A DNA stretch of 64,000 nt from a virus, in the IMG/VR virus record IMGVR_UViG_3300046665_000193, positions 14,981-78,980 of that record. The stretch is one strand, 5' to 3'. A program made the translations under genes and the position numbers. The notes under the pieces are model-generated. The model had not been told where the DNA came from. It saw only the letters and a list, made by a program, of their open reading frames with translations, and ran no database searches. Below, one piece after another: positions 1 to 64,000 of this stretch (position 1 is the stretch's first letter; every line of letters starts with the position of its first letter).

Positions 1-488
1 CCATCCACGCCGACCGCGCCATCTTCTGGGACACCAAGAACGGCGGCTTCCGGGCGGTTCCTCTGTCCGAGAGGGCGAAGGCGGCGCTGGAGCGTCGGCG
101 TAAACTAAAGGGTAACCAAGCCGGGCCGTTCTCCGATCTGGACAAGAGCCACATGCGTTGGCTCTGGGAGCGCACCCGTGCCCAGCTACCGCACCTTGAG
201 GACGCCGTGCTGTACTGCACCCGGCACACCTACGGGTCCCGCATGGTCATGAACGGTGTCCCGCTGTCGGTTCTCAAGAAGCTGATGGGCCACTCGGACA
301 TTAAGATGACTGAGCGCTACGCCGTGTTCGAGGACAACGCGGCCTTCGCAGCCGCACTGACGGCCCTGAACGGCAACGGCTTTGCGCCCAAGGCCACACC
401 CCTTTCGGTCGTGGTCGATAACGGCCTGGCACCGGGTCCGATGGAGGTTCTCGCCAAGAACCTTGAACGGGCAGGGCAAGTGCAGTAG
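1..488 (+). CDS. int: Tyrosine integrase, C-terminal part (5' truncated by window)
   Basis: TKNG, YCTRHT, MGHSD, TERYA motifs; near-identical protein to 42248..43363. Confidence 0.95.
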   Translation, partial: IHADRAIFWDTKNGGFRAVPLSERAKAALERRRKLKGNQAGPFSDLDKSHMRWLWERTRAQLPHLEDAVLYCTRHTYGSRMVMNGVPLSVLKKLMGHSDIKMTERYAVFEDNAAFAAALTALNGNGFAPKATPLSVVVDNGLAPGPMEVLAKNLERAGQVQ

Positions 489-521
489 ACACCCCGGCCA
501 GCGTCATATAGGTGCAAACCG

Positions 522-573
522 AGTGACAAAACGGGTGACAATGGGGTGCCAAATGGCACCTCACTGGTGACAA
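522..573 (+). repeat. Arm-type direct repeats (R)GTGACAA, P arm of element A
   Basis: AGTGACAA 522, GGTGACAA 534 and 566, variant GGTGCCAAAT 545. Confidence 0.75.
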
Positions 574-574
574 T

Positions 575-659
575 GCGGGCGTGGTGGAATTGGTAGACAC
601 AGCGGCTTTAGGTGCCGCCGCCGAAGGGTTTAGGGGTTCGAGTCCCTTCGCCCGCACCA
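575..659 (+). tRNA. tRNA-Leu(TAG), phage-borne, encoded CCA
   Basis: Acceptor GCGGGCG/CGCCCGC, anticodon arm GCGGC-TTTAGGT-GCCGC, long variable arm, GGTTCGAGTCC T-arm, ACCA end. Confidence 0.96.
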
Positions 660-670
660 TCGTGAGAAGT

Positions 671-685
671 GGATTTAGGTTCCCG
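671..685 (+). other. att junction A/B (core TTTAGGT 674-680)
   Basis: GGA-TTTAGGT-TCCCG; the same core recurs at 43549 and 44834 exactly where homology between elements switches. Confidence 0.85.
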
Positions 686-717
686 AGAGACTTACTCTAC
701 GATAGGCAACCTTCTAC

Positions 718-730
718 TAACATATTGATA
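718..730. promoter_or_regulatory. IHF consensus site in P' arm
   Basis: TAACATATTGATA matches YAANNNNTTGATW; lies between core and arm repeats. Confidence 0.6.
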
Positions 731-760
731 GCAGTCCAGAAATGGGCTGCTTTTTCTTTT
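731..760 (+). terminator. Rho-independent terminator inside the att P' arm
   Basis: GCAGTCCA-GAAA-TGGGCTGC + T-tract; the copy at 44889 has compensatory stem changes. Confidence 0.8.
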
Positions 761-793
761 GCCCAGTCATACTACGATATGAAGGTGGATATG

Positions 794-838
794 GGTGACA
801 CCCGCTTTGGTGACAGTGGAGCGGTGACAAAGTGACAA
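794..838 (+). repeat. Arm-type direct repeats GGTGACA(A), P' arm of element B
   Basis: Copies at 794, 809, 823, 831; identical block at 44954-44998. Confidence 0.8.
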
Positions 839-1257
839 ACGAGGAGAACAGACTGGAAACGAATGAAATCTGGGACTGGCAGTGCCGAATGCACCTCTGG
901 TCCTGCTGGCTCTACGAGATCGACGCCAAGCCCGCCCTCGACGACAGCGGCTACGACTGGCTCTGCAGGTTGCTCTCCAGCAACTACGGCAAGCTGCCCG
1001 ACTGGTTCACCCAGCGCGTCACCATGAGTGACCTCACCACCGGCACCGGCAGTGCCATCGCCAAGACCCTCACACCCGAAGAGATCGCAGCCGCCCGCTG
1101 GTGGCGCGACGAACACATACCAGCCATGCAAAAGGAAGCTGATGAACGCCGCATTGAAATTGAGAGAAGAGCATCTGGAACAGCAGGCCCAGCACAAGGG
1201 CGCAAAGCGGGTAAGGGATCAGGTCGCAAAGGCAAAGGAACGCGGGCTCGGGGCTGA
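832..1257 (+). CDS. Stand-alone protein resembling domain Ia (NAD-binding) of NAD-dependent DNA ligase
   Basis: WLYEIDAKPALDDSGYDWLCRLL resembles the LigA Ia YY..d.P.isDaeYD.L pattern; occupies the ligase slot. Confidence 0.55.
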   Translation: MTNEENRLETNEIWDWQCRMHLWSCWLYEIDAKPALDDSGYDWLCRLLSSNYGKLPDWFTQRVTMSDLTTGTGSAIAKTLTPEEIAAARWWRDEHIPAMQKEADERRIEIERRASGTAGPAQGRKAGKGSGRKGKGTRARG

Positions 1258-3595
1258 CACTCCGGGTGGCGTCGCGCTCATGAAGCGGGCCATCGAGCCG
1301 CTCTCGACTGCCATCAAGAACACGATCACCGATGCCCGGTCAGGCAAGGCCGGTCGCCGCCACGTTGCCATCGCCACTCTCGAAAAGATGGAACCCGACG
1401 TGATCGCCTACCTCACCACCCGCGAGGTGTTGAGCGGTGCCATGGATCAGGCCGGGCTCACCGCCACCGCCATCAAGATCGGCTCGGCGCTGGAAGAGGA
1501 ACTGAGGCTGCAGGCGTTCGATGAACAGCAGCCCGACCTCTACCACACCATCATGCGCCGCCTTAAGGAACGCGGAGCTGGGGCCGGGCATGCCCGCAAG
1601 GTGTTCGTGTTCGCGGCCAACAAGCCCGACGCTCAGGTCGAGCTACCGCGCATCGTCAAGACCGAGAAGATGCACATCGGGGTGCGCCTGATCGAGCTGA
1701 TGATCGAGGCCACCGGCTTCGTCGAGACGGTCACCGTGCGCGTCGGCAAGTCCAAGACCCGCTCCGTCATCCGCCCAACCGAGGCGGCAGCGAAATGGAT
1801 GGAGGACAAGAACCTCCGCGCGGAACTGATCAGCCCGGCCTATGCGCCCATGGTGGTCCCGCCGCTGGACTGGGAGGGCGTCTCGGGCGGCGGCTACATC
1901 AGCCCATCGTTCAAGGCACTGCCGCTGGTCAAGAAGGCCAACAAGAAGCAGCACCGCGAGCTGCTGGAGCGGGCCGATCTGTCGCTTGTGCTGCGGGCTC
2001 TCAACGCCATCCAGCGCACGCCATGGCAGGTCAACCAGCAGGTTCTCGACGTGATGCAGGAGGTCTGGGACAAGAGCTACGACATCGCCATGCCGGGCCG
2101 AGAGGACAAGCTGCTGCCTCCGATGCCAGCCGGGCACGCCATCGCCGAGACCTCCGAGGAAGCGTGGGCGAACGTCAATCCCGATGCCAAGAAGGCATGG
2201 ATGCGCGAAGCCCGCATGGTCTATGAGGGCAACGCCAGCTCCAAGGGCAAGCGGATGGGCATCAGCCAGATCATCCACACCGCGAAGGAACTGGCCGGGG
2301 AGCCTGAGATATACTTCCCCCACCAGCTCGACTTCCGGGGCCGGGCATACGCCGTGCCCATCGGGCTCAACCCGCAGGGCAGCGACCACGCCAAGGCGCT
2401 GCTGCACTTCGCACACGGCAAGGCGATCACCACGCCCCGCGCTGCGGGCTGGCTCGCGATCAACGGTGCCAACCTCTACGGCTTTGACAAGGCCGCGTTC
2501 GCCGACCGCATCGCATGGGTCGAGGAACGAGAGGAGCAGATCAAGTACACCGCAGAGAACCCTCTGGGCGACCTCTGGTGGACTGAGGCGGACAAGCCGT
2601 GGTGCTTCCTCGCGTGGTGTTTCGAGTATGCGAAATTCCTGGGGGAGGGTTACGGCTTTGTCTCGACCTACAACTGCTCGGTCGATGGAAGCTGCAACGG
2701 CCTGCAGCATTTCAGTGCCATGCTCCGCGATCCTGTTGGTGGCGCTGCCGTCAACCTCGTGCCCGGCGATCTGCCTGCTGACATCTACCAGCGCGTGGCC
2801 AACCGCGTCATCGAGAAGCTTAAGGCCGAGGATGGCGACGACTGGGTGGCGCGGGGCTGGCTGGACTTCGGCATCAACCGCAAGATCACCAAGCGCCCGG
2901 TCATGGTGCTGCCCTACGGCGGCACGTTCAAGAGTTGCATGGAGTACGTTCGCGAGGCCGTAGGGGAACGCATCGCAGATGGTGCGGAGAACCCCTTCGG
3001 CGACGAGCTGGGCAAGACCACGGCCACGCTCTCGCGCTTCGTATGGGACAGCATCGGCGACGTTGTCGTTGCTGCCCGCACGGCAATGGACTGGCTGCAG
3101 AAGTGTGCTCGCGTCGCGTCTAAGCATGGCGTGCCGCTGACATGGACGACGCCGTCAGGCTTCCCCGTGTTCCAGAGCTACATGGACATCACCCAGCGGC
3201 GCGTGAAGACCCGGCTGCAGGGCAGCTTGACGTACCTCTCCATTGCGGAGGAGGGCGACAAGATCGATGCGGGACGGCAGGCGCTGGCAGTGTCACCAAA
3301 CTTCGTCCACTCCAAGGACGCGGCGGCAATGATGCTGACCATCGCACTGGCCCTCGACAATGGCGTCTCCGCGTTCGCCATGATCCATGACAGCTACGGC
3401 ACCCACGCCGCCGACATGGACATGCTCGCGGCCTGCCTGAGGCATGCGTTCGTTGACCTCTACGAGGAGCACAATGTCCTCGCCGAGTTCCTCGCCGCAC
3501 TCCCTGATGCGGTACGGGCCGAGTGCCCGCCGCCACCACCGCTCGGATCGCTGGACATCCAAGGGGTGCTCCAGTCCGAGTTCTTTTTTGCCTAG
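1142..3595 (+). CDS. T7-like single-subunit DNA-directed RNA polymerase (gp1-like)
   Basis: DFRGRAY, DGSCNGLQHFS, RKITKRPVMVLPYG, PNFVHSKDA, IHDSYGT; start at ATG 1142 chosen by alignment with element D copy. Confidence 0.97.
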   Translation: MNAALKLREEHLEQQAQHKGAKRVRDQVAKAKERGLGADTPGGVALMKRAIEPLSTAIKNTITDARSGKAGRRHVAIATLEKMEPDVIAYLTTREVLSGAMDQAGLTATAIKIGSALEEELRLQAFDEQQPDLYHTIMRRLKERGAGAGHARKVFVFAANKPDAQVELPRIVKTEKMHIGVRLIELMIEATGFVETVTVRVGKSKTRSVIRPTEAAAKWMEDKNLRAELISPAYAPMVVPPLDWEGVSGGGYISPSFKALPLVKKANKKQHRELLERADLSLVLRALNAIQRTPWQVNQQVLDVMQEVWDKSYDIAMPGREDKLLPPMPAGHAIAETSEEAWANVNPDAKKAWMREARMVYEGNASSKGKRMGISQIIHTAKELAGEPEIYFPHQLDFRGRAYAVPIGLNPQGSDHAKALLHFAHGKAITTPRAAGWLAINGANLYGFDKAAFADRIAWVEEREEQIKYTAENPLGDLWWTEADKPWCFLAWCFEYAKFLGEGYGFVSTYNCSVDGSCNGLQHFSAMLRDPVGGAAVNLVPGDLPADIYQRVANRVIEKLKAEDGDDWVARGWLDFGINRKITKRPVMVLPYGGTFKSCMEYVREAVGERIADGAENPFGDELGKTTATLSRFVWDSIGDVVVAARTAMDWLQKCARVASKHGVPLTWTTPSGFPVFQSYMDITQRRVKTRLQGSLTYLSIAEEGDKIDAGRQALAVSPNFVHSKDAAAMMLTIALALDNGVSAFAMIHDSYGTHAADMDMLAACLRHAFVDLYEEHNVLAEFLAALPDAVRAECPPPPPLGSLDIQGVLQSEFFFA

Positions 3596-3597
3596 TC

Positions 3598-3632
3598 ACC
3601 TTCAAAACGTAGAGTAGCTATGCAAGGTAGGA
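3598..3632 (+). promoter_or_regulatory. Candidate repressor operator (inverted pair of ACCTTC-N4-CRTAG)
   Basis: ACCTTCAAAACGTAG-AGTAG-CTATGCAAGGTAGGA; conserved at 48323. Confidence 0.6.
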
Positions 3633-3650
3633 ATAGGTTGCACTCTCACC
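3633..3650 (+). promoter_or_regulatory. Candidate phage RNAP promoter
   Basis: ATAGGTTGCACTCTCACC; motif recurs at 13565, 30596, 36267, 48358, 58442. Confidence 0.55.
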
Positions 3651-3673
3651 TAACCGAACGCTGAAAGGTTCAC

Positions 3674-3835
3674 ATGAAGCATTCACTGACCATCCGCATG
3701 GGCGCTGCCAACTGGGACGCTACGCTGTCCAACGGCACCCGCTTTGACTTCCGCTCGATGACCACCGCCGACCGCAAGAAGTGGTACGGGGCGTTCATGT
3801 CGTCGGTGCGCAAGATGTACCGAGGGGCTCGCTGA
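3674..3835 (+). CDS. Small hypothetical protein (53 aa, MKHSLTIRMG...)
   Basis: RBS GAAAGG; conserved at 48399..48560; below ORF-track cutoff. Confidence 0.8.
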   Translation: MKHSLTIRMGAANWDATLSNGTRFDFRSMTTADRKKWYGAFMSSVRKMYRGAR

Positions 3836-4038
3836 TGCGGGAGACCCTGATCAACCTCGGCCTCTCAGTCGCACTGATGGGCATCACCATCATGGGCCTG
3901 CTGCTCCTCGGAGTGGAAGCCAAGACGATCCTGTCGTGGTTCGTCGTCATCTCCCTCGCGTCCGGCGTGGTCTGCGTCATCACCCTCGTGATGGAGTTCG
4001 TGGACACCATGCGGGCATGGCTCAACATCCTGCGGTGA
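3835..4038 (+). CDS. Small two-TM membrane protein
   Basis: Hydrophobic ORF coupled by TGATG; counterpart 48560..48763. Confidence 0.7.
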   Translation: MRETLINLGLSVALMGITIMGLLLLGVEAKTILSWFVVISLASGVVCVITLVMEFVDTMRAWLNILR

Positions 4039-4144
4039 CCGAGTTCATCTCGTTTCTCGCAGGCTTCGGGCTGGGGATCGGCGCGACCTCAGCCTTCGTC
4101 ATCCGCGCAGCACTCAAGGACATCAAGGAACTGTCTCAGCTCAC

Positions 4145-4408
4145 ATGATCAACCGTGACCAGATGACTAACGCCGACGCTCAGCTCGTTGCTGACGCTGG
4201 CATCGCCATCCTCGACCGGATGCAGAACTACAAGCCGCACATCCAGCCACTGGCACTGTGCGCCGCGTTCCTCACTCTCGCCGCTCACATCCGCGTCCCT
4301 GCTCAGGACCTCTTCACGCTCACGACCAACATGCTGTCGGAGGAAGAGAACATCGCGGAGTTCAAGGCGCTGCGTGACTACGTCAAGTACGAGATCAAGC
4401 GTGCTTAG
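4145..4408 (+). CDS. Conserved phage hypothetical protein (87 aa)
   Basis: Identical protein at 48870..49133. Confidence 0.8.
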   Translation: MINRDQMTNADAQLVADAGIAILDRMQNYKPHIQPLALCAAFLTLAAHIRVPAQDLFTLTTNMLSEEENIAEFKALRDYVKYEIKRA

Positions 4409-4606
4409 GCTCTGGCCGGTCTGGCTGATCCTCGCCGCTGTCGTCATCGGGGCGCTGCCTCGCTGATGTCCCGCAACCTCTCACTCGCAATCCATATGTG
4501 GCGGCAGGGCTATCCAATCCCTGTTGATCTCCACACCGCACTCACCAACGAGGGGCTCAACGTGGCCCGCCTCGAACAGCGCTATCGCGCGTAAGGAATA
4601 CACTGA

Positions 4607-5368
4607 ATGGCAAATGCAAAGCGTCCGCAGGCTCCCAAGGGCACGACCTTCAAGGGCATCTTCAAGTGGCCGAAGCTGACCGAACCTGACTACGGTTCGA
4701 AGGAGTTCCCCAAGCCCAACGGCGAGTTCAGCACCAAGCTGGTCGGTCGCATGGATGATCCAGACGTGCAGGCGTTCATCGCCAAGTGGCAGCCGCTGCA
4801 CGACGAAGCCATCGAGCGGGCCAAGGAAGAGTTCAAGGCCCTCAAGGTCGATGTCCGCAAGAAGCTCAAGGAAGTCACCGTCAACCCGCTCTACACTGAG
4901 CTGTACGACGAAGAGACCGAAGAGCCGACCGGCGAAGTCGAGTTCAAGTTCACGATGCAGTACAGCGGCGAATACAAGTCTGGTCCGAAGCAGGGCAAGA
5001 AGTGGTACCGCCGTCCCGGCATCTTCGACGCCAAGGGCAACGAGATGAAGCCGACACCGTCCATCTGGGGCGGCACCAAGGGCCGCGTCGCGTTCGAGGT
5101 TGGCCTGAACAAAGAGAACATGCCCGGCTACTTCATCCCCGGCACCGGCGCTGCGGGCCTGACCCTGCGTCTGCAGGCAGCTCGCATCCTCGAACTGGTC
5201 AGCGAAGGCCAGCGTGACGCCAACAGCTACGGCTTCGGCGAAGAGGAAGAGGGTTACGAATACGACCCGTCCTCGGTCGCATCGAACGACGACGCTGGCA
5301 CCACCGATCAGACGGATGGTGAAGCGGGTGGCGAAGGCAACGACGCTGGCTCGAACCCCGACTTCTAA
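4607..5368 (+). CDS. ssDNA-binding protein (gp2.5-like)
   Basis: PD...GEF, IWGG, acidic tail ending in DF; T7 gene position. Confidence 0.9.
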   Translation: MANAKRPQAPKGTTFKGIFKWPKLTEPDYGSKEFPKPNGEFSTKLVGRMDDPDVQAFIAKWQPLHDEAIERAKEEFKALKVDVRKKLKEVTVNPLYTELYDEETEEPTGEVEFKFTMQYSGEYKSGPKQGKKWYRRPGIFDAKGNEMKPTPSIWGGTKGRVAFEVGLNKENMPGYFIPGTGAAGLTLRLQAARILELVSEGQRDANSYGFGEEEEGYEYDPSSVASNDDAGTTDQTDGEAGGEGNDAGSNPDF

Positions 5369-5795
5369 GCTTCGGGGAATTGTTGAGGGCTACCGCAGCG
5401 GTCTTGAAGAGAAGGTCGCTGCGCAGCTCGCATCCCTTGAGGTGCCCGCTCACTACGAGCAGTACAAACTGAACTACGAAGTCCCGGCCCGTAAGGCCAC
5501 CTACACTCCAGACTTCGTGCTCCCCAACGGGATCATCATCGAGACCAAGGGTCGCTTCGTCACCGCTGATCGCAAGAAGCATCAGCTCGTGAAGGCAAGT
5601 CACCCGCAGCTCGACATCCGGTTCGTGTTCTCGAACCCCAACAACCGCATCGGCAAGAAGAGCGAGACCACATACGGCATGTGGTGCAGCAAGCTCGGCT
5701 TCCTCTTCGCCAAAGCATTCATCCCACGCGAGTGGGTGAACGAACCCGTGTGCCCGAAGCGGCTCGCGGCGAACGCAGCAGCGTTCAAGAAGTAA
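5346..5795 (+). CDS. Endonuclease I / Holliday junction resolvase (gp3-like); probable CTG start
   Basis: YRSGLE, YTPDF, IETKG, DIRFVF motifs; GAAGG 8 nt before CTG, conserved in element D. Confidence 0.92.
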   Translation: MARTPTSKLRGIVEGYRSGLEEKVAAQLASLEVPAHYEQYKLNYEVPARKATYTPDFVLPNGIIIETKGRFVTADRKKHQLVKASHPQLDIRFVFSNPNNRIGKKSETTYGMWCSKLGFLFAKAFIPREWVNEPVCPKRLAANAAAFKK

Positions 5796-5864
5796 CGACC
5801 GGGGAGGGCACAGGCTCTCCCCACCATCTCAGCTCATAAGCATCCACTGGAAAGAGAACTACAC

Positions 5865-6284
5865 ATGACGAACAAGATCAATCAAGGCGACTGCGTTGAA
5901 GTGCTCGACACCTCTGACAACCGCTCGTCCGCCACGTTCAAGACCAGCATCGGCAAGCGCTACATTGTCGATGAGGTTCGCGGCAACTTCCTCAGCCTGC
6001 GCGGCGTGAAGCGTAAGGGCTGGAGCATGAGCCGCTTCAAGGTCGTCTCACCGAACTATCCGAAGGCGGACGAGGTCGTCGTCGGCCAGTACATCATCAT
6101 CCTCCGCGATGAGAACGGTGTGCTGCTCCCGGCAAAGAACCCGAAGGTCTACCTGACCGACACGCAAGCCATGAAGATCGGCGAGGTAATGGCCAAGAAG
6201 CACGGTGGCACCTTCCAAGTGTTCAAGGCCATCGGCGAATACGACATGCCGAAGATCACCACCCCGACCTTCCGCAAGCTCTGA
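5865..6284 (+). CDS. Hypothetical protein
   Basis: Homolog at 50589..51008 with conserved C-terminal half. Confidence 0.75.
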   Translation: MTNKINQGDCVEVLDTSDNRSSATFKTSIGKRYIVDEVRGNFLSLRGVKRKGWSMSRFKVVSPNYPKADEVVVGQYIIILRDENGVLLPAKNPKVYLTDTQAMKIGEVMAKKHGGTFQVFKAIGEYDMPKITTPTFRKL

Positions 6285-6332
6285 TCCCACCAACAGCTCA
6301 CACAACAGCAACCTCTTAAGGAACCATCACAC

Positions 6333-6569
6333 ATGGCAAAAGACTTCCGCATGGTCGGCAACAAGCCCCAGACCCACATGCTCCTCGATCACTTCTCGGA
6401 CAAGTCGTCCATCACTGCAGTCGAGGCGGCGGCGCTGTATCGCATCCGCTCGCTGTCCCGTCGCATCGTCGATCTGTCGAACGATGGCCACCGCTTCTCC
6501 AAGCAGCACAGTGTGGACCCGACCGGGCAGCGTTACGTTCGCTATCACTACCTCGGAGCGTCTGCCTAA
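6333..6569 (+). CDS. Small winged-HTH DNA-binding protein
   Basis: SITAVEAAALYRIRSLSRRIVDL helix-turn-helix pattern; homolog 51548..51793. Confidence 0.7.
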   Translation: MAKDFRMVGNKPQTHMLLDHFSDKSSITAVEAAALYRIRSLSRRIVDLSNDGHRFSKQHSVDPTGQRYVRYHYLGASA

Positions 6570-7111
6570 TGTGGAAGCGCTTCACCGCACTGACCATCGC
6601 ACTCTCCCTCGCTCTCGCCACCACGGCGGGAGCACGGGCAGGCACCAGCAGCTTCTCCAGTTCGCGGAGTTCGTTCTCCAGCTCGTCGAGCTACCGGAGC
6701 ACGCCAAGCTACTCCTCGCCGAATATGCGCGTCACGCCCAGCTACACCGCTCCGAAGGTGAGTGTGCCAAGCGTGCCCGCACCGAAGCTGAGCGGCACCG
6801 GCATCACGCCACCGGCAGCAGCACCCACCGTGCCGAGCAAGCCTGCCGATACCACGGCCTCGCGCCGCTGGTGGTCATCCTCGACGAGCACGCCAGCCAA
6901 GCCGACCTACACGCCATCGGCACCGGCAGCTCCAGCGCCCGTCGTGGTGCAGCAGAGCGGTAGCTCGTGGACGACGTGGCTCTTCGCATGGTGGCTCTTC
7001 TCCGATCACAAGAAGGCCGAGGCCAAGCCTGCAGAGGCAAAGGGCCAGGTCGAGAAGTGTGATCCCAAAGCGACCATCGCCGAGAAAGTCTGCAAGGAAG
7101 GAAGCAAGTAA
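6569..7111 (+). CDS. Secreted/membrane Ser-Pro-rich low-complexity protein
   Basis: Signal-peptide-like N-terminus, Ser/Pro run, WTTWLFAWWLF segment; absent from element D. Confidence 0.7.
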   Translation: MWKRFTALTIALSLALATTAGARAGTSSFSSSRSSFSSSSSYRSTPSYSSPNMRVTPSYTAPKVSVPSVPAPKLSGTGITPPAAAPTVPSKPADTTASRRWWSSSTSTPAKPTYTPSAPAAPAPVVVQQSGSSWTTWLFAWWLFSDHKKAEAKPAEAKGQVEKCDPKATIAEKVCKEGSK

Positions 7112-7114
7112 CGC

Positions 7115-7387
7115 ATGCGCTACAAAGAACTGACGGCAGCACTGAAAGCTGCAGGACATCTCGACGCCCTCAAGCTGGTCGAGGGCATGTACGTCAAGCA
7201 GAAGCGACGCCCGATGCGCATGAGTGGTCGACACCTGACCATGGAGGATGCCGTTGCGATCCACAAACTGTATCGCTTCACGCGGCTGAACCATGGACAG
7301 ATCGCCAATCAGCTCGGACTGAACATCGGTCAGGTGACGCACGTCCTGAATGCGGAAGCCTTCCCCGAGGCTGCGCAGCATGCATGA
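7115..7387 (+). CDS. HTH DNA-binding protein
   Basis: HGQIANQLGLNIGQVTHVL; diverged counterpart 51793..52050. Confidence 0.65.
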   Translation: MRYKELTAALKAAGHLDALKLVEGMYVKQKRRPMRMSGRHLTMEDAVAIHKLYRFTRLNHGQIANQLGLNIGQVTHVLNAEAFPEAAQHA

Positions 7388-7560
7388 CACCCACCGCGAC
7401 CATCCCGCCCGACGCCTTCGCCCCCAACGGGTGAAGCTCGTCGAGTATCTCCTGCGCAAACGTGGTCGGTTCTACTACGGAGCCGCCGACGAGTTCATCG
7501 ATCAGGTTGGCAAGTTTCATCCTGACGTGCTGCGCGATGCCGACGCGATCCTAGAAGCGA

Positions 7561-9258
7561 TTGGTGTCTGACGACGACAGCGTCTTCGTCGCGAAGGAGC
7601 CATGCCCTGAGTGCGGCTCCCGCGACAACCTCGCTCGCTACTCCGATGGCCACGCCTTCTGCTTCGGTTGCTCTCACTGGGAGCCGCCGACAGACGGCAG
7701 CGGCGAGCGCCCCCAGCAAACCGAAAGGAGACAAGTGTCAGGCTTGATTGATGCAGGCGACTTCATTGCGCTAGGCAAACGACAACTATCCGAAGAAGAC
7801 TGCCGCAAGGCGGGCTACTCAGTCTCCACCTTCCGAGGACAGCCTGTCCAGATCGCGGCCATCAAGGACCCGATGACAGGCGAGACCATCGCCCAGAAGG
7901 TTAGGCTCCCCAACAAGGACTTCCTGTATCTCGGTGAGACTAAGGATGATCCGTTCTATCTGCAGCACCTCTGGAAGGACGGCGGCAAGCGCGTCGTCAT
8001 CACAGAAGGCGAAGTGGACGCGGTCACCGTCCTGAAAATTCAACAACACAAGTGGCCCGTCGTCTCCATCACGAAGGGCGTCAAGGGCGCTAAGAAGCAG
8101 ATACAGCAGCAGCTCAAGTGGCTCGACAAGTTCGACGAAGTCGTCCTGATGTTCGACAACGACGAAGAGCACACGCGGCCAGATGGTACCAAGTGGTATC
8201 CCGGCCAAGACACTGCTATCGACTGCGCGTCGGTGTTCAAGCCCGGCAAGTGCAAGATCGCACGGCTCCCGCTCAAGGATGCCAGCGACATGCACACTGC
8301 AGGCCGCGACGATGAAGTCGTCACCGCGATCTGGAACGCCAAGACCTATCGCCCTGACGGTGTCGTCACCATCGCTGAGGTGCGTGATGCGGTGCTGCGG
8401 GACCCGGAGCAGGGCTTCCCATGGTTCTCCGAGGAACTGACCAAGCAAACCTACGGTCGCCGCCTCGGTGAGATCAGCACGTTCGGCGCAGGCACAGGCG
8501 TCGGCAAGACCGACTTCCTGACTGAGCAGATGCAGTTCGACATGGTGCAGCTCAGCCAGCCCATCGGCGTGTTCTCGCTCGAACAGCAGCCAGCGGAGAC
8601 CGTCAAGCGGCTCGCCGGCAAACAGGCAGGCAAGCGTTTCCACATCCCGTCATCGGATGAGAACGCATGGTCGAAGGATGAGCTGATCGCATCGCTCGAT
8701 GTGATGGAAGCTGGCGGCAAGCTGTTCATGTACGACAGCTTCGGTGCCACCGACTGGGGCATCATCCAGACCACCATCCGCTTCTTGCACCACAGCGAAG
8801 GCGTGAAGCTCTTCTACGTCGATCACCTCACCGGCCTCGCGGCTGCAGAGAGTGACGAGAAGACGGGCATCGAGCGCATCATGGCCGAGATGGCAGCGCT
8901 GGTGAAAGAGCTGAACATCCACATCCATCTGGTGTCGCATCTCGCAACGCCAGAGGGCAAGCCACACGAAGAGGGCGGTCGCGTCATGATCCGTCACTTC
9001 AAGGGCTCGCGCTCGATTGGCTTCTGGAGCCACAGCATGTTCGGCATGGAGCGCGACCAGCAAGCCGAGAGTGAAGTGCTGCGGACCATCACCACGTTCC
9101 GCATCCTCAAGCACCGCCCCGATGGTTCGAAAGTCGGGAAGTGCGTCTACTTCGGATACGACAGCGAGATCGGACGATTGTTCGAGACCGAGTTACCCGA
9201 AGAGGTCAACGACAATCCATTCCAAGGCAAAGCCGAAGGGAGCAATACCGATTTCTGA
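7561..9258 (+). CDS. Primase-helicase (gp4-like)
   Basis: CPEC..CFGC zinc finger, ITEGEVDA TOPRIM, GAGTGVGKT Walker A, VDHL, VSHL. Confidence 0.97.
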   Translation: MVSDDDSVFVAKEPCPECGSRDNLARYSDGHAFCFGCSHWEPPTDGSGERPQQTERRQVSGLIDAGDFIALGKRQLSEEDCRKAGYSVSTFRGQPVQIAAIKDPMTGETIAQKVRLPNKDFLYLGETKDDPFYLQHLWKDGGKRVVITEGEVDAVTVLKIQQHKWPVVSITKGVKGAKKQIQQQLKWLDKFDEVVLMFDNDEEHTRPDGTKWYPGQDTAIDCASVFKPGKCKIARLPLKDASDMHTAGRDDEVVTAIWNAKTYRPDGVVTIAEVRDAVLRDPEQGFPWFSEELTKQTYGRRLGEISTFGAGTGVGKTDFLTEQMQFDMVQLSQPIGVFSLEQQPAETVKRLAGKQAGKRFHIPSSDENAWSKDELIASLDVMEAGGKLFMYDSFGATDWGIIQTTIRFLHHSEGVKLFYVDHLTGLAAAESDEKTGIERIMAEMAALVKELNIHIHLVSHLATPEGKPHEEGGRVMIRHFKGSRSIGFWSHSMFGMERDQQAESEVLRTITTFRILKHRPDGSKVGKCVYFGYDSEIGRLFETELPEEVNDNPFQGKAEGSNTDF

Positions 9259-9430
9259 CAAGTGCGAACCGCTTCACAAAGCTGGACCGCTGGACCTGCG
9301 CATCACTCGCGCGGGTCCGATGATCCTGATCACCACCCTAGACGGCGACGAGGTTGTCGCTGAACAAGTCATCGCTCGCGATGGCGTCCCGTCATTCATC
9401 AAAGCATTGCGCGAGGTGGCCGGTGTCTAA
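9251..9430 (+). CDS. Small hypothetical protein, probable ATT start
   Basis: GGGAG 8 nt before ATT; frame and start conserved at 53741..53920. Confidence 0.55.
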   Translation: MSDKCEPLHKAGPLDLRITRAGPMILITTLDGDEVVAEQVIARDGVPSFIKALREVAGV

Positions 9431-9632
9431 GGTCCCCAACGTATTCGCGCTAAGCGCCCATGAGAACGTGCGCGTGGCTATCGACAACAACGATATCATC
9501 ATCGGCGTCCCAGATCAGAAGGCCGTCGTGATCCCAGTCGTCCTGTTCGCGCACATCGTGCAGAGCATCGACGAACTCTGCATCGCAAACAACATCCTCA
9601 TTGAAGAAGCGGCTCTGGTAACTAAGCATTGA
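9423..9632 (+). CDS. Small hypothetical protein
   Basis: GAGG RBS, GTG start; homolog 53913..54122. Confidence 0.7.
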   Translation: MSKVPNVFALSAHENVRVAIDNNDIIIGVPDQKAVVIPVVLFAHIVQSIDELCIANNILIEEAALVTKH

Positions 9633-11596
9633 GATATGACTTCGACTGCGAGACGGACGGCCTTCTTGAAGAGCTGACCGTTACCCACTCTCTGGTGCTC
9701 GGAGACATCGATAAGGGCACCACACATTCCTTCTGCGACCAACCGAACTATCCCAAGGTTGACGAAGGTTTACGCGAGCTGATGGACGCGGACTTCATCT
9801 GCGGCCACAACGTCATCAAGTTCGACATCCCGGCACTGCAGAAAGTCTACCCGTGGTTCAAGCCGCGCGGTGAAGTGCAGGACACGCTGGTCCTGTCACG
9901 CCTCATCAAGGCGGACATCAAGGATGACGACTTCGCCTTCGCCAAGAAGATGGAGCGACGCGGCACTCCGCACTTGTTCCCCAAGCACATGATCGGCAAG
10001 CACTCGCTCGAAAGCTGGGGCTACCGCCTCGGTGAATGGAAGGGTGACTACTCCGATGCCCGCAAGAAGCTCGCGAAAGAGCAGGGCATCAAGGACAAGG
10101 CCGAGATCATGCGCTTCGTCTGGGGCTCATGGAATAAGGAGATGCAGGACTACTGCGAGCAGGACGTTGCCGTCACTCGCAAGCTGCGTGAGTTCTTCTG
10201 GGCCAAGCTGCAAGATGGATGGGGCGAGCACTGCGTTGAGCTGGAGCACGAGGTTGCGTGGCTGATCGCACGGCAAGAACGCTACGGCGTCGGCTTCGAC
10301 GAACCGGCTGCTGCCAAGTTCTACGCTACGCTCGTCGGCCACCAGCAGAAACTGGACAACGAGCTACAGCGCTCGTTCCCGCCGAAGACCGTCGAGACTG
10401 TGTTCATCCCCAAGGTGAACAACAAGAAGATTGGCTATGTGAAGGGCCAGCCGTTCATCAAGCGGCAGGTCGTCCCGTTCAACCCCGGCTCCCGTCAGCA
10501 GCTCGCTGAGCGACTGGAGGCGCTGGGCTGGAAGCCACAGACCTACGGCAAGGACGGCATCCCGACCATCGACGACGAAGTGTTGAAGAGCCTGCCATAT
10601 CCCGAAGTGGCTCCGCTCAAGGACTACTACGTTATCGAGAAGCGCCTCGGTGCACTCGCCAACGGCAAGCAGGCGTGGCTCAAGAATTGTCGCGGCGGTC
10701 GCATCTATCCTGAGGTGATCACCAACGGCGCGGTCACCGGACGCATGACGCATCGCGTCGTGGTCAACGTCCCCGGCGCCATCGACAAGAAGACAGGCGA
10801 GAAGCAGCTCTACGGTCTCGAATGCCGTGCGCTGTTCATTCCAAAGAAGGGCAACATCCAAGTCGGCTGCGACGCTGACAGCTTGGAAGGCCGCGTCATG
10901 GGCCACTACATGGGCTTCTATGACGGCGGCGCTTACGCCACCTCGCTGCTCTATGGCAACAAGGCCGAAGGCACCGACAACCACTCGCGCACTGCTGCGG
11001 CGCTGGCGAAGTGGAAGTGTCACCGCGAGACGGCGAAGACCTACTTCTATGCTCTGGTCTACGGTGCGTTCGACGCCAAGCTGGGTGAAATCCTCGGCGC
11101 GACCGGAAGCAAGAAGGCCAAGGAAGCTGTCGGCAAAGAAAGCCGTGAAGCTGTGATGAAGGGCATCCCCGGTCTCGACAGGCTGGTGAATGCGCTCACG
11201 TCGAAGGCCAAGGCCAACGGCTTCATCATGGGCCTCGACGGTCGCAAGCTCCGCGTCCGTTCGGCTCACGCCATCCTGAATACGCTGTTCCAGTCCGCTG
11301 GTGCCATCGTCATGAAGGAAGCTGCCATCATCCTCGACACCGAACTGTGCGGCGTGAAGCCAAGCGTGATCGGCAAGATGGGTGCGGAAGCGGCGACCAA
11401 GCTTCGCCCTGGCACCGACTATGAGTTCATGTTGAACTACCATGACGAATGGCAGCTCGACGTTCCCCCTCACAACAAGGACACGGTAGCAACGGCGGCA
11501 ACTGATGCCATCCGTAAAGCTGGCGAGTTCTACAAGTTCCGTTGCCCGCTCAAAGGCAACGCGGATATCGGCGATAGCTGGGCCGCAACGCACTGA
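9629..11596 (+). CDS. Family A DNA polymerase with 3'-5' exonuclease (gp5-like)
   Basis: DCETDG, GHNVIKFD, DADSLEGR (motif A), RETAKTYFYALVYG (B), YHDEWQ (C). Confidence 0.97.
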   Translation: MRYDFDCETDGLLEELTVTHSLVLGDIDKGTTHSFCDQPNYPKVDEGLRELMDADFICGHNVIKFDIPALQKVYPWFKPRGEVQDTLVLSRLIKADIKDDDFAFAKKMERRGTPHLFPKHMIGKHSLESWGYRLGEWKGDYSDARKKLAKEQGIKDKAEIMRFVWGSWNKEMQDYCEQDVAVTRKLREFFWAKLQDGWGEHCVELEHEVAWLIARQERYGVGFDEPAAAKFYATLVGHQQKLDNELQRSFPPKTVETVFIPKVNNKKIGYVKGQPFIKRQVVPFNPGSRQQLAERLEALGWKPQTYGKDGIPTIDDEVLKSLPYPEVAPLKDYYVIEKRLGALANGKQAWLKNCRGGRIYPEVITNGAVTGRMTHRVVVNVPGAIDKKTGEKQLYGLECRALFIPKKGNIQVGCDADSLEGRVMGHYMGFYDGGAYATSLLYGNKAEGTDNHSRTAAALAKWKCHRETAKTYFYALVYGAFDAKLGEILGATGSKKAKEAVGKESREAVMKGIPGLDRLVNALTSKAKANGFIMGLDGRKLRVRSAHAILNTLFQSAGAIVMKEAAIILDTELCGVKPSVIGKMGAEAATKLRPGTDYEFMLNYHDEWQLDVPPHNKDTVATAATDAIRKAGEFYKFRCPLKGNADIGDSWAATH

Positions 11597-12005
11597 CCCG
11601 GAAGGGTTCGTGTACATCATCACCAACCCGGCATGGCCATCCCACTGCAAGATCGGCAAGGCACTCGTCATGAAAGACCGCGTGAAGGTCTATCAGACGG
11701 GCTCGCCTTACCGTGACTACAGGGTAGTCGCACATGCGTTCTTCGATGATCGCAAGGCGGCTGAGGCTGAACTGCACGAGCAACTAAGGGGCCACCGCGT
11801 CGGCAAGACAGAGTGGTTCTTCATCCATCCCGATGACGCCAGCGCGATGCTGCGTCGCATCTCCCGAAGGAAGAAACGACATGAGCGAACACGATCAACG
11901 CGAATGGTCAAACGACCTCCGAAACAAGTACGGCATCGCGGAACCAATCGAACCCGAAACACTCGCGGACCTGATCCAAGACGCACGAGACGAGGCAAAG
12001 CGTGA
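11505..12005 (+). CDS. GIY-YIG / T5orf172-domain protein (true start uncertain, ~11574-11610)
   Basis: GFVYIITNP..CKIG..R..YQTGSP..E..LH..EWF. Confidence 0.8.
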   Translation: MPSVKLASSTSSVARSKATRISAIAGPQRTDPEGFVYIITNPAWPSHCKIGKALVMKDRVKVYQTGSPYRDYRVVAHAFFDDRKAAEAELHEQLRGHRVGKTEWFFIHPDDASAMLRRISRRKKRHERTRSTRMVKRPPKQVRHRGTNRTRNTRGPDPRRTRRGKA

Positions 12006-12193
12006 GAGCATCTGAACTACACAACAAGATCACCGCGAAGATCGTCTTCCACAACAAGGCGAAGGTTGACGCGGCGAAGCTGGCACGGCGCTACATGAAC
12101 TGCCACGACTTCAATGAAGCTGCCCGCTGGGCTGATGCCGCGAAGGCGCATCGGTTCGCTGCAGACAGCCTGCGGGAATTGCTCGGTCAGTGA
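12002..12193 (+). CDS. Small hypothetical protein
   Basis: Coupled ORF, absent from element D. Confidence 0.55.
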   Translation: MRASELHNKITAKIVFHNKAKVDAAKLARRYMNCHDFNEAARWADAAKAHRFAADSLRELLGQ

Positions 12194-12939
12194 AGGCGAA
12201 GCTCACCGTCCTGATCGACGGAGACATCATCGCCTACAAGGCCGCATGCGTGAACCAACAGGACATCGATCTCGGCGACGGGATCATCTCCTCCAAGACC
12301 AACCTCAACGGTGCACTGGAAGATGCTGAACGCATCATCGACGGCATCGCCAACAAGCTGAACGCTGACAGCATCATCGTCGGGCTCACCGGCCCGCTGA
12401 TGGAGATCAGCAACCGCAACTTCCGCAAGGAGCTGCTGCCCACCTACAAGGGCAACCGCTCGGGGCCGAAGCCGATCCTGCTGGCCAGTGTCAAAGAACA
12501 CATCCGGTCGGCATACGACACCAAGATCAAGGATGGCTTAGAGGCGGACGATACGCTGGGCATCTTGCTCACGCATCCGACGCTGATCCCCGGCAAGCGT
12601 GTTCTCGTCTCCACCGACAAGGACCTCCTGCAGATACCGGGGCGACACTACAATCCCGACAAGGAAGCCAAGCGCATGGTCACCGAAGCGCAGGGTGACT
12701 ACTTCCATCTACTGCAGACCATCACAGGCGATCCCACGGACAACTACTCAGGCTGTCCCGGCATCGGCCCTAAGCGTGCACCCGCCATCGTCGATCAGGG
12801 CTGGCCGGGCATCGTGGCTGCTTACGAGAAGAAGGGCCTCACCGAGGACGACGCGCTCGTCCAAGCCCGCTGCGCTCGCATCCTCCGACACACCGACTAC
12901 GACTTCAAACTCAAGGAACCCATTCTCTGGACCCCATGA
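12190..12939 (+). CDS. 5'-3' exonuclease (gp6-like)
   Basis: IDGD, NFRK..YKGNR, EADD, DKD, GDPTDNYSGCPGIG. Confidence 0.95.
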   Translation: MKAKLTVLIDGDIIAYKAACVNQQDIDLGDGIISSKTNLNGALEDAERIIDGIANKLNADSIIVGLTGPLMEISNRNFRKELLPTYKGNRSGPKPILLASVKEHIRSAYDTKIKDGLEADDTLGILLTHPTLIPGKRVLVSTDKDLLQIPGRHYNPDKEAKRMVTEAQGDYFHLLQTITGDPTDNYSGCPGIGPKRAPAIVDQGWPGIVAAYEKKGLTEDDALVQARCARILRHTDYDFKLKEPILWTP

Positions 12940-13514
12940 CAGCTCCTCTCATCGGCCTCTATTCCCCCCGCGCACAGTCGGGCAAGTCCACCTCCGCACG
13001 TCACATCGCCCATCGCGCCAAGGGCGTTACCATGTCCTTCGCAGACCCGATGCGTGCAGCCATCGTGCCCATCGCCGCGCCCTTTATGGAAGGCGGGGAG
13101 GCTGAGGTCTGGCAGTGGTTCGGCGACGAGCGCAAGGACAAGGCAAAGGTTCCGCAGCTCGACGTGACGCTGCGCTTCCTGTTGCAGACCCTCGGCACCG
13201 CATGGGGCCGGGAGACGATCCACCCGGATGTCTGGGAGATGATCGCCAAAGAGACCTCTCGCAAGCACCGCAAGCGCTGCGTCACCATCATCGACGACGT
13301 TCGGTTCGAGAACGAGTACGCCATGATCAAACGGGAAGGCGGACTGCTGTTCAAGATCGAGCGACCCGACGCGCCGGTCTCGGGCAACTTCTGGCACAAG
13401 TCAGAGGCCCGGCTGGAGAACCTGCCGTTCGACGAGACGATCATGAACGTGGGCACCGAGGCTGCACTCGTGGCGCAGATCGACGACCTCGTATTCGACT
13501 ACTTCGGAGTGTGA
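12936..13514 (+). CDS. Deoxynucleoside monophosphate kinase
   Basis: QSGKST P-loop, SFADP, R..LQTLGT.WGR, DDVRFENE. Confidence 0.9.
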   Translation: MTAPLIGLYSPRAQSGKSTSARHIAHRAKGVTMSFADPMRAAIVPIAAPFMEGGEAEVWQWFGDERKDKAKVPQLDVTLRFLLQTLGTAWGRETIHPDVWEMIAKETSRKHRKRCVTIIDDVRFENEYAMIKREGGLLFKIERPDAPVSGNFWHKSEARLENLPFDETIMNVGTEAALVAQIDDLVFDYFGV

Positions 13515-13521
13515 CTACAAA

Positions 13522-13836
13522 GTGGCAAGACTGAACCGTAATCAAGGCGAGGAGGGCGGCGACAATAGGTTGCCCTCCTACCCAACCAATTCGCCTTCCG
13601 TTGCACCTGAGGTGACGACGGAGATCATCAACTATCTGAACGCCAAATTCCCCGACACGCTCCCTCCTGCGGGCTCTGCCTACACTGAGGTGGAGCGAGC
13701 ATGGGGAAGGCGCGAGGTGATCGAGCATTTGATCTGGCGTCAGAAACAGAACGAAGAAGAGAACAATGTGCTTCGGCGGCGGATCGACTCCCCCTCCAGC
13801 GCAGGCCCCGGCACCACCGCCGCCGCCTCCGGCTGA
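13522..13836 (+). CDS. Hypothetical protein (gp6.5 position)
   Basis: Homolog 58396..58713; YLN..FPD pattern. Confidence 0.6.
   Translation: MARLNRNQGEEGGDNRLPSYPTNSPSVAPEVTTEIINYLNAKFPDTLPPAGSAYTEVERAWGRREVIEHLIWRQKQNEEENNVLRRRIDSPSSAGPGTTAAASG
13565..13582 (+). promoter_or_regulatory. Candidate phage RNAP promoter at start of structural module
   Basis: ATAGGTTGCCCTCCTACC. Confidence 0.5.
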
Positions 13837-14002
13837 TACCCCTAGCGCCCCGGTCTACAACGAGAGCAACACCGATGCGAAGAACGCGAGTTCATCCATC
13901 GAGAACTCCCGGCGTGGACGCAGCTCGCTACTCATCAAGCGTAACACCTCAGGCACCTCGACCAGCAGCGCTGACACGAGCGGCTTGAACATCCCGACAT
14001 AA
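13766..14002 (+). CDS. Small virion protein (gp6.7/7.3-like), MCFGGG...GLNIPT
   Basis: MC start, GRSSLLI, GLNIPT end; upstream of portal. Confidence 0.75.
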   Translation: MCFGGGSTPPPAQAPAPPPPPPADTPSAPVYNESNTDAKNASSSIENSRRGRSSLLIKRNTSGTSTSSADTSGLNIPT

Positions 14003-14004
14003 CC

Positions 14005-14331
14005 GTGTGCACTCTCTCGATGCCGCGCGGCTCCTTCTCCCAGAGCCAGACCGCAATTGGTCAGGTGATCAATAGGGTGCAGGAGACGCAGTACGGCGCA
14101 CGCGATGCCGCCAATGCTGCACCATCCAGTCCTGCCGCTGCCCCTTCGCAGCCCGCTGCTGCTGCACCTCAGTCCGCTGCTCAGCTCGCTATGGCGAACG
14201 GCGGCGGGGTTGCTCCCGGCATGCAGTCGGGTGGTGCGCCAAGTTCATTCAATATCCCGCGCAAGCGCTCCCGAGGTTCCGGCACTGCGTCCGTAGCTGG
14301 TGGCGGCGTTGGGCTCGGTATTCCAACCTAA
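14005..14331 (+). CDS. Small virion protein paralog, MCT...GLGIPT
   Basis: Same termini pattern; conserved in element D. Confidence 0.65.
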   Translation: MCTLSMPRGSFSQSQTAIGQVINRVQETQYGARDAANAAPSSPAAAPSQPAAAAPQSAAQLAMANGGGVAPGMQSGGAPSSFNIPRKRSRGSGTASVAGGGVGLGIPT

Positions 14332-14343
14332 GGACCCACCATC

Positions 14344-14589
14344 ATGTGTATGGGTGGGGGCGGATCATCCGCTCCGGTAACCACACCGATGCCAACGCAG
14401 GACGCAGGCAACTCCGCTAATGGAGCTGCCGCTGTTGCTGCTGCACCGGCACCGACCAACTCGACTACCGACACGACCACTACGCCGACCGAGACCACCG
14501 ACCGTGGCGTCTCCTCACTGCGCATCAAGCGTGGCCGAGGCGCAACTAGCGCTGGCTCTAGCGGCACCGGATTGAACATCCCGACGTGA
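14344..14589 (+). CDS. Small virion protein paralog, MCMGGG...GLNIPT
   Basis: GVSSLRI, GLNIPT; overlaps portal start. Confidence 0.75.
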   Translation: MCMGGGGSSAPVTTPMPTQDAGNSANGAAAVAAAPAPTNSTTDTTTTPTETTDRGVSSLRIKRGRGATSAGSSGTGLNIPT

Positions 14590-16181
14590 CGGACGAACCC
14601 GATAAGGGAACGGCACAGTCGCGCTACTCACAGCTTGAGCCCCTTCGGCTCCCGTTCCTTACTCGGGCTCGTGACTGCGCTACGCTGACCGTCCCATACC
14701 TGATGCCCCCCGAGGGCATGACCAGCACCACTACGCTGCCCACGCCGTACCAGAGCCTTGGCGCTCGCGGCATCAGGACCCTCTCGGCAAAACTATTGCT
14801 GAGCCTATTCCCGCCTAACACGACCTTCTTCAAGTACAGCCTCGACGACTTCTTCCTGCAGAAACTGACAGGCAAGGATGACATGCGAGGTGAGGTCGAG
14901 AAGGCACTGTCGTCTCGTGAACGCGCCACTCTCGATGAGATGGAAGGCGCACAGATGCGTCTCGGCGCTTCAATGGCGCTGCAGCACCTTCTGGTCGCTG
15001 GCAACTTCCTCATCCACGTTCCACCTCAGGGTCGCACTCGTGGCTTCCGTCTCGACCAATTCGTGGTCAAGCGCGATGCCTCAGGTAATGTCCTTGAGAT
15101 CGTCGTCAAAGAGATCGTCAGCCCGACCGTGCTGCCCGATGCTGTTGCTGCTGCCGTCAAGGCGGATGCAGTCAAGAAGCATGGCGGCTCCGAAGACAAG
15201 TCGGCTGAACTCTACACGCATATCATTCGGCATCAAGAACACTGGGAAGTGTATCAGGAAGCGGGCGGTCTTAAGATTGCCGATACAGATGGGACATACC
15301 CACTGGATCGTTGCCCGTGGCTTCCTCTGCGTCTCGCCACTCAACCCGGCGAAGACTATGGCCGGTCGTATTGTGAAGAGTTTCTCGGTGATCTGGACAG
15401 CCTTGAAGGTTTGTCCGAAACGCTAGTCGAAGGTTCGGCTGCAGCAGCTCGTATCGTGTTCCTCGTAAAGCCGAACGGCGTCACTCAGGTGAAGGTCGTA
15501 TCGAAAGCGAAGAACGGCGACGTGGCTGTCGGTAACGCCGAAGACGTGACAGTGATCCAAGCGCAGAAGCAGGCCGACCTCGGTGTCGCGCAGAAGCAGG
15601 CGCAGGAGATCGCACAGCGTCTGTCTTACGCATTCATGCTCAACACTGCCATCCAGCGCAGCGCAGAGCGTGTCACTGCGGAAGAGATCAAGTACATGGC
15701 GCAGGAACTCGATGATGCCCTCGGCGGCATGTACGCGCTCCTCTCGGCTGAGTTTCAGCTCCCCGTCGTGCTCCTCTTTGAGGACCGCATGGAGAAGCTG
15801 CGTCAGGTCCCGCCGATGCCCAAGGGCGTCGTCAAGCCTACGATCACCACCGGCATGGCCGCGATTGGTCGGGGCATCGATCTGCGCAACCTCCGCGCAT
15901 TCACAGCCGACATCGTTCAAACCCTCGGTCCTGAGATCGCCTTCCGCTATCTCCAGCCGACCGAATACATCAAGCGTGCTGCCGCTGCCTATGGCATCGA
16001 CACTGGTGGTCTCGTCAAGCCCGACGATCAGATCGCACAGGAAGAGCAGCTCGCTAAACTTGAAGCCCTCGCACAGAACCTTGGACCTCAGGCCCTCCAG
16101 CAAATGGGTGGCATGGGCAAGGAAGTCGTGAAGGGCGCAGTCCAACAGCAAGTAGGTAACAATGGCCAAAGCCCCAGCTAA
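14586..16181 (+). CDS. Head-tail connector / portal (gp8-like)
   Basis: YQSLGARG, GEDYGRSY, ERVTAEEI motifs; 531 aa. Confidence 0.96.
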   Translation: MTDEPDKGTAQSRYSQLEPLRLPFLTRARDCATLTVPYLMPPEGMTSTTTLPTPYQSLGARGIRTLSAKLLLSLFPPNTTFFKYSLDDFFLQKLTGKDDMRGEVEKALSSRERATLDEMEGAQMRLGASMALQHLLVAGNFLIHVPPQGRTRGFRLDQFVVKRDASGNVLEIVVKEIVSPTVLPDAVAAAVKADAVKKHGGSEDKSAELYTHIIRHQEHWEVYQEAGGLKIADTDGTYPLDRCPWLPLRLATQPGEDYGRSYCEEFLGDLDSLEGLSETLVEGSAAAARIVFLVKPNGVTQVKVVSKAKNGDVAVGNAEDVTVIQAQKQADLGVAQKQAQEIAQRLSYAFMLNTAIQRSAERVTAEEIKYMAQELDDALGGMYALLSAEFQLPVVLLFEDRMEKLRQVPPMPKGVVKPTITTGMAAIGRGIDLRNLRAFTADIVQTLGPEIAFRYLQPTEYIKRAAAAYGIDTGGLVKPDDQIAQEEQLAKLEALAQNLGPQALQQMGGMGKEVVKGAVQQQVGNNGQSPS

Positions 16182-16308
16182 CGCCGGTTCGGAAGCCTCC
16201 TCGGTAAAGATCGAGGAAGGCACTGAAACCCCGGCAACCCCGAACACCATCGCGAAGCCGAAGACCGTCTCGACGGACAACTTCGGTAATCAGATCGAAG
16301 AGGCTTAA
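16162..16308 (+). CDS. Small hypothetical protein (48 aa)
   Basis: Between portal and scaffold; homolog 61047..61196 also ends FGN.IEEA. Confidence 0.65.
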   Translation: MAKAPANAGSEASSVKIEEGTETPATPNTIAKPKTVSTDNFGNQIEEA

Positions 16309-17147
16309 TGAGCACCGCCTCGGTCTCATTCCAGACGGCACCGACCGGCGCAGAAGCCCCGGCAGCGGACCCGACGAAGGACATCAATGCGCAAGCAACG
16401 AACCCCGCCGCGCCTGCTGAAGGGTCCAATCCCGACCGGCCTGAGTGGCTCCCGCAAAACTTCGCGACCGTCGAAGACTACGTCAAGTCCAACAACGAAG
16501 CGCGAGGAGAACTCACCCGTGCGCAGCAGGAACTCGCTAAGCTCCGAAAGAGTGACAGCGAGCAGCCCGGCGCGGGGGCAGAACAGTCTTCGCAGACCCC
16601 GGCTGAGAGAGCGGCCAACGAAGCCGTAACCAACGCTGGCCTCGACGTTTCGACGTGGCAGGCTGAGTTCAACGAGACCCGTGATGTGTCCGAAGAGGGC
16701 CGTGCGGCAATCGCTAAGGGTCTCGAAAAGCAGTTCGGCAAGGACGCTCGCGCCCTCGTGGACGACTTCATCGAAGGCCAGAAGATGCGCCTCTCCAACG
16801 TGGAGAATCAGGTGCATCAGCAGGCTGGTGGCAAGGATCAGTACGCTGCAATGATGCAGTGGGCTTCGACGAATATGTCGGCTCAGGAGATCGCTGCCTA
16901 CAACACTGCCATGGGCACTGGTGACTTCAACTCGATGTCGCTCGCTGTCGATGGCTTGAAGTCTCGCTTCACCAAGGCTGTCGGCTCCGCACCGAAGCTG
17001 CTCAGCGGTGACAACTCCATCGCCAACAACAGTGGTGGCTTCGGCTCCACGTTCGAGATGACGCAGGCCATGAAGGACCCGCGCTATCGCACCGACCCGG
17101 TCTACCGTAAGGGCGTCGAACAGCGGGCGATGAAGTCCAACTTCTAA
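16308..17147 (+). CDS. Capsid assembly scaffolding protein (gp9-like)
   Basis: RPEWLP, AGG..Y..M..WA, AMKDPRY..DP.YR. Confidence 0.9.
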   Translation: MSTASVSFQTAPTGAEAPAADPTKDINAQATNPAAPAEGSNPDRPEWLPQNFATVEDYVKSNNEARGELTRAQQELAKLRKSDSEQPGAGAEQSSQTPAERAANEAVTNAGLDVSTWQAEFNETRDVSEEGRAAIAKGLEKQFGKDARALVDDFIEGQKMRLSNVENQVHQQAGGKDQYAAMMQWASTNMSAQEIAAYNTAMGTGDFNSMSLAVDGLKSRFTKAVGSAPKLLSGDNSIANNSGGFGSTFEMTQAMKDPRYRTDPVYRKGVEQRAMKSNF

Positions 17148-17944
17148 TGCTCCAGGGCGATTATTCTCAGCTATCGCCCAAGGCACTCGACACTTCCTTC
17201 TACGCTGTCAATCCGCACACCTTCGGTAACTATCGCGCAGGCTACATGACCTTGTGGTCGCGCATGTCGGTTACCAAGGTGAGCGAGGCGTCGAAGCAAG
17301 TCCGCCTCGTGGTCGCTCATCAGGATGTCTATAAGGGCATCGAAGCGGCCACGGGGGTGCCGTGGGCAGCAATCGCAATGCTGCATCTCCGCGAAGCCGG
17401 TCCTCAGGACGTAGGCCGCTGGGAATGCACACTGCACAACGGCGAACGCATCATCGGCAAGGGCACCAAGACCAAGCTCGTTCCGAAGGGCGTCGGCCCG
17501 TTCAAGTCATTCAAGGAAGCCGCCATCCATGCCATCCGGCAGGAAGGGCTCGATAAGATCGATTGGGCTAAGGACGGCATCGCGTATCTCGCGTTCGCCT
17601 CCGAGACCTTCAACGGCTTCGGCTATCGCAACAAGGGCATCCCGTCCCCGTACCTTTGGGGCGGCTCGTCCGTCCAGCAGAAGGGCAAGTACGTCAAGGA
17701 TGGCGTGTTCGACCGTAACACCATGGACCCGCAGATCGGCACCATGCCGCTCCTCAAGGTCCTCATGGACACCACCGGATACACCTTTGGCAAAACTCCT
17801 GCTGCTGCTGTGGCTGCACCTCAGCCAACCCCAGTCCCGTCCAGTCCCTCGACCCCCAGCGGCATTGATCCGCAGCGTGGGGTAGGGGCGATCCTGAACG
17901 TGGTCTATACCGCCATCCAAGCGGTTCTCAAACGAAAGAGCTAA
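17147..17944 (+). CDS. Lysozyme-family endolysin
   Basis: H.RE, LHNGE, FNGFGY, PSPYLW, GKYVKDGVFD, QIG motifs of the COG5526-type lysozyme family. Confidence 0.8.
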   Translation: MLQGDYSQLSPKALDTSFYAVNPHTFGNYRAGYMTLWSRMSVTKVSEASKQVRLVVAHQDVYKGIEAATGVPWAAIAMLHLREAGPQDVGRWECTLHNGERIIGKGTKTKLVPKGVGPFKSFKEAAIHAIRQEGLDKIDWAKDGIAYLAFASETFNGFGYRNKGIPSPYLWGGSSVQQKGKYVKDGVFDRNTMDPQIGTMPLLKVLMDTTGYTFGKTPAAAVAAPQPTPVPSSPSTPSGIDPQRGVGAILNVVYTAIQAVLKRKS

Positions 17945-17946
17945 CC

Positions 17947-18192
17947 ATGTATCGTCGCATCCTGCGGCGGTGCGGGCGGCTTCCCCTGTTCCGCCTCGGT
18001 GCGGCACTGGTCATCTTGAGCCAGATCATTGAGGCCCTCGACGCACTGGTCGGTCTCGACCTCGCGTCCATCCTCCCGGCGCACTACAACGTCGCCGCTA
18101 TTGTCACGGCCATCGGCCTGCTCAAGATCGTCCTTAGGGGCCTCTTCGTTGTCGCTTCAATGTTCCAAACCAAACCGGAGGAGGGCAGCTAA
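17947..18192 (+). CDS. Holin-like two-TM protein
   Basis: Basic N-terminus and two hydrophobic segments next to endolysin. Confidence 0.55.
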   Translation: MYRRILRRCGRLPLFRLGAALVILSQIIEALDALVGLDLASILPAHYNVAAIVTAIGLLKIVLRGLFVVASMFQTKPEEGS

Positions 18193-18593
18193 TGTGGCTG
18201 CTCACCTTCGCACTCAATCTCTTCTCCAGTCCCATACTCGGCAAAGTCGCCGACTACCTCACGAAGCGCTCCAACGACCAAGCCGTCATGCACGGCCAAG
18301 ACATGACCGCAGCCACGTCCATCGTGGTCGCGCAAATCCAAGCGGAGATCGCAGCCCGTCAAGCCCAGCTCGCGTTCTCCTCGCGTCACGACAAACTCGT
18401 GGCATGGATCGTCGCGCCGTTCATCCTTCATGTGTGGATGCTCGTGCTCGACAGATGCTTCCATCTCAACTGGAACATCGAGATGCTACCCGACCCACTC
18501 AACGACTGGGAAGGTCGCATCCTTCTATCGTTCTTCATCCTCTCGCCCGCAGCTAACCTTGCAAAGGCGGCTCTCGGGCTGGTGAAGAAGTAG
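18192..18593 (+). CDS. Holin-like membrane protein (3 TM)
   Basis: Hydrophobic segments, LPDPL.DWEG.ILLSFF; in lysis cluster. Confidence 0.55.
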   Translation: MWLLTFALNLFSSPILGKVADYLTKRSNDQAVMHGQDMTAATSIVVAQIQAEIAARQAQLAFSSRHDKLVAWIVAPFILHVWMLVLDRCFHLNWNIEMLPDPLNDWEGRILLSFFILSPAANLAKAALGLVKK

Positions 18594-18660
18594 CAACATG
18601 GCCGGTGCCTCTACAGCCTCATCAACTGTACGCGCCGGTCCTCGCTCCATAGCGGAAAGC

Positions 18661-18824
18661 AACGTGCCCCTTTTAAGGGGGCGTTCAGGTCCAAGACCAC
18701 CGACTAGACGAAGCCTCTTGGCTCACTCTTGATGCATCTGCGGATGCACTGAGCGTGAATAACCTTTTGCGTCTTCCGATGGCGGGTTCGAGGCCACTTC
18801 CTCAATCCACTATGGAGACTACCA
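18661..18824 (+). ncRNA. Structured 5' leader of major capsid gene
   Basis: Hairpins GCCCC/GGGGGC and GCTCA..TGCATC-TGCG-GATGCA..TGAGC with compensatory changes in element D. Confidence 0.55.
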
Positions 18825-19763
18825 ATGACCGACACCGTCGTGTCCCGCACCGGCCAAGTTAACCACACTGGCGATGCACTCGCACTATTCCTCAAGGTGT
18901 TCTCGGGTGAAGTTCTCACCGAGTTCGAGCGCACCACGCTGTTCACCGACAAGCACTTCATCCGACAGATCACGTCGGGCAAGTCGGCGCAGTTCCCGCT
19001 GATCGGTAAGGCGTCCAGCCGTTACCATGTTCCCGGTCAGTGGATCGATGGCACCGTCATCGACCACGCCGAGAAGGTGATCACCATCGACGATCTGCTG
19101 ATCGCTGATACGTTCATCGCCAACATCGACGAAGCCATGAACCACTACGACGTTCGCGGTCCCTACTCGCAGGAGCTGGGTCGTGAGTTGGCTCAGGCAT
19201 TCGACACCAACGTCGCCCGCGTCATGGTTCTGGCGGCTCGCGCCTCCAACCCTCTGGCTGGTCGCGCTGGCGGCACCCGCATCTCCAACGCCAACATGGA
19301 CACCGACAAGGACGCTCTGCGTACCTCGCTGTTCTCGGCTGCTCAGAAGCTCGATGAGAAGAACGTCCCCGCCGAAGATCGCACCGCGTTCTTCCGCCCG
19401 GCTCAGTTCTACATCATGGCTCAGGACACCACGCTCATCAACAAGTTCTACGGTGAGACGGGTGGCGATCTGGGCAAGGGCTCGCTGGAGACCGTCGCTG
19501 GCTTCCCGATTGTGAAGTCGAACAACGTGCCGTCCGCCGATGACACGCTGAACACGAACGTCCACGCCAAGTATCGCTCGGACTTCAGCAAGACCGTGGG
19601 CGTCATCTCGAACAAGATGGCCGCTGGCACCGTCAAGCTGATGGACCTCGCGATGGACGCTCAGTACGAGCCCCGCCGTCAGGGCACCTTCATGGTCGCC
19701 AAGTACGCGGTCGGCCACGACTGGCTGCGCCCTGAGTGCGCGGTCGAACTCTACAAGGCGTAA
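18825..19763 (+). CDS. Major capsid protein (gp10-like)
   Basis: ALFLKVFSGEV, ITSGKSAQFP, ITIDDLL, LRPECAVEL. Confidence 0.97.
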   Translation: MTDTVVSRTGQVNHTGDALALFLKVFSGEVLTEFERTTLFTDKHFIRQITSGKSAQFPLIGKASSRYHVPGQWIDGTVIDHAEKVITIDDLLIADTFIANIDEAMNHYDVRGPYSQELGRELAQAFDTNVARVMVLAARASNPLAGRAGGTRISNANMDTDKDALRTSLFSAAQKLDEKNVPAEDRTAFFRPAQFYIMAQDTTLINKFYGETGGDLGKGSLETVAGFPIVKSNNVPSADDTLNTNVHAKYRSDFSKTVGVISNKMAAGTVKLMDLAMDAQYEPRRQGTFMVAKYAVGHDWLRPECAVELYKA

Positions 19764-19774
19764 GCCTTCAACCC

Positions 19775-19804
19775 AGCCGGGGACCTTCGGGTCTCCGGTT
19801 TTTT
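19775..19804 (+). terminator. T-phi-like terminator
   Basis: AGCCGGGGACC-TTCG-GGTCTCCGGTT + T run immediately after capsid gene. Confidence 0.9.
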
Positions 19805-19819
19805 CATTCAAGGATCACA

Positions 19820-20416
19820 ATGGATACCACTGCGCTCGCTCCCATGACGGAGCTTGAGGCCATCAACGATATGCTCTCGCTCATCTCTGAGAGCCCGGTG
19901 GCCTCCCTTGACGAGGCATCACGGGTCGCTGATGCACAGACTGCGGTGCAGATACTGCGCCGACAACTACGCGACACACAGGCCCGTAACTGGGACTGGA
20001 ACACCGAGAGCGGTATGTGGCTCGCGCCGGATATGGACGGCAACATCGTCCTCCCGCGCAACTGCATCAAGGTCGATCCGACCGACCCGCGTCTCGACTA
20101 TGTGCGCCGGGGCGACAAGCTCTGGGATCGCACCAACCACACATTCAACATCGGCAAGAAGGTCCAGCTCGACCTCGTCATGCTGCTCCCATTTGAGGAC
20201 ATCCCTGAGACCGCGCGTCGCTACATCAGCATCGCAGCCGGTCGCAAGTTCGAGAACCGAATGATCGGTGACGGACAGTCTCACACGATCAACGAAGCTG
20301 ACGTGATGCAGGCATGGGCCATCCTGTTGCAGGAGGAGTGTGAGAACGCCGAACTCAACGTAGTGAAGGACAGCTCCACGGTGCGCAACATTTCGCATGG
20401 TCGCTATCGGCGGTAA
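19820..20416 (+). CDS. Tail tubular protein A (gp11-like)
   Basis: TELEAINDML..I.ESPV, W.WNTE, FEDIPE.ARRYI. Confidence 0.92.
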   Translation: MDTTALAPMTELEAINDMLSLISESPVASLDEASRVADAQTAVQILRRQLRDTQARNWDWNTESGMWLAPDMDGNIVLPRNCIKVDPTDPRLDYVRRGDKLWDRTNHTFNIGKKVQLDLVMLLPFEDIPETARRYISIAAGRKFENRMIGDGQSHTINEADVMQAWAILLQEECENAELNVVKDSSTVRNISHGRYRR

Positions 20417-22800
20417 TGACTAAGCCTGCCTCTGGCACAATTCCAAACCTCGTCAACGGCGTATCACAACAGGCCCCCGCACTCCGTCTCCCCACGCAGG
20501 GTGAGCTACAGGACAACTACTACTCGACAATCGTCGAGGGCTTGAAAGATCGACCGCCGACCGAACATATCGCCAAAATCCTCGACTCTCTTCCCGGCAA
20601 CGTCTTCACTCACATCATCAACCGCGACATCAACGAGAAGTATCTCGTGGTGTTCGACCCGGAAGATGGCATCGTGCGCGTCTTCGACTTCAACGGCGAA
20701 GAGCGGGAGGTCTTCTATCCGCGCGGCTTTGGCTACATCGAACATGCCGACAGCACCATGCTGCGGGCGGTCACCGTGGCCGACTACACTTTCATCACGA
20801 ACACGACCGTGGCAACCGCCATGGACACTGAGGTGCAGCCTACGCGCAAGCCCGAGGCACTGATCAACGTCCTCGCAGGCAACTACGGCAAGACCTACGC
20901 CATCCGTATCAACGGCGTGCTCGCGGCCCAGTACATCACTCCCGATGGCGACGTGGCCTCTGAAGCGTCATTCATCGACACGGTCTACATCGCTTCGCAG
21001 CTCGATGCGTCGCTCACGGCCAACGGCTTCAATGCTGGCGGCTGGCACTCCAACCGCTACGGCAACGCCATCCACATCTTCCACGAGCTGGGCACCCAGT
21101 TCAGCGTCGAGGTGCAGGACGGCTACAACGGCAACGCCATGAAGGCGGCGAAGGGCAGCGTCCAACGCTTCTCCGATCTGCCGTCGTTCGGCCCTGATGG
21201 CTTCACCATCGAGATCGCAGGCGACAGCGGTAACACCGGCGACAACTACTACGTCCAGTTCCAGAAGGGCGTGGACGGTCCCGGCGTTTGGAAGGAGAGT
21301 GTGAAGCCCGGCACCAAGCTGTATCTCAAAGCAGCGACGATGCCGCATGCACTGATCTCTGAAGCGGACGGCACGTTCACCTTTGACGAGATCGAGTGGG
21401 ACCCACGCAAGTGCGGCGACAGCGACAGCTCGCCTGACCCGTCGTTCGTAGGCGACTATATCGAGGATGTGTTCTTCCACCGCAACAGGCTGGGCCTGCT
21501 GTCTGGTGAGAACTCCATCATGAGCCGCAACGGGTCGTTCTTCGACTTCTTCCGCACCACTGCCACGGCTGTGCTCGACGATGATCCCATCGACGTTGGC
21601 GCGTCGCACGTCAAGGTGTCCCTGCTCAAGCATGCGGTGCCGTATCAGGACCAGCTCGTGCTCTTCTCGGAGCAGACGCAGTTCACTGTGAGCGGCAACG
21701 ATCTGCTGACGCCGAAGACCGTGTCAATCCGGCCCCAGACTGAATACGTCTGCGATGGCAACGTGCGCCCGGTCGGCCTCGGTCAGTCCATCTTCTTCGC
21801 CGCACGGCGAGGGGACTACAGCTCGATCTGGGAATACACTATCGACAAGGTCTCGCAGACCGCCTCGGCCAGTGAGGTAACCGCGCATGTCCCGGCCTAT
21901 GTGCCGAAGGGCGTGTTCAAGATGGCCGGAACGTCCAACGAGAGCGTCCTCGCGATGCTCGCGTCCAGCGACCCCACGCGCATCTACATCTACCGCTTCT
22001 ACACATCCTCGGATGGGCAGAGGCTGCAGGCAGCGTGGCAGAAGTGGTCATTGCCGGGCGACCCGAAGATACTGAACGTGGAGTTCATCGAGAGTGACAT
22101 GTTCGTCGTCGCACAGCGCGAGGACGGCGTCTATCTTGAGAAGATCAGGATGCAGCCAAACGCCTTCGACGAGGGCCTCGGCTTCCTTGTGCGGCTCGAC
22201 CGTCGCATCCACTCGACCGATCTTCCGGCCCCGGCCTACAGCGCTGCATTTGGTTACACTGTCTACACCCTCCCTTACATGCCGTCCGAGAACATCGTGG
22301 CGGTTACGTCTCCGGGCGGGAACACACTGCCAGCCATCGAGCTGCCAATCGAGGTCATCAGCGGCACCGGCCTACAGGTCGCCCTCCGTGGCGATACCCG
22401 TGGTGCGAAGGTCTGGTTCGGTGAACCTTACGAGCGCCGCTATCGGTTCTCCAAGTTCTTCCTGAGGCAACAGTCGGCGAACGGCGGCAGCACGGCGGTC
22501 CAGACTGGGCGGCTCCAGCTCCGTCAGATGACGCTGGCCTACAACAACTCGTCCTACTTCCGGGTCGAGGTCACCCCCGAGGGTCGTCAAACCTACGTCT
22601 ATGAAATGACCGGGCGCACCTTGGGCAACGCTCAGAACATCCTCGGCCACATCCCGCTTCGGTCTGGCAAAATGTCGATCCCGATCATGTCGCGCAACGA
22701 CCGGGTCACCATCGACCTCAGCTCCGATAGTTGGATGCCATCGGCATTCATCAACGCGGAATGGCAGGGGACACACAACGAGAAGGCAAGAGAGCTTTAA
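20416..22800 (+). CDS. Tail tubular protein B (gp12-like)
   Basis: NLVNGVSQQ, PSFVG..I.DVFF..NRLG, Q.AW.KW, GRLQLR. Confidence 0.95.
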   Translation: MTKPASGTIPNLVNGVSQQAPALRLPTQGELQDNYYSTIVEGLKDRPPTEHIAKILDSLPGNVFTHIINRDINEKYLVVFDPEDGIVRVFDFNGEEREVFYPRGFGYIEHADSTMLRAVTVADYTFITNTTVATAMDTEVQPTRKPEALINVLAGNYGKTYAIRINGVLAAQYITPDGDVASEASFIDTVYIASQLDASLTANGFNAGGWHSNRYGNAIHIFHELGTQFSVEVQDGYNGNAMKAAKGSVQRFSDLPSFGPDGFTIEIAGDSGNTGDNYYVQFQKGVDGPGVWKESVKPGTKLYLKAATMPHALISEADGTFTFDEIEWDPRKCGDSDSSPDPSFVGDYIEDVFFHRNRLGLLSGENSIMSRNGSFFDFFRTTATAVLDDDPIDVGASHVKVSLLKHAVPYQDQLVLFSEQTQFTVSGNDLLTPKTVSIRPQTEYVCDGNVRPVGLGQSIFFAARRGDYSSIWEYTIDKVSQTASASEVTAHVPAYVPKGVFKMAGTSNESVLAMLASSDPTRIYIYRFYTSSDGQRLQAAWQKWSLPGDPKILNVEFIESDMFVVAQREDGVYLEKIRMQPNAFDEGLGFLVRLDRRIHSTDLPAPAYSAAFGYTVYTLPYMPSENIVAVTSPGGNTLPAIELPIEVISGTGLQVALRGDTRGAKVWFGEPYERRYRFSKFFLRQQSANGGSTAVQTGRLQLRQMTLAYNNSSYFRVEVTPEGRQTYVYEMTGRTLGNAQNILGHIPLRSGKMSIPIMSRNDRVTIDLSSDSWMPSAFINAEWQGTHNEKAREL

Positions 22801-23270
22801 TGGGTTACGTCCAGCGGGCAACCGTTGAAGACGTTACGTTCATCTCCAGGAATTTGAGGCAGGCCGACCGCGACGAGTGCGATGCTACACTAGCAACGCG
22901 CCCTGAGCTGATCCTGCCTCAATGCGTGACTCCCGGTCGGGATGTGTGGACCTTCCACCTGAACGACGGGACGCCCGTTGGAGTGTTCGGCGTCGATAGA
23001 ACACCAGACCCGGATGTCGGCATCGTGTGGATGCTTTCGACTGACGAGATCAAACTACACAAACGAGAGTTTCTCGTAGAGAGCAAGCCGTATGTGCTCG
23101 CGCTCAATGACGACTTCCCAATCATCACCAACATGGTGGATGCGCGGAACACCCTTCATCACCGCTGGCTCAAGTGGCTCGGCTTCTCCTTCCTTCGCAG
23201 GATCGAACGATGGGGTGCACGCAGCGTCCCCTTCTATGAGTTCGCAAGGATGAAACAGACATGTGCATAA
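22800..23270 (+). CDS. gp13-like internal virion / acetyltransferase-like protein
   Basis: LRQADRDEC, N.VDARN..H.RWL.WLGF; T7 gene position. Confidence 0.8.
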   Translation: MGYVQRATVEDVTFISRNLRQADRDECDATLATRPELILPQCVTPGRDVWTFHLNDGTPVGVFGVDRTPDPDVGIVWMLSTDEIKLHKREFLVESKPYVLALNDDFPIITNMVDARNTLHHRWLKWLGFSFLRRIERWGARSVPFYEFARMKQTCA

Positions 23271-23818
23271 TGGCACTGGGCGCACTCGCGCCTATCCTCG
23301 GCATGATCAGCAGCATCGGCTCCGCTGTCGTCGGCTATGCCGCGCAGAAGCAGCAGGCTGATCAGCAGAACGCTTACTACGCCCAGAACGCTCGGGCGGC
23401 TCAGATGGCTGCTGTCAACCAGTATGCCAACCAGCAGAACCAGATCATCCAGAAGCGCAACGCTGCGGGGCAACAGGTCGAAGAGACCCACATCGCAGCG
23501 CTTAAGGCGCGAGGTACGGCGCACGTTGCGTCGGGTGAAGCTGGCGTTACCGGCCTGTCGGTCGATGCCCTCATTGACGACTTCTACGGTCGCGAGGGGC
23601 GGCGCGTCGATAGCATCGATCAGAACTACGAGATGGACCGCGACTACATGCGGGCCAACATGGAAAGCACTGAGGCTCAGGCCCAGCAGCGCATCAACAG
23701 TGTCCGTCAAGCAGCCGAACCGTCGTTCGCCGACGCCGCCATCCGCATTCTCGGAGGTGTCGCAGGGGGCCTCGGGGGCATGGCTAAGGGCGGCATGACA
23801 CAGGAGTTCGCGAGCTAA
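23261..23818 (+). CDS. Internal virion protein (gp14-like)
   Basis: MC start, GEAGVTGLSV; position. Confidence 0.8.
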   Translation: MCIMALGALAPILGMISSIGSAVVGYAAQKQQADQQNAYYAQNARAAQMAAVNQYANQQNQIIQKRNAAGQQVEETHIAALKARGTAHVASGEAGVTGLSVDALIDDFYGREGRRVDSIDQNYEMDRDYMRANMESTEAQAQQRINSVRQAAEPSFADAAIRILGGVAGGLGGMAKGGMTQEFAS

Positions 23819-26076
23819 TGGCGCGACAAGGACGAGTACAGGTTGAGGAGCTGGCAGGGCCGGTTCCTCTTCAAGCGGCACCACTGCCGGGCGACACCTT
23901 CACGGGTGCCGCTCAGGCCCCAATCGACAACAGCCTCACGCGCATTGCGGATGCACTGAGCAGCTTCAACACCTCGCTGTCCAGCTTCGGCACCGCCGCC
24001 AAGCAGGCTCAGCTCAAGCAGCTCGACGAGGCCGAGGGCGCACGCGCCAACAAGATGATCGCAGGCTGGACGCCGGATCAGGCTATCGAGGCTGTACAGA
24101 ATGGCACGCTGGCCAACTTCCAGCACCCGCATTGGAAGGCCGCAGTCGAGAAGAACAGCGGTCAGGCTTACGGCGAGCGGATCATGGGCGGCGTCCAGAA
24201 CATGATCAAGACGGGTCAGATCGACCTTAGCTCCGAAACGGACAACATCTCCGACATCGTCACGAAGGCGACTAACGACGAGCTGCAGAATGTGCCGCCG
24301 TGGTTTCAGGCTTCCAAGGCTGGCATGGCCGGTCTCATGCAGCGCATTGAAGCGGGTCGCGACCAGCTCATCCGTGCCCAGACCGAGCAGCGTGCTGCCG
24401 CCTTCACGCGCAAGCAGGAAGGTGTGGTCTACGATCAGTTCAGCAAGATGTTCGATGTCACCCAAGGCGACAACGCGGAGATCACGCAGAGCAAGATCAG
24501 GGGCGTCTATGCCGACCTCGGCAACAGCAAGTTCCTACGCAACGATCAGGTCGATAAGGTTCTGATTGACGTGCTCCGCAACAAGGCCGCTGACCCGAAC
24601 TCAGTCGAGGCTGTGGTGCATGCGCTGAGCATTGATCGCGTCGGCAAGGATGGCGAGAAGGTCCCGGCGCTGGGCGCGAACCCGCGCTATGTGCAGGACA
24701 TCACCCAGATCAGGGATACAGCCCGCGCCACGCTGACCAAGAAGTACGACGAGACCGCCGAAGCTACCGCGAAGAAGAACGTGCGGGACGCCATCGATCG
24801 ACAGGACGGCTCTGTCTGGACGATGAACTCGACCAGTTATGAGAACCCGTATGCGAAGGGCGACAAGACCCGCACCATCGACATGTCCAAGACCAAGGAC
24901 GCGGCGGCTGTGGACTACCTGACGTGGAGCAAGCAGCTCGCAGGCTCGCGACGTGAAAGCCCAGAGAACCAGTATCAGCGCGAATGGAACACCATGACCG
25001 CGAACAACATGCCGAACCCGGCGTGGACTGAGATGCTGTCGAGCCCGTCCAAGGCGTTCGCCAATCCGCAGTCGCTTACCAACCCGGTACAGCGGCAGCA
25101 GGCTATCGCGTCTGGCGAGCTGTTCATGCGGATGTCGGAAGCGAACTATCCGTATGTGAAGAACACGCTCAAGCTCGACAAGAACGCGCTCGACTTCAAT
25201 CAGGTCTATCAGGTTGCACGTCAACTGGGTAAGAACGAGGACCAGTCTCTCGACATGGCGGCGGCTGCAATCCGCACTCCCGACAACGAGAACGACATGG
25301 CGGTTCGCTCCCAGCGGGCGAAGGATGTCGAGGCCAAGGTCAAGTCTATGGACTTCGGCACTGGTTGGCAGAGCTACATCCCGTTCAACAACAGCAACGC
25401 CAAGAACAGCGGCGCGGTGCAGAAGCGCATCCTCGACGTGGCTACCGTCCTCGTTCGCGTCCCCGGCATGTCGCTGGACGATGCGGTGAAGGGCGCTGCC
25501 GAGATGGTGCAGAAGCGCTCGGTCTATGTGAATGGTCACGTCGTGGCCGACAACGGCTACATGCCGCCGAAGCAGCTCACCGGCAACATCGAGAAGGCGC
25601 TCGCCGACTACCATGCCCAGTACGGCAAGAAGGAAGCCGTTGGCTCTGCCAGCGATCTCTCCATCGAGCCCATGGGCGGTGGCACGTTCCGCATCATCGA
25701 CGCCTCGCAGGAGGGCGGTAAGCCGCTCTACGCGCAGGACGCCAAGGGCCGTGTGATCCCCGCTACGATCACGATGGCGCAGCTCACACGCATGCAGAAG
25801 AACACCGAGGCTGACACTGAGGTGACCCGAGAAGCTGCACAGGTTGAGAACCGGAGGGCCGCAGAGGCCGCTGATGCTGCCCGCATCCGCAACACCCCGG
25901 ATCGTCTCCTGTCACCAGCCCAGCGCGAGACAAAGCGTGCTCTCGGTCCCGATCCGGCGCTCGACGCCTTCACGAACCTCAACGGCGGCGGGGAGATGAT
26001 CCCGCCACAGCAGTTCGAGGACACCTTCAAGAAGCTCTTCCAGCGGCCCCACGGGCGTCTGGGCAAGCAGAACTAA
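23818..26076 (+). CDS. Internal virion protein (gp15-like)
   Basis: 752 aa helical protein at gp15 position. Confidence 0.75.
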   Translation: MARQGRVQVEELAGPVPLQAAPLPGDTFTGAAQAPIDNSLTRIADALSSFNTSLSSFGTAAKQAQLKQLDEAEGARANKMIAGWTPDQAIEAVQNGTLANFQHPHWKAAVEKNSGQAYGERIMGGVQNMIKTGQIDLSSETDNISDIVTKATNDELQNVPPWFQASKAGMAGLMQRIEAGRDQLIRAQTEQRAAAFTRKQEGVVYDQFSKMFDVTQGDNAEITQSKIRGVYADLGNSKFLRNDQVDKVLIDVLRNKAADPNSVEAVVHALSIDRVGKDGEKVPALGANPRYVQDITQIRDTARATLTKKYDETAEATAKKNVRDAIDRQDGSVWTMNSTSYENPYAKGDKTRTIDMSKTKDAAAVDYLTWSKQLAGSRRESPENQYQREWNTMTANNMPNPAWTEMLSSPSKAFANPQSLTNPVQRQQAIASGELFMRMSEANYPYVKNTLKLDKNALDFNQVYQVARQLGKNEDQSLDMAAAAIRTPDNENDMAVRSQRAKDVEAKVKSMDFGTGWQSYIPFNNSNAKNSGAVQKRILDVATVLVRVPGMSLDDAVKGAAEMVQKRSVYVNGHVVADNGYMPPKQLTGNIEKALADYHAQYGKKEAVGSASDLSIEPMGGGTFRIIDASQEGGKPLYAQDAKGRVIPATITMAQLTRMQKNTEADTEVTREAAQVENRRAAEAADAARIRNTPDRLLSPAQRETKRALGPDPALDAFTNLNGGGEMIPPQQFEDTFKKLFQRPHGRLGKQN

Positions 26077-26132
26077 CCCATCAACCGGCGAGGGGAGAGC
26101 TGAGGCTCTCTCCCGCTCATTAGGATATTTCA

Positions 26133-29100
26133 ATGGATGAACTCCAGCAGCAGCCTATCGTCCCTGAGGGTGACGTTGTCGTTGCACCCGAAGTCAAGGA
26201 AGAGGTTGCCAAGCCAGCCGTCGAGGCCGCTCCGTCACCGGACGCCGCGCAGCCGGTAGCCAACAGCCAGGTCGAAGCGCAGCCCATTGCGCCCGTACCT
26301 GACGATGCACTTCTCAAGGGTCTCGAGACTGCAGCGCCGTTGCCCGTGCAGGAGAAGCGGTCACCCGTCGTCTCCACCGCCGTGCAGCAGCTCACGCCTT
26401 ATCTGGGCGCGGGCAAGGACACCTCGCATCTCTCAGGGATGCAGGACGTTCTCGCTGACCGTCTCTCCCGCCTCGTGAACGAAGCCCCGCCGTCTGTGCG
26501 TGAGGGCTTCAAGATCAACTCGGGCTATCGTTCGAACGAGCGTCAGGCTCAAATCTTCAAAGAGGCCGTGGCCAAGTATGGCTCCGAGGAAGCCGCCCGC
26601 AAGTGGGCTGCACCTCCCGGCAAGTCGAACCACAATCACGGCAACGCCGCCGACATCGGCTTCCAGACCGAAGAGGCCCGCGCATACTTCCACGCCAACG
26701 CCGCTCGCTATGACCTCGCGTTCCCCATGGCGCACGAGCCGTGGCACATCGAGACTCGTGAAGCTCGCATGAAGCGTCCTGTCGTGGACGTGCCGGGCCA
26801 TATCCGGGGCTATATCGACGAAGCAGTCGAGCGTTCGGGCACGCCGCTCAACGTGATGCTCGCTATCGGTAAGCAGGAGAGCGACTTCGGTCGGAACCTC
26901 AAGAACACCTCCAGCTCCGCTAAGGGCATCTACCAGTTCATCGACGGCACATGGACGCAGATGGTGTCCAGCAGCGCTGCGATCTACGGCCTGCCGACTA
27001 CGGTCAAGGTCGATGACGAACGCGCCAACGTGCTGATGGCTGGCGAGTATATGCGCCAGAACAAGATCGCATTCGAGAAGGCACTTCAGCGCCCCCAGAA
27101 GGACGGTGAGATGTACATCTCGCACTTCATGGGCACACAGGGCGGCATCGACTTCGTGAAGGCATGGGAACAGAACCCCGGCCAGAACGCGGCGGCTGCA
27201 TTCCCGAAGGCTGCGAACGCCAACAAGACGATCTTCTACAACGACAACGGCACGCCGCGCTCGATGGCTCAGGTCTACAGCAAGCTGTCTGCGTATGTTG
27301 ACGGCAATACCGACTACAAGACCTCAACCGGCCCGGCCAACTTCGCGGCTCCTGTAGCTCCGGCCAATATGCTCCCGGCTCGTCCTGCTTCAACGCAGAA
27401 GGAGACGATGGACATGAACGAGGCCATGGCGAAGCGCGAAGCTGAGATGCCGTGGTATCAGGGCGTGGCCGATGCGGTGAGCCAGAACTCGATCACCGCC
27501 CGCATCCTGCAGCAGAACCCGCACTTCACTCCCGACAGCTCCTTTGTGCTCACGCCGCAGACGCAGCAGCAGCTCCAGAAGGACTACCAGCTCACACCGG
27601 ACATGATGCCGAGGCTGGAGAAGGCGGTGTCCGCGAACCACGCTGAATACATCGCCGCACAGGCGCAGCGTGATCAGCAGGCGCAGGAGCATCTCAGCAA
27701 CATGGGCTGGAGCGGCGCGGGCCTCTCGCTCGCAACGGCACTGCTCGATCCGGTCGCACTCGGCGTTGGCATCGGCTCTGGTGGCCTCGCGGATGTCGCG
27801 GCGGTCGCTATGGGTGCCGGTCGCGTTGGCCGTATGGCGATGCAGGCAGGCGCTGGTGCCGGGGCTAACGTCGGCCTTGAGATGGCTGAACGTGCCACGG
27901 GCGGTCCTGAGGGCCACAGCCTTCTGATGACTGCAGCCATGGGTGCAATGTTCGGCGGTGCCTACGGCCTGCTGTCTCGCAACCCGGCCACGCTGGAGGA
28001 AGCCCGTAAGCTGGCGAACCTCGGCAAGTCCATGAAGGACGATCTACAGAACGGCACCTCGCTGTCGTCTGGCAACCTTGGCGCTGCGGGTAACCCCAAC
28101 GCGACCGAAGCCTTCCTGAACGACAAGGCATTCATTGCCACGCAGGACAAGGATGTTGCCTACACGGTCAACTCCATCATGGGCGTCAAGACCGGGCGCT
28201 TCGATAGCGTCGGCCAGTTGAAGTCCGTGAAGGACCCCAACACCCGTCTCGTCGGGGGCGCACTCGGTGAGGACGCAGTCGGCAACGCAGACCACTCGCT
28301 CAACTCGTTCTCCGCAACGGAGGACATGGAGCGGATGCACCGCGCCGATCTGGCGCAGCTCAATCAGATGTGGGCTCCCGCTGCGTCGGAGTGGGCGAAG
28401 GACAATGGCTTCCGCCTCGGTCGACTTACGGGCGGCGCGGAGTTCAACGACCTCGTCACGAGCTACATCCGCAACACCGACAAGACACTGGAGTGGCACC
28501 CCGCTGTGAAGCGCTTGGGTGACCACATCGCTGCGATGAACCGCGAGAAGCTTCTCGATGCCCAGAACCCGCTACGCCGTGAAGGCATGGTAGGTCGCCC
28601 GCTCAAGGGCTGGGAAGAGATACCAGAGAACCCGAACTACATGATGCGCATCTATGACGGCTTCAAGGTCAACCAGTTGATCGACGACAGCCTCGAAAAT
28701 GCAATCGGTCAGCGAGGGCTGGAGACTTGGTTCAAGAACGCGATGCGCAAGGCGCAGACGTGGATGGACGAAGAGCTGCTCGACAAGATCGCAGTCGGCA
28801 CCGTGAAGCGCCTTCGCAATAAGGCCAACGGCATCGACGAAGCGATGAACATGATGCACTCCGGGTTCGACCTCGATCACTTGAAGTCGATCCTCGTGGA
28901 GGAGGGGATGGACGAGAAGCGCCTTGAACAGGTGCTCGGCACTGTTCGCCTCAACACGGAGCGGGGCGTAGACGCTCGCGCTCGCCATCGTATCTTGCTT
29001 GATGAGACGCACGTCGAACGTGGCTACCGTACTATCAACGGGCAGACCCGCGACATCGCACTCAGTGACTTCACCGTCACCGATGCGAAGCAGCTCAGCG

Positions 29101-30578
29101 ACATCTACTTCCGTCACATGAACGGTCGTATCGCACTGGCTCGCGTCCGCATCCAGAACCCGACCACGGGTGAGATGCTGGTGAACGGCATCACGTCGGA
29201 CACCGAGTGGGCAACGCTGCGCACCAAGCTGCGGCAGTCCATGCTCGATAGCGGCATGTCGCGAGGGGAGCTTGACAAGGCTACGGCCAACCTCGACTTC
29301 CTCTATGACCGCACTCTCGGTCGCCCTGATCCCGGCCAGAACGGGCAGTGGGCCGATTGGCTCCGTCGCGTTCGCAAGTACAACTTCGTGCGACAGGCGG
29401 GCGGCTTCGGTCTCGCGCAGCTCCCTGAAATGGCGATGATCCCGGCACAGCTCGGCGTCAAAGCGTTCATGCAGCACATGCCCGCGTTCAAGCGCATCGT
29501 CACCACCGATGGTCGGACAATCCTCAAGGATGGTCTGGCTGCTGAGTGGGAAGCGGCGTTCGGCAACGGCACTGACCGTATGCGCGGCATGCAGTTCTTC
29601 AAGAACGAAGAGCTGGGCTATCACTCGCAAGGCGCGATGGGCAAGCTCGACAACGCGCTCGACTTCGCACAGAACGCCGTCGCAGAAGCATCGGGCATGA
29701 CGACGATCAACACCATGCTGCAGCGTACCACCGCGAAGGTGATCACGCAGAAGTTCGCAGACATGGCACTCGATGCCTCCCAAATCAACATGAAGCGCAT
29801 GGCCTCCCTCGGCCTCAGCGACGCGATGCTCAAGCGCATCCTCGCCCAGACTAAGCACTTCACGAAGGAGGACGGCATCCTGTTCGACGGCAAGGTCACC
29901 AAGATGAACCTTGATAAGTGGGACGACATGGGTGCCCGTGCGGCATTCGAGAACTCCGTCTTCCGCTGGTCGCGTCGGATCATTCAAGAGAACGACATCG
30001 GCAACATGCATCGCTGGGCGAGCGGCCCTCTGTGGCAGATGCTCTTCCAGTTCCGCACCTTCTCGATCAACTCTTGGAACAAGCAGTTCATGCTGAACAT
30101 GCACATGAAGGACATGACCTCGTTCCACGTCATGACGTTCTCGCTCCTCGCTGGTGCGGGCGCGTATGCAATGCGGACACAGATCAACGCTGTTGGTCGC
30201 TCCGACCGTGAGGACTTCCTCGCGAAACGGCTGTCACCTGAGAAGCTCGCAGCCGGGGCATTCCAGAACACTGGCTGGTCCTCGCTCATCCCCATGGGCA
30301 TCGACACGGCAGGCTACCTCACGGGCAACAGCCCCGTGTTCGACGCACGAACGTCAGGCAACGCTTCGGACATCATCTTTGGATCACCCACCGTGGGCTT
30401 CATCGACGACATCTCCAAGGCTGCGAAGGGCGTTGTGCAGCCGATGAAGGATGGCCGCGAACGATCTCAGTTTGAGTATCGCAACATCGCAGCGGTCGCG
30501 CCTCTCAAGAACTGGGCACCATGGCAAGGGCTTCTGTCCTCCATGATCTCCGGTGCCCCTGAAAGGCCCCCGCGCTAA
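26133..30578 (+). CDS. Internal virion protein (gp16-like) with M15 peptidase and lytic transglycosylase domains
   Basis: SGYRS..AAPPGKSNHNHGNAADI..EPWH (M15/VanY type); IGKQESDF..SAKGIYQF (SLT); 1481 aa. Confidence 0.88.
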   Translation: MDELQQQPIVPEGDVVVAPEVKEEVAKPAVEAAPSPDAAQPVANSQVEAQPIAPVPDDALLKGLETAAPLPVQEKRSPVVSTAVQQLTPYLGAGKDTSHLSGMQDVLADRLSRLVNEAPPSVREGFKINSGYRSNERQAQIFKEAVAKYGSEEAARKWAAPPGKSNHNHGNAADIGFQTEEARAYFHANAARYDLAFPMAHEPWHIETREARMKRPVVDVPGHIRGYIDEAVERSGTPLNVMLAIGKQESDFGRNLKNTSSSAKGIYQFIDGTWTQMVSSSAAIYGLPTTVKVDDERANVLMAGEYMRQNKIAFEKALQRPQKDGEMYISHFMGTQGGIDFVKAWEQNPGQNAAAAFPKAANANKTIFYNDNGTPRSMAQVYSKLSAYVDGNTDYKTSTGPANFAAPVAPANMLPARPASTQKETMDMNEAMAKREAEMPWYQGVADAVSQNSITARILQQNPHFTPDSSFVLTPQTQQQLQKDYQLTPDMMPRLEKAVSANHAEYIAAQAQRDQQAQEHLSNMGWSGAGLSLATALLDPVALGVGIGSGGLADVAAVAMGAGRVGRMAMQAGAGAGANVGLEMAERATGGPEGHSLLMTAAMGAMFGGAYGLLSRNPATLEEARKLANLGKSMKDDLQNGTSLSSGNLGAAGNPNATEAFLNDKAFIATQDKDVAYTVNSIMGVKTGRFDSVGQLKSVKDPNTRLVGGALGEDAVGNADHSLNSFSATEDMERMHRADLAQLNQMWAPAASEWAKDNGFRLGRLTGGAEFNDLVTSYIRNTDKTLEWHPAVKRLGDHIAAMNREKLLDAQNPLRREGMVGRPLKGWEEIPENPNYMMRIYDGFKVNQLIDDSLENAIGQRGLETWFKNAMRKAQTWMDEELLDKIAVGTVKRLRNKANGIDEAMNMMHSGFDLDHLKSILVEEGMDEKRLEQVLGTVRLNTERGVDARARHRILLDETHVERGYRTINGQTRDIALSDFTVTDAKQLSDIYFRHMNGRIALARVRIQNPTTGEMLVNGITSDTEWATLRTKLRQSMLDSGMSRGELDKATANLDFLYDRTLGRPDPGQNGQWADWLRRVRKYNFVRQAGGFGLAQLPEMAMIPAQLGVKAFMQHMPAFKRIVTTDGRTILKDGLAAEWEAAFGNGTDRMRGMQFFKNEELGYHSQGAMGKLDNALDFAQNAVAEASGMTTINTMLQRTTAKVITQKFADMALDASQINMKRMASLGLSDAMLKRILAQTKHFTKEDGILFDGKVTKMNLDKWDDMGARAAFENSVFRWSRRIIQENDIGNMHRWASGPLWQMLFQFRTFSINSWNKQFMLNMHMKDMTSFHVMTFSLLAGAGAYAMRTQINAVGRSDREDFLAKRLSPEKLAAGAFQNTGWSSLIPMGIDTAGYLTGNSPVFDARTSGNASDIIFGSPTVGFIDDISKAAKGVVQPMKDGRERSQFEYRNIAAVAPLKNWAPWQGLLSSMISGAPERPPR

Positions 30579-30595
30579 CACACATGTGGGGAGGG

Positions 30596-30613
30596 TTAGG
30601 TTGTACGCCTACC
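30596..30613 (+). promoter_or_regulatory. Candidate phage RNAP promoter upstream of tail fibre
   Basis: TTAGGTTGTACGCCTACC inside GGGAGGG/CCCTCCC hairpin. Confidence 0.5.
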
Positions 30614-30638
30614 CTCCCTGCTCAACATTGAAAGAGAT

Positions 30639-31979
30639 ATGGCAAGCTACGTCTTCTATCCGGGGGATGGAACTCAGACCGACTGGTCCGTTCCGTTTCC
30701 CTACCTCTCGACCGACCACGTCTATGTCTCAGTAGCGGGCGTCGAGCAAACGATCACTTGGTTGAACTCCGCACTCATCCGCATCACCCCGGCAGCTCCC
30801 GCTGGCACGGCTCTGCTCTTGCAGCGTGTGACCCAGAAGACGCCGATGACTGTGTTCGAGAACACCAACAACCTTACCGCTGAGAACCTGACCCTCGCCG
30901 AGACGCAGGCGCTGTTCATCGCGGAGGAGGCCAGCGACCGCGCTGCGCTCTCTATCGCCATCGACAATGCGACCGGGCAGTACAACTTCCAAGGTCGTCG
31001 AGCCATCAATGTCGCCGACCCTGTCGATGCACAGGATGCGGTGACGAAGAACTGGGCCGAGACCGGCATGTCGTCGCAGCTCACGCAGGCGACCTCTCAG
31101 AAGGATCAGGCTGTAACTGCCCGCATAGCGGCTGAGGCTGCTCGCGATCTGGCGATCTCCAAGGCTGCTGCCACGGCGGCGGACTCACTGACGACTGCTG
31201 CTGATCGTGTCCAGACCGGACTGGATCGTGTGGCTACCGCTGCTGATCGCGTACAGACCGGCGCAGATCGCGTTGCGACCGGACAGGACCGTTCGACCGT
31301 TGCAGCCGACAAGGCCACTGTAGCTGCCGATAAGGCGACTGTAGCTGCCGATAAGGGCACCGTGGCTTCAGACCGGATCACCGTGGCGACGGACAAGGCG
31401 ACCACGCAGAACTATCGCGACACCGCGAAGACGCATCAGGACAACGCTGCGGCCTCCGCTGCTGCGGCTGCTGCCTCCGCTGCGTCAGTTGATGGTCCGA
31501 ACCTCCTTACGAAGTCTGGCAACCTTACGGGCCTTGCTGACAAGGCGGCGTCTCGGACCAACCTCGGCCTCGGCGGTTCTGCCGTCAAGGATGTGGCAAC
31601 GGCTGCGGAGCTGCGCTCGAACACCAACACTGGCGTCGTCTCTGTCGATAAGGCGTGGGATGCTGCTGCGTGGGTGCCGCTTGGCAATATCACGGGTGCT
31701 GTGACCATCGACGCCAGCACTGGCGCTCGCTTTCGCGCCACGCTTGTAGGCAACGTCACCATTGACGTGAGCAATCTGAAGGATGGTGCGCCATTCGAGC
31801 TGGCCTTCCTGCAGGATGCCACAGGTGGCCGCACGGTTAGTTGGAATGCGAAGTTCAAGTGGCCCAGCGCTGCCGCTCCTGAGGTGGCAACTACCGCCAG
31901 TGGCTACGCTGTCATCGTGACGAGTGTAGGCGCTTGGAACGGAGACATCATCGCGGCGGGTTGGAAGGTGACAGCGTAA
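30639..31979 (+). CDS. Tail fibre protein (T7 gp17-type N-terminal anchor)
   Basis: GDG....VPFPYL...V.V, L.RVT, QALFIAEEA; heptad repeats. Confidence 0.9.
   Translation: MASYVFYPGDGTQTDWSVPFPYLSTDHVYVSVAGVEQTITWLNSALIRITPAAPAGTALLLQRVTQKTPMTVFENTNNLTAENLTLAETQALFIAEEASDRAALSIAIDNATGQYNFQGRRAINVADPVDAQDAVTKNWAETGMSSQLTQATSQKDQAVTARIAAEAARDLAISKAAATAADSLTTAADRVQTGLDRVATAADRVQTGADRVATGQDRSTVAADKATVAADKATVAADKGTVASDRITVATDKATTQNYRDTAKTHQDNAAASAAAAAASAASVDGPNLLTKSGNLTGLADKAASRTNLGLGGSAVKDVATAAELRSNTNTGVVSVDKAWDAAAWVPLGNITGAVTIDASTGARFRATLVGNVTIDVSNLKDGAPFELAFLQDATGGRTVSWNAKFKWPSAAAPEVATTASGYAVIVTSVGAWNGDIIAAGWKVTA
31192..31403 (+). repeat. 21-bp / 7-aa coiled-coil repeats (TVAADKA / TAADRVQ) in tail fibre
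   Basis: About ten heptads; near-exact tandem ACTGTAGCTGCCGATAAGG at 31317-31358. Confidence 0.85.
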
Positions 31980-32926
31980 TGCTGTTCCCATTCCTGAAGT
32001 CGCGCATCGGCGGCGCTGACATCGACATGATGCCGAACCCGTTCTCGTTCCCGACCGTAGCAGGTCAGGCACCGAACGTGCTGGTCGCATCTTCCGTCGT
32101 GCAGATCACGGGGATCAGCGTGCCTGTTCCCGTCAGTGTTAGTGCGGGCCAATTCCGCATCCTCGACGCCACGCAGACGATAGTCATTCAAGACTGGGCC
32201 ACGTTCGGCATCATCAAGAAGGGGCAGTGCGTCCACCTTCGCATCACCTCGTCGAATGCCTTCAGCGGCACGGTCAGCATGACTGCCTACGTCGGTAAAG
32301 GTAGTGCGACTTGGTCCGTCACGACGGTCGCCGTTTCTGGTGGCTCCGCTGGCTGGGGCACTCCTGGGCAGTATGCCGTCGTGATCCCGTACCACAACTC
32401 GTTCAACTTCGATGTCTACGGAGCCGGTGCAGGAGCGGGAGGCTTCATCGGGTTGTCCGATGGCCCGAGCTATAACGCCGGCGCCGCCGGAAATGGCGGC
32501 GGCTACTCGCAGATTTATGACGAGGAAACCGGCGGCGGGAAGGTGAACGTCATCGGCTGGACGGGCGGGGGCGGTCCCGGTCAATACTTCAATGGCGGGG
32601 GCTTTGTCGTCGATGGCAACGGAGCGGCTGGTGGAGCGCAGGGCGGCGACGGAAACGTGCCGGGCGGTGGTGCCGGTGGCGGCGGGGCGGGCTACTCCTA
32701 CTGGAGCTACAATCCGGGACAGCCTTTCTGGGGCAGTGCTGGTGGCCCCGGCGGTCGCGCTTATCGGAGCATCGGGCGCGGCCTTCTTACGCCCGGCACC
32801 CGCCTGATCATCAACGTTGGAGCCGCAGGCGGTCGTGGCGGCAATGGTTACAACCCGTATGGCGATCCTTTGTACGCCTACGGCGGCGAAGCCGGTAACG
32901 GCGCCTGTTACATTTCATGGGGTTAA
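31979..32926 (+). CDS. Glycine-rich tail-associated protein
   Basis: TAATG-coupled to fibre; Gly-rich C-terminal half. Confidence 0.7.
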   Translation: MLFPFLKSRIGGADIDMMPNPFSFPTVAGQAPNVLVASSVVQITGISVPVPVSVSAGQFRILDATQTIVIQDWATFGIIKKGQCVHLRITSSNAFSGTVSMTAYVGKGSATWSVTTVAVSGGSAGWGTPGQYAVVIPYHNSFNFDVYGAGAGAGGFIGLSDGPSYNAGAAGNGGGYSQIYDEETGGGKVNVIGWTGGGGPGQYFNGGGFVVDGNGAAGGAQGGDGNVPGGGAGGGGAGYSYWSYNPGQPFWGSAGGPGGRAYRSIGRGLLTPGTRLIINVGAAGGRGGNGYNPYGDPLYAYGGEAGNGACYISWG

Positions 32927-32928
32927 CA

Positions 32929-33417
32929 ATGCAATATGTAGTTCAAGAAACTACTCCCGGTGCATTCGTCGAAGTACAGTTCGGCGAAAGCATCTCTATT
33001 GGCGAAGTGCTACATCCGTGGCAGATCACCGAACTATGGGCTGACGCGGAGCTGGAGGCCATTGGCGTCTTCCGCGTTGACCCTGCTGTACCACCGAATG
33101 AGAACGCAGTGGTCATCGACTACTCGTTCAGTCGTGTGGAAGGGAAGGTCGTTCAGCTTCTCAATCTCGAATTTCGAGACCCACCGCCGCTCAAGGTTTC
33201 ACCTCGGCAGCTTCGCCTCGCAATGAACGAGCTAGGGCTCCGCGACGAGATCGAAGAGTATGTGGCCTCACAGTCTCGCGACGTGAAGGATAGCTGGCAA
33301 TACTCCACGGAGTTCTACGCCACGCATCCCTTCGTTCAGGGCGCGAAGGAGCAGCTCAACAAATCGGACGAGGAGCTGGCGTTTCTGTTCGCCACCGCTT
33401 CCATGATCCCGACGTGA
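32929..33417 (+). CDS. Tail-fibre-associated / assembly protein
   Basis: VSPRQLRLA...W.Y..EF...HP...LF pattern common after fibre genes. Confidence 0.6.
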   Translation: MQYVVQETTPGAFVEVQFGESISIGEVLHPWQITELWADAELEAIGVFRVDPAVPPNENAVVIDYSFSRVEGKVVQLLNLEFRDPPPLKVSPRQLRLAMNELGLRDEIEEYVASQSRDVKDSWQYSTEFYATHPFVQGAKEQLNKSDEELAFLFATASMIPT

Positions 33418-33593
33418 ACCTTGAGAACGTAACGAACGGGACGGCAGTAGGCGCTGTCACCAGCTACTTCTGGCTCCCGACGTTTCACTCACTCTCGGCG
33501 GCGTGCGCTGAGATCGTGCCGGTCCTCGGTGCCCTTTGGCTCCTGATCCAGATCGGCTTCAAGTTCTATGATCGGTACAGCGGCAAGCCGTGA
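33414..33593 (+). CDS. Small holin-like protein (59 aa, gp17.5 position)
   Basis: MNLENVTNGTAVGAVTSYFWLP...LGALWLLIQIGFK; GTGA overlaps at both ends; missing from ORF track. Confidence 0.65.
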   Translation: MNLENVTNGTAVGAVTSYFWLPTFHSLSAACAEIVPVLGALWLLIQIGFKFYDRYSGKP

Positions 33594-34015
33594 TCCGTAT
33601 TCGTAAGGTGGACGGTCGCAAGCACTCTCGTGTTCTTTGCGATCTCCACGATGCGACATTCGAGGGCACCGCACCCGCCGTTGATACATCCGAGGGCTAC
33701 TGGTGGCTCGCGTATGACGAGGGCGTTCCGGTCGGCTTCTCAGGCGTCATCCAGTCCACGCTGGCTGATGGCGTACTATACTTCAAGCGCGTTGGTGTTC
33801 TCGCATCACATCGCGGGCAGGGGCTCCAAGCGAAGCTCCTCCGTGCGTGTGAACTCTGGGCCAAGCGTGAAGGCTGGGACAGGATCATCAGCGACACGAC
33901 GTTCGACAACATCGCATCCGCAAACTCATTCATCCGTGCAGGCTACCGGCTATTCGAGCCGCCCAATCGCTGGGCGTTCAAGACCGGGCTGTACTGGAGC
34001 AAGGACATCACATGA
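33590..34015 (+). CDS. GNAT family acetyltransferase
   Basis: V...HRGQGLQ.KLL acetyl-CoA motif, N..S...F..AGY. Confidence 0.85.
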   Translation: MIRIRKVDGRKHSRVLCDLHDATFEGTAPAVDTSEGYWWLAYDEGVPVGFSGVIQSTLADGVLYFKRVGVLASHRGQGLQAKLLRACELWAKREGWDRIISDTTFDNIASANSFIRAGYRLFEPPNRWAFKTGLYWSKDIT

Positions 34016-34242
34016 GCAATCAGGGCAAGGCATCGCAGGAGGTCATGGAAATTCTCCACGGCATCCTCGCCACGTCGCTCGCCGACAAGATCAAGGACGG
34101 TACGGCCACTGCGGCTGACCTCTCGGTCGCTCGCCAGTTCCTCAAGGACAACGGCATCGACAGCATCCCAACCAAGGGCAACGGCATCGGCAAACTTGCC
34201 GAGCAGCTCCCATTCCAAGACACGGAAGACGAAGACGAATGA
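34012..34242 (+). CDS. Terminase small subunit (gp18-like)
   Basis: ATAADLSVARQFLKDNGI, LPF. Confidence 0.88.
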   Translation: MSNQGKASQEVMEILHGILATSLADKIKDGTATAADLSVARQFLKDNGIDSIPTKGNGIGKLAEQLPFQDTEDEDE

Positions 34243-34505
34243 TGACATTCAGTCAGGCACTACACTTCATCAAGCTGGGCCATCGCGTTGCCCGCTCGGG
34301 TTGGAACGGGAAGGGCATGTTCCTCTTCCTCGTCAACGGCTCGACCTTCACGGTCAACCGCCCGCCGCTCCTCGGCATCTACCCCGAGGGCACTGAGGTG
34401 AAGTATCACGCCCACATCGACATGAAGACTGCGCAGGGCGACGTGGTGCCTTGGGTGGCGTCCCAATCAGATCTTCTGAGCAACGACTGGGCGCTCGTTG
34501 ACTAA
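34239..34505 (+). CDS. tad2: DUF2829 / Tad2-like anti-defence sponge protein
   Basis: F..AL...K.G.RVAR.GWNGKGMF ... W.ASQ.D.L..DW family signature. Confidence 0.8.
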   Translation: MMTFSQALHFIKLGHRVARSGWNGKGMFLFLVNGSTFTVNRPPLLGIYPEGTEVKYHAHIDMKTAQGDVVPWVASQSDLLSNDWALVD

Positions 34506-36249
34506 GTCGACTAAGGCCCACCTTAAGGGGACGACCAGCCTCACTAACGCTGATCCCCTTAAGGCGGACTTCCGCAACTTCCTTTGGATGGTCTGGAAGC
34601 ATCTCAATCTTCCTGAGCCCACACCAGTCCAGTATGACATCGCCAAGTTCCTGCAGCACGGCCCGCGCCGCTGCGTCATCGAAGCCTTCCGGGGCGTCGG
34701 CAAGAGCTGGGTGACCTCGGCATTCGTATGTTGGTTGCTGTATTGCGACCCGCAGCTCAAGATCATGGTCGTCTCCGCGAGCAAGACCCGCGCTGATGAC
34801 TTCTCCACATTCACTCTGCGGCTGATCAACGATATCGAGCTGCTGCACTTCCTGCGCCCGCAGGCTGACCAGCGCAACTCCAAGATCGCGTTCGACGTTG
34901 GCCCGGCCCAGCCAGACCACTCGCCCTCGGTGAAGTCGGTCGGCATCACCGGCCAGCTCACGGGCTCCCGCGCCAACTACATCATCGCCGACGATATCGA
35001 GGTGGTGAACAACTCAGCGACACAGGCCCTCCGCGATAAGCTGAGCGAGCTGGTCAAAGAGTTCGACGCTGTGCTCAAGCCGGGCGGTCGCGTGATCTAC
35101 CTCGGCACTCCTCAGTGCGAGCAGTCGCTCTACAACTCGCTTCCCGAACGCGGCTACGTCGTCCGCATCTGGCCCGCTCGTTATCCGACGCCCGATAAGC
35201 GGGACAAGTACGGTGCCAAGCTCGCGCCCTTCATCAGCAACAAGCTGGACATGGACGAGACGCTGGCGTGGCAACCCACGGACCCGATCCGGTTCGACGA
35301 CGAAGACCTCACCGAGCGAGAGTTGTCCTACGGGCGCTCTGGCTTTGCCCTCCAGTTCCAACTCGACACGAGCCTCTCAGATGCGGATCGATATCCTCTT
35401 CGCTTGCGCGATCTTGTTGTTCTCAGCCTTGATCCTCTACGCGCACCTTCGGACCTCGCGTGGGCCTCAGGGCCGGACCAGCTCTTCAGTGAAGTCCCTG
35501 CTGTCGGACTTAACGGCGATCATTATTACCGTCCGATCTTCGTAAGTAAGGACTATCTGGAATACGAAGGCTCCGTCATGTTCGTCGATCCCTCGGGACG
35601 CGGCAAGGACGAGACCACCTACGCTGTCGTGAAGATGCTCCATGGGCGTCTGTTCCTCACGGACATCGGGGCGTTCCTCGGCGGCTACGACGACAAGACC
35701 CTCGGCGACATCTGCATGGCCGCGCGTCGGCAGCACGTCAATCTGATCCTGTGCGAGCCCAACTACGGCGGCGGCATGTTCACCCAGCTCCTCTCGGCCA
35801 AGGCCCAACAGGTCTACCCGGTCGAGGTGAAGGACGCTGAATGGGCCAAGGTCCAGAAGGAAGCCCGGATCATCGACACGCTGGAGCCGATCATGAACCA
35901 GCACCGGCTCATCGTCTGCCCGAGTGTCATCCAGAAGGACTACAACTCCACCGAGTCTTACACGGCAGATAGCCAGCAGGCATATCGGCTGTTCTATCAG
36001 ATGACCCGGATCACCCGTGACAGGGGCGCTCTGAAGCACGACGACAGGCTGGACGCGGTCGCTGGTGCGGTGGCGCACTGGACCGAGTACATGAACCGCG
36101 ACAGCGAGAAGGCGCACCTGACGGCTCGTGAGGCCGCTGTGGACGCCGAGCTGCAGAAGTTCATGGATCAGGTCATCGGGCGGGACCGCTTCAACACCGG
36201 CACCGAGGACCGCTTCGCCAGCTCAATCATGAGTGGAAGGCGACGCTGA
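34498..36249 (+). CDS. Terminase large subunit (gp19-like)
   Basis: AFRGVGKS, IIADDIE, LGTPQ, DPSGRGKDET, HDDRLDA. Confidence 0.97.
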   Translation: MTKSTKAHLKGTTSLTNADPLKADFRNFLWMVWKHLNLPEPTPVQYDIAKFLQHGPRRCVIEAFRGVGKSWVTSAFVCWLLYCDPQLKIMVVSASKTRADDFSTFTLRLINDIELLHFLRPQADQRNSKIAFDVGPAQPDHSPSVKSVGITGQLTGSRANYIIADDIEVVNNSATQALRDKLSELVKEFDAVLKPGGRVIYLGTPQCEQSLYNSLPERGYVVRIWPARYPTPDKRDKYGAKLAPFISNKLDMDETLAWQPTDPIRFDDEDLTERELSYGRSGFALQFQLDTSLSDADRYPLRLRDLVVLSLDPLRAPSDLAWASGPDQLFSEVPAVGLNGDHYYRPIFVSKDYLEYEGSVMFVDPSGRGKDETTYAVVKMLHGRLFLTDIGAFLGGYDDKTLGDICMAARRQHVNLILCEPNYGGGMFTQLLSAKAQQVYPVEVKDAEWAKVQKEARIIDTLEPIMNQHRLIVCPSVIQKDYNSTESYTADSQQAYRLFYQMTRITRDRGALKHDDRLDAVAGAVAHWTEYMNRDSEKAHLTAREAAVDAELQKFMDQVIGRDRFNTGTEDRFASSIMSGRRR

Positions 36250-36266
36250 CGTTGCAACTTCCCCGA

Positions 36267-36284
36267 TAAGGTTGCACGTCTACT
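36267..36284 (+). promoter_or_regulatory. Candidate phage RNAP promoter after terminase (phiOR-like position)
   Basis: TAAGGTTGCACGTCTACT. Confidence 0.5.
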
Positions 36285-36422
36285 ATTATGCTCCCCTCCG
36301 TTTACCTAATAGGTCCACTGAGGGGAGCCTGAGGTGAGGTTAAGGTTCACTGACCATCCTTGGGGTCCCCAGTAAGGATGAGACCCTAAGCAAGACCATG
36401 TGATGGTGAGACCGAGGTTGCC

Positions 36423-36629
36423 ATGCCGTTGCCTACTCCGAAGCCTTACACCCATGTCCGCCTTATGGATGAACCGGGGACTATGGATCGATACGAGATC
36501 AGGGTGTCCACCTTCATCGAGTACGACGACAATCCGGGGAGGAGGGCTATCAACGGGAAGCCCACCAAGGAGCAGGCTCTGCAGATGGCCAAGGAGATCG
36601 CCCGGCAGAAGCGGATCGAGTATCCGTGA
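36423..36629 (+). CDS. Small hypothetical protein
   Basis: GAGG RBS, phage-like codon usage. Confidence 0.6.
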   Translation: MPLPTPKPYTHVRLMDEPGTMDRYEIRVSTFIEYDDNPGRRAINGKPTKEQALQMAKEIARQKRIEYP

Positions 36630-37497
36630 CCGAGACCCGCCCCATAGCCTCGCTGACGCTCGGCTCCAGGGCGGAAGTAGGGCAAGGCTCTCTAGGAGGC
36701 CCGTACAGTGCCCTTTCACCGGCACCCTCACTGACCCTGCTGTGCACCTCAAAGAGCGCACCCTGAGCCACGCCTGCTGACCGTAGAGTGTCTCCGAAGT
36801 GCATGTGAGGTGGGTTGCGGATAGTTGGTGAAAATCTCTGAAGTGGGGGCTCGAACCCTAAGGTGGCGCGTTTCCCCCGTGGCCCCTCGCGATCCACACG
36901 CATTGCAGGGCGATTGGCACCGCACCTTGTCACCGCACCATGCTAAGCCATTGATATGACTCAGGTCGCACGGGATGATGCATCCACATTGCCCATGAAA
37001 TGCAGGGGCGGGGCGCTATCGGGGCAGTGCAAGGCGTTGCGGTTCGTCCGCCTTCATCTTCATATCAGTGTATTTGCGATTGCAGCCCGCACCTTCAATG
37101 CACCTCAACAGCACGTCAGAGGCACGTTAGCGCCACGCCAGCGCAACGGCAGTGCCACCATGGGCCGCGTCTATAGTGCACGTCAGGTGCGCATGAGGTG
37201 ACAGGGGCAGGGCGCTTGCATTGTCACCACACGCCGCACCCACGTTGTCACCTCAGTGCACCTCAGATGCACGGGCAGGGCGCTATCGTGTGCCGTATGG
37301 CTTCCATTGTCCTGCAGCGTCATAGCGCCCGCCGTCACTGCGCACCTTGCCGTCATTCCACGTTAGCAGGGCCATTACAGCCACTGCGATTGCACCCAAG
37401 ATAACGATTTGCTTGGCCTTCATAACTACACTTCGACTCCGAAAGCGGTGACAAAACAGTGGATTATAAAATTGTTCTGTCTACCTGCATTTTATTG
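36630..37497. other. Non-coding region, probable virion genome-end / terminal repeat junction
   Basis: Lies between late (terminase) and early genes as in a circularised T7-like genome; rich in GCACC and TGTCACC repeats. Confidence 0.6.
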
Positions 37498-37527
37498 TTG
37501 ACCTTCCAAACGTAGCAAGTCTATAAC
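37498..37527 (+). promoter_or_regulatory. Host sigma70-type early promoter overlapped by operator
   Basis: TTGACC-17 nt-CTATAA with AT-rich UP region; operator ACCTTCCAAACGTAG-N5-CTATA spans it. Confidence 0.75.
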
Positions 37528-37898
37528 TGGCCACAGTCGAGGCAAGGCATGCGATGCCTGCCACCGCTAAGGTGGTCTCGATCTACGGCAAGGCGGGCTC
37601 TGCAAGAGCATACGAAACCCGCAGCACGGTTGCTCCGATCCAACCGCCCTATGATGCACCTACGCGAAAGCGCAAGGCCACTCAAGGGCGCTGCAGGGCG
37701 GGCGCGGTCTACCGGCAATACACTCTCCCAATTCAAACACAGAGCGCTGCACTGCATCCGCGACAACCCGCAACATGCAAGGCCGCTGGCCACTACCGCG
37801 AACCGATCCGGTTTGCTGCAGCGCTCAAGTTTGGCTTGCTGGCCAATGTCCCCATCTGTTTTTTTGTCAACTCACCTACCAATCATAGAGGGTCTACC

Positions 37899-38672
37899 AT
37901 GTCTAACTATCCGGTTTCGAACGGCTATCGCTTGCTGTCCCCATCCAATCCCAAGATCAATAAGGGTCGCGCCGTAGGGTATCAGACATTCATCCTGCAT
38001 CTCGCTCCAGCCAAGCTTGCTGGCTTCAATACCTGCCCGATGGCGACCGCTGGCTGTAAGGCCGCTTGCCTCAACACTGCAGGGCGGGGCGGGATCATGG
38101 CCGGTCACGGTATCCTCACTGAACGCGATGTGGCCGCTGGCATTCACAATCAAATTCAGGCCGCTCGCATCCGCAAGACCAAGGCATTCTTCACTGACCG
38201 CGAAGGGTTCATGAAGGTGCTGCACAAGGACATTGCGAAGGCCATCCGCGTCGCTCGCTCCAATGGCTTCATTCCCGTGTTTCGCCTCAACGGCACGTCT
38301 GATATTCGCTGGGAAAGCATCCCGGTTGAAGGTCACGCCAGCATCTTCGCAGCGTTCCCTGACGTGCAATTCTACGACTACACGAAGATTGCCAACCGCA
38401 AGAACCTGCCAGCTAACTACGCTGTGACGTTCTCGCTCGCCGATGGCAACGATAAGCAGGCCGCTGCAGCGCTCGCTAATGGCCTGAACGTGGCCGCTGT
38501 GTTTCGGACGAAGGAAGCCGTGGCGCGGGTTGAGGCTGCAGGCTTCATGGGCCATCCCGTGTTCAATGGCGATGAAAGCGATCTGCGCTTCCTCGACCCT
38601 GCGCACCACGTCATTGCGCTCTACGCCAAGGGCAACGCCAAGCGCGACACACTTGGGTTTGTGCGTGACTGA
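37899..38672 (+). CDS. GP88-like (phage gene 88 family) Cys-motif protein
   Basis: NTCP.A..GC...CL...GRG, RLNGTSDI.W, FYDYTK, GDESDLRF; start at ATG 37899 (RBS GAGGG). Confidence 0.7.
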   Translation: MSNYPVSNGYRLLSPSNPKINKGRAVGYQTFILHLAPAKLAGFNTCPMATAGCKAACLNTAGRGGIMAGHGILTERDVAAGIHNQIQAARIRKTKAFFTDREGFMKVLHKDIAKAIRVARSNGFIPVFRLNGTSDIRWESIPVEGHASIFAAFPDVQFYDYTKIANRKNLPANYAVTFSLADGNDKQAAAALANGLNVAAVFRTKEAVARVEAAGFMGHPVFNGDESDLRFLDPAHHVIALYAKGNAKRDTLGFVRD

Positions 38673-38775
38673 TCACCTTCCAGTCATAGCCTAACTACAC
38701 AAGGCAAGCTTATCGACACAGGGCATCGCAAGTGCCCTGCACGATGCGCTCATGCATCTTTGTGGAGGTTCTACC

Positions 38776-39111
38776 GTGACACGCCGCAACTACAATGCCG
38801 CTGCAGTGGATGCAGCCATTGCTCAGAGCAACCGCTCAGGCTGCAAGATCAATGGCCGCGAAGCGAAGGCAATCCACGCGCTGCTGCAGGGCAGGGCACC
38901 GCGCCCTTACTACACATTGGCCGTTCGCTATGACGGAAGATGGAGCTGCGAATTTGGCGACTATGCCCGCGACGTTGTCGAGCAAGAGCTGCAGGACGTT
39001 CGCGACAACTCAGGCATCCGCAAAGCGGACTTGAAAATCATCACCACGGGTTCGTCACAGGCCGCAATTGATGCGGCGATCACTGCACTCAACGAGGTAT
39101 CGGGCAAATGA
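38776..39111 (+). CDS. Early hypothetical protein
   Basis: GGAGG RBS before GTG. Confidence 0.65.
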   Translation: MTRRNYNAAAVDAAIAQSNRSGCKINGREAKAIHALLQGRAPRPYYTLAVRYDGRWSCEFGDYARDVVEQELQDVRDNSGIRKADLKIITTGSSQAAIDAAITALNEVSGK

Positions 39112-39365
39112 GACTTCCAAACGTAGCGCAGGTCACCTGCAAGCCAACCGCAACGACCACCTATTGCGGCCACTACACATTCAACCGGAAGGGCGGCGTG
39201 CTGCGCTTCCATGGTCATAAGTTCTTCGAGGATCGTGACCATTTCGAGCGCTGTCTGGTGGCGTGGAACAAGTCGAATGACTGGCACTACGAGGCACGTC
39301 TGATGCCCGTTATGTCCATCGGTCAGGATGAGATCGACTACGCGCTGCAGTCGGAGGCCGCATGA
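39108..39365 (+). CDS. Early hypothetical protein
   Basis: ATGA-coupled ORF. Confidence 0.6.
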   Translation: MRLPNVAQVTCKPTATTTYCGHYTFNRKGGVLRFHGHKFFEDRDHFERCLVAWNKSNDWHYEARLMPVMSIGQDEIDYALQSEAA

Positions 39366-39438
39366 TGACGTGGGACCTCAAGTGCATGTTCGCCCTCGCG
39401 TTCATCGGCTCGTTCGCCATCCCGGTCTGGGTGCTGCA

Positions 39439-39651
39439 ATGAACGATCCGCAGAGCATGGTGGAGCGCGTCAAGCACGGCACACGCGAGACAACTACACA
39501 TCTGGTGACGGTGGATGACCTGATCATCTACCGCACGAAAGAGGGCGGGCTCTGTGTCGAGTTCGTTCGCTGCGATGCCAAGGGCAAGCCCGCTGAGGGC
39601 TACCGCATCACAGTCTGCCCAGAGGATGCAGGGCGCATCCGCAAAGCTTGA
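39439..39651 (+). CDS. Early hypothetical protein
   Basis: 3' part of ORF 39328..39651, followed by hairpin 39660-39679. Confidence 0.5.
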   Translation: MNDPQSMVERVKHGTRETTTHLVTVDDLIIYRTKEGGLCVEFVRCDAKGKPAEGYRITVCPEDAGRIRKA

Positions 39652-39729
39652 ACTAATCCGAGGGGCTTCACGGCCCCTCCAGTGAGTTCAATCGGGCTCT
39701 TCAACGCGCAACCGGGACGGGGATATTTC

Positions 39730-40833
39730 ATGCGCCTTCGATACGATCCTTTCAGGCAACAGTTTGAACATTCGCGCGAATACGATTGCCTCAACAGTTA
39801 CGAGCGCAAGGTGCTGCTCGACCACGTTAAGCGCTGGTGCCGGGACTGGGATGGCCAGCGGACGCGAGAGATCGCGTTGCCACTTAAGCCGCGCGTGATG
39901 GTCCGCCCGCCGTCCATGCCACACCGCATGGTGAAGATGAGGCGCGTCGAGGTGATCCTGACTGAGCCGGTCATTCCCGGTCGGCGCGAGAATGCCGAAG
40001 AGAAGGCACGCCGCGAGCTGATGCAGTTCATGGCACACGCCAACCTTATGAACCCAGCGCAGTTCCTTCGCCCGAATAAGTTCGCTGCCATGGTAGGCAA
40101 CGACAGGCCACCGCGCGACTTCATCCTGCCCGCCGCGCAGCAGAAGGCCATGGCGGACATGAAGGCTTACTGTGTGGCCGACGTGAAGATGGCACAGATC
40201 GCCCTGGCCCCTCCGGTGATCGATAAGCCGGTACAGTCCGCAATCGGCCCGCTCAGCCGCTGGGATCATGGTGAGGACTTCATCGTGGCGCTGCGCAAGA
40301 GGGGCTACGAAGAACTGGGCCGGGGCTGCTTCTCCGCAGTGCTCGCCAAGAAGAACAGCAGGCGCGTGATCAAGGTCAACTTCCGCGCCGACCCGTGGCT
40401 GGACTATGTGGTCTGGGCTGCGAAGGCGGGGCAGGCGGGGAAGTTCGCTCCGAAGGTGTTTAGCTATCGACGCTTCAACATCGGGCGCGGCAGTGAGTTT
40501 TATGTCGCTGTCATGGAGCGGTTGAACGGCAACGCCTACGAGCTGGCCCATACCAACCGGCCACGACACCGGGCGTACCTAGCGCTCACTCAGTTCATGC
40601 GCAACCGCGACGATGCGAAGGGTGTCACTGCAGAGCGCGAGCTGCCGGGCGCCATCACCTTCGCGGTCTTGTTCAGGACGGCCTTCCAAGGCAAGCGCTT
40701 CGACCTTCACGAGGGCAACTTCATGCAGCGCGAGGATGGAACCTTGGTCTGCACTGATCCGCTTTCGGACGGGACCACCACCGCACCGTCGAGGATGCGT
40801 CACCGCGACCTCGCCGCCCTTCACGCTGCCTAA
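39730..40833 (+). CDS. Protein kinase, T7 gp0.7-like catalytic domain
   Basis: LGRGCFSAV, RVIKV, YVAVMERL, FDLHEGNFM, TDP; early-region position. Confidence 0.8.
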   Translation: MRLRYDPFRQQFEHSREYDCLNSYERKVLLDHVKRWCRDWDGQRTREIALPLKPRVMVRPPSMPHRMVKMRRVEVILTEPVIPGRRENAEEKARRELMQFMAHANLMNPAQFLRPNKFAAMVGNDRPPRDFILPAAQQKAMADMKAYCVADVKMAQIALAPPVIDKPVQSAIGPLSRWDHGEDFIVALRKRGYEELGRGCFSAVLAKKNSRRVIKVNFRADPWLDYVVWAAKAGQAGKFAPKVFSYRRFNIGRGSEFYVAVMERLNGNAYELAHTNRPRHRAYLALTQFMRNRDDAKGVTAERELPGAITFAVLFRTAFQGKRFDLHEGNFMQREDGTLVCTDPLSDGTTTAPSRMRHRDLAALHAA

Positions 40834-40863
40834 TAACCTTCCATGCATAGGTAGACTACACAA

Positions 40864-41052
40864 ATGAAGCGACGCATTTTCACTAGCATCAAGTCAGCAC
40901 GCCACGCAGGGCTGCAGGCTGTCACGGGCAGGGCGCTCCAGTTCAAGATCGAGGCCACTGTCATCTGGAACAAGGATCGCTCTGCCGACATCGGTTGGCA
41001 GGTTTCGCTCTGGAGCCCTGTGGGTAACTTGAAGGGCTGGGTGCGCGGATGA
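40864..41052 (+). CDS. Early hypothetical protein
   Basis: ORF right after an operator copy. Confidence 0.55.
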   Translation: MKRRIFTSIKSARHAGLQAVTGRALQFKIEATVIWNKDRSADIGWQVSLWSPVGNLKGWVRG

Positions 41053-41414
41053 GTTATGAACAGGCAATCGATCTCGTCGGCGATGCACCGGCTTGGGTGC
41101 TGGAGGGGATCATCGAGCGACAGCCGAAAAGGTCGCGTTATGCACAGGCCGCTTGGGTGCTTTTGAAGAAGAAAGTGGGAGCCTGAAAACAGTAATCATT
41201 CCCGCAACGTTTCGTGCACCAAGTCATGTTCCCGCCTCAATAATTTGTTGCTGACCTTCCAATCATAAAATATCCCGTGACGTAGTTGGTGAGCGATTGG
41301 AAGATTAGCTTGCAGACAAAGCTATTGAACGGAAGGACATTATCCCTAGACAAGGGGCTCTGTTCTCGCTACGTTCTAATAATCAGAAACGCACTAAAGG
41401 ACTTCACTTACATC

Positions 41415-41729
41415 ATGCGCCACCTGTTTGGAGTTATCGAACTACCGACGGAAGTCGAGCCTGACCAACTCGTTTCTCCCGACTTGCCCAACGGATATGA
41501 GACCGTAGCCGGTTGGTGGGCGACGCGAGAAACCGCTGCGCTGGAGATGCTTAGCGACCCTATAGCAACGCTTTTCGAAGACGAGGAGCATCTAATAACC
41601 ATCGCGGACAAGCTTGAGGTTTTGTGGAAGTGGGTAACCGCTCCCCCGGCGTTTCAGGCAATGGGATTTAAAGTTTCGAAAGCTTTTCCCTTAGATTTGC
41701 TTCAACAATTCTATCCCCTTCACCCTTAA
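41415..41729 (+). CDS. Moron-like hypothetical protein (AT-richer, own promoter)
   Basis: TAGACA-17-TACGTT at 41347; hairpin at 41742-41770 downstream. Confidence 0.6.
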   Translation: MRHLFGVIELPTEVEPDQLVSPDLPNGYETVAGWWATRETAALEMLSDPIATLFEDEEHLITIADKLEVLWKWVTAPPAFQAMGFKVSKAFPLDLLQQFYPLHP

Positions 41730-41795
41730 TCAGCTAAATATCCCGGCGCGGGGACGATCAATGCGCCGGGTTGCAGGGACGGGAACCAAAACTAC

Positions 41796-41824
41796 TTGCC
41801 AAGAGTAGTTAATCTCGTTATGGC
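41796..41824 (+). promoter_or_regulatory. Candidate sigma70 promoter for marR-int-tRNA unit
   Basis: TTGCCA-17-TATGGC, overlapped by inverted repeat AACTACT/AGTAGTT. Confidence 0.5.
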
Positions 41825-41881
41825 GAATAACCAGCAACCGTAGGAGCGTACAAAATGCCGACCAGAGGGACTACAACCACA

Positions 41882-42235
41882 ATGAGTAACGTGACGAACA
41901 TTGAGGACAGCGAGTGGGTTGAGAAGCTCGCTCTGGTCATAGATGAGTTTCGCAAGATCAGTCAGGACATCACAGCAAACCAAATGCTGGTCCTCCTTCG
42001 CATCGGCGAGCACCCCGGCATCACGCAGAACAAGCTCGCGGAGAGCACGGGCCTTCGTGACGGCACCATCTCGCGCATCTGCGCCATGATGTCGGAGCGT
42101 GGGCATCAGGGCCGAGAAGGGCTCAGCGTCATATCGATCAACCCCGTCCCAAATGACTATCGCGCGAAGGGCCAGGAACTGATCGGCAACGGCAAGCGCA
42201 TGTACACCAGCATCAAGAAGCTGATGAGCAAGTAA
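41882..42235 (+). CDS. MarR-like winged-helix regulator (candidate repressor or directionality factor)
   Basis: QMLVLL.I...PGITQ..LAE..GL...TISR, D.R.K wing; directly upstream of int. Confidence 0.8.
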   Translation: MSNVTNIEDSEWVEKLALVIDEFRKISQDITANQMLVLLRIGEHPGITQNKLAESTGLRDGTISRICAMMSERGHQGREGLSVISINPVPNDYRAKGQELIGNGKRMYTSIKKLMSK

Positions 42236-42247
42236 GAGGAGCCGCAG

Positions 42248-43363
42248 TTGGCGACCTATCCTAAGGGAAACAAATTCATCACCAAGTTCATGATCGACGG
42301 GGTTCGACATACCCGGATGCATGACACAGAAGCCGAAGGCGAAGCGTGGGAGCTGCAAAGCCGCGCGAACCTCAAACTAGGCAAAGCTATTCCAGTCGCC
42401 GAAAAGAAGATCGGTGGCAGCGACGCTGGAGCGCTCGGCAACCTTCTCCGCGAAACCGCAACCCTCCACTGGGCCAAGGGCAAGGACAGCTCAAAGTGTG
42501 AGCTGAATGCCACCACCTTCGTCAATTGGTGCGGCAAGGACATGCCCTCCCGCGACGCCTTCAAGCAGGACAACATCGACGACTTCGTCGCCTACCTCAT
42601 CAACGAGCGTGAGGTATCCGGCTCGACGGTCAATCGTTACTGTTCCGCCATCCGGGTCATGGCTCAGCGGATCATCAAAAAGTCCGAAGACCTCCCCACG
42701 TTCCCAAAGTATAAAGAGAGCAGGGGCCGGTTCCGGTTCTTCTCCCATGAGGAGGAGCGGCAGATCACCGCGCTCTGGACCCTCTGGGAGCGGTACGCTG
42801 AGCTGGACTTCCTCATCTTCCTGATCGACACCGGAGCCCGCACCTACACCGAGGGACAGGCACTTAAGTGGGTCGATATCCACGCCGACCGGGCCATCTT
42901 CTGGGAGACCAAGAACGGCGGGTTCCGTGCGGTTCCGCTAAGCGAGCGGGCCAAGGCTGCTCTGGAGCGCCGCCGTAAACTAAAGGGTAACCAAGCCGGG
43001 CCGTTCAGCGACCTCGACAAGAGCCACATGCGCTGGCTCTGGGAGAAGACCCGTGGCCAGTTACCGCACCTTGAGGATGCCGTCCTGTATTGCACCCGGC
43101 ACACCTACGGTTCCCGAATGGTCATGAACGGGGTGCCCCTGTCGGTCCTCAAGAAGCTGATGGGCCACTCGGACATTAAGATGACTGAGCGCTACGCCGT
43201 GTTCGAGGACAACGCCGCCTTCGCCGCAGCGCTCACCGCCCTCAACAGCAACGGCTTTGCCCCCAAGGCCGCGCCCTTGTCGGTCGTGGTCGATAACGAA
43301 CCGGCACCGGGTCCCATGGAGGTTCTGGCCAAGAACCTTGAACGGGCAGGGCAAGTGCAGTAG
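42248..43363 (+). CDS. int: Tyrosine integrase
   Basis: TGAR, TKNG, YxxRH, MGH, RYA catalytic motifs; N-terminal arm-binding-like region. Confidence 0.95.
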   Translation: MATYPKGNKFITKFMIDGVRHTRMHDTEAEGEAWELQSRANLKLGKAIPVAEKKIGGSDAGALGNLLRETATLHWAKGKDSSKCELNATTFVNWCGKDMPSRDAFKQDNIDDFVAYLINEREVSGSTVNRYCSAIRVMAQRIIKKSEDLPTFPKYKESRGRFRFFSHEEERQITALWTLWERYAELDFLIFLIDTGARTYTEGQALKWVDIHADRAIFWETKNGGFRAVPLSERAKAALERRRKLKGNQAGPFSDLDKSHMRWLWEKTRGQLPHLEDAVLYCTRHTYGSRMVMNGVPLSVLKKLMGHSDIKMTERYAVFEDNAAFAAALTALNSNGFAPKAAPLSVVVDNEPAPGPMEVLAKNLERAGQVQ

Positions 43364-43396
43364 ACACCCCGGCCATGTCGTTCGGTCGCGAGACCG

Positions 43397-43448
43397 GGTG
43401 ACAATGCGGGTGACAAAGGGGTGCGAAATGGCACCTCTTTGGTGACAA
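43397..43448 (+). repeat. Arm-type repeats GGTGACAA, P arm of element B
   Basis: Copies at 43397, 43409, 43441. Confidence 0.8.
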
Positions 43449-43449
43449 T

Positions 43450-43534
43450 GCGGGCGTGGCGGAATTGGTAGACGCAGCGGCTTTAGGTGCCGCCGCCGTA
43501 AGGTTTAGGGGTTCGAGTCCCTTCGCCCGCACCA
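43450..43534 (+). tRNA. tRNA-Leu(TAG), phage-borne, encoded CCA
   Basis: Full cloverleaf; differs from 575-659 by a compensatory D-stem pair and variable-loop changes. Confidence 0.96.
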
Positions 43535-43707
43535 TCGAAGCCACGGGATTTAGGTGTTGGTGCCAAATCCTCTAGCTTTCGCAGGTGATACGCCCCGTTT
43601 CGCCGACTTCCCAAGTTGCTTCAATCACATCAGTAGATCAGTAATCTACTGCGCTTGGCAGGTTATTTTCCTGACAGGTCAAAAGGTGACAATAAGAGGT
43701 GACAAAT

Positions 43708-44534
43708 TCACCTATCGACGAGCGCTTCTGGCTGATTTGTGGATTTGGCCAGTCGCTTCAACTCATTGATCGTTTCGATTACTCGATCCATCGGCTCGAC
43801 GACTGTGTATCCTGAGTTGTGTCGTCGTTGACTTACCTCTTGACGATCAACTGAGCTATACAGCTTCTCGACAAATCCGATATTTCTGATTGCGACTCCG
43901 ACGGAGTGTCGATCCTCGGCCCTCAGCACCAAGCCACCACTGTTACCGGGATAGGTTGGACAATCGATGATGATCTTGTTGCTCGGCGGCTTGCCAGCTA
44001 CGATACCCGAGCGCAGCAGCGGGTATCCTCGGTCAAGCGCATCTTCCTTTTCAGCGAGTGAGGTTGGGTAGCCCATCATGAAGATCGGCTCCCCCGGTAT
44101 CACCGACGCATACAAGGCGGTCATGCTAAGAGGCGTACCTTGCAGGTATGTCGCCGGGTCGTAACCAATTTGAGTGACGCCTTCGACGAGGTCCATTCGA
44201 TACCGATTAACCCCCGCATCAGGCTGAGGTCTCATCGTTCCAATTCGACAGACGGCCACATCGGTGAGACCATCGGGATGCCTGCAAAAATTACCGTCTG
44301 CAAAAAGCCTCGGACTGTCGAGCGAATGCTTGACTGTCTTAGTGAGCGTTACACTATCGAGTGCGGTGATTATCACCGGATCAGTGAAGAGTTCTAATTT
44401 GTTTTTTAACAGAACATGCGCTGCCGAAACGAGATAGACGTTCTCGTTGTCGTAGAGATGGACCCGCTTCCTGTTGTGCCTTTTATCTCGATGAGGGCTG
44501 GGTAAGATAAGTAGTTGAGGTCCCTATTCGGCAC
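43708..44534 (-). pseudogene. Trypsin-like serine protease with a 1-nt frameshift near 44462
   Basis: GTG 44534 gives MPNRDLNYLSYPALIEIKGTTGSG; the other frame continues HLYDNENVYLVSAAHVL...DVAV...GNSGG; one added base restores GSGF and a 275-aa ORF. Confidence 0.8.
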
Positions 44535-44550
44535 GAGTACGCCCCCAAAA

Positions 44551-44635
44551 TGGTGCCCGGCGAGGGACTCGAACCCCCACACCTTTCAGCGACGGTACCT
44601 AAAACCGTTGCGTCTACCAATTCCGCCAGCCGGGC
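44551..44635 (-). tRNA. tRNA-Leu(TAG), divergent, cassette-borne
   Basis: GCCCGGC/GCCGGGC acceptor, ACGGT-TTTAGGT-ACCGT anticodon arm, GGTTCGAGTCC, ACCA. Confidence 0.95.
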
Positions 44636-44888
44636 ACGGGGCATTCCGATACACAATTGAGCGGTGGATGTCTCGACATAATCCACTGTTCGTCGTATTG
44701 GCGTCACCGGGTGACAAATCAGGTGTGAAATGGGTGACATTTTGCACCTGATGATGACAGTGCAGGTATCGCCGATCTAAATAAGCTCAGCGATTACGGG
44801 AGCTTAGGCGTCTCACGGTTTTGCGCCACGAGATTTAGGTTCCCGCGTCACTTATACTACGATTAGCAACTACATACTAACATATTGA

Positions 44889-44920
44889 GGGCAGTGCAGA
44901 AATGCGCTGCCTTTTCTTTT
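44889..44920 (+). terminator. Rho-independent terminator in P' arm of D
   Basis: GGCAGTGCA-GAAA-TGCGCTGCC + T-tract. Confidence 0.8.
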
Positions 44921-45010
44921 GCGTGCTCATACTACGATAAGAAGGTGGATATGGGTGACACCCGCTTTGGTGACAGTGGAGCGGTGACAAAGTGACAATC
45001 AGGAGAACAC

Positions 45011-45697
45011 ATGCAGAACTACACAAAGGCCCGCGAGTGGAACGGCAAGGCGCTTAAGGGCGCGTGGGAATGCACCATCAAGATCGATGGCTGGCGTCTG
45101 CTTTGGAACGGTAACGAATGGGTGAGCAGGGCCAACAAGCCCATTCCGAACATCCCGCCGTGGCTCCCCGGCATGGCCACCGACTTCGAAGTGTTCCTCG
45201 GATCGCTCGCGCTGACCTCTCGCGCCTGCAAGACGAAGCACCTCAAGCCCGACACGCCGCGCGTCAAATACGACCACCTCTACAGTCTGGTTCCGCTGGA
45301 CCCTCGGCTGGTCATGCCCGGCCTGATCGACCCGACCGCTGAGCAAATCGCCGAGCTGCTGGCTGACGTGAACCGGCGCGGGTTCGAGGGGCTGGTGCTC
45401 CGACAAGGCGACCGCTGGATCAAAGTGAAGCCAGCCCAGACCCACGATGTGCTGATCACCGGCTACGGCGCTGGCGAGGGTAAGCATGAGGGTCGGCTCG
45501 GCTACCTGACCTCCGCGTTCGGCGACGTGGGCACCGGCTTCACCGACGAAGAGCGCGAAGAGCTGTGGGCCGAGGCGCTGGCCGGGACGCTGGTTGGCCA
45601 GACCATGGAGGTCGGCTGCATGCACCTGACCGAGGACGGCCAGTTCCGACACCCGCGCTTTGAGCGCATCCGCCATGACAAAATCGCAGAGCGATGA
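45011..45697 (+). CDS. Minimal ATP-dependent DNA ligase
   Basis: KIDGWR (motif I), EGLVLR (IV), KVK (V), GTGF, RHPRF OB domain. Confidence 0.92.
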   Translation: MQNYTKAREWNGKALKGAWECTIKIDGWRLLWNGNEWVSRANKPIPNIPPWLPGMATDFEVFLGSLALTSRACKTKHLKPDTPRVKYDHLYSLVPLDPRLVMPGLIDPTAEQIAELLADVNRRGFEGLVLRQGDRWIKVKPAQTHDVLITGYGAGEGKHEGRLGYLTSAFGDVGTGFTDEEREELWAEALAGTLVGQTMEVGCMHLTEDGQFRHPRFERIRHDKIAER

Positions 45698-45870
45698 CGC
45701 GCTGGCAGGACGAGGCGAACGCGCACTGGGACCGGATACGGGAGCGCATCAGGGCCAACCCAACGATCATCAAACCACAGCGGCTTGCTCACGAGGAAGC
45801 CGAAGACCTTCGCCGCCAACTGCAGGCGGCACACGCCGAGATCAACAGACTACGCAAGGGGACCGCATGA
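45694..45870 (+). CDS. Small hypothetical protein (58 aa, MTRWQDEA...)
   Basis: ATGA overlaps with both ligase and RNAP. Confidence 0.6.
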   Translation: MTRWQDEANAHWDRIRERIRANPTIIKPQRLAHEEAEDLRRQLQAAHAEINRLRKGTA

Positions 45871-48320
45871 CGGCAGCAGCAGTGCAACTGAGGGAAGAAG
45901 ACCTCGAACATCAGGCCCAGTTCAAGGGCGCAAAGCGGGTAAGGGATCAGGTCGCAAAGGCAAAGCAGCGCGGGCTGGGGGCTGACACTCCGGGCGGCGT
46001 GGCGCTTATGAAGCGGGCAGTCCAGCCGCTCGCCAAGCTGATCGAGCAGACCATCCTCGACGCCCGGTCAGGCAAGGCGGGTCGCCGCCACATCGCCATC
46101 GCCACCATGGAGAAGCTGCCCGCCGAGGTGCTGGCCTATCTGACGGTGCGCGAGTGCATCAGCGCGGCCATCCAGATCGCGCCGCTGACGAACACCGGGC
46201 TCAAGCTGGGCAGTTCCATTGAGGAGGAGCTGCGGCTGCAGGCGTTCGATGAGCAGGCACCGGACCTCTACCACACCATCATGCGCCGCCTTAAGGAACG
46301 TGGCGCTGGCGCTGGGCATGCCCGCAAGGTGTTCGTGTTCGCGGCCAACAAGCCCGACACCAACGTCGAGCTGCCGACCATCGCCAAGACGGACAAGCTG
46401 CACATCGGCATCCGCTTGATCGAGCTGCTGATCGAGGCCACCGGGTTCATCGAGCCGGTCACCGTCCGCATGGGCAAGACCAAGACCCGCACCATCATCC
46501 GCCCGACCGAGACCGTGGCGAAATGGATGGAGGACCGGAACCTCACCGCCGAGCTGCTGAGCCCTCACTATGCGCCCATGGTGGTGCCTCCGAAGGACTG
46601 GGAAGGCGTGAAGGGTGGCGGCTACATCAGCCCCGACTTCAAGCAACTCTCGCTGGTCAAGCGGTGCACCAAGAAGCAGCACAAGGAGGTGATGGCGCGG
46701 GCTGACCTGTCACAGGTGCTGCGTGCCCTCAACGCCGTCCAGCGCACCGCGTGGGCGATCAACACCGACGTGCTCGATGTCATGAACGAGGTCTGGGACA
46801 AGAGCTACGAGGTGGCGATGCCCAGCCGGGACGATCTGCTGGTGCCACCGTATCCTGCCGGTCACGTCGTCGCCGAGACGCCGGAAGAGGCATGGGCCAA
46901 CGTCCACCCCGACGCCAAGAAGGCTTGGATGCGCGGCGCTCGCAAGGTCTACGAAGGCAATGCGTCGAGCCGTGGCAAGCGCATGGGCATCTCGCAGATC
47001 ATCCACACCGCCAAGACGCTGGCCGGTGAGCCTGAGGTGTTCTTCCCGCACCAGCTCGACTTCCGGGGCCGGGCCTACGCAGTGCCCATCGGGCTCAACC
47101 CACAGGGCAGTGACCACGCCAAGGCGCTGCTGCACTTTGCGCACGGCAAAGCGATCACCACGCCCCGCGCTGCGGGCTGGCTCGCGATCAACGGTGCCAA
47201 CCTCTACGGTTACGACAAGGCCGCGTTCGCCGACCGCATCGCATGGGTCGAGGAGCGAGAGGAGCAGATCAAGTACACTGCACGGTGCCCGCTGGCTGAC
47301 CTCTGGTGGACTGATGCGGACAAGCCGTGGTGCTTCCTCGCTTGGATTTTCGAGTATGCGAAATTCCTGGGGGAAGGTTATGGGTTCGTCTCGCGGTTCG
47401 TCTGCAGTGTGGACGGCTCGTGCAACGGGCTGCAGCACTTCTCGGCCATGCTGCGTGATCCCATCGGCGGCGCTGCCGTCAACCTCGTGCCCGGTGAGCT
47501 GCCTGCTGACATCTACCAGCGCGTGGCTGATCGCGTCATCGAGAAGCTGAAAGAGGAGGGCGATGAGTGGGTGCCCCGTGGCTGGCTGGACTTCGGCATC
47601 AACCGCAAGACCACCAAGCGCCCGGTCATGGTGCTGCCCTACGGGGGCACGTTCAAGAGCTGCATGGAGTACGTCCGCGAGGCCGTAGGTGAGCAGATCA
47701 ATGACGGCAAGGAGAACCCGTTCGGTGATGAGCTGGGCAAGGCAACCGCCACGCTGGCTCGCAACGTATGGGACAGCATCGGCGACGTTGTCGTGGCCGC
47801 TCGCACGGCGATGGACTGGTTCCAAAAGTGTGCCCGCGTCGCGGCTAAGGCTGGGGTGCCGCTGATCTGGACGACACCGTCAGGCTTCCCCGTGTTCCAG
47901 AGCTACATGGACACGACCAGCCGCCGCGTGAAGACTCGGCTGCAGGGCTCGCTCGTCTTCCTGTCGCTGTCCGAGGACACTGACAAGATCGACGCCGGGC
48001 GGCAGGCGCTGGCTGTATCGCCCAACGCGGTGCACTCGCTCGATGCCTCGGCCATGGTGCTGACCATCAACCTCTGCCTCGACAACGCCGTCGAGCAGTT
48101 CGCTATGGTGCACGACAGCTATGGCACCGTCGCCGCCGACATGGACATGCTCGCCGCCTGCCTCAGGCATGCGTTCGTTGACATGTACGTGGAACATGAC
48201 GTGCTCGCCGAGTTCCTCGCCGGGCTCCCCGAAGAGGTGAGGGCGCAGTGCCCGCCACCACCGCCCAAGGGTTCGCTGGACATCCGCAAGGTGATCGACA
48301 GCGAGTTCTTCTTTGCCTAG
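45867..48320 (+). CDS. T7-like RNA polymerase
   Basis: Same motifs as 1142..3595; start MTAAAVQLREE. Confidence 0.97.
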   Translation: MTAAAVQLREEDLEHQAQFKGAKRVRDQVAKAKQRGLGADTPGGVALMKRAVQPLAKLIEQTILDARSGKAGRRHIAIATMEKLPAEVLAYLTVRECISAAIQIAPLTNTGLKLGSSIEEELRLQAFDEQAPDLYHTIMRRLKERGAGAGHARKVFVFAANKPDTNVELPTIAKTDKLHIGIRLIELLIEATGFIEPVTVRMGKTKTRTIIRPTETVAKWMEDRNLTAELLSPHYAPMVVPPKDWEGVKGGGYISPDFKQLSLVKRCTKKQHKEVMARADLSQVLRALNAVQRTAWAINTDVLDVMNEVWDKSYEVAMPSRDDLLVPPYPAGHVVAETPEEAWANVHPDAKKAWMRGARKVYEGNASSRGKRMGISQIIHTAKTLAGEPEVFFPHQLDFRGRAYAVPIGLNPQGSDHAKALLHFAHGKAITTPRAAGWLAINGANLYGYDKAAFADRIAWVEEREEQIKYTARCPLADLWWTDADKPWCFLAWIFEYAKFLGEGYGFVSRFVCSVDGSCNGLQHFSAMLRDPIGGAAVNLVPGELPADIYQRVADRVIEKLKEEGDEWVPRGWLDFGINRKTTKRPVMVLPYGGTFKSCMEYVREAVGEQINDGKENPFGDELGKATATLARNVWDSIGDVVVAARTAMDWFQKCARVAAKAGVPLIWTTPSGFPVFQSYMDTTSRRVKTRLQGSLVFLSLSEDTDKIDAGRQALAVSPNAVHSLDASAMVLTINLCLDNAVEQFAMVHDSYGTVAADMDMLAACLRHAFVDMYVEHDVLAEFLAGLPEEVRAQCPPPPPKGSLDIRKVIDSEFFFA

Positions 48321-48398
48321 TCACCTTCTAAACGTAGAGTAGCTATGCACGGTAGGAATAGGTAGCACACCTACTCCACCAAACGCTGAAAGGTTCAC

Positions 48399-48560
48399 AT
48401 GAAGCATTCACTGACCATCCGCATGGGCGCTGCCAACTGGGACGCTACCGTCACCAACGGCCCGCGCTTCGACTTCCGAACCATGACGACCCCGCAGCGC
48501 AAGCAGTGGTACGGCGCGTTCATGTCGTCGGTTCGCAAGATGTATCGGGGCGCTCGCTAA
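48399..48560 (+). CDS. Small hypothetical protein
   Basis: Homolog of 3674..3835. Confidence 0.8.
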   Translation: MKHSLTIRMGAANWDATVTNGPRFDFRTMTTPQRKQWYGAFMSSVRKMYRGAR

Positions 48561-48763
48561 TGCGGAACACCCTGACCAACCTGAGCCTCGCGCTCGCCAC
48601 CCTGATCGTCGCCGCACTGCTGATGCTGCTCTTCGGAGTACAGGCCGCAACCGTGCTGGCAATCTTCCTGCTGCTCGCCATCGTCTCGGGGACCGCCAAC
48701 ATCCTCTGCTTCCTGATGGAGATCATCGACAGCATCCGAGGCTGGATGGGCTGGCTTCGGTGA
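48560..48763 (+). CDS. Small membrane protein
   Basis: Diverged homolog of 3835..4038. Confidence 0.7.
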   Translation: MRNTLTNLSLALATLIVAALLMLLFGVQAATVLAIFLLLAIVSGTANILCFLMEIIDSIRGWMGWLR

Positions 48764-48869
48764 CCGAGTTCGTCTGCTTCCTCGCAGGCTTCGGGCTGGG
48801 GGTCGGCGCAACCTCAGCCTTCGTCATTCGCGCAGCACTTAAGGACATCAAGGAACTGTCTCAGCTCAC

Positions 48870-49133
48870 ATGATCAATCGTGACCAGATGACCAACGCCG
48901 ACGCTCAGCTCGTTGCTGACGCTGGCATCGCCATCCTCGACAGGATGCAGAACTACAAACCGCACATCCAGCCACTGGCACTGTGCGCCGCGTTCCTCAC
49001 TCTCGCCGCTCACATCCGCGTCCCTGCTCAGGACCTCTTCACGCTCACGACGAACATGCTGTCGGAGGAAGAGAACATCGCGGAGTTCAAGGCGCTGCGT
49101 GACTACGTCAAGTACGAGATCAAGCGTGCTTAG
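48870..49133 (+). CDS. Conserved phage hypothetical protein
   Basis: Identical to 4145..4408. Confidence 0.8.
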   Translation: MINRDQMTNADAQLVADAGIAILDRMQNYKPHIQPLALCAAFLTLAAHIRVPAQDLFTLTTNMLSEEENIAEFKALRDYVKYEIKRA

Positions 49134-49329
49134 GCTCTGGCCCGTCTGGGTGATCCTCGCCGCTGTCATCATCGGCGCATGCCCCTGATGTCTCGCAACC
49201 TCTCACTCGCAATTCACATGTGGCGGCAGGGCTATCCACTCCCTGTCGATCTGCACACCGCACTCACCAACGAGGGGCTCAACGTGGCCCGCCTCGAACA
49301 GCGCTATCGCGCGTAAGGAATACGAATAC

Positions 49330-50091
49330 ATGGCAAATGCAAAGCGACCGCAGGCTCCCAAGGGCACGACCTTCAAGGGCATCTTCAAGTGGCCGAAGCT
49401 GACTGAACCGGACTACGGCTCCAAGGAATACCCGAAGGAGAACGGCGAGTTCTCGGTGAAGCTGGTCGGTCGCATCGACGATCCCGACGTGCAGGCGTTC
49501 ATCGCCAAGTGGCAGCCGCTGCACGATCAGGCGATCAAGGATGCCGAGGTCGCCTTCAAGGCGCTCAAGGTCGATGTCCGCAAGAAGCTGGGCAAGGTCA
49601 CCGTCAACCCGCTCTACACTGAGCTGTATGACGAAGAGACCGAAGAGCCGACCGGCGAAGTCGAGTTCAAGTTCTCGATGCAGTACAGCGGCGTCTACAA
49701 GTCTGGTCCGAAGCAGGGCAAGAAGTGGTTCCGTCGTCCCGGCATCTTCGATGCTCGCGGCAACGAGATGAACCCGACGCCGTCGATCTGGGGTGGCACG
49801 AAGGGCCGCGTGGCGTTCGAGGTTGGCCTCAATCCCGAAGGCGCTCCCGGCTACTTCATCAGCGGCACTGGCGCTGCCGGTCTGACCCTGCGTCTGCAGG
49901 CTGCTCGCATCCTCGAACTGGTCAGCGAAGGCCAGCGTGACGCCAACAGCTACGGCTTCGGCGAAGAGGAAGAGGGTTACGAATACGACCCGTCCTCGGT
50001 CGCAGAGAAGTCGGCACCGGGCGACACCTCCGATCAGTCGGAAGGTGATGCAGGCGAAGGCACCGACGCTGGCTCCAACCCGGACTTCTAA
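49330..50091 (+). CDS. ssDNA-binding protein (gp2.5-like)
   Basis: Homolog of 4607..5368. Confidence 0.9.
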   Translation: MANAKRPQAPKGTTFKGIFKWPKLTEPDYGSKEYPKENGEFSVKLVGRIDDPDVQAFIAKWQPLHDQAIKDAEVAFKALKVDVRKKLGKVTVNPLYTELYDEETEEPTGEVEFKFSMQYSGVYKSGPKQGKKWFRRPGIFDARGNEMNPTPSIWGGTKGRVAFEVGLNPEGAPGYFISGTGAAGLTLRLQAARILELVSEGQRDANSYGFGEEEEGYEYDPSSVAEKSAPGDTSDQSEGDAGEGTDAGSNPDF

Positions 50092-50518
50092 GCCACGGGG
50101 AATTGTTGAGGGCTACCGCAGCGGTCTTGAAGAAAAGGTCGCTGCGCAGCTCGCATCCCTTGAGGTGCCCGCTCACTACGAGCAGTACAAACTGAACTAC
50201 GAAGTCCCGGCCCGTAAGGCCACCTACACTCCAGACTTCGTGTTGCCCAATGGGATCGTGATCGAGACGAAGGGACGTTTCGTCACCGCTGATAGAAAGA
50301 AACATCAGCTCGTTCGGGCAAGCCATCCCAACATCGACATCCGGTTCGTGTTCTCGAACCCCAATAATCGCATCGGGAAGAAGAGCGAAACCACATACGG
50401 CATGTGGTGTAGCAAGCTCGGCTTCCTCTTCTCGAAAGCATTCATCCCCGAAGCGTGGGTGAACGAACCCGTGTGCCCAAAGCGGCTCGCGGCGAACGCT
50501 GCTGCGTTCAAGAAGTAA
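50069..50518 (+). CDS. Endonuclease I (gp3-like), probable CTG start
   Basis: YRSGLE, YTPDF, IETKG. Confidence 0.92.
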   Translation: MAPTRTSKPRGIVEGYRSGLEEKVAAQLASLEVPAHYEQYKLNYEVPARKATYTPDFVLPNGIVIETKGRFVTADRKKHQLVRASHPNIDIRFVFSNPNNRIGKKSETTYGMWCSKLGFLFSKAFIPEAWVNEPVCPKRLAANAAAFKK

Positions 50519-50588
50519 CGACCGGGGAGGGCATGTGCTCTCCCCACCTCAGCTCATAAGCATCCCATGACGGGAAGAAGGACTACAC

Positions 50589-51008
50589 ATGACCAATCGC
50601 ATCACCACTGGCGACACCGTCGAAGTCGTTGACACCCAGCTCAACCGTAACTCCACCGTCTGGCGTCGTCGCATCGGCGAACGTCTGGTCGTCGAGGCGG
50701 TCAGCTCACTCAACTCGGTTCGCATCGCAGGCTTGCCTCGCGGTGGCTGGAGCATGGAGCGCTTCAAGAAGGTGACACCTGTGCGCCCCGCCGATGAAGT
50801 CGTCGTCGGCCAGTACATCATCATCCTGCGCAACGATCAGGGCGTGTTGCTGCCAGCCGTCAATCCGAAGGTCTACCTGACCGACGTTGAGGCCAAGCGT
50901 ATCGGCTCAGTCATGGCGAAGAAGCACGGGGGCACGTTCCAAGTGTTCAAGGCCATCTGTGAATACGACATGCCGAAGGTCACCACCCCGACCTTCCGTG
51001 CACTCTAA
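50589..51008 (+). CDS. Hypothetical protein
   Basis: Homolog of 5865..6284. Confidence 0.75.
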   Translation: MTNRITTGDTVEVVDTQLNRNSTVWRRRIGERLVVEAVSSLNSVRIAGLPRGGWSMERFKKVTPVRPADEVVVGQYIIILRNDQGVLLPAVNPKVYLTDVEAKRIGSVMAKKHGGTFQVFKAICEYDMPKVTTPTFRAL

Positions 51009-51022
51009 GGGAGGGGCCAGGA

Positions 51023-51403
51023 ATGTTGAAGCGCATCCTCACCGCACTCGCTCTGGTCGGTACGCTCGCTGTTGCGGGCTGTGCCGATGACGCCCGCGTC
51101 GCATCGCAGAACCTCACGAGGGCTGCGGACAACTTCGAAATCCCACGCCGCATCGTCTTCTACAACGCGATGACGGACGGATACATGCTCGAAATCGAAG
51201 GGCTGTGCTCGCAGGAGCAGAGCGACAAGAAGCTCACGGTCATCTGCAAGACCGGCCCGACCGAGTTCAAGAAACACTTCCTCGGCCTGAGCGACACCGT
51301 CACCTACTTCTCCGAACAGATGGAGCCGGTGAAGGCCAGCACGCAGCACTACCGCGTGACGTTCAAGCCCTCGACCATCGTCAGCAACTACGACTGGCGC
51401 TGA
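51023..51403 (+). CDS. Phage lipoprotein
   Basis: Lipobox LAVAGC; absent from element B. Confidence 0.8.
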   Translation: MLKRILTALALVGTLAVAGCADDARVASQNLTRAADNFEIPRRIVFYNAMTDGYMLEIEGLCSQEQSDKKLTVICKTGPTEFKKHFLGLSDTVTYFSEQMEPVKASTQHYRVTFKPSTIVSNYDWR

Positions 51404-51547
51404 CATGGAGTGGCTCCTGACCAAGCTCGTGGCCATGTGCGGCATCGCATTCGCCACCATCCTGTTGCTCGGCGCAGTCCGCTTCGCCGTCGCAATCATC
51501 GTCTCGTTCTCCACACAACTCTGACACCTCTCAAGGAACCATCACAC

Positions 51548-51793
51548 ATGGCAAAAGATTTCCGCGTCGTCGGCCCGAAGCCCCAGACCAAGCTCCTGCT
51601 CGACCACTTCTCCGACCGACCGTCAATCAGCGCTGTCGAAGCAGCCGCGCTGTATCGTATCCGCTCGCTGAGCCGACGCATCAACGATCTGCAGGACGAG
51701 GGCCACAAGTTCTCCAAGCAGCACGCCGTCGATCCGACCGGCCAGCGCTACGTGCGCTACCACTACCTCGGCCAGACGAGCTACGCAGCCTGA
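51548..51793 (+). CDS. Small winged-HTH protein
   Basis: Homolog of 6333..6569. Confidence 0.7.
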   Translation: MAKDFRVVGPKPQTKLLLDHFSDRPSISAVEAAALYRIRSLSRRINDLQDEGHKFSKQHAVDPTGQRYVRYHYLGQTSYAA

Positions 51794-52050
51794 TGAAGAA
51801 GTCCGCTGTAATTGAGGCGCTGCGGCTTGCAGGTATGGACGACGCCGTAAAGGTAGTTGAGTCGATGCCCACGCGCCGCCGCGCCGTGAAGGTCCGCACC
51901 CGCCCTGTTAGTGAGAAGATGACGCCCGAGCTGGCGCACCGCATCCAACACTTACTGGGCACCACCGACCTCGCGACACACAAGATTGCCGCGCTGGTGA
52001 ACGTGAACCCCGGTCGCGTTACCGAAGTGCAGCAGGGCCGCTGGCTCTAA
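51793..52050 (+). CDS. HTH DNA-binding protein
   Basis: HKIAALVNVNPGRVTEV. Confidence 0.65.
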   Translation: MKKSAVIEALRLAGMDDAVKVVESMPTRRRAVKVRTRPVSEKMTPELAHRIQHLLGTTDLATHKIAALVNVNPGRVTEVQQGRWL

Positions 52051-52053
52051 CCG

Positions 52054-53748
52054 TTGTCTGACGACGACAGCACCTTCGTCGCGAAGGAGCCATGCCCAGA
52101 GTGTGGCTCCCGCGACAACCTCGCTCGATACACAGACGGCCACGCATTCTGTTTCGGTTGCTCACACTGGGAGCCGCCGACCGATGGCTCTGGAGAGCGC
52201 ACCCCACCCACCGAAAGGAGACATGTGTCAGGCTTGATTGATGCAGGCGAATACATTGCGCTGAACAAACGCCAACTATCCGAAGAGGATTGTCGCAAGG
52301 CGGCATACTCAGTCTCCACCTTCCGAGGTCAGGCCGTCCAGATCGCAGCGATCAAGGACCCCATGACAGGCGAGACCATCGCCCAGAAGGTTAGGCTCCC
52401 CAACAAAGACTTCCTGTATCTCGGCGAGACCAAGGACGATCCGTTCTATCTGCAGCACCTGTGGAAGGATGGCGGTAAGCGCGTCGTCATCACCGAGGGC
52501 GAGATCGATGCAGTCACCGTGCTCAAGATACAGCAGCACAAGTGGCCCGTCGTCTCCATCACCAAGGGCGTCAAGGGCGCGAAGAAGCAGATACAGCAGC
52601 AGCTCAAGTGGCTCGACAAGTTCGACGAAGTCGTCCTGATGTTCGACAACGACGAGCAGCACACGCGGCCTGATGGCTCGACGTGGTATCCCGGCCAAGA
52701 CACCGCCATCGAATGTGCAGCGCTCTTCAAGCCCGGCAAGTGCAAGATCGCGCGGCTCCCGCTCAAGGATGCCAGCGACATGCACACTGCCGGTCGCGAC
52801 GACGAAGTCATCACCGCGATCTGGAACGCCAAGACGTATCGCCCTGACGGTGTCGTTACCATCGCCGACATTCGCGACGCGGTGCTCAAGGACCCAGAGC
52901 AGGGCTATCCGTGGTTCTCGGAGAAGCTGACAAAGCTGACATATGGGCGACGCCTCGGCGAGGTGAGCACGTTCGGCGCAGGTACGGGCGTTGGCAAGAC
53001 CGACTTCCTGACTGAGCAGATGCAGTTCGACATGGTGCAGCTTAACCAGCCCATCGCCGTGTTCTCTCTGGAGCAGCCACCGGCTGAGACTGTGAAGCGC
53101 CTCGCTGGCAAGCAGGCTGGCAAACGCTTCCACATCCCTGCTGAAGCCGCAGGCTGGACGAAGGAAGAGCTGATCGCGTCCATGGATGTGATCGAGGCTG
53201 GCGGCAAGCTGTTCATGTACGACAGCTTCGGCGCGACGGACTGGGGCATCATCGCCACCACCATCCGCTTCCTGCATCACAGCGAGAACGTCAACCTGTT
53301 CTACGTCGATCATCTCACCGGCCTTGCGGCTGCGGAGGATGACGAGCGGACGGGGCTGGAGCGCATCATGACCGAGGTCTCGATGCTCGCCAAGGAACTG
53401 CACATCCACATCCATCTGGTGTCGCACCTCGCAACGCCGGAAGGGAAGCCGCACGAAGAGGGCGGTCGCGTGATGATCCGCCACTTCAAGGGCTCCCGCG
53501 CCATCGGCTTCTGGAGCCACAACATGTTCGGCATGGAGCGTGACCAGCAGGCCGACAGCGAAGTGCTCCGAACGATCACCACCTTCCGCATCCTCAAGCT
53601 TCGTGCTGACGGCTCGCGCGTCGGTCAGTGCGTCTACTTCGGATACGACAGCGAGATCGGACGACTGTTCGAGACCGAGCTGCCGGAAGAGGACGAGGGA
53701 AGCAATCCATTCCAAGGCAAGGCCGAAGGAGCCAACACCGATTTCTGA
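52054..53748 (+). CDS. Primase-helicase (gp4-like)
   Basis: Homolog of 7561..9258. Confidence 0.97.
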   Translation: MSDDDSTFVAKEPCPECGSRDNLARYTDGHAFCFGCSHWEPPTDGSGERTPPTERRHVSGLIDAGEYIALNKRQLSEEDCRKAAYSVSTFRGQAVQIAAIKDPMTGETIAQKVRLPNKDFLYLGETKDDPFYLQHLWKDGGKRVVITEGEIDAVTVLKIQQHKWPVVSITKGVKGAKKQIQQQLKWLDKFDEVVLMFDNDEQHTRPDGSTWYPGQDTAIECAALFKPGKCKIARLPLKDASDMHTAGRDDEVITAIWNAKTYRPDGVVTIADIRDAVLKDPEQGYPWFSEKLTKLTYGRRLGEVSTFGAGTGVGKTDFLTEQMQFDMVQLNQPIAVFSLEQPPAETVKRLAGKQAGKRFHIPAEAAGWTKEELIASMDVIEAGGKLFMYDSFGATDWGIIATTIRFLHHSENVNLFYVDHLTGLAAAEDDERTGLERIMTEVSMLAKELHIHIHLVSHLATPEGKPHEEGGRVMIRHFKGSRAIGFWSHNMFGMERDQQADSEVLRTITTFRILKLRADGSRVGQCVYFGYDSEIGRLFETELPEEDEGSNPFQGKAEGANTDF

Positions 53749-54118
53749 CAAATGCGAACCGCTTCACAAAGCTGGACCGCTGGACCTGCGCATCACTCGC
53801 GCGGGTCCGATGATCCTGATCACCACCCTAGACGGCGAGGAGGTTGTCGCTGAGCAAGTCATCGCCCGCGAAGGCATTCCGTCATTCATCAGAGCATTGC
53901 GCGAGGTGGCCGGTGTCTAACGCGCCCACGGTGTTCGCCCTCAGCGCTCATGAGAACGTCCGCGTGGCCATCGACGACAACGAGGTCATCATCGGCGTCC
54001 CCGATCAGAAGGCCGTCGTGATCCCTATCGTCCTCTTCGCGCACATCGTGGCGATGATCGACGAACTCTGCACCACCAACAGCATCCACATGGAAGAAGC
54101 GGCACTGGTAACAAAGCA

Positions 54119-56086
54119 TTGAAATTTGACTTCGACTGCGAGACGGACGGGCTCCTGCCCGAGATGACCGTCGTCCACTCTTTGGTGCTCGGAGACATCG
54201 ACAAGGGCACCCACCACTCATTCTGTGACCAACCCAACTACCCGAAGATCGACGAAGGTTTGCGGGAGCTGATGGACGCGGACTTCATGTGTGGCCACAA
54301 CGTCATCAACTTCGACATCCCCGCGCTGCAGAAAATCTATCCATGGTTCAAACCGCGCGGCGAAGTGCAAGACACGCTGGTCCTGTCGCGCCTCATCAAG
54401 GCGGACATCAAGGACGACGACTTCAGCTTCGCCAAGAAGATGGAACGACGCGGCACTCCGCACCTGTTCCCCAAGGCCATGATCGGCAGGCACTCGCTCG
54501 AAAGCTGGGGCTACCGCCTCGGTGAGTGGAAGGGTGACTATTCCGATGCCCGCAAGAAGCTCGCGAAAGAGCTGGGCATCAAGGGCAAGGCCGAGATCAT
54601 GCGCTTCGTCTGGGGCACATGGAACAAGGAGATGCAGGACTACTGTGTGCAGGACGTTGCTGTCACCAGCAAGCTCCGTGAGTTCTTCTGGGCCAAGCTG
54701 GCGCAGGGGTGGGGCGAGCACTGCGTGGAGCTGGAGCACGAGATCGCGTGGCTCATCTCCCGGCAGGAACGGTACGGCGTTGGGTTCGACGAGCCCGCTG
54801 CCGCGAAGTTCTACGCAACCCTGATCGGCCACCAACAGCAGCTCGACATGAAGCTGCAGCAGTCGTTCCCGCCGAAGACTGTAGAGACCATCTTCGTCCC
54901 GAAGGTGAACAACAAGAAGATGGGCTATGTGAAGGGCGTTCCCTTCGTGAAGCGCCAGATCGTGCCGTTCAATCCCGGATCGAACAAGATGAAGGCTGAG
55001 CGGCTGCAAGAGCTGGGGTGGAAGCCTCAGGCTTACGGCAAGGACGGCGTCCCGACCATCGACGACGAAGTCCTCTCGACCATGAAGTATCCTGAGGCAC
55101 AGCTCCTCAAGGAACGCTCTCTGATCGATAAGCGCCTCGGTGCTCTGGCGAACGGCCAGCAGGCGTGGCTCAAGAATGTCCGCAACGGTCGCATCCATCC
55201 AGAGGTGATCACCAACGGTGCGGTGACTGGGCGCATGACGCATCGCGTCGTCGTGAACGTGCCCGGAGCCATCGACAAGAAGACCGGCGAGAAGCAGCTC
55301 TATGGGCTGGAGTGCCGTGCGCTCTTCATCCCGAAGAAGGGCAACGTGCAAGTCGGCTGCGACGCTGACAGTCTCGAAGGCCGAGTCATGGGCCACTACA
55401 TGGGCTTCTATGACGGCGGCGCTTACGCTACCTCGCTGCTCTACGGCAACAAGGCCGAGGGTACGGACAACCACTCGCGCACTGCTGCGGCGCTGGCGAA
55501 GTGGAAGTGTCACCGCGAGACAGCGAAGACCTACTTCTATGCTCTGGTCTACGGCGCGTTCGACGCCAAGCTGGGTGAAATCCTCGGCGCGACTGGTAGT
55601 AAGAAGGCCAAGGAAGCTGTCGGCAAGGAGAGCCGCGAAGCTGTGATGAAGGGCATCCCCGGTCTCGACCGACTGGTGAATGCGCTCACCGCCAAGGCGA
55701 AAGCCAACGGCTACATCATGGGCCTCGACGGTCGCAAGCTGCGCGTCCGTTCGGCTCACGCCATCCTGAATACGTTGTTCCAGTCCGCTGGCGCTATCGT
55801 CATGAAGGAAGCTGCCATCATCCTCGACACCGAACTATGCGGCGTGAAGCCCAGCGTGATCGGCAAGATGGGTGTGGAAGCGGCCACCAAGCTTCGCCCT
55901 GGCACCGACTATGAGTTCATGTTGAACTATCACGATGAGTGGCAGCTCGACGTTCCACCTCGCAACGTAGAGATCGTATCGACGGCGGCAACAGATGCCA
56001 TCCGTCTGGCCGGTGACTACTACAAGTTCCGTTGCCCGCTCAAAGGCAACGCGGATATCGGCGATAGCTGGGCCGCAACGCACTGA
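54119..56086 (+). CDS. Family A DNA polymerase (gp5-like)
   Basis: Homolog of 9629..11596. Confidence 0.97.
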   Translation: MKFDFDCETDGLLPEMTVVHSLVLGDIDKGTHHSFCDQPNYPKIDEGLRELMDADFMCGHNVINFDIPALQKIYPWFKPRGEVQDTLVLSRLIKADIKDDDFSFAKKMERRGTPHLFPKAMIGRHSLESWGYRLGEWKGDYSDARKKLAKELGIKGKAEIMRFVWGTWNKEMQDYCVQDVAVTSKLREFFWAKLAQGWGEHCVELEHEIAWLISRQERYGVGFDEPAAAKFYATLIGHQQQLDMKLQQSFPPKTVETIFVPKVNNKKMGYVKGVPFVKRQIVPFNPGSNKMKAERLQELGWKPQAYGKDGVPTIDDEVLSTMKYPEAQLLKERSLIDKRLGALANGQQAWLKNVRNGRIHPEVITNGAVTGRMTHRVVVNVPGAIDKKTGEKQLYGLECRALFIPKKGNVQVGCDADSLEGRVMGHYMGFYDGGAYATSLLYGNKAEGTDNHSRTAAALAKWKCHRETAKTYFYALVYGAFDAKLGEILGATGSKKAKEAVGKESREAVMKGIPGLDRLVNALTAKAKANGYIMGLDGRKLRVRSAHAILNTLFQSAGAIVMKEAAIILDTELCGVKPSVIGKMGVEAATKLRPGTDYEFMLNYHDEWQLDVPPRNVEIVSTAATDAIRLAGDYYKFRCPLKGNADIGDSWAATH

Positions 56087-56459
56087 CCCGGAAGGGTACG
56101 TGTACATCATCACCAACCCGGCATGGCCATCACACTGCAAGATCGGCAAGGCACTCGTCATGAAAGACCGCGTGAAGGTCTATCAGACGGGCTCGCCTTT
56201 CCGTGACTACAGGGTAGTCGCCCATGCGTTCTTCGCAGATCGCAAGGCGGCTGAGGCTGAACTGCACGAGCAACTAAGGGGCCACCGCGTCGGCAAGACA
56301 GAGTGGTTCTTCATTCATCCCGACGACGCCAGCGCAATGCTGCGTCGCATCTCCCGCAGAAAGAGAAAGCATGTCAGAGCAAGATCGAAGCACATGGTCA
56401 AACGAACTCCGCAGCAAGTACGGCATCGCGCAACCCGAGGCTCCCGTGACAAACGCTGA
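55995..56459 (+). CDS. GIY-YIG / T5orf172-domain protein (start uncertain)
   Basis: GYVYIITNP..KIG..EWF. Confidence 0.8.
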   Translation: MPSVWPVTTTSSVARSKATRISAIAGPQRTDPEGYVYIITNPAWPSHCKIGKALVMKDRVKVYQTGSPFRDYRVVAHAFFADRKAAEAELHEQLRGHRVGKTEWFFIHPDDASAMLRRISRRKRKHVRARSKHMVKRTPQQVRHRATRGSRDKR

Positions 56460-56500
56460 TCTGTTCAACGACATGATCAACGAAGAGTTCTGGCAAGGCG

Positions 56501-57301
56501 TTGGCGAAGTCTAAGCTCACCGTCCTGATCGACGGAGACATCATCGCCTATAAGGCCGCATGTGTGCACCAGCAGGAGTTCGATCTGGGTGACGACGTGG
56601 TCACCTACAAGACCAACCTGCCGGGCGCACTCAAGACCGCCGAAGAGATCATCGACGGCATCGCCAACAAACTGAACGCTGACGCGATCATCGTAGGGCT
56701 CACCGGCCCGCTGATGGAGATCAGTAACCGCAACTTCCGCAAGGAGCTGCTGGCGACCTACAAGGGCAACCGCTCGGGACCGAAGCCGATCCTGCTGGCC
56801 AGTGTCAAAGAACACATCCGCTCAGCATACGACACCAAGATCAAGGATGGCATGGAAGCTGACGATACGCTGGGCATCCTGCTCACGCATCCGACGCTGA
56901 TCCCCGGCAAGAAGGTTCTCGTCTCCACGGACAAGGACCTCCTGCAGATACCGGGGCGTCACTACAATCCCGACAAGGAAGCCAAGCGGGTCATCACCGA
57001 AGTAGCAGGCGACATGTTCTTCATGCGCCAGACGCTGACCGGCGACCCCACCGACAACTACTCAGGTTGTCCGAAGATCGGCCCGAAGCGAGCTGACGCG
57101 ATCATGCAGGACGCGCTCGATGCCAACGCGCATCTGGCGGGCAACATCACTGCCTGCATCTGGCCCGCCATCGTGGCGACCTACGAGAAGAAGGGGCTCA
57201 CCGAGGATGACGCACTCATCCAAGCGCGCTGCGCTCGCATCCTCCGTCACACCGACTACGACTTCAAACGTAAGGAACCAATCCTCTGGTCACCAAAGTA
57301 A
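56501..57301 (+). CDS. 5'-3' exonuclease (gp6-like)
   Basis: Homolog of 12190..12939 with a C-terminal insertion. Confidence 0.95.
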   Translation: MAKSKLTVLIDGDIIAYKAACVHQQEFDLGDDVVTYKTNLPGALKTAEEIIDGIANKLNADAIIVGLTGPLMEISNRNFRKELLATYKGNRSGPKPILLASVKEHIRSAYDTKIKDGMEADDTLGILLTHPTLIPGKKVLVSTDKDLLQIPGRHYNPDKEAKRVITEVAGDMFFMRQTLTGDPTDNYSGCPKIGPKRADAIMQDALDANAHLAGNITACIWPAIVATYEKKGLTEDDALIQARCARILRHTDYDFKRKEPILWSPK

Positions 57302-57813
57302 TCAACCTCTTCGCTGGCCCCGGTGCGGGCAAGTCCACCACTGCCGCTGGCCTGTTCTTCCTGATGAAGTGTCAGGGCTACAAGGTCGAGCTGGTCACCG
57401 AGTTCGCCAAGGAGCTGGTCTACGAGCGCCAGTACGAGACCCTGAACAATCAGTTCGCGGTCAGCCGCACACAGGCGCATCGCCAGCACCGCCTCAACGG
57501 CAAGGTCGATGTGATGATCACAGACAGCCCGCTGCTGCTGGGCCTGCACTACGCCGGGCCGAGCTGCACGACTGAGCTGCGCGACTTCATCTGGAACGAG
57601 TGGCGGCGCTACGACAACGAGAACTACTTCATCGGTCGAGTGAAGCCATACCAGCCCTACGGTCGCCGCCAGTCGGAAGACAGCGCCCGGCACGTAGACA
57701 CCCAGCTCCTCGACATGTGCGGTCGCCATCGCGTCCCGCTCAATCACTTCGACGGCAACGATAGCGCCCCGGCGTTCATCCTGTCCCACCTCAAAATGAA
57801 AGGCGTGCTTTGA
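57286..57813 (+). CDS. P-loop NTPase / NadR-like nucleotide kinase, probable CTG start
   Basis: In-frame INLFAGPGAGKST upstream of track ATG 57364; E.AKE, ITDSPLLL; AAGGA 9 nt before CTG. Confidence 0.8.
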   Translation: MVTKVINLFAGPGAGKSTTAAGLFFLMKCQGYKVELVTEFAKELVYERQYETLNNQFAVSRTQAHRQHRLNGKVDVMITDSPLLLGLHYAGPSCTTELRDFIWNEWRRYDNENYFIGRVKPYQPYGRRQSEDSARHVDTQLLDMCGRHRVPLNHFDGNDSAPAFILSHLKMKGVL

Positions 57814-58388
57814 CCGCACCACTGATCGGCCTCTATTCACCCCGCGCTCAGTCGGGGAAGTCCACCGCCGCCCGCCGCATGGCCAAGATGACCAACGGCG
57901 TTACCATGTCCTTCGCGGACCCGATGCGTGAAGCCATCGTTCCCATCGCTGCACCGTTCGTGCCGGGCGGGGAAGCTGAGGTTCGCCAGTGGTTCCTCGA
58001 CGAGCGCAAGGACAAGGCCACGATCCCGCAGCTCGGCGTGACCCTGCGGTTCCTGCTGCAGACCATCGGCACGGCGTGGGGCAGGGAGACGATCCATCCT
58101 GACGTATGGGAGATGATCGCCAAGGAGACCTCCCGCAAACACCGGAAGCACAAGGTCACTGTCATCGACGACGTTCGGTTCGAGAACGAATACGCCATGA
58201 TCAAGCGTGAGGGTGGCCTGCTGATCAAGATCGTGCGCCCCGACGCGCCGGTCTCGGGCAACTTCTGGCACAAGTCAGAGGCCCGGCTGGAGGGTCTGGT
58301 GTTCGACGAGACCATCGTCAACGATCAAACCGAAGGGCACCTCAAGTCCCAGATCGACGACCTCCTGTTCGACCTCTACGGAGTGTGA
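57810..58388 (+). CDS. dNMP kinase
   Basis: Homolog of 12936..13514. Confidence 0.9.
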   Translation: MTAPLIGLYSPRAQSGKSTAARRMAKMTNGVTMSFADPMREAIVPIAAPFVPGGEAEVRQWFLDERKDKATIPQLGVTLRFLLQTIGTAWGRETIHPDVWEMIAKETSRKHRKHKVTVIDDVRFENEYAMIKREGGLLIKIVRPDAPVSGNFWHKSEARLEGLVFDETIVNDQTEGHLKSQIDDLLFDLYGV

Positions 58389-58395
58389 CCAGATC

Positions 58396-58713
58396 ATGGC
58401 AAGGCTGAACCGCAACCCGGTAGCAGAGGAGGTGGGTGACAATAGGTTGCCCGCCTACTCAAATACATCGCCTTCCGTTGCACCTGAGGTGTCAGCGGAG
58501 ATCATCAACTATCTGAACGCCACGTTCCCCGACGCGCTCCCTCCCGTGGGCTCTGCCTATACCGAGGTCGAGCGAGCATGGGGACGGCGCGAGGTGATCG
58601 ACCATCTGATCCGGCTTCAGACCCAAAACGAAGAAGAGAACAATGTGCTTCGGCGGCGGATCGACTCCACCCCCAGCGCAGGCCCCGGCACCACCGCCGC
58701 CGCCTCCGGCTGA
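58396..58713 (+). CDS. Hypothetical protein (gp6.5 position)
   Basis: Homolog of 13522..13836. Confidence 0.6.
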   Translation: MARLNRNPVAEEVGDNRLPAYSNTSPSVAPEVSAEIINYLNATFPDALPPVGSAYTEVERAWGRREVIDHLIRLQTQNEEENNVLRRRIDSTPSAGPGTTAAASG

Positions 58714-58879
58714 CACTCCCAGCGCCCCGGTCTACAACGAGAGCAACACGGATGCGAAGAACGCTAGTTCATCCATCGAGAACTCCCGTCGTGGCCGCAG
58801 CTCGCTGCTCATCAAACGCAATACCTCAGGCACATCGACCGCTCTCGGCAGCGACAGCGGCCTGAACATCCCGACCTAG
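58643..58879 (+). CDS. Small virion protein MCFGGG...GLNIPT
   Basis: Homolog of 13766..14002. Confidence 0.75.
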   Translation: MCFGGGSTPPPAQAPAPPPPPPADTPSAPVYNESNTDAKNASSSIENSRRGRSSLLIKRNTSGTSTALGSDSGLNIPT

Positions 58880-58881
58880 CC

Positions 58882-59220
58882 GTGTGCATGCTCACGGTTG
58901 GGCGCGGTAGTTTCGCCCAAAGCCAGACTGCAATCGGTCAGGTGATCAATAGGGTGCAGGAGACGCAGTACGCCGCACGCGATGCAGCCAATGCTGCGCC
59001 ACCGTCGAGCACCGGGCCATCTGCCACTGCCCCTTCACAGCCCGCTGCGGCTGCACCTCAGACCGCTGCTCAGCTCGCTATGGCGAACGGTGGCGGCGTT
59101 GCTCCCGGCATGCAGACAGGTGGTGCGCCAAGTTCACTCAATATCCCGCGCAAGCGCTCCCGAGGTTCCGGCACTGCGACCGTAGCTGGTGGCGGCGTTG
59201 GCCTCGGTATTCCAACCTAA
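58882..59220 (+). CDS. Small virion protein paralog
   Basis: Homolog of 14005..14331. Confidence 0.65.
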   Translation: MCMLTVGRGSFAQSQTAIGQVINRVQETQYAARDAANAAPPSSTGPSATAPSQPAAAAPQTAAQLAMANGGGVAPGMQTGGAPSSLNIPRKRSRGSGTATVAGGGVGLGIPT

Positions 59221-59231
59221 GGACCCACATC

Positions 59232-59474
59232 ATGTGCATGGGTGGGGGCGGATCATCCGCTCCAACAACTACGCCGATGCCAACACAGGACGCAGGCAAC
59301 TCCAACAATGGAGCTGCCGCTGTTGCTGCTGCACCGGCCCCTACGAACACGACGACCGACCCAACCAAGCCGACCGAGGCCCCTGACCGTGGCGTATCCT
59401 CGCTGCGCATCAAGCGTGGCCGTGGCTCCACAAGCGTCCCTGCTTCTGGCACCGGGTTGAACATTCCGACGTGA
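59232..59474 (+). CDS. Small virion protein paralog
   Basis: Homolog of 14344..14589. Confidence 0.75.
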   Translation: MCMGGGGSSAPTTTPMPTQDAGNSNNGAAAVAAAPAPTNTTTDPTKPTEAPDRGVSSLRIKRGRGSTSVPASGTGLNIPT

Positions 59475-61066
59475 CGGACGAACCCGATAAGGGAACGGCC
59501 CAGTCTCGCTACTCACAGCTTGAGCCTCATCGGCTCCCGTTCCTTACTCGGGCTCGTGACTGCGCTACGCTGACCGTCCCATACCTGATGCCCCCCGAGG
59601 GCATGACCAGCACCACTACGCTGCCCACGCCGTATCAGAGCCTTGGCGCTCGCGGCATCAGGACCCTCTCAGCGAAACTACTGCTGAGCCTATTCCCACC
59701 GAACACGACCTTCTTCAAGTATTCGCTCGACGACTTCTTCCTCCAGAAGCTCACCGGCAAAGACGACATGCGCGGCGAAGTCGAGAAGGCTTTGTCGTCT
59801 CGTGAACGCGCCACTCTCGATGAGATGGAAGGTGCACAGATGCGCCTCGGCGCGTCGATGGCGTTGCAGCATCTGCTCGTCGCTGGCAACTTCCTCGTCC
59901 ACATTCCTGAGAATGGTCGCACTCGTGGCTTCCGTCTCGACCAGTTCGTGGTCAAGCGCGACGCCTCGGGCAATTGCCTTGAGATCGTCGTCAAGGAACT
60001 CGTCAGTCCGACTGTGCTGCCCGAAGTGGTGGCTGCTGCTGTCAAAGAGCAGTCCGTCAAGAAGTACGGCAAGGGCTCCGAGGACAAGTCCGCAGAACTG
60101 TACACCCACATCCTCCGCACACCGGATGGCTGGGAAGTGTATCAGGAGAGCGGCGGTATCAAGATCGAAGGCACCGATGGATCGTATCCTCTGGACCGAT
60201 GCCCATGGCTCCCACTGCGTCTCGCTACGCAGCCCGGCGAGGACTATGGCCGTTCCTACTGCGAGGAGTTTCTCGGTGATCTGGACAGCCTTGAAGGTTT
60301 GTCTGAGACGCTAGTCGAAGGTTCGGCTGCAGCGGCTCGCATCGTGTTTCTCGTCAAGCCAAACGGCGTCACTCAGGTGAAGGTCGTGGCCAAGGCGAAG
60401 AACGGTGACGTAGCTGTTGGCAACGCCGAAGACGTGACTGTGATCCAAGCGCAGAAGCAGGCCGACCTCGGTGTCGCGCAGAAGCAAGCGCAGGAGATTG
60501 CCCAGCGTCTGTCCTACGCATTCATGCTCAACACTGCCATCCAGCGCAGCGCAGAGCGTGTCACTGCGGAAGAGATCAAGTACATGGCGCAGGAACTCGA
60601 TGATGCCCTTGGTGGCATGTACGCGCTCCTCTCGGCTGAGTTTCAGCTCCCTGTCGTCAATCTCTTTGAGCGACGCATGGAGAAGAACCGTCAGGTCCCT
60701 CCGATGCCCAACGGCGTCGTCAAGCCGACCATCACGACGGGCATGGCCGCTATTGGCCGTGGCATTGATCTGCGCAACCTCCGCGCATTCACCGCCGACA
60801 TCGTTCAGACCCTTGGTCCTGAGATCGCATTCCGCTATCTCCAGCCGACCGAATACATCAAGCGTGCTGCCGCTGCCTATGGCATCGACACTGGCGGTCT
60901 CGTCAAACCCGACGATCAGATCGCGCAGGAAGAACAGCTCGCGAAACTTGAAGCTCTCGCACAGAACCTTGGACCTCAAGCCATCCAGCAGATGGGTGGA
61001 ATGGGCAAGGAAGTAGTGAAGGGCGCAATTCAACAGAATGGACAAAATGACCAGCAAGCCCAATAA
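59471..61066 (+). CDS. Portal protein (gp8-like)
   Basis: Homolog of 14586..16181. Confidence 0.96.
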   Translation: MTDEPDKGTAQSRYSQLEPHRLPFLTRARDCATLTVPYLMPPEGMTSTTTLPTPYQSLGARGIRTLSAKLLLSLFPPNTTFFKYSLDDFFLQKLTGKDDMRGEVEKALSSRERATLDEMEGAQMRLGASMALQHLLVAGNFLVHIPENGRTRGFRLDQFVVKRDASGNCLEIVVKELVSPTVLPEVVAAAVKEQSVKKYGKGSEDKSAELYTHILRTPDGWEVYQESGGIKIEGTDGSYPLDRCPWLPLRLATQPGEDYGRSYCEEFLGDLDSLEGLSETLVEGSAAAARIVFLVKPNGVTQVKVVAKAKNGDVAVGNAEDVTVIQAQKQADLGVAQKQAQEIAQRLSYAFMLNTAIQRSAERVTAEEIKYMAQELDDALGGMYALLSAEFQLPVVNLFERRMEKNRQVPPMPNGVVKPTITTGMAAIGRGIDLRNLRAFTADIVQTLGPEIAFRYLQPTEYIKRAAAAYGIDTGGLVKPDDQIAQEEQLAKLEALAQNLGPQAIQQMGGMGKEVVKGAIQQNGQNDQQAQ

Positions 61067-61195
61067 GGCCACGGTTGAAGACGCCGTCTCGGTGAAGATC
61101 GAGGACGGCACTGAAACCGCCGCCACTCCAGCTACCATCGCAGAACCGAAGACGGTCACGACCGACACCTTCGGCAACAAGATCGAAGAGGCTTA

Positions 61196-62035
61196 ATGAG
61201 CACCGCCTCGGTTACATTCCAGCAGGCTCCGACCGGCGCTGAGGCACCGGCCACGGACCCGACGAAGGACATCAATGCGCAAGCAACGAACCCCGCCGCG
61301 ACTGGTGACGGGACTGATCCCGCTCGACCGGAATGGCTCCCAGCCAACTTCACGAGCGTCGAAGACTACGTCAAGTCCAACAACGAAGCCCGTGGCGAAC
61401 TCACCCGTGCGCAGCAGGAACTCGCAAAGCTCCGCAAGAGTGACAGCGAACAGCCCGGCGCGGGGGCAGAACAGCCTTCGCAGACCTCGGTCGAAAGAGC
61501 GGCCAACGAAGCCGTAACGTCGGCTGGCCTCGACGTATCGAGCTGGCAGGCTGAGTTCAACGAGACCCGTGATGTGTCCGAAGAGGGCCGTGCGGCAATC
61601 GCCAAGGGCCTTGAAGCTCAGTTCGGCAAGGACGCTCGCGCCCTCGTTGACGACTTCATCGAAGGCCAGAAGATGCGCGTCACCAACGTGGAGAACCAAG
61701 TTCACACGCAGGCTGGCGGCGCTGAGGCATACTCGGCCATGATGAAGTGGGCGGCGACGAACCTCACACCTGCTGAGATCGGCGCTTACAACAACGCCAT
61801 GGGCACAGGCGACTTCAACTCGATGTCGCTCGCGGTCGATGGCTTGAAGTCTCGCTTCACCAAAGCCAACGGCAAGGCACCGACGCTTCTCTCCGGGGAT
61901 AGCGCCATTGCCGCCAACGGTGCAGGCTTCGCATCCACGTTTGAAATGACGCAGGCGATGAAGGACCCTCGGTATCGCACCGACCCGGTCTATCGCAAGG
62001 GCGTCGAAGAGCGGGCGAAGAAGTCCAACTGGTAA
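61196..62035 (+). CDS. Scaffolding protein (gp9-like)
   Basis: Homolog of 16308..17147. Confidence 0.9.
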   Translation: MSTASVTFQQAPTGAEAPATDPTKDINAQATNPAATGDGTDPARPEWLPANFTSVEDYVKSNNEARGELTRAQQELAKLRKSDSEQPGAGAEQPSQTSVERAANEAVTSAGLDVSSWQAEFNETRDVSEEGRAAIAKGLEAQFGKDARALVDDFIEGQKMRVTNVENQVHTQAGGAEAYSAMMKWAATNLTPAEIGAYNNAMGTGDFNSMSLAVDGLKSRFTKANGKAPTLLSGDSAIAANGAGFASTFEMTQAMKDPRYRTDPVYRKGVEERAKKSNW

Positions 62036-62838
62036 TGCTCCTCCAGGGCGATGAGTGTCATCTCTCGCCCAAGGCACTCGACACTTCCTTCTACGCTGTC
62101 AATCCGCACACCTTCGGGAACTATCGCGCTGGCTACATGACCTTGTGGTCGCGCATGACGGTGACCAAGGTGAGCGAGGCGTCGAAGCAAGTCCGCCTCG
62201 TGGTCGCTCATCAGGATGTCTACAAGGACATTGAAGCGGCCACGGGGGTGCCGTGGGCAGCAATCGCAATGCTGCATCTCCGTGAAGCCGGTCCGCAAGA
62301 CGTGGGCCGCTGGGAGTGCACACTGCACAACGGCGAACGCATCATCGGCAAGGGCACCAAGACCAAGCTCGTTCCGAAGGGCGTCGGCCCGTTCAAGACA
62401 TTCAAGGAAGCCGCCATCCATGCCATCCGGCAGGAAGGGCTCGATAAGATCGATTGGGCTAAGGACGGCATCGCGTATCTCGCGTTCGCCTCCGAGACCT
62501 TCAATGGCTTCGGCTATCGCAACAAGGGCATCCCGTCTCCCTACCTCTGGGGCGGCTCGTCCGTTCAGATGAAGGGCAAGTACGTCAAGGACGGCGTGTT
62601 CGACCGCAACACCATGGACCCGCAGATCGGCACGATGCCGCTGCTCAAGGTCCTCATGGACACTACCGGATACACCTTTGGCAAAACTCCTGCTGCTCCT
62701 CTGGCTGCACCTAAGCCAACCACAGATGCGACGCCCAGTCCCTCTGTCGCCTCCCGCGTTGATCCGCAGCGTGGGATAGCGTCGATACTCGGCGTCTTCT
62801 ATTCCGTCATCCAGACGGTCCTCAAACGAAAGAGCTAA
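62035..62838 (+). CDS. Lysozyme-family endolysin
   Basis: Homolog of 17147..17944. Confidence 0.8.
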   Translation: MLLQGDECHLSPKALDTSFYAVNPHTFGNYRAGYMTLWSRMTVTKVSEASKQVRLVVAHQDVYKDIEAATGVPWAAIAMLHLREAGPQDVGRWECTLHNGERIIGKGTKTKLVPKGVGPFKTFKEAAIHAIRQEGLDKIDWAKDGIAYLAFASETFNGFGYRNKGIPSPYLWGGSSVQMKGKYVKDGVFDRNTMDPQIGTMPLLKVLMDTTGYTFGKTPAAPLAAPKPTTDATPSPSVASRVDPQRGIASILGVFYSVIQTVLKRKS

Positions 62839-62841
62839 CCC

Positions 62842-63090
62842 ATGTTCCGACGCATAATGCGCCGGGCAGGGCGGCTTCCCCTGTTCCGCCTTGGCGCGGC
62901 ACTGGTGATCCTGAGCCAGATCATTGAGGCCCTCGACGCATTGGCCGGTCTCGACCTCGCGTCCATCCTCCCAGCGCACTACAGTGTTGCTGCTATCATC
63001 ACGGCCATCGGCCTGCTCAAGATCGTCCTCAGGGGCGTGTTCGTTGTCGCTTCAATGTTCCAACCCAACCCGCGTGAGGGTCCGCAGTAA
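62842..63090 (+). CDS. Holin-like protein
   Basis: Homolog of 17947..18192. Confidence 0.55.
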   Translation: MFRRIMRRAGRLPLFRLGAALVILSQIIEALDALAGLDLASILPAHYSVAAIITAIGLLKIVLRGVFVVASMFQPNPREGPQ

Positions 63091-63491
63091 TGTGGCTCCT
63101 CAACGTGGCACTCTCTCTGTTCTCCAGTCCCATACTCGGCAAAGTCGCCGACTACCTCACGAAGCGCTCCAACGACCAAGCCGTCATGCACGGCCAAGAC
63201 ATGTCTGCCGCCACAACCATCGTGGTCGCGCAGATACAATCCGAGATCGCAGCCCGACAAGCCCAGCTCGCGTTCACTAGTCGTCACGACAAACTCGTGG
63301 CGTGGATTGTTGCACCGTTCATCCTCCATGTGTGGATGTTGGTGCTCGACCGATGCTTCCATCTCAACTGGAACATCGACATGCTGCCCGACCCACTCAA
63401 CGAATGGGAAGGTCGCATTCTTCTATCGTTCTTCATCCTGTCACCCGCAGCCAACCTCGCGAAGGCGGCTCTCGGGTTAGTGAAGAAGTAA
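63090..63491 (+). CDS. Holin-like membrane protein
   Basis: Homolog of 18192..18593. Confidence 0.55.
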   Translation: MWLLNVALSLFSSPILGKVADYLTKRSNDQAVMHGQDMSAATTIVVAQIQSEIAARQAQLAFTSRHDKLVAWIVAPFILHVWMLVLDRCFHLNWNIDMLPDPLNEWEGRILLSFFILSPAANLAKAALGLVKK

Positions 63492-63541
63492 CATGGCCGG
63501 TGCCTCTGCAGCCTCATCAACTGTACGCGCCGGTCCTCTTC

Positions 63542-63628
63542 CCCGGCCTAGCTTAATTGGCGAAAGCGTGCCCCCTCGACAGGATATGTAGTGGGGAGAT
63601 CGAGGTTCAAATCCTCGGGCGGGGATCA
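63542..63628 (+). ncRNA. tRNA-like RNA with elongated, non-canonical anticodon arm
   Basis: Acceptor CCCGGCC/GGCGGGG, D-arm GCTT-AATTGGCGA-AAGC, T-arm CGAGG-TTCAAAT-CCTCG, 28-nt middle arm, ends ATCA. Confidence 0.7.
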
Positions 63629-63813
63629 ATCCCAATCCATAGCGGAAAGCAACGTGCCCCTTCTAAGGGGGCGTTCAGGTCCAAGACCACCGACTAGACG
63701 AAGCCTCTTGGCTCACTCTCGATACATCTGCGGATGTGCTGAGCGTGAATAACCTTTTGCGTCTTCCGATGGCGGGTTCGAGGCCATTCCTCAATCCACT
63801 ATGGAGACTACCA

Positions 63814-64000
63814 ATGACCGACACTGTTGTGTCCCGCACCGGCCAGAGCAACGCTACTGGCGATGCACTCGCTCTATTCCTCAAGGTGTTCTCGGGTGAA
63901 GTTCTCACCGAGTTCGAGCGCACCACGCTGTTCACCGACAAGCACTTCATCCGACAGATCACGTCGGGCAAGTCGGCGCAGTTCCCGCTGATCGGTAAGG
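63814..64000 (+). CDS. Major capsid protein, N-terminus (truncated by window)
   Basis: MTDTVVSRTGQ..ALFLKVFSGEV. Confidence 0.95.
   Translation, partial: MTDTVVSRTGQSNATGDALALFLKVFSGEVLTEFERTTLFTDKHFIRQITSGKSAQFPLIGK

Follow-up and report, generated by a model that had tools for sequence, protein, structure and literature searches.

The element junctions in this DNA are very probably attP-type sites at which a host tRNA-Leu(UAG) gene is split and not rebuilt, its function being complemented by a tRNA that the element carries (tRNA-dependent lysogeny). The mechanism is already known and these phages are further examples of it; what is added here is a tRNA embedded in attP, two layouts of the site, a switch between TAG and TAA, and an integrase-less cassette with a tRNA of its own.

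Layout of the window, its attachment sites and tRNA genes

The window, the whole 64 kb stretch that was analysed, comprises bases 14981-78980 of a 78,980 bp virus record, and the record is the whole assembly. It is purely viral, without host DNA, and its ends fall inside genes of phages A and C. Self-comparison and direct reading show four parts: up to 683 the window holds the right end of phage A, 684-43555 are phage B in full, 43556-44831 an integrase-less cassette of 1.3 kb, and from ~44841 to where the contig stops lies the left part of phage C. In the self-comparison most aligned blocks of A with B and of B with C are 80-92% identical, and a single short terminal block reaches 96%. The tyrosine integrase of phage B (42248-43363, + strand; 371 aa) matches Pfam PF00589 with 48.8 bits; the window opens inside the integrase gene of phage A, whose C-terminal part (1-487, + strand) aligns with that of phage B. 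Other phage B products have PHROG matches to RNA polymerase (873.9 bits), primase/helicase, DNA polymerase, head-tail adaptor (connector), tail protein, TerL and a gp0.7-like kinase. Judged by gene content phage B is T7-like (Autographiviridae with an integrase; the RNA polymerase is single-subunit), and it has the same order of int, attP and RNA polymerase gene as phages Pasto and Lo5R7ANS. Relative to phage B, phage C has an insertion of ~97 bp that forms a tRNA-like gene (63542-63625; Rfam tRNA, 35.9 bits), to which ARAGORN assigns an anticodon of four bases and an anticodon arm that is too long.

The sequence GATTTAGGT occurs exactly three times in the 64 kb (0.08 expected), at 672, 43547 and 44832; each copy marks one element junction. 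The A|B junction holds an attP-type core, GGATTTAGGTTCC (671-683), that mimics the host anticodon stem-loop. At the B|cassette junction the core is CGGGATTTAGGT (43544-43555), with the cassette flank from 43556, and at the cassette|C junction (44832-44845) GATTTAGGT is followed by TCCCG of phage C. The arm site GGTGACAA is eight-fold enriched in the window (16 copies against 1.85 expected), and 10 of the 16, every one on the + strand, are found beside the three junctions. The P-arm of the first junction (521-573, + strand) contains an inverted repeat and three GTGACAA-type sites, with GGTGACAA at 534 and 566, and ends 1 nt before the tRNA; the P-arm of phage B (43396-43448, + strand) has GGTGACAA at 43397, 43409 and 43441. 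Four GTGACA-type sites make up the P′ arm of phage B (793-838, + strand), and the P′ arm of phage C lies at 44953-44998 (+ strand). An intrinsic terminator in the P′ arm (730-761, + strand) has a matching terminator in the phage C P′ arm (~44890-44921), and is kept at the same place in the related contigs L021, L023 and L025, in Lo5R7ANS and at the attL of the Rhodopseudomonas prophage described below. Every P′ arm examined, including L014 (that same attL) and L011 (~5150-5185), has a terminator ~50-70 bp right of the core. Read from left to right, A and B have int, the P-arm sites, the tRNA, a gap of 11-12 nt, the core, the terminator and the P′ arm sites. A second cluster of GGTGACAA (36927-37454; three copies on the - strand and one on the +) lies between TerL and the early genes, far from the att sites; these copies may be extra arm-type sites for the integrase or the sites of a regulator.

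Phages A and B each carry a complete tRNA-Leu(TAG) on the + strand (575-659 and 43450-43534) with the anticodon stem GCGGC/GCCGC, and the cassette carries a complete, inverted one (44551-44635, - strand) with the stem ACGGT/ACCGT. All three were found by ARAGORN and by Rfam RF00005 (53.0, 53.8 and 51.4 bits respectively; cutoff 29) and are cloverleaf-competent. The preliminary description had claimed one complete gene per element, these same stems and a compensatory difference between A and B, and each point agrees with the new analysis; the compensatory change is at the 11:24 pair, U-A versus C-G. Across nine related tRNAs 180 of 180 pairs in the four stems are standard, and 11 of 20 pairs have changed on both sides. 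Because of this pairing and these double-sided changes we read the element tRNAs as structurally conserved genes of the working type, not relics, and they look functional. A promoter scan found no sigma-70-like promoter upstream of the phage tRNA. The description had also placed the tRNA inside attP, upstream of the core and between it and the arm-type sites, and had seen in the core a tRNA-Leu anticodon stem-loop that no tRNA 3′ half follows. The positions of GGTGACAA in A and B confirm the placement, the reading of the core is supported, and ARAGORN and Rfam detect no 3′ half on the right-hand side of the three cores; the spacing alone has to be corrected, from ~14 to 11-12 nt after the CCA of the tRNA (core 671-683).

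Split host tRNA genes in relatives and the stem of the element copy

Overlap of attB with a host tRNA gene is seen in two relatives, L001 and the XCP prophage, the window record itself being without host DNA. L001 is a contig of a metagenome-assembled genome (MAG) whose element has an integrase 77% identical to that of the window. Its attR consists of an inverted, cassette-like tRNA-Leu(TAG), the P-arm, GATTTAGGT, and then TCCAG with the rest of the 3′ half of a host tRNA-Leu(TAG); the gene after this displaced half was read as trigger factor (tig). The intact tRNA-Leu(TAG) of Rhodopseudomonas palustris XCP has an identical 3′ half, and its arm is exactly the CTGGA-TTTAGGT-TCCAG that the preliminary description gives for the host gene in Rhizobiales. 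No other Leu(TAG) was found in the MAG that carries L001, which is incomplete.

In the second relative (L002), R. palustris XCP carries a prophage of ~42.3 kb that splits tRNA-Leu(TAA) at the loop and whose integrase shows 44% identity. At its attR, GTGACAA arms are followed by a full phage tRNA-Leu(TAA), 22 bp, and the host 3′ half starting from the loop CTTAAAA. At attL the host 5′ half, ending in AGGGA-CTTAAAA-TCC, runs directly into a P′ arm with homology to window 684-840, terminator and arm sites included, and neither ARAGORN nor a permissive Rfam search (E<=1) finds a tRNA there. In pattern scans of the XCP genome the only intact Leu(TAA) found is the prophage copy, the host gene being present as two halves; a third match to the TAA pattern was rejected as the antisense strand of the tRNA-Trp and tRNA-Asn of the prophage. 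These two genes, tRNA-Trp(CCA) and tRNA-Asn(GTT), are adjacent in the prophage interior (L048 209-360, equal to G001:C1:105008-105159) and unrelated to the integration site. For the window elements, joining a host 5′ half in silico to the left end of B, C or the cassette gave 0 tRNAs, and the right-end junctions gave the element's own tRNA only. The earlier claim of a host gene split at its loop without being rebuilt is thereby upheld by the relatives (L001 attR; XCP attL and attR) and by the in silico junctions of the window ends.

The same site is seen in free form. Five free-phage contigs (L021, L022, L023, L025 and L026) have a P-arm, tRNA-Leu(TAG), 8-12 bp, [G/A]GATTTAGGTTC[C/T], a terminator and a P′ arm. 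L021 and L022 possess the full 17 bp palindromic arm CGGGA-TTTAGGT-TCCCG, which is the host stem type in some Hyphomicrobiales, and L023 has AGA...TCTGG, which fits the commonest host type CCAGA. The Bradyrhizobium phage Pasto has the cassette-type layout, with an inverted tRNA-Leu(TAA), different arm repeats and the core CTTAAAAT. In every case the anticodon of the tRNA matches the core loop: TAG with TTTAGGT in the window, L001, L021-L026 and Lo5R7ANS, and TAA with CTTAAAA in XCP and Pasto, so that the pairing holds over two anticodons and two layouts. The flanks confine the exchange region to GATTTAGGT in the TAG group and to CTTAAAATCC(C) in XCP, with a shared core of 9-17 bp. As the intersection of these regions, and if the family shares one cleavage geometry, the overlap is most likely the 7 nt anticodon loop TTTAGGT.

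Searches further afield yielded little. An integrase search of 401 Hyphomicrobiales genomes returned XCP only; an integrase-alignment scan of metagenomes gave three partial loci, none with a tRNA, and a second scan, of viral sequences, gave the same loci. Phages TRX32-1 and RHEph01 have a tRNA-Leu(TAG) directly upstream of int, but the core was not found in the stretch examined, and Roseobacter phage CRP-113 has no annotated tRNA between int and the RNA polymerase gene.

The Leu(TAG) pattern matches 177 of 201 Hyphomicrobiales genomes, and the gene is effectively single-copy. Apparent second copies were discarded (the match in G181 is not a tRNA, and that in G184 is a 501 bp duplicate contig). 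The base 5′ of the loop (position 31) was counted by hand in 150 listed host genes of this order: it is A in 122 (81% of the sample), always preceded by G, and G in 17, T in 10 and C in one. No TAG-type element tRNA has A at this position; it is C in A, B, L021 and L022, T in the cassette, and G in L001, L023, L025, L026, Lo5R7ANS and TRX32-1. It is conceivable, if somewhat unlikely, that the element tRNA is an integration-proof copy, its stem being kept unlike the core flanks so that Int ignores its TTTAGGT loop as a pseudo-core. All six TAG-type element lineages, with C, G or T against the prevailing A31 of the hosts, are consistent with such recoding, as are their stem types (GCGGC, TCAGG, ACGGT and GCAGG, with CTTGG in Lo5R7ANS and TRX32-1). 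The tRNAs of the cassette and L001 are identical except in the anticodon stem and variable arm, and the tRNAs of phage B and the XCP host differ mainly in the same two parts. The lineages are only partly independent, however, and both TAA-type phage tRNAs (XCP prophage and Pasto) retain host-like GGA...TCC flanks, sharing more identity with attB than their own attP cores do. Host anticodon stems are also naturally diverse (at least 12 types), G31 or T31 occurs in 18% of hosts so that phage tRNAs may come from such hosts, and selection would remove deletions made by recombination without any proofing. The preliminary idea of a recoded stem accordingly keeps its footing among the TAG-type elements, where A31 is missing, loses it among the TAA-type tRNAs, where GGA/TCC is kept, and is at most suggestive.

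The cassette and the nature of the junctions

The cassette contains left arm sites (43685-43705), an ORF (43708-44376, - strand), its tRNA (44551-44635, - strand) and a P-arm (44709-44760). The inverted tRNA is found just inside the P-arm, and ~70 bp of unrelated DNA separate the P-arm from the core. The right part of the cassette is 84% identical to L001 7351-7554. The ORF at 43708-44376, the only sizeable one in the cassette, encodes 222 aa with a GNSGG motif, and its match to Trypsin_2 is sub-threshold (26.3 bits against a cutoff of 27.6). A sequence that by eye is similar to this ORF lies just after int in L027 (~4100-4934, - strand), a provirus with an integrase 45% identical, and the ORF may be a recurrent cargo gene at this end of the phages.

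L021 (IMGVR_UViG_3300046691_000054; 43.7 kb), from another sample, has a junction at 4100-4480 with an uninterrupted 17 bp core. There a B-type right end (98.2% identical; Int 100%) is joined directly to a C-type left end (99.6%), without a cassette. Because the B-type and C-type ends are contiguous in L021, the window cassette is, on sequence comparison, a clean insertion within GATTTAGGT and a true product of site-specific recombination. An interpretation of L021 as a B/C hybrid was dropped; the right end of phage C is not on the contig, so L021 may be a free C-like phage.

A different origin of the first junction is unlikely, though it deserves weighing: the A|B junction at 575-685 could be the intact attP of free phages joined head-to-tail, by chimeric assembly or as a hetero-multimer, there being then no array that ends in a host tRNA. 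The purely viral record with both ends inside phage genes would fit this, as would the existence of free-form contigs of ~44 kb with the same attP, and an assembler could go wrong at the exact att-region repeats of ~50 bp. Eight public sequencing runs share words with the stretch, and the contigs of four of them, from rhizosphere and soil metagenomes, were compared with it. They include relatives that bridge attP, together with host tRNAs that pile up on 575-659, and no recognisable attL or attR was seen among them, which is again what free phages would give. Against this, A, B and C differ by 12-18% and so are not a concatemer of one genome, and the cassette sits precisely within GATTTAGGT between B-type and C-type ends that are contiguous in L021. 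The identity of the core and of the tRNA is unaffected by whichever origin applies.

Many phages carry tRNAs for codon supply or anti-defence. That the phage tRNA here serves mainly lytic codon supply or protection against tRNA-cleaving defences, its core-side position being incidental and lysogeny independent of it, would fit the tRNA-Trp and tRNA-Asn elsewhere in the XCP prophage and the anti-defence role raised as a possible co-benefit of a phage tRNA (PMC10865867), but is very improbable given that the anticodon always fits the core loop over the TAG and TAA switches, that the host gene is single-copy and demonstrably not rebuilt in XCP, and that even the 1.3 kb integrase-less cassette has its own tRNA.

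Proposed mechanism, known systems and significance

In tRNA-dependent lysogeny as we propose it for these phages, the lambda-like tyrosine integrase of a temperate T7-like phage would bind GTGACAA arm sites on both sides of the core, and strand exchange would take place in the short core, a copy of the host tRNA-Leu(UAG) anticodon stem-loop. After integration, the host 5′ half would run into the P′ arm and terminator at attL, the 3′ half of the host gene would lie displaced beyond attR, and neither junction would give a tRNA. The element's own complete tRNA-Leu(UAG) would then decode CUA for the lysogen. The terminator at attL would halt transcripts from the host tRNA promoter ahead of the phage RNA polymerase gene. 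The preliminary description further supposed that the right end of the element would be hard to lose; precise excision would restore the host gene. From the relatives we infer that the window phages use the same site; the phage tRNA would be expressed and required in the lysogen, and the host gene is presumably essential, making the lysogen dependent on the phage copy. A more far-reaching proposal is doubtful: that a complete tRNA-Leu is an obligatory attachment-site module across a broad clade of temperate T7-like phages of Alphaproteobacteria, that every element of the hotspot, even the 1.3 kb cassette, brings its own copy, that the loop-proximal stem pair is held unlike the core so that Int ignores it, and that these features in combination allow stable polylysogens in head-to-tail arrays, and parasitic mini-elements with them, at a single essential tRNA gene.

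Full complementation of a split tRNA gene, which the preliminary description had cited as known from other phages, is indeed published, and for the same tRNA and phage group as well (PMC10865867; PMC11476347). tRNA-dependent lysogeny was shown experimentally for the actinobacteriophages Fionnbharth (K4), LeBron (L1) and Gaia (X) (Guerrero-Bustamante and Hatfull, mBio 2024, PMC10865867); in that work the plasmids pCG38 and pCG44 show that an int-attP plasmid integrates efficiently only with the tRNA on it. As in those phages, a tyrosine integrase with arm-type sites is found here, attB lies, in the relatives, inside a host tRNA gene, and the common core is short (8-17 bp), so that no tRNA is rebuilt; Gaia too targets a tRNA-Leu gene. 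A phage tRNA of the same anticodon complements the loss there, and here we infer complementation, and with it the tRNA requirement that was established by experiment in the actinobacteriophages. Unlike in that study, T7-like podophages of Alphaproteobacteria are concerned here. The tRNA of type I elements is, moreover, part of attP, with the P-arm on one side of it and the core on the other; that of Fionnbharth overlaps gene 37, apart from attP.

Closer still are two Lo5R7ANS-like prophages, of Sinorhizobium meliloti AK21 and RU11/001, in which tRNA-Leu(UAG) is inactivated centrally and a replacement is carried (PMC11476347). They share with the window phages their membership of the Autographiviridae with an integrase, the tRNA-Leu(UAG) target and the remedy. 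The attP of Mesorhizobium phage vB_MloP_Lo5R7ANS has the same order, with GTGACAA arms, tRNA-Leu(TAG), 17 bp, AGATTTAGGTTCC, a terminator and GTGACAA arms; its integrase is only ~29% identical to the window integrase, and its int is separated from the tRNA by restriction-modification genes. The S. meliloti report (PMC11476347) does not deal with integrase-less cassettes, a change between TAG and TAA, the architecture of the att site or crossover at the loop, and no account of the Lo5R7ANS att site was found in the literature searched. Classical elements of the Islander type and the HP1 family likewise combine a tyrosine integrase with crossover in a tRNA-Leu anticodon stem-loop, and the window integrase is ~26% similar to those of HP1, HP2 and F108, a distant relationship. 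As described in PMC4383910, classical elements carry the 3′ part of the tRNA in attP and regenerate the gene; here, in contrast, no 3′ part follows the core and the target gene is not regenerated (XCP attL gives no tRNA).

The authors of PMC10865867 asked how common tRNA-dependent lysogeny is beyond the actinobacteriophages. The present sites indicate that it very probably extends to soil and rhizosphere T7-like phages of Alphaproteobacteria, with an att layout common to phages from Lo5R7ANS through to the Rhodopseudomonas prophage. Anticodon and core switch together between TAG and TAA, and the integrase-less cassette follows the same rule. In some lysogens, R. palustris XCP for one, a leucine codon appears to be decoded solely via the prophage tRNA, which bears on the curing of prophages, on tRNA annotation and on the design of integrating vectors for rhizobia.

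Follow-up and report, generated by a model that had tools for sequence, protein, structure and literature searches.

CIMEs (cis-mobilisable elements) are recombinase-less elements that, in the account of Pavlovic 2004 and Bellanger 2011 relayed by PMC5704250, derive from the ICEs ICESt1/ICESt3 of Streptococcus thermophilus and undergo site-specific accretion. They are thought to form by accretion and deletion (PMC5704250). tRNA-dependent lysogeny has been described for actinobacteriophages (Fionnbharth, Cluster L; Guerrero-Bustamante and Hatfull 2024, PMC10865867), and its authors suggested that it might exist in other phages. Among the T7-like phages, P-SSP7 and S-TIP37 integrate and target tRNA-Leu (PMC8776855). 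LUZ100 is a temperate member of the Autographiviridae that carries int and a MarR-type regulator (PMC10134795).

The locus studied here is a 1,285-bp cassette (43549-44840, between direct copies of TTTAGGT) in a window of 64,000 nucleotides. The window corresponds to bases 14981-78980 of a 78,980-bp IMG/VR record of class 'linear'. The cassette is probably a non-autonomous, att-bounded integrative element, similar to a CIME, that belongs to the attachment system of a T7-like phage family. Like a CIME, it lies between attL and attR, lacks integration genes and stands in tandem with an autonomous relative in one att site, from which co-excision is possible. Its flanking att sites are akin to those of the autonomous element: the core is duplicated, GTGACA lies at +137/+150 and the other arm is colinear with a phage P arm. 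Genes for integration or transfer are absent, and only a protease gene and a tRNA gene are carried. As for accretion, the cassette adjoins both halves of an attP, and the phage genome G002 has this attP intact. As for an origin by deletion, there are arm homology and a phage-like tRNA without gene remnants, and the provirus G001 is a possible intermediate. On the other hand, the helper is a T7-like phage and not an ICE, and the cassette is only 1.3 kb long. Unlike the CIMEs, it occupies a tRNA gene at the anticodon loop, destroys this gene and carries a replacement for it. Its cis-mobilisation is putative.

Two other kinds of dependent DNA were compared. Integron gene cassettes, and IMEX with their use of the host XerCD, are also small recombinase-less cargo moved by a recombinase encoded elsewhere, and a preliminary description of this DNA had likened the cassette to them. 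In its sites the cassette is of another kind. It lacks both IntI and an attC-type folded site for it, and a dif/XerCD site is absent as well. At its ends are direct repeats of the core with arms of the lambda type, and the nearby recombinase belongs to the Phage_integrase family. The phage satellites P4, PICI, PLE and PICMI are likewise helper-dependent and chromosomally integrated, but they encode their own integrase and helper-hijacking genes, and neither is present in the 1.3 kb of the cassette. Full-text searches of the literature found no paper in which a tRNA-bearing 1.3-kb cassette is combined with a T7-like helper and a site in the anticodon loop.

The window consists of T7-like phage DNA. 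Besides the tyrosine integrase and a MarR-type regulator (Table 1), it has a ligase at 45011 and an ORF of the size of an RNA polymerase gene. Integrases of the window type are less than 31% identical to any GenBank phage. P-SSP7, S-TIP37, LUZ100, Paadamvirus TRX32-1 and RHEph01 resemble the phages studied here in being T7-like and in having int, a MarR-type neighbour and an association with tRNA-Leu. TTTAGGT is found six times in the window against 1.3 copies expected. Three copies are att cores (674, 43549 and 44834), and the last two bound the cassette as the preliminary description had stated. The other three lie in tRNA-Leu anticodon loops, and the window has three tRNA-Leu(tag) genes at 575-659 (+), 43450-43534 (+) and 44551-44635 (-).

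Table 1. Positions of the cassette and of the adjoining phage ends in the window.
Feature	Position	Strand	Remarks
MarR-type regulator	41855-42235		neighbour of int
Phage right end	42248..43548	+	Int, P arm, phage tRNA-Leu(UAG), 14-nt spacer with CCACGGGA at its end
Tyrosine integrase (Int)	42248-43363	+	Phage_integrase family, SAM-like N-domains
Phage P arm sites	43397, 43409, 43441	+	
Phage tRNA-Leu(UAG)	43450-43534	+	
Left core TTTAGGT	43549..43555	+	anticodon-loop sequence of tRNA-Leu(UAG), crossover region
P'-like left arm, 152 nt	43556..43707	+	GGTGCCAA 43559-43566 (3 nt past core); GGTGACAA 43685-43692, 43698-43705
Protease gene	43708..44534	-	putative trypsin-like serine protease (Trypsin_2), broken in the window
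Cassette tRNA-Leu(UAG)	44551..44635	-	ARAGORN; Rfam tRNA 51.4 bits
P-like right arm	44706..44766	+	GGTGACAA 44710-44717, GGTGTGAA 44722-44729, GGTGACAT 44733-44740, GATGACAG 44753-44760
73-nt spacer	44761..44833	+	occupies the position of the phage tRNA (+); core-type half-site CCACGAGA at its end
Right core TTTAGGT	44834..44840	+	in isolates followed by the host tRNA 3' half TCCAGTGACGAAAGTTGTGGGGTTCGAGTCC...CACCA
Phage left end (P' arm)	44841..45010	+	opens with half-site TCCCG; first gene from 45011

IMG/VR was scanned for the core preceded by the 5' half of the host-type tRNA. The scan returned mostly intact tRNA-Leu(UAG) genes, plus several junctions, and TTTAGGT is the anticodon loop of this host tRNA. 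In the junction of G007, the host 5' half ...GACGCGCTGGA-TTTAGGT leads into a T7-like prophage. At the right end of this prophage, 42,838 bp on, int is followed by the P arm and by a complete tRNA-Leu(tag) (+) of the phage. After another 13 nt, the host 3' half is reached as TTTAGGT-TCCAGTGACGAAAG.... When the two halves are joined without the prophage, an intact 85-nt tRNA-Leu(tag) is obtained. The same left junction was found in G004, whose Int is 79% identical to that of the window, and in G001, whose Int is 44% identical. The phages have 10-13 nt in common with attB, and the tRNA is not rebuilt at attL/attR in G007, G004 and G001. The flanks of the att core, CGGGA/TCCCG, mimic the host anticodon stem CTGGA/TCCAG, and the anticodon stem of the phage's own tRNA differs from that of the host. 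A tRNA-Leu(tag) is carried by the phages A and B of the window, by G002, G003, G005 and G007, and by the cassette. Because integration falls in the anticodon loop with 10-13 nt in common, the host tRNA is not rebuilt and the phages carry their own, this T7-like family is understood, on sequence grounds, to split the host tRNA-Leu(UAG) and to bring in a complete replacement, which is tRNA-dependent lysogeny.

As in the actinobacteriophages, a tyrosine integrase with putative arm sites is involved. The differences are that the phages here are T7-like and come from soil and rhizosphere, and that the core is the anticodon loop itself. Moreover, the cassette is an integrase-less element with the same logic and not a phage, and its tRNA requirement is putative. 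In the cyanophages, attP reproduces a portion of the host tRNA gene exactly, whereas here only 10-13 nt are common and a whole tRNA is carried. The preliminary description had supposed that a tRNA of its own allows the cassette to occupy the site alone, and this agrees with the destruction of the host tRNA on integration.

The cassette differs from the phage in composition, with a GC content of 52% against 60%, and its similarity to phage DNA is detectable only in the tRNA and in a 60-nt piece of the right arm. It had been described as free of any integrase remnant. No remnant of Int or of another phage protein was detected in it, as the tblastn matches below E=1e-4 fall only on the tRNA. The motif GGTGACAA, of which the window has 16 copies against 1.85 expected, is present on both sides of the cassette as claimed: the left arm has it at 43685 and 43698, the right arm at 44710. 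Nine att sites from the phage family were compared, and in them GTGACA is found at -151/-139/-107 and at +121/+136/+150 from the start of the att core. These distances are kept even where the Int proteins are only 44% identical and the sequence between the sites does not align. The left sites of the cassette at +137/+150 correspond to the family positions, so the phage-like spacing that had been noted is borne out. In the phage left end of the window, GTGACA is at +121/+136/+150/+158, and a terminator-like hairpin is located at 44887-44914. A role of GTGACA and GGTGACAA in recombination is suggested by the fixed distance from the core, and Int would be the protein that binds there.

The right arm of the cassette has four sites whose order and spacing agree with those of the phage P arm (alignment A2), and it is 73-80% identical to phage P arms. 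It starts about 70 nt from the cassette tRNA. Its sites are about 27-28 bp nearer to the core than those of the phages (-123/-100/-80 against -151/-139/-107) because the 73-nt spacer replaces the phage tRNA. The flank of the right core was said to mirror that of the phage, and indeed CCACGAGA of the cassette compares with CCACGGGA of the phage; the core-type half-site there, CGAGA, fits the family pattern. The half-site to the right of the left core is GTTGG, against TCxxx in the family, and the left arm has little likeness to the phage left arms besides its two sites. As a separate matter, the 73-nt spacer was considered as a decayed tRNA. The likeness is weak, and its score was reached by 40 of 1000 shuffles. 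The idea that the cassette ends are tRNA halves was rejected.

These details bear on the possibility that the cassette is an inert scar, the end-state of prophage decay in a host with a split tRNA-Leu(UAG), which never moves and is kept only for its working tRNA. Phages would then integrate at the intact cores on either side, and the window would be both outcomes merged by assembly. We regard this as a rival to be taken seriously, though a somewhat improbable one. The deviant left half-site and the shifted right arm agree with it, since either of them could cripple excision, and the arms may be plain phage inheritance. Against it, the family spacing is still kept by four sites of the P arm and two of the P' arm, although the sequence around them does not align.

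The tRNA of the cassette had been described as quite different from the phage copy. The two are identical at 68 of 85 positions (80%), and the cassette tRNA resembles neither the host tRNA nor that of the flanking phage. It is closest to tRNAs of other phages, at 92% in L201, an IMG provirus, and at 84% in the temperate Paadamvirus rhizobiophages. In the L201 and Paadamvirus genomes the tRNA-Leu is antiparallel and just upstream of int. When the cassette was compared by BLAST with GenBank phages and PLSDB plasmids, only the tRNA gave matches. In the provirus G001, a protease homologue of 39% identity converges on int at a distance of 26 bp, and no P arm, tRNA or core is found between them. G007 is the nearest relative of G001 (Int 68% identical), and its right end is normal. 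By its gene order, G001 looks like a prophage fused by deletion to an adjacent protease cassette. The phage-like tRNA together with the G001 fusion suggests that the cassette may be a mosaic formed by accretion and deletion at a tRNA-Leu hot spot, and not a hitchhiker built for the purpose. Descent from a larger element by deletion is a plausible history to which the arm homology points. A decayed scar would also be in line with G001 as a deletion in progress beside the normal right end of G007.

The only cargo is the protease gene, which starts 16 nt downstream of the cassette tRNA on the same strand. The preliminary description had a protease whose stop codon abuts the arm sites. The stop codon (43708-43710) is indeed 2 nt from the last left-arm site, but the gene is frameshifted. 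In the window one base is missing near 44461/44462, which puts the first 24 codons out of frame with the last 222. The unbroken version is P0004, a protein of 275 aa encoded on a 3.6-Mb NCBI contig. In an alignment of 12 family members, His40, Asp92 and Ser199 are invariant. The C-terminal fragment of 222 aa from the window (P0001) scored 26.3 bits against Pfam Trypsin_2 (PF13365), for which the cut-off is 27.6, and the intact P0004 and its homologues have a precomputed PF13365 assignment. A PDB profile search with the protease alignment and an NCBIfam search gave no match. The protease may be a single-gene defence candidate. PADLOC returned weak matches to PDC-S45 (4e-8) and RT-Protease_XI (1e-4). 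Such a weak match is the sole basis of the proposed defence cartridge.

The protease homologues were also considered in their own contexts. At 80 metagenome loci with homologues of at most 43% identity, no int, split tRNA, core pair or GGTGACA arms were found. A scan of genome contigs gave a sole match of 37%, in an Elusimicrobiales assembly. A much closer protease, P0006 (69% identical), is on a 1,338-nt contig, and its ORF continues through the same tRNA 3' end and spacer: WGFESLAGHHFGGVLV.

The phage context of the cassette was examined by comparison with G002 and G003, two circular contigs with 127-nt end overlaps. G002 matches the window at 19760-43555 with 97-98% and at 44825-64000 with 99.3% identity; next to the cassette, it is 98.0% identical on the left and 99.3% on the right. 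Its attP is uninterrupted and cassette-free (CCACGGGA-TTTAGGT-TCCCGCG). The junction CGGGA-TTTAGGT-TCCCG, which had been predicted for the site without the cassette, thus exists in this circular genome. G003 matches the A part of the window at 93-98% and the stretch 860-18643 at 99.2%. Around 18.9-19.0 kb, at least 112 nt are identical in all four sequences. Phage B is 99-100% G003-like before this 112-nt stretch and 100% G002-like after it, and the end of the contig falls inside a second copy of the same stretch. Where A, B and D overlap, they differ by 12-20%.

According to these comparisons, the 'prophages B and D' are probably the two ends of one phage genome type. The simplest reading is that the contig is a graph walk, which takes in part of a G003-type genome across an intact attP (the A/B junction) and then goes once round a cassette-bearing G002-type genome. 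Such a cycle could come from a phage genome that carries the cassette, from two phage copies flanking a chromosomal cassette, or from a mixed population, in which the phage lies to the left of the cassette in some cells and to its right in others. The position 'between prophages B and D' given in the preliminary description is consequently doubtful, as the window appears to pass through two phage genomes joined at the 112-nt repeat.

A true chromosomal tandem array of three different prophages and the cassette (A, B, cassette, D) is a somewhat improbable alternative. The contig is continuous, the 12-20% divergence of A, B and D would be natural for distinct prophages, and tandem lysogeny at a single att site is well known. 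Such an array does not account well for the change of B from G003-like to G002-like within a 112-nt identical stretch, in whose second copy the contig ends. A and the left part of B are one phage type at an intact attP, while the right part of B and D are another type. Moreover, the 79 kb contain no host DNA, and the record is classed as 'linear' and not as a provirus.

Whatever the arrangement of the phages, the junctions B_R-core-C_L and C_R-core-D_L are real recombinant joints and not k-mer chimeras, because only 10-13 nt are common and the 14-nt phage-specific spacer abuts the core. Both cores of the cassette are joined in the window to the two halves of a phage attP. Therefore, the cassette has recombined with the phage attP by site-specific recombination. 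Since both junctions are of the same phage type, one event, insertion into attP or co-excision, is simpler than the two separate integrations that an inert scar would need.

Public runs were compared with positions 41000-47500 of the window. X1, X13 and X17 are isolates, and X3 is the only metagenome that was aligned; where a run gave no cover, as over the phage flanks in X1, X13 and X17, this was not counted as absence of the phage. In X1, a 166,630-nt contig matches 43546-44843 without any substitution and has a single additional A, which keeps the protease frame open there. Upstream of the cassette the contig reads ...GCGGGCGTGGCGGAATTGGTAGACGCGCT, and the host tRNA 5' half ...GACGCGCTGGA precedes the left core. 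Downstream come TCC+AGTGACGAAAGTTGTG, the tRNA 3' end and host DNA. The flanks are the tRNA halves, and the cassette thus lies alone inside a split host tRNA gene. X1 is marked as a possible source of the DNA studied here, but these flanks differ from those in the window, so that the context is a different one. The preliminary description had called for a search for a cassette-only insertion in a host tRNA-Leu(TAG), and X1 provides exactly this.

It had also called for the same ends with other cargo, and relatives with the same right end and tRNA and a different interior were found. The tRNA and right arm (44550-44843) are 99% identical in X17, where 476 other letters stand between the left core and the cassette tRNA; in the window this space is about 994 nt (left arm and protease). 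The host flanks of X1 and X17 agree at 30/30 and 29/30 nt. X13 has the two ends, at 94% and 99%, with an interior that gives no alignment at 85%. Judging from the variants in X17, X13 and P0006, the tRNA-plus-arms backbone appears to be conserved and the interior variable. The cassette or parts of it also occur in rhizosphere, root, leaf-litter and soil metagenomes. No cassette ends were found in other IMG/VR contigs, and no empty host site was seen in a close relative of the isolates.

The isolates could be taken to mean that the cassette is ordinary host chromosome between two attB sites, as it is chromosomal in them, and the window could be an assembly artefact. Both are very improbable. 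In the isolates the cassette interrupts the tRNA gene with the halves flanking it and the core duplicated, it has phage arm repeats, and its GC content sets it apart. A k-mer chimera is ruled out by the 14-nt phage spacer, which is specific to the junction. In X1 the host tRNA halves flank the cassette, and for this reason host DNA between two attB sites was rejected as a candidate. The inert scar receives some support here from the chromosomal position of the cassette at one same site in three isolates. However, X1 and X17 are closely related hosts, and their near-identical flanks with different interiors beside a 99%-identical right end look like turnover, which is not what a scar that never moves would give.

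Mobility was judged from the same material. According to the preliminary description, the cassette is a non-autonomous element moved in trans by the phage integrase. Its first half stands, as the cassette is a discrete recombinase-less unit on phage att architecture. Its second half found no direct counterpart: neither the circle junction CCACGAGA-TTTAGGT-GTTGGTGCC nor a second genomic location was seen in the IMG/VR contigs, which an inert scar would also explain. In the strict form of this proposal, the cassette would be an actively maintained mini-satellite. It would excise to form a circle of 1,285 bp, which the helper Int would insert in trans into the host attB or the phage attP, and its cargo would be exchanged in an integron-like manner. 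The predicted cassette-only insertion and cargo variants were found, the cassette is exactly at a phage attP with a known empty form, and the arm geometry is conserved. We nevertheless consider it unlikely. The circle has left no direct sign, the excised junction would hold the poor GTTGG half-site, and the phage context is a single instance. Moreover, cis-mobilisation or flanking integration accounts for the same junctions, and distant protease homologues are outside such cassettes. Equally doubtful is the fuller picture of a minimal hitchhiker, in which Int would shuttle the cassette between the host tRNA-Leu(UAG) and attP. It would be packaged in the 45-kb helper and kept as the only working tRNA-Leu(UAG), with its protease cargo swapped and maybe serving in defence.

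For the CIME-like element that we favour, the following course is proposed. The phages recombine at the 7-nt anticodon loop of the host tRNA-Leu(UAG), split the gene and supply their own tRNA. The cassette retains only the att arms, the duplicated core, a replacement tRNA (phage-like and on the opposite strand) and the protease gene that follows this tRNA. The exchanges would be performed by the phage Int through the arm-type GGTGACAA sites. A phage integrated beside the cassette could co-excise with it through the outer sites, or leave it behind. The cassette would be hard to lose save by precise excision, because the cell's own tRNA gene is split.

If this is true, tRNA-dependent lysogeny reaches the T7-like phages of soil bacteria, with the crossover in the anticodon loop itself. 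A by-product of this lifestyle would be a 1.3-kb element that holds the site with just att arms and a replacement tRNA. In the simple model that it offers, phages would give rise to passengers without a recombinase, tRNA 'addiction' would make these persist, and attP would be their way into a phage genome. The arms and the tRNA would together make a minimal integration cartridge for strains expressing this Int.

The motif GGTGACAA is also clustered at 36.9-37.5 kb of the window. It could be an operator of the MarR-type regulator beside int, instead of or besides an arm site of Int.

Further elements were found to be joined to the 5' half and core of the same host tRNA-Leu, at 1428 of G008 and 380 of G009 (L137, L138), 26808 of G010 and 2430 of G011. 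The repeats right behind the core are AGTCCGCAAT or AGTCTGCAAT in these elements, which are quite unlike those of the phage family. Therefore, the comparison of sequences indicates that the tRNA-Leu anticodon loop is a hot spot common to several element families. The closest relatives of the cassette tRNA are the tRNA-Leu genes of L201 (92%) and L202 (84%), both from Paadamvirus-like temperate phages, where the tRNA-Leu is antiparallel and lies immediately upstream of the integrase. The right end of the related provirus G001 (L002; IMGVR_UViG_2922379399_000003) was also compared. Its protease homologue and integrase are convergent with a gap of 26 bp, and P arm, tRNA and core are all absent between the two genes. 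ARAGORN detected no tRNA in the entire G001 record, yet this prophage splits the host tRNA-Leu.

The cassette protease is frameshifted in the phage context; the chromosomal copy in X1, an isolate run with the cassette alone in the split host tRNA-Leu, is intact. Since two recorded contigs encode the truncated product, P0005, the frameshift could be genuine and not an error of sequencing.

A MarR-family regulator gene is located directly upstream of int. About 5 kb upstream, there is a second cluster of GGTGACAA with mixed site orientations, and this cluster is also present in G001 and in the related circular phage contigs G002 and G003. The motif may serve as an operator, in addition to or in place of a role as Int arm site. 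A palindrome between the P-arm repeats of the T7-like parts A and B is a candidate site of a dimeric accessory protein. Its counterpart in the cassette is only a looser AGGTG...CACCT pair.

Coordinates of the features (window positions unless a contig or locus is named)
Feature	Position	Detail
Protease frameshift	44461-44462	cassette
MarR-family regulator gene	41855-42235	
Upstream GGTGACAA cluster	36927-37454	
P-arm palindrome, A	548-563	GGTGCCAAATGGCACC
P-arm palindrome, B	43421-43436	GGTGCGAAATGGCACC
tRNA-Leu/integrase locus	L201 11668-12710	
tRNA-Leu/integrase locus	L202 1601-2715	Rhizobium phage TRX32-1
G001 region	1-1934	
G001 integrase	858-1934	minus strand
G001 protease homologue	1-831	
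Identical stretch, first copy	18900-19012	
Identical stretch, second copy	63889-64000	
tRNA-like structure	63542-63625	ARAGORN
tRNA-like structure	G002 42400-42483	ARAGORN
tRNA-like structure	G003 36353-36441	ARAGORN

B, D, G002 and G003 share an identical sequence of 112 nt or more. Across the first copy of this sequence, B switches from resembling G003 to resembling G002, and the contig end falls within the second. Therefore, the 79-kb record was probably assembled by walking from one phage genome into another, and it does not prove a tandem array.

ARAGORN also reported a structure resembling a tRNA, in which the 'anticodon' has 4 nt (tcga or gctt); this structure was absent from B at the corresponding place. 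This structure directly precedes a module boundary, the place of sequence exchange between the phages.
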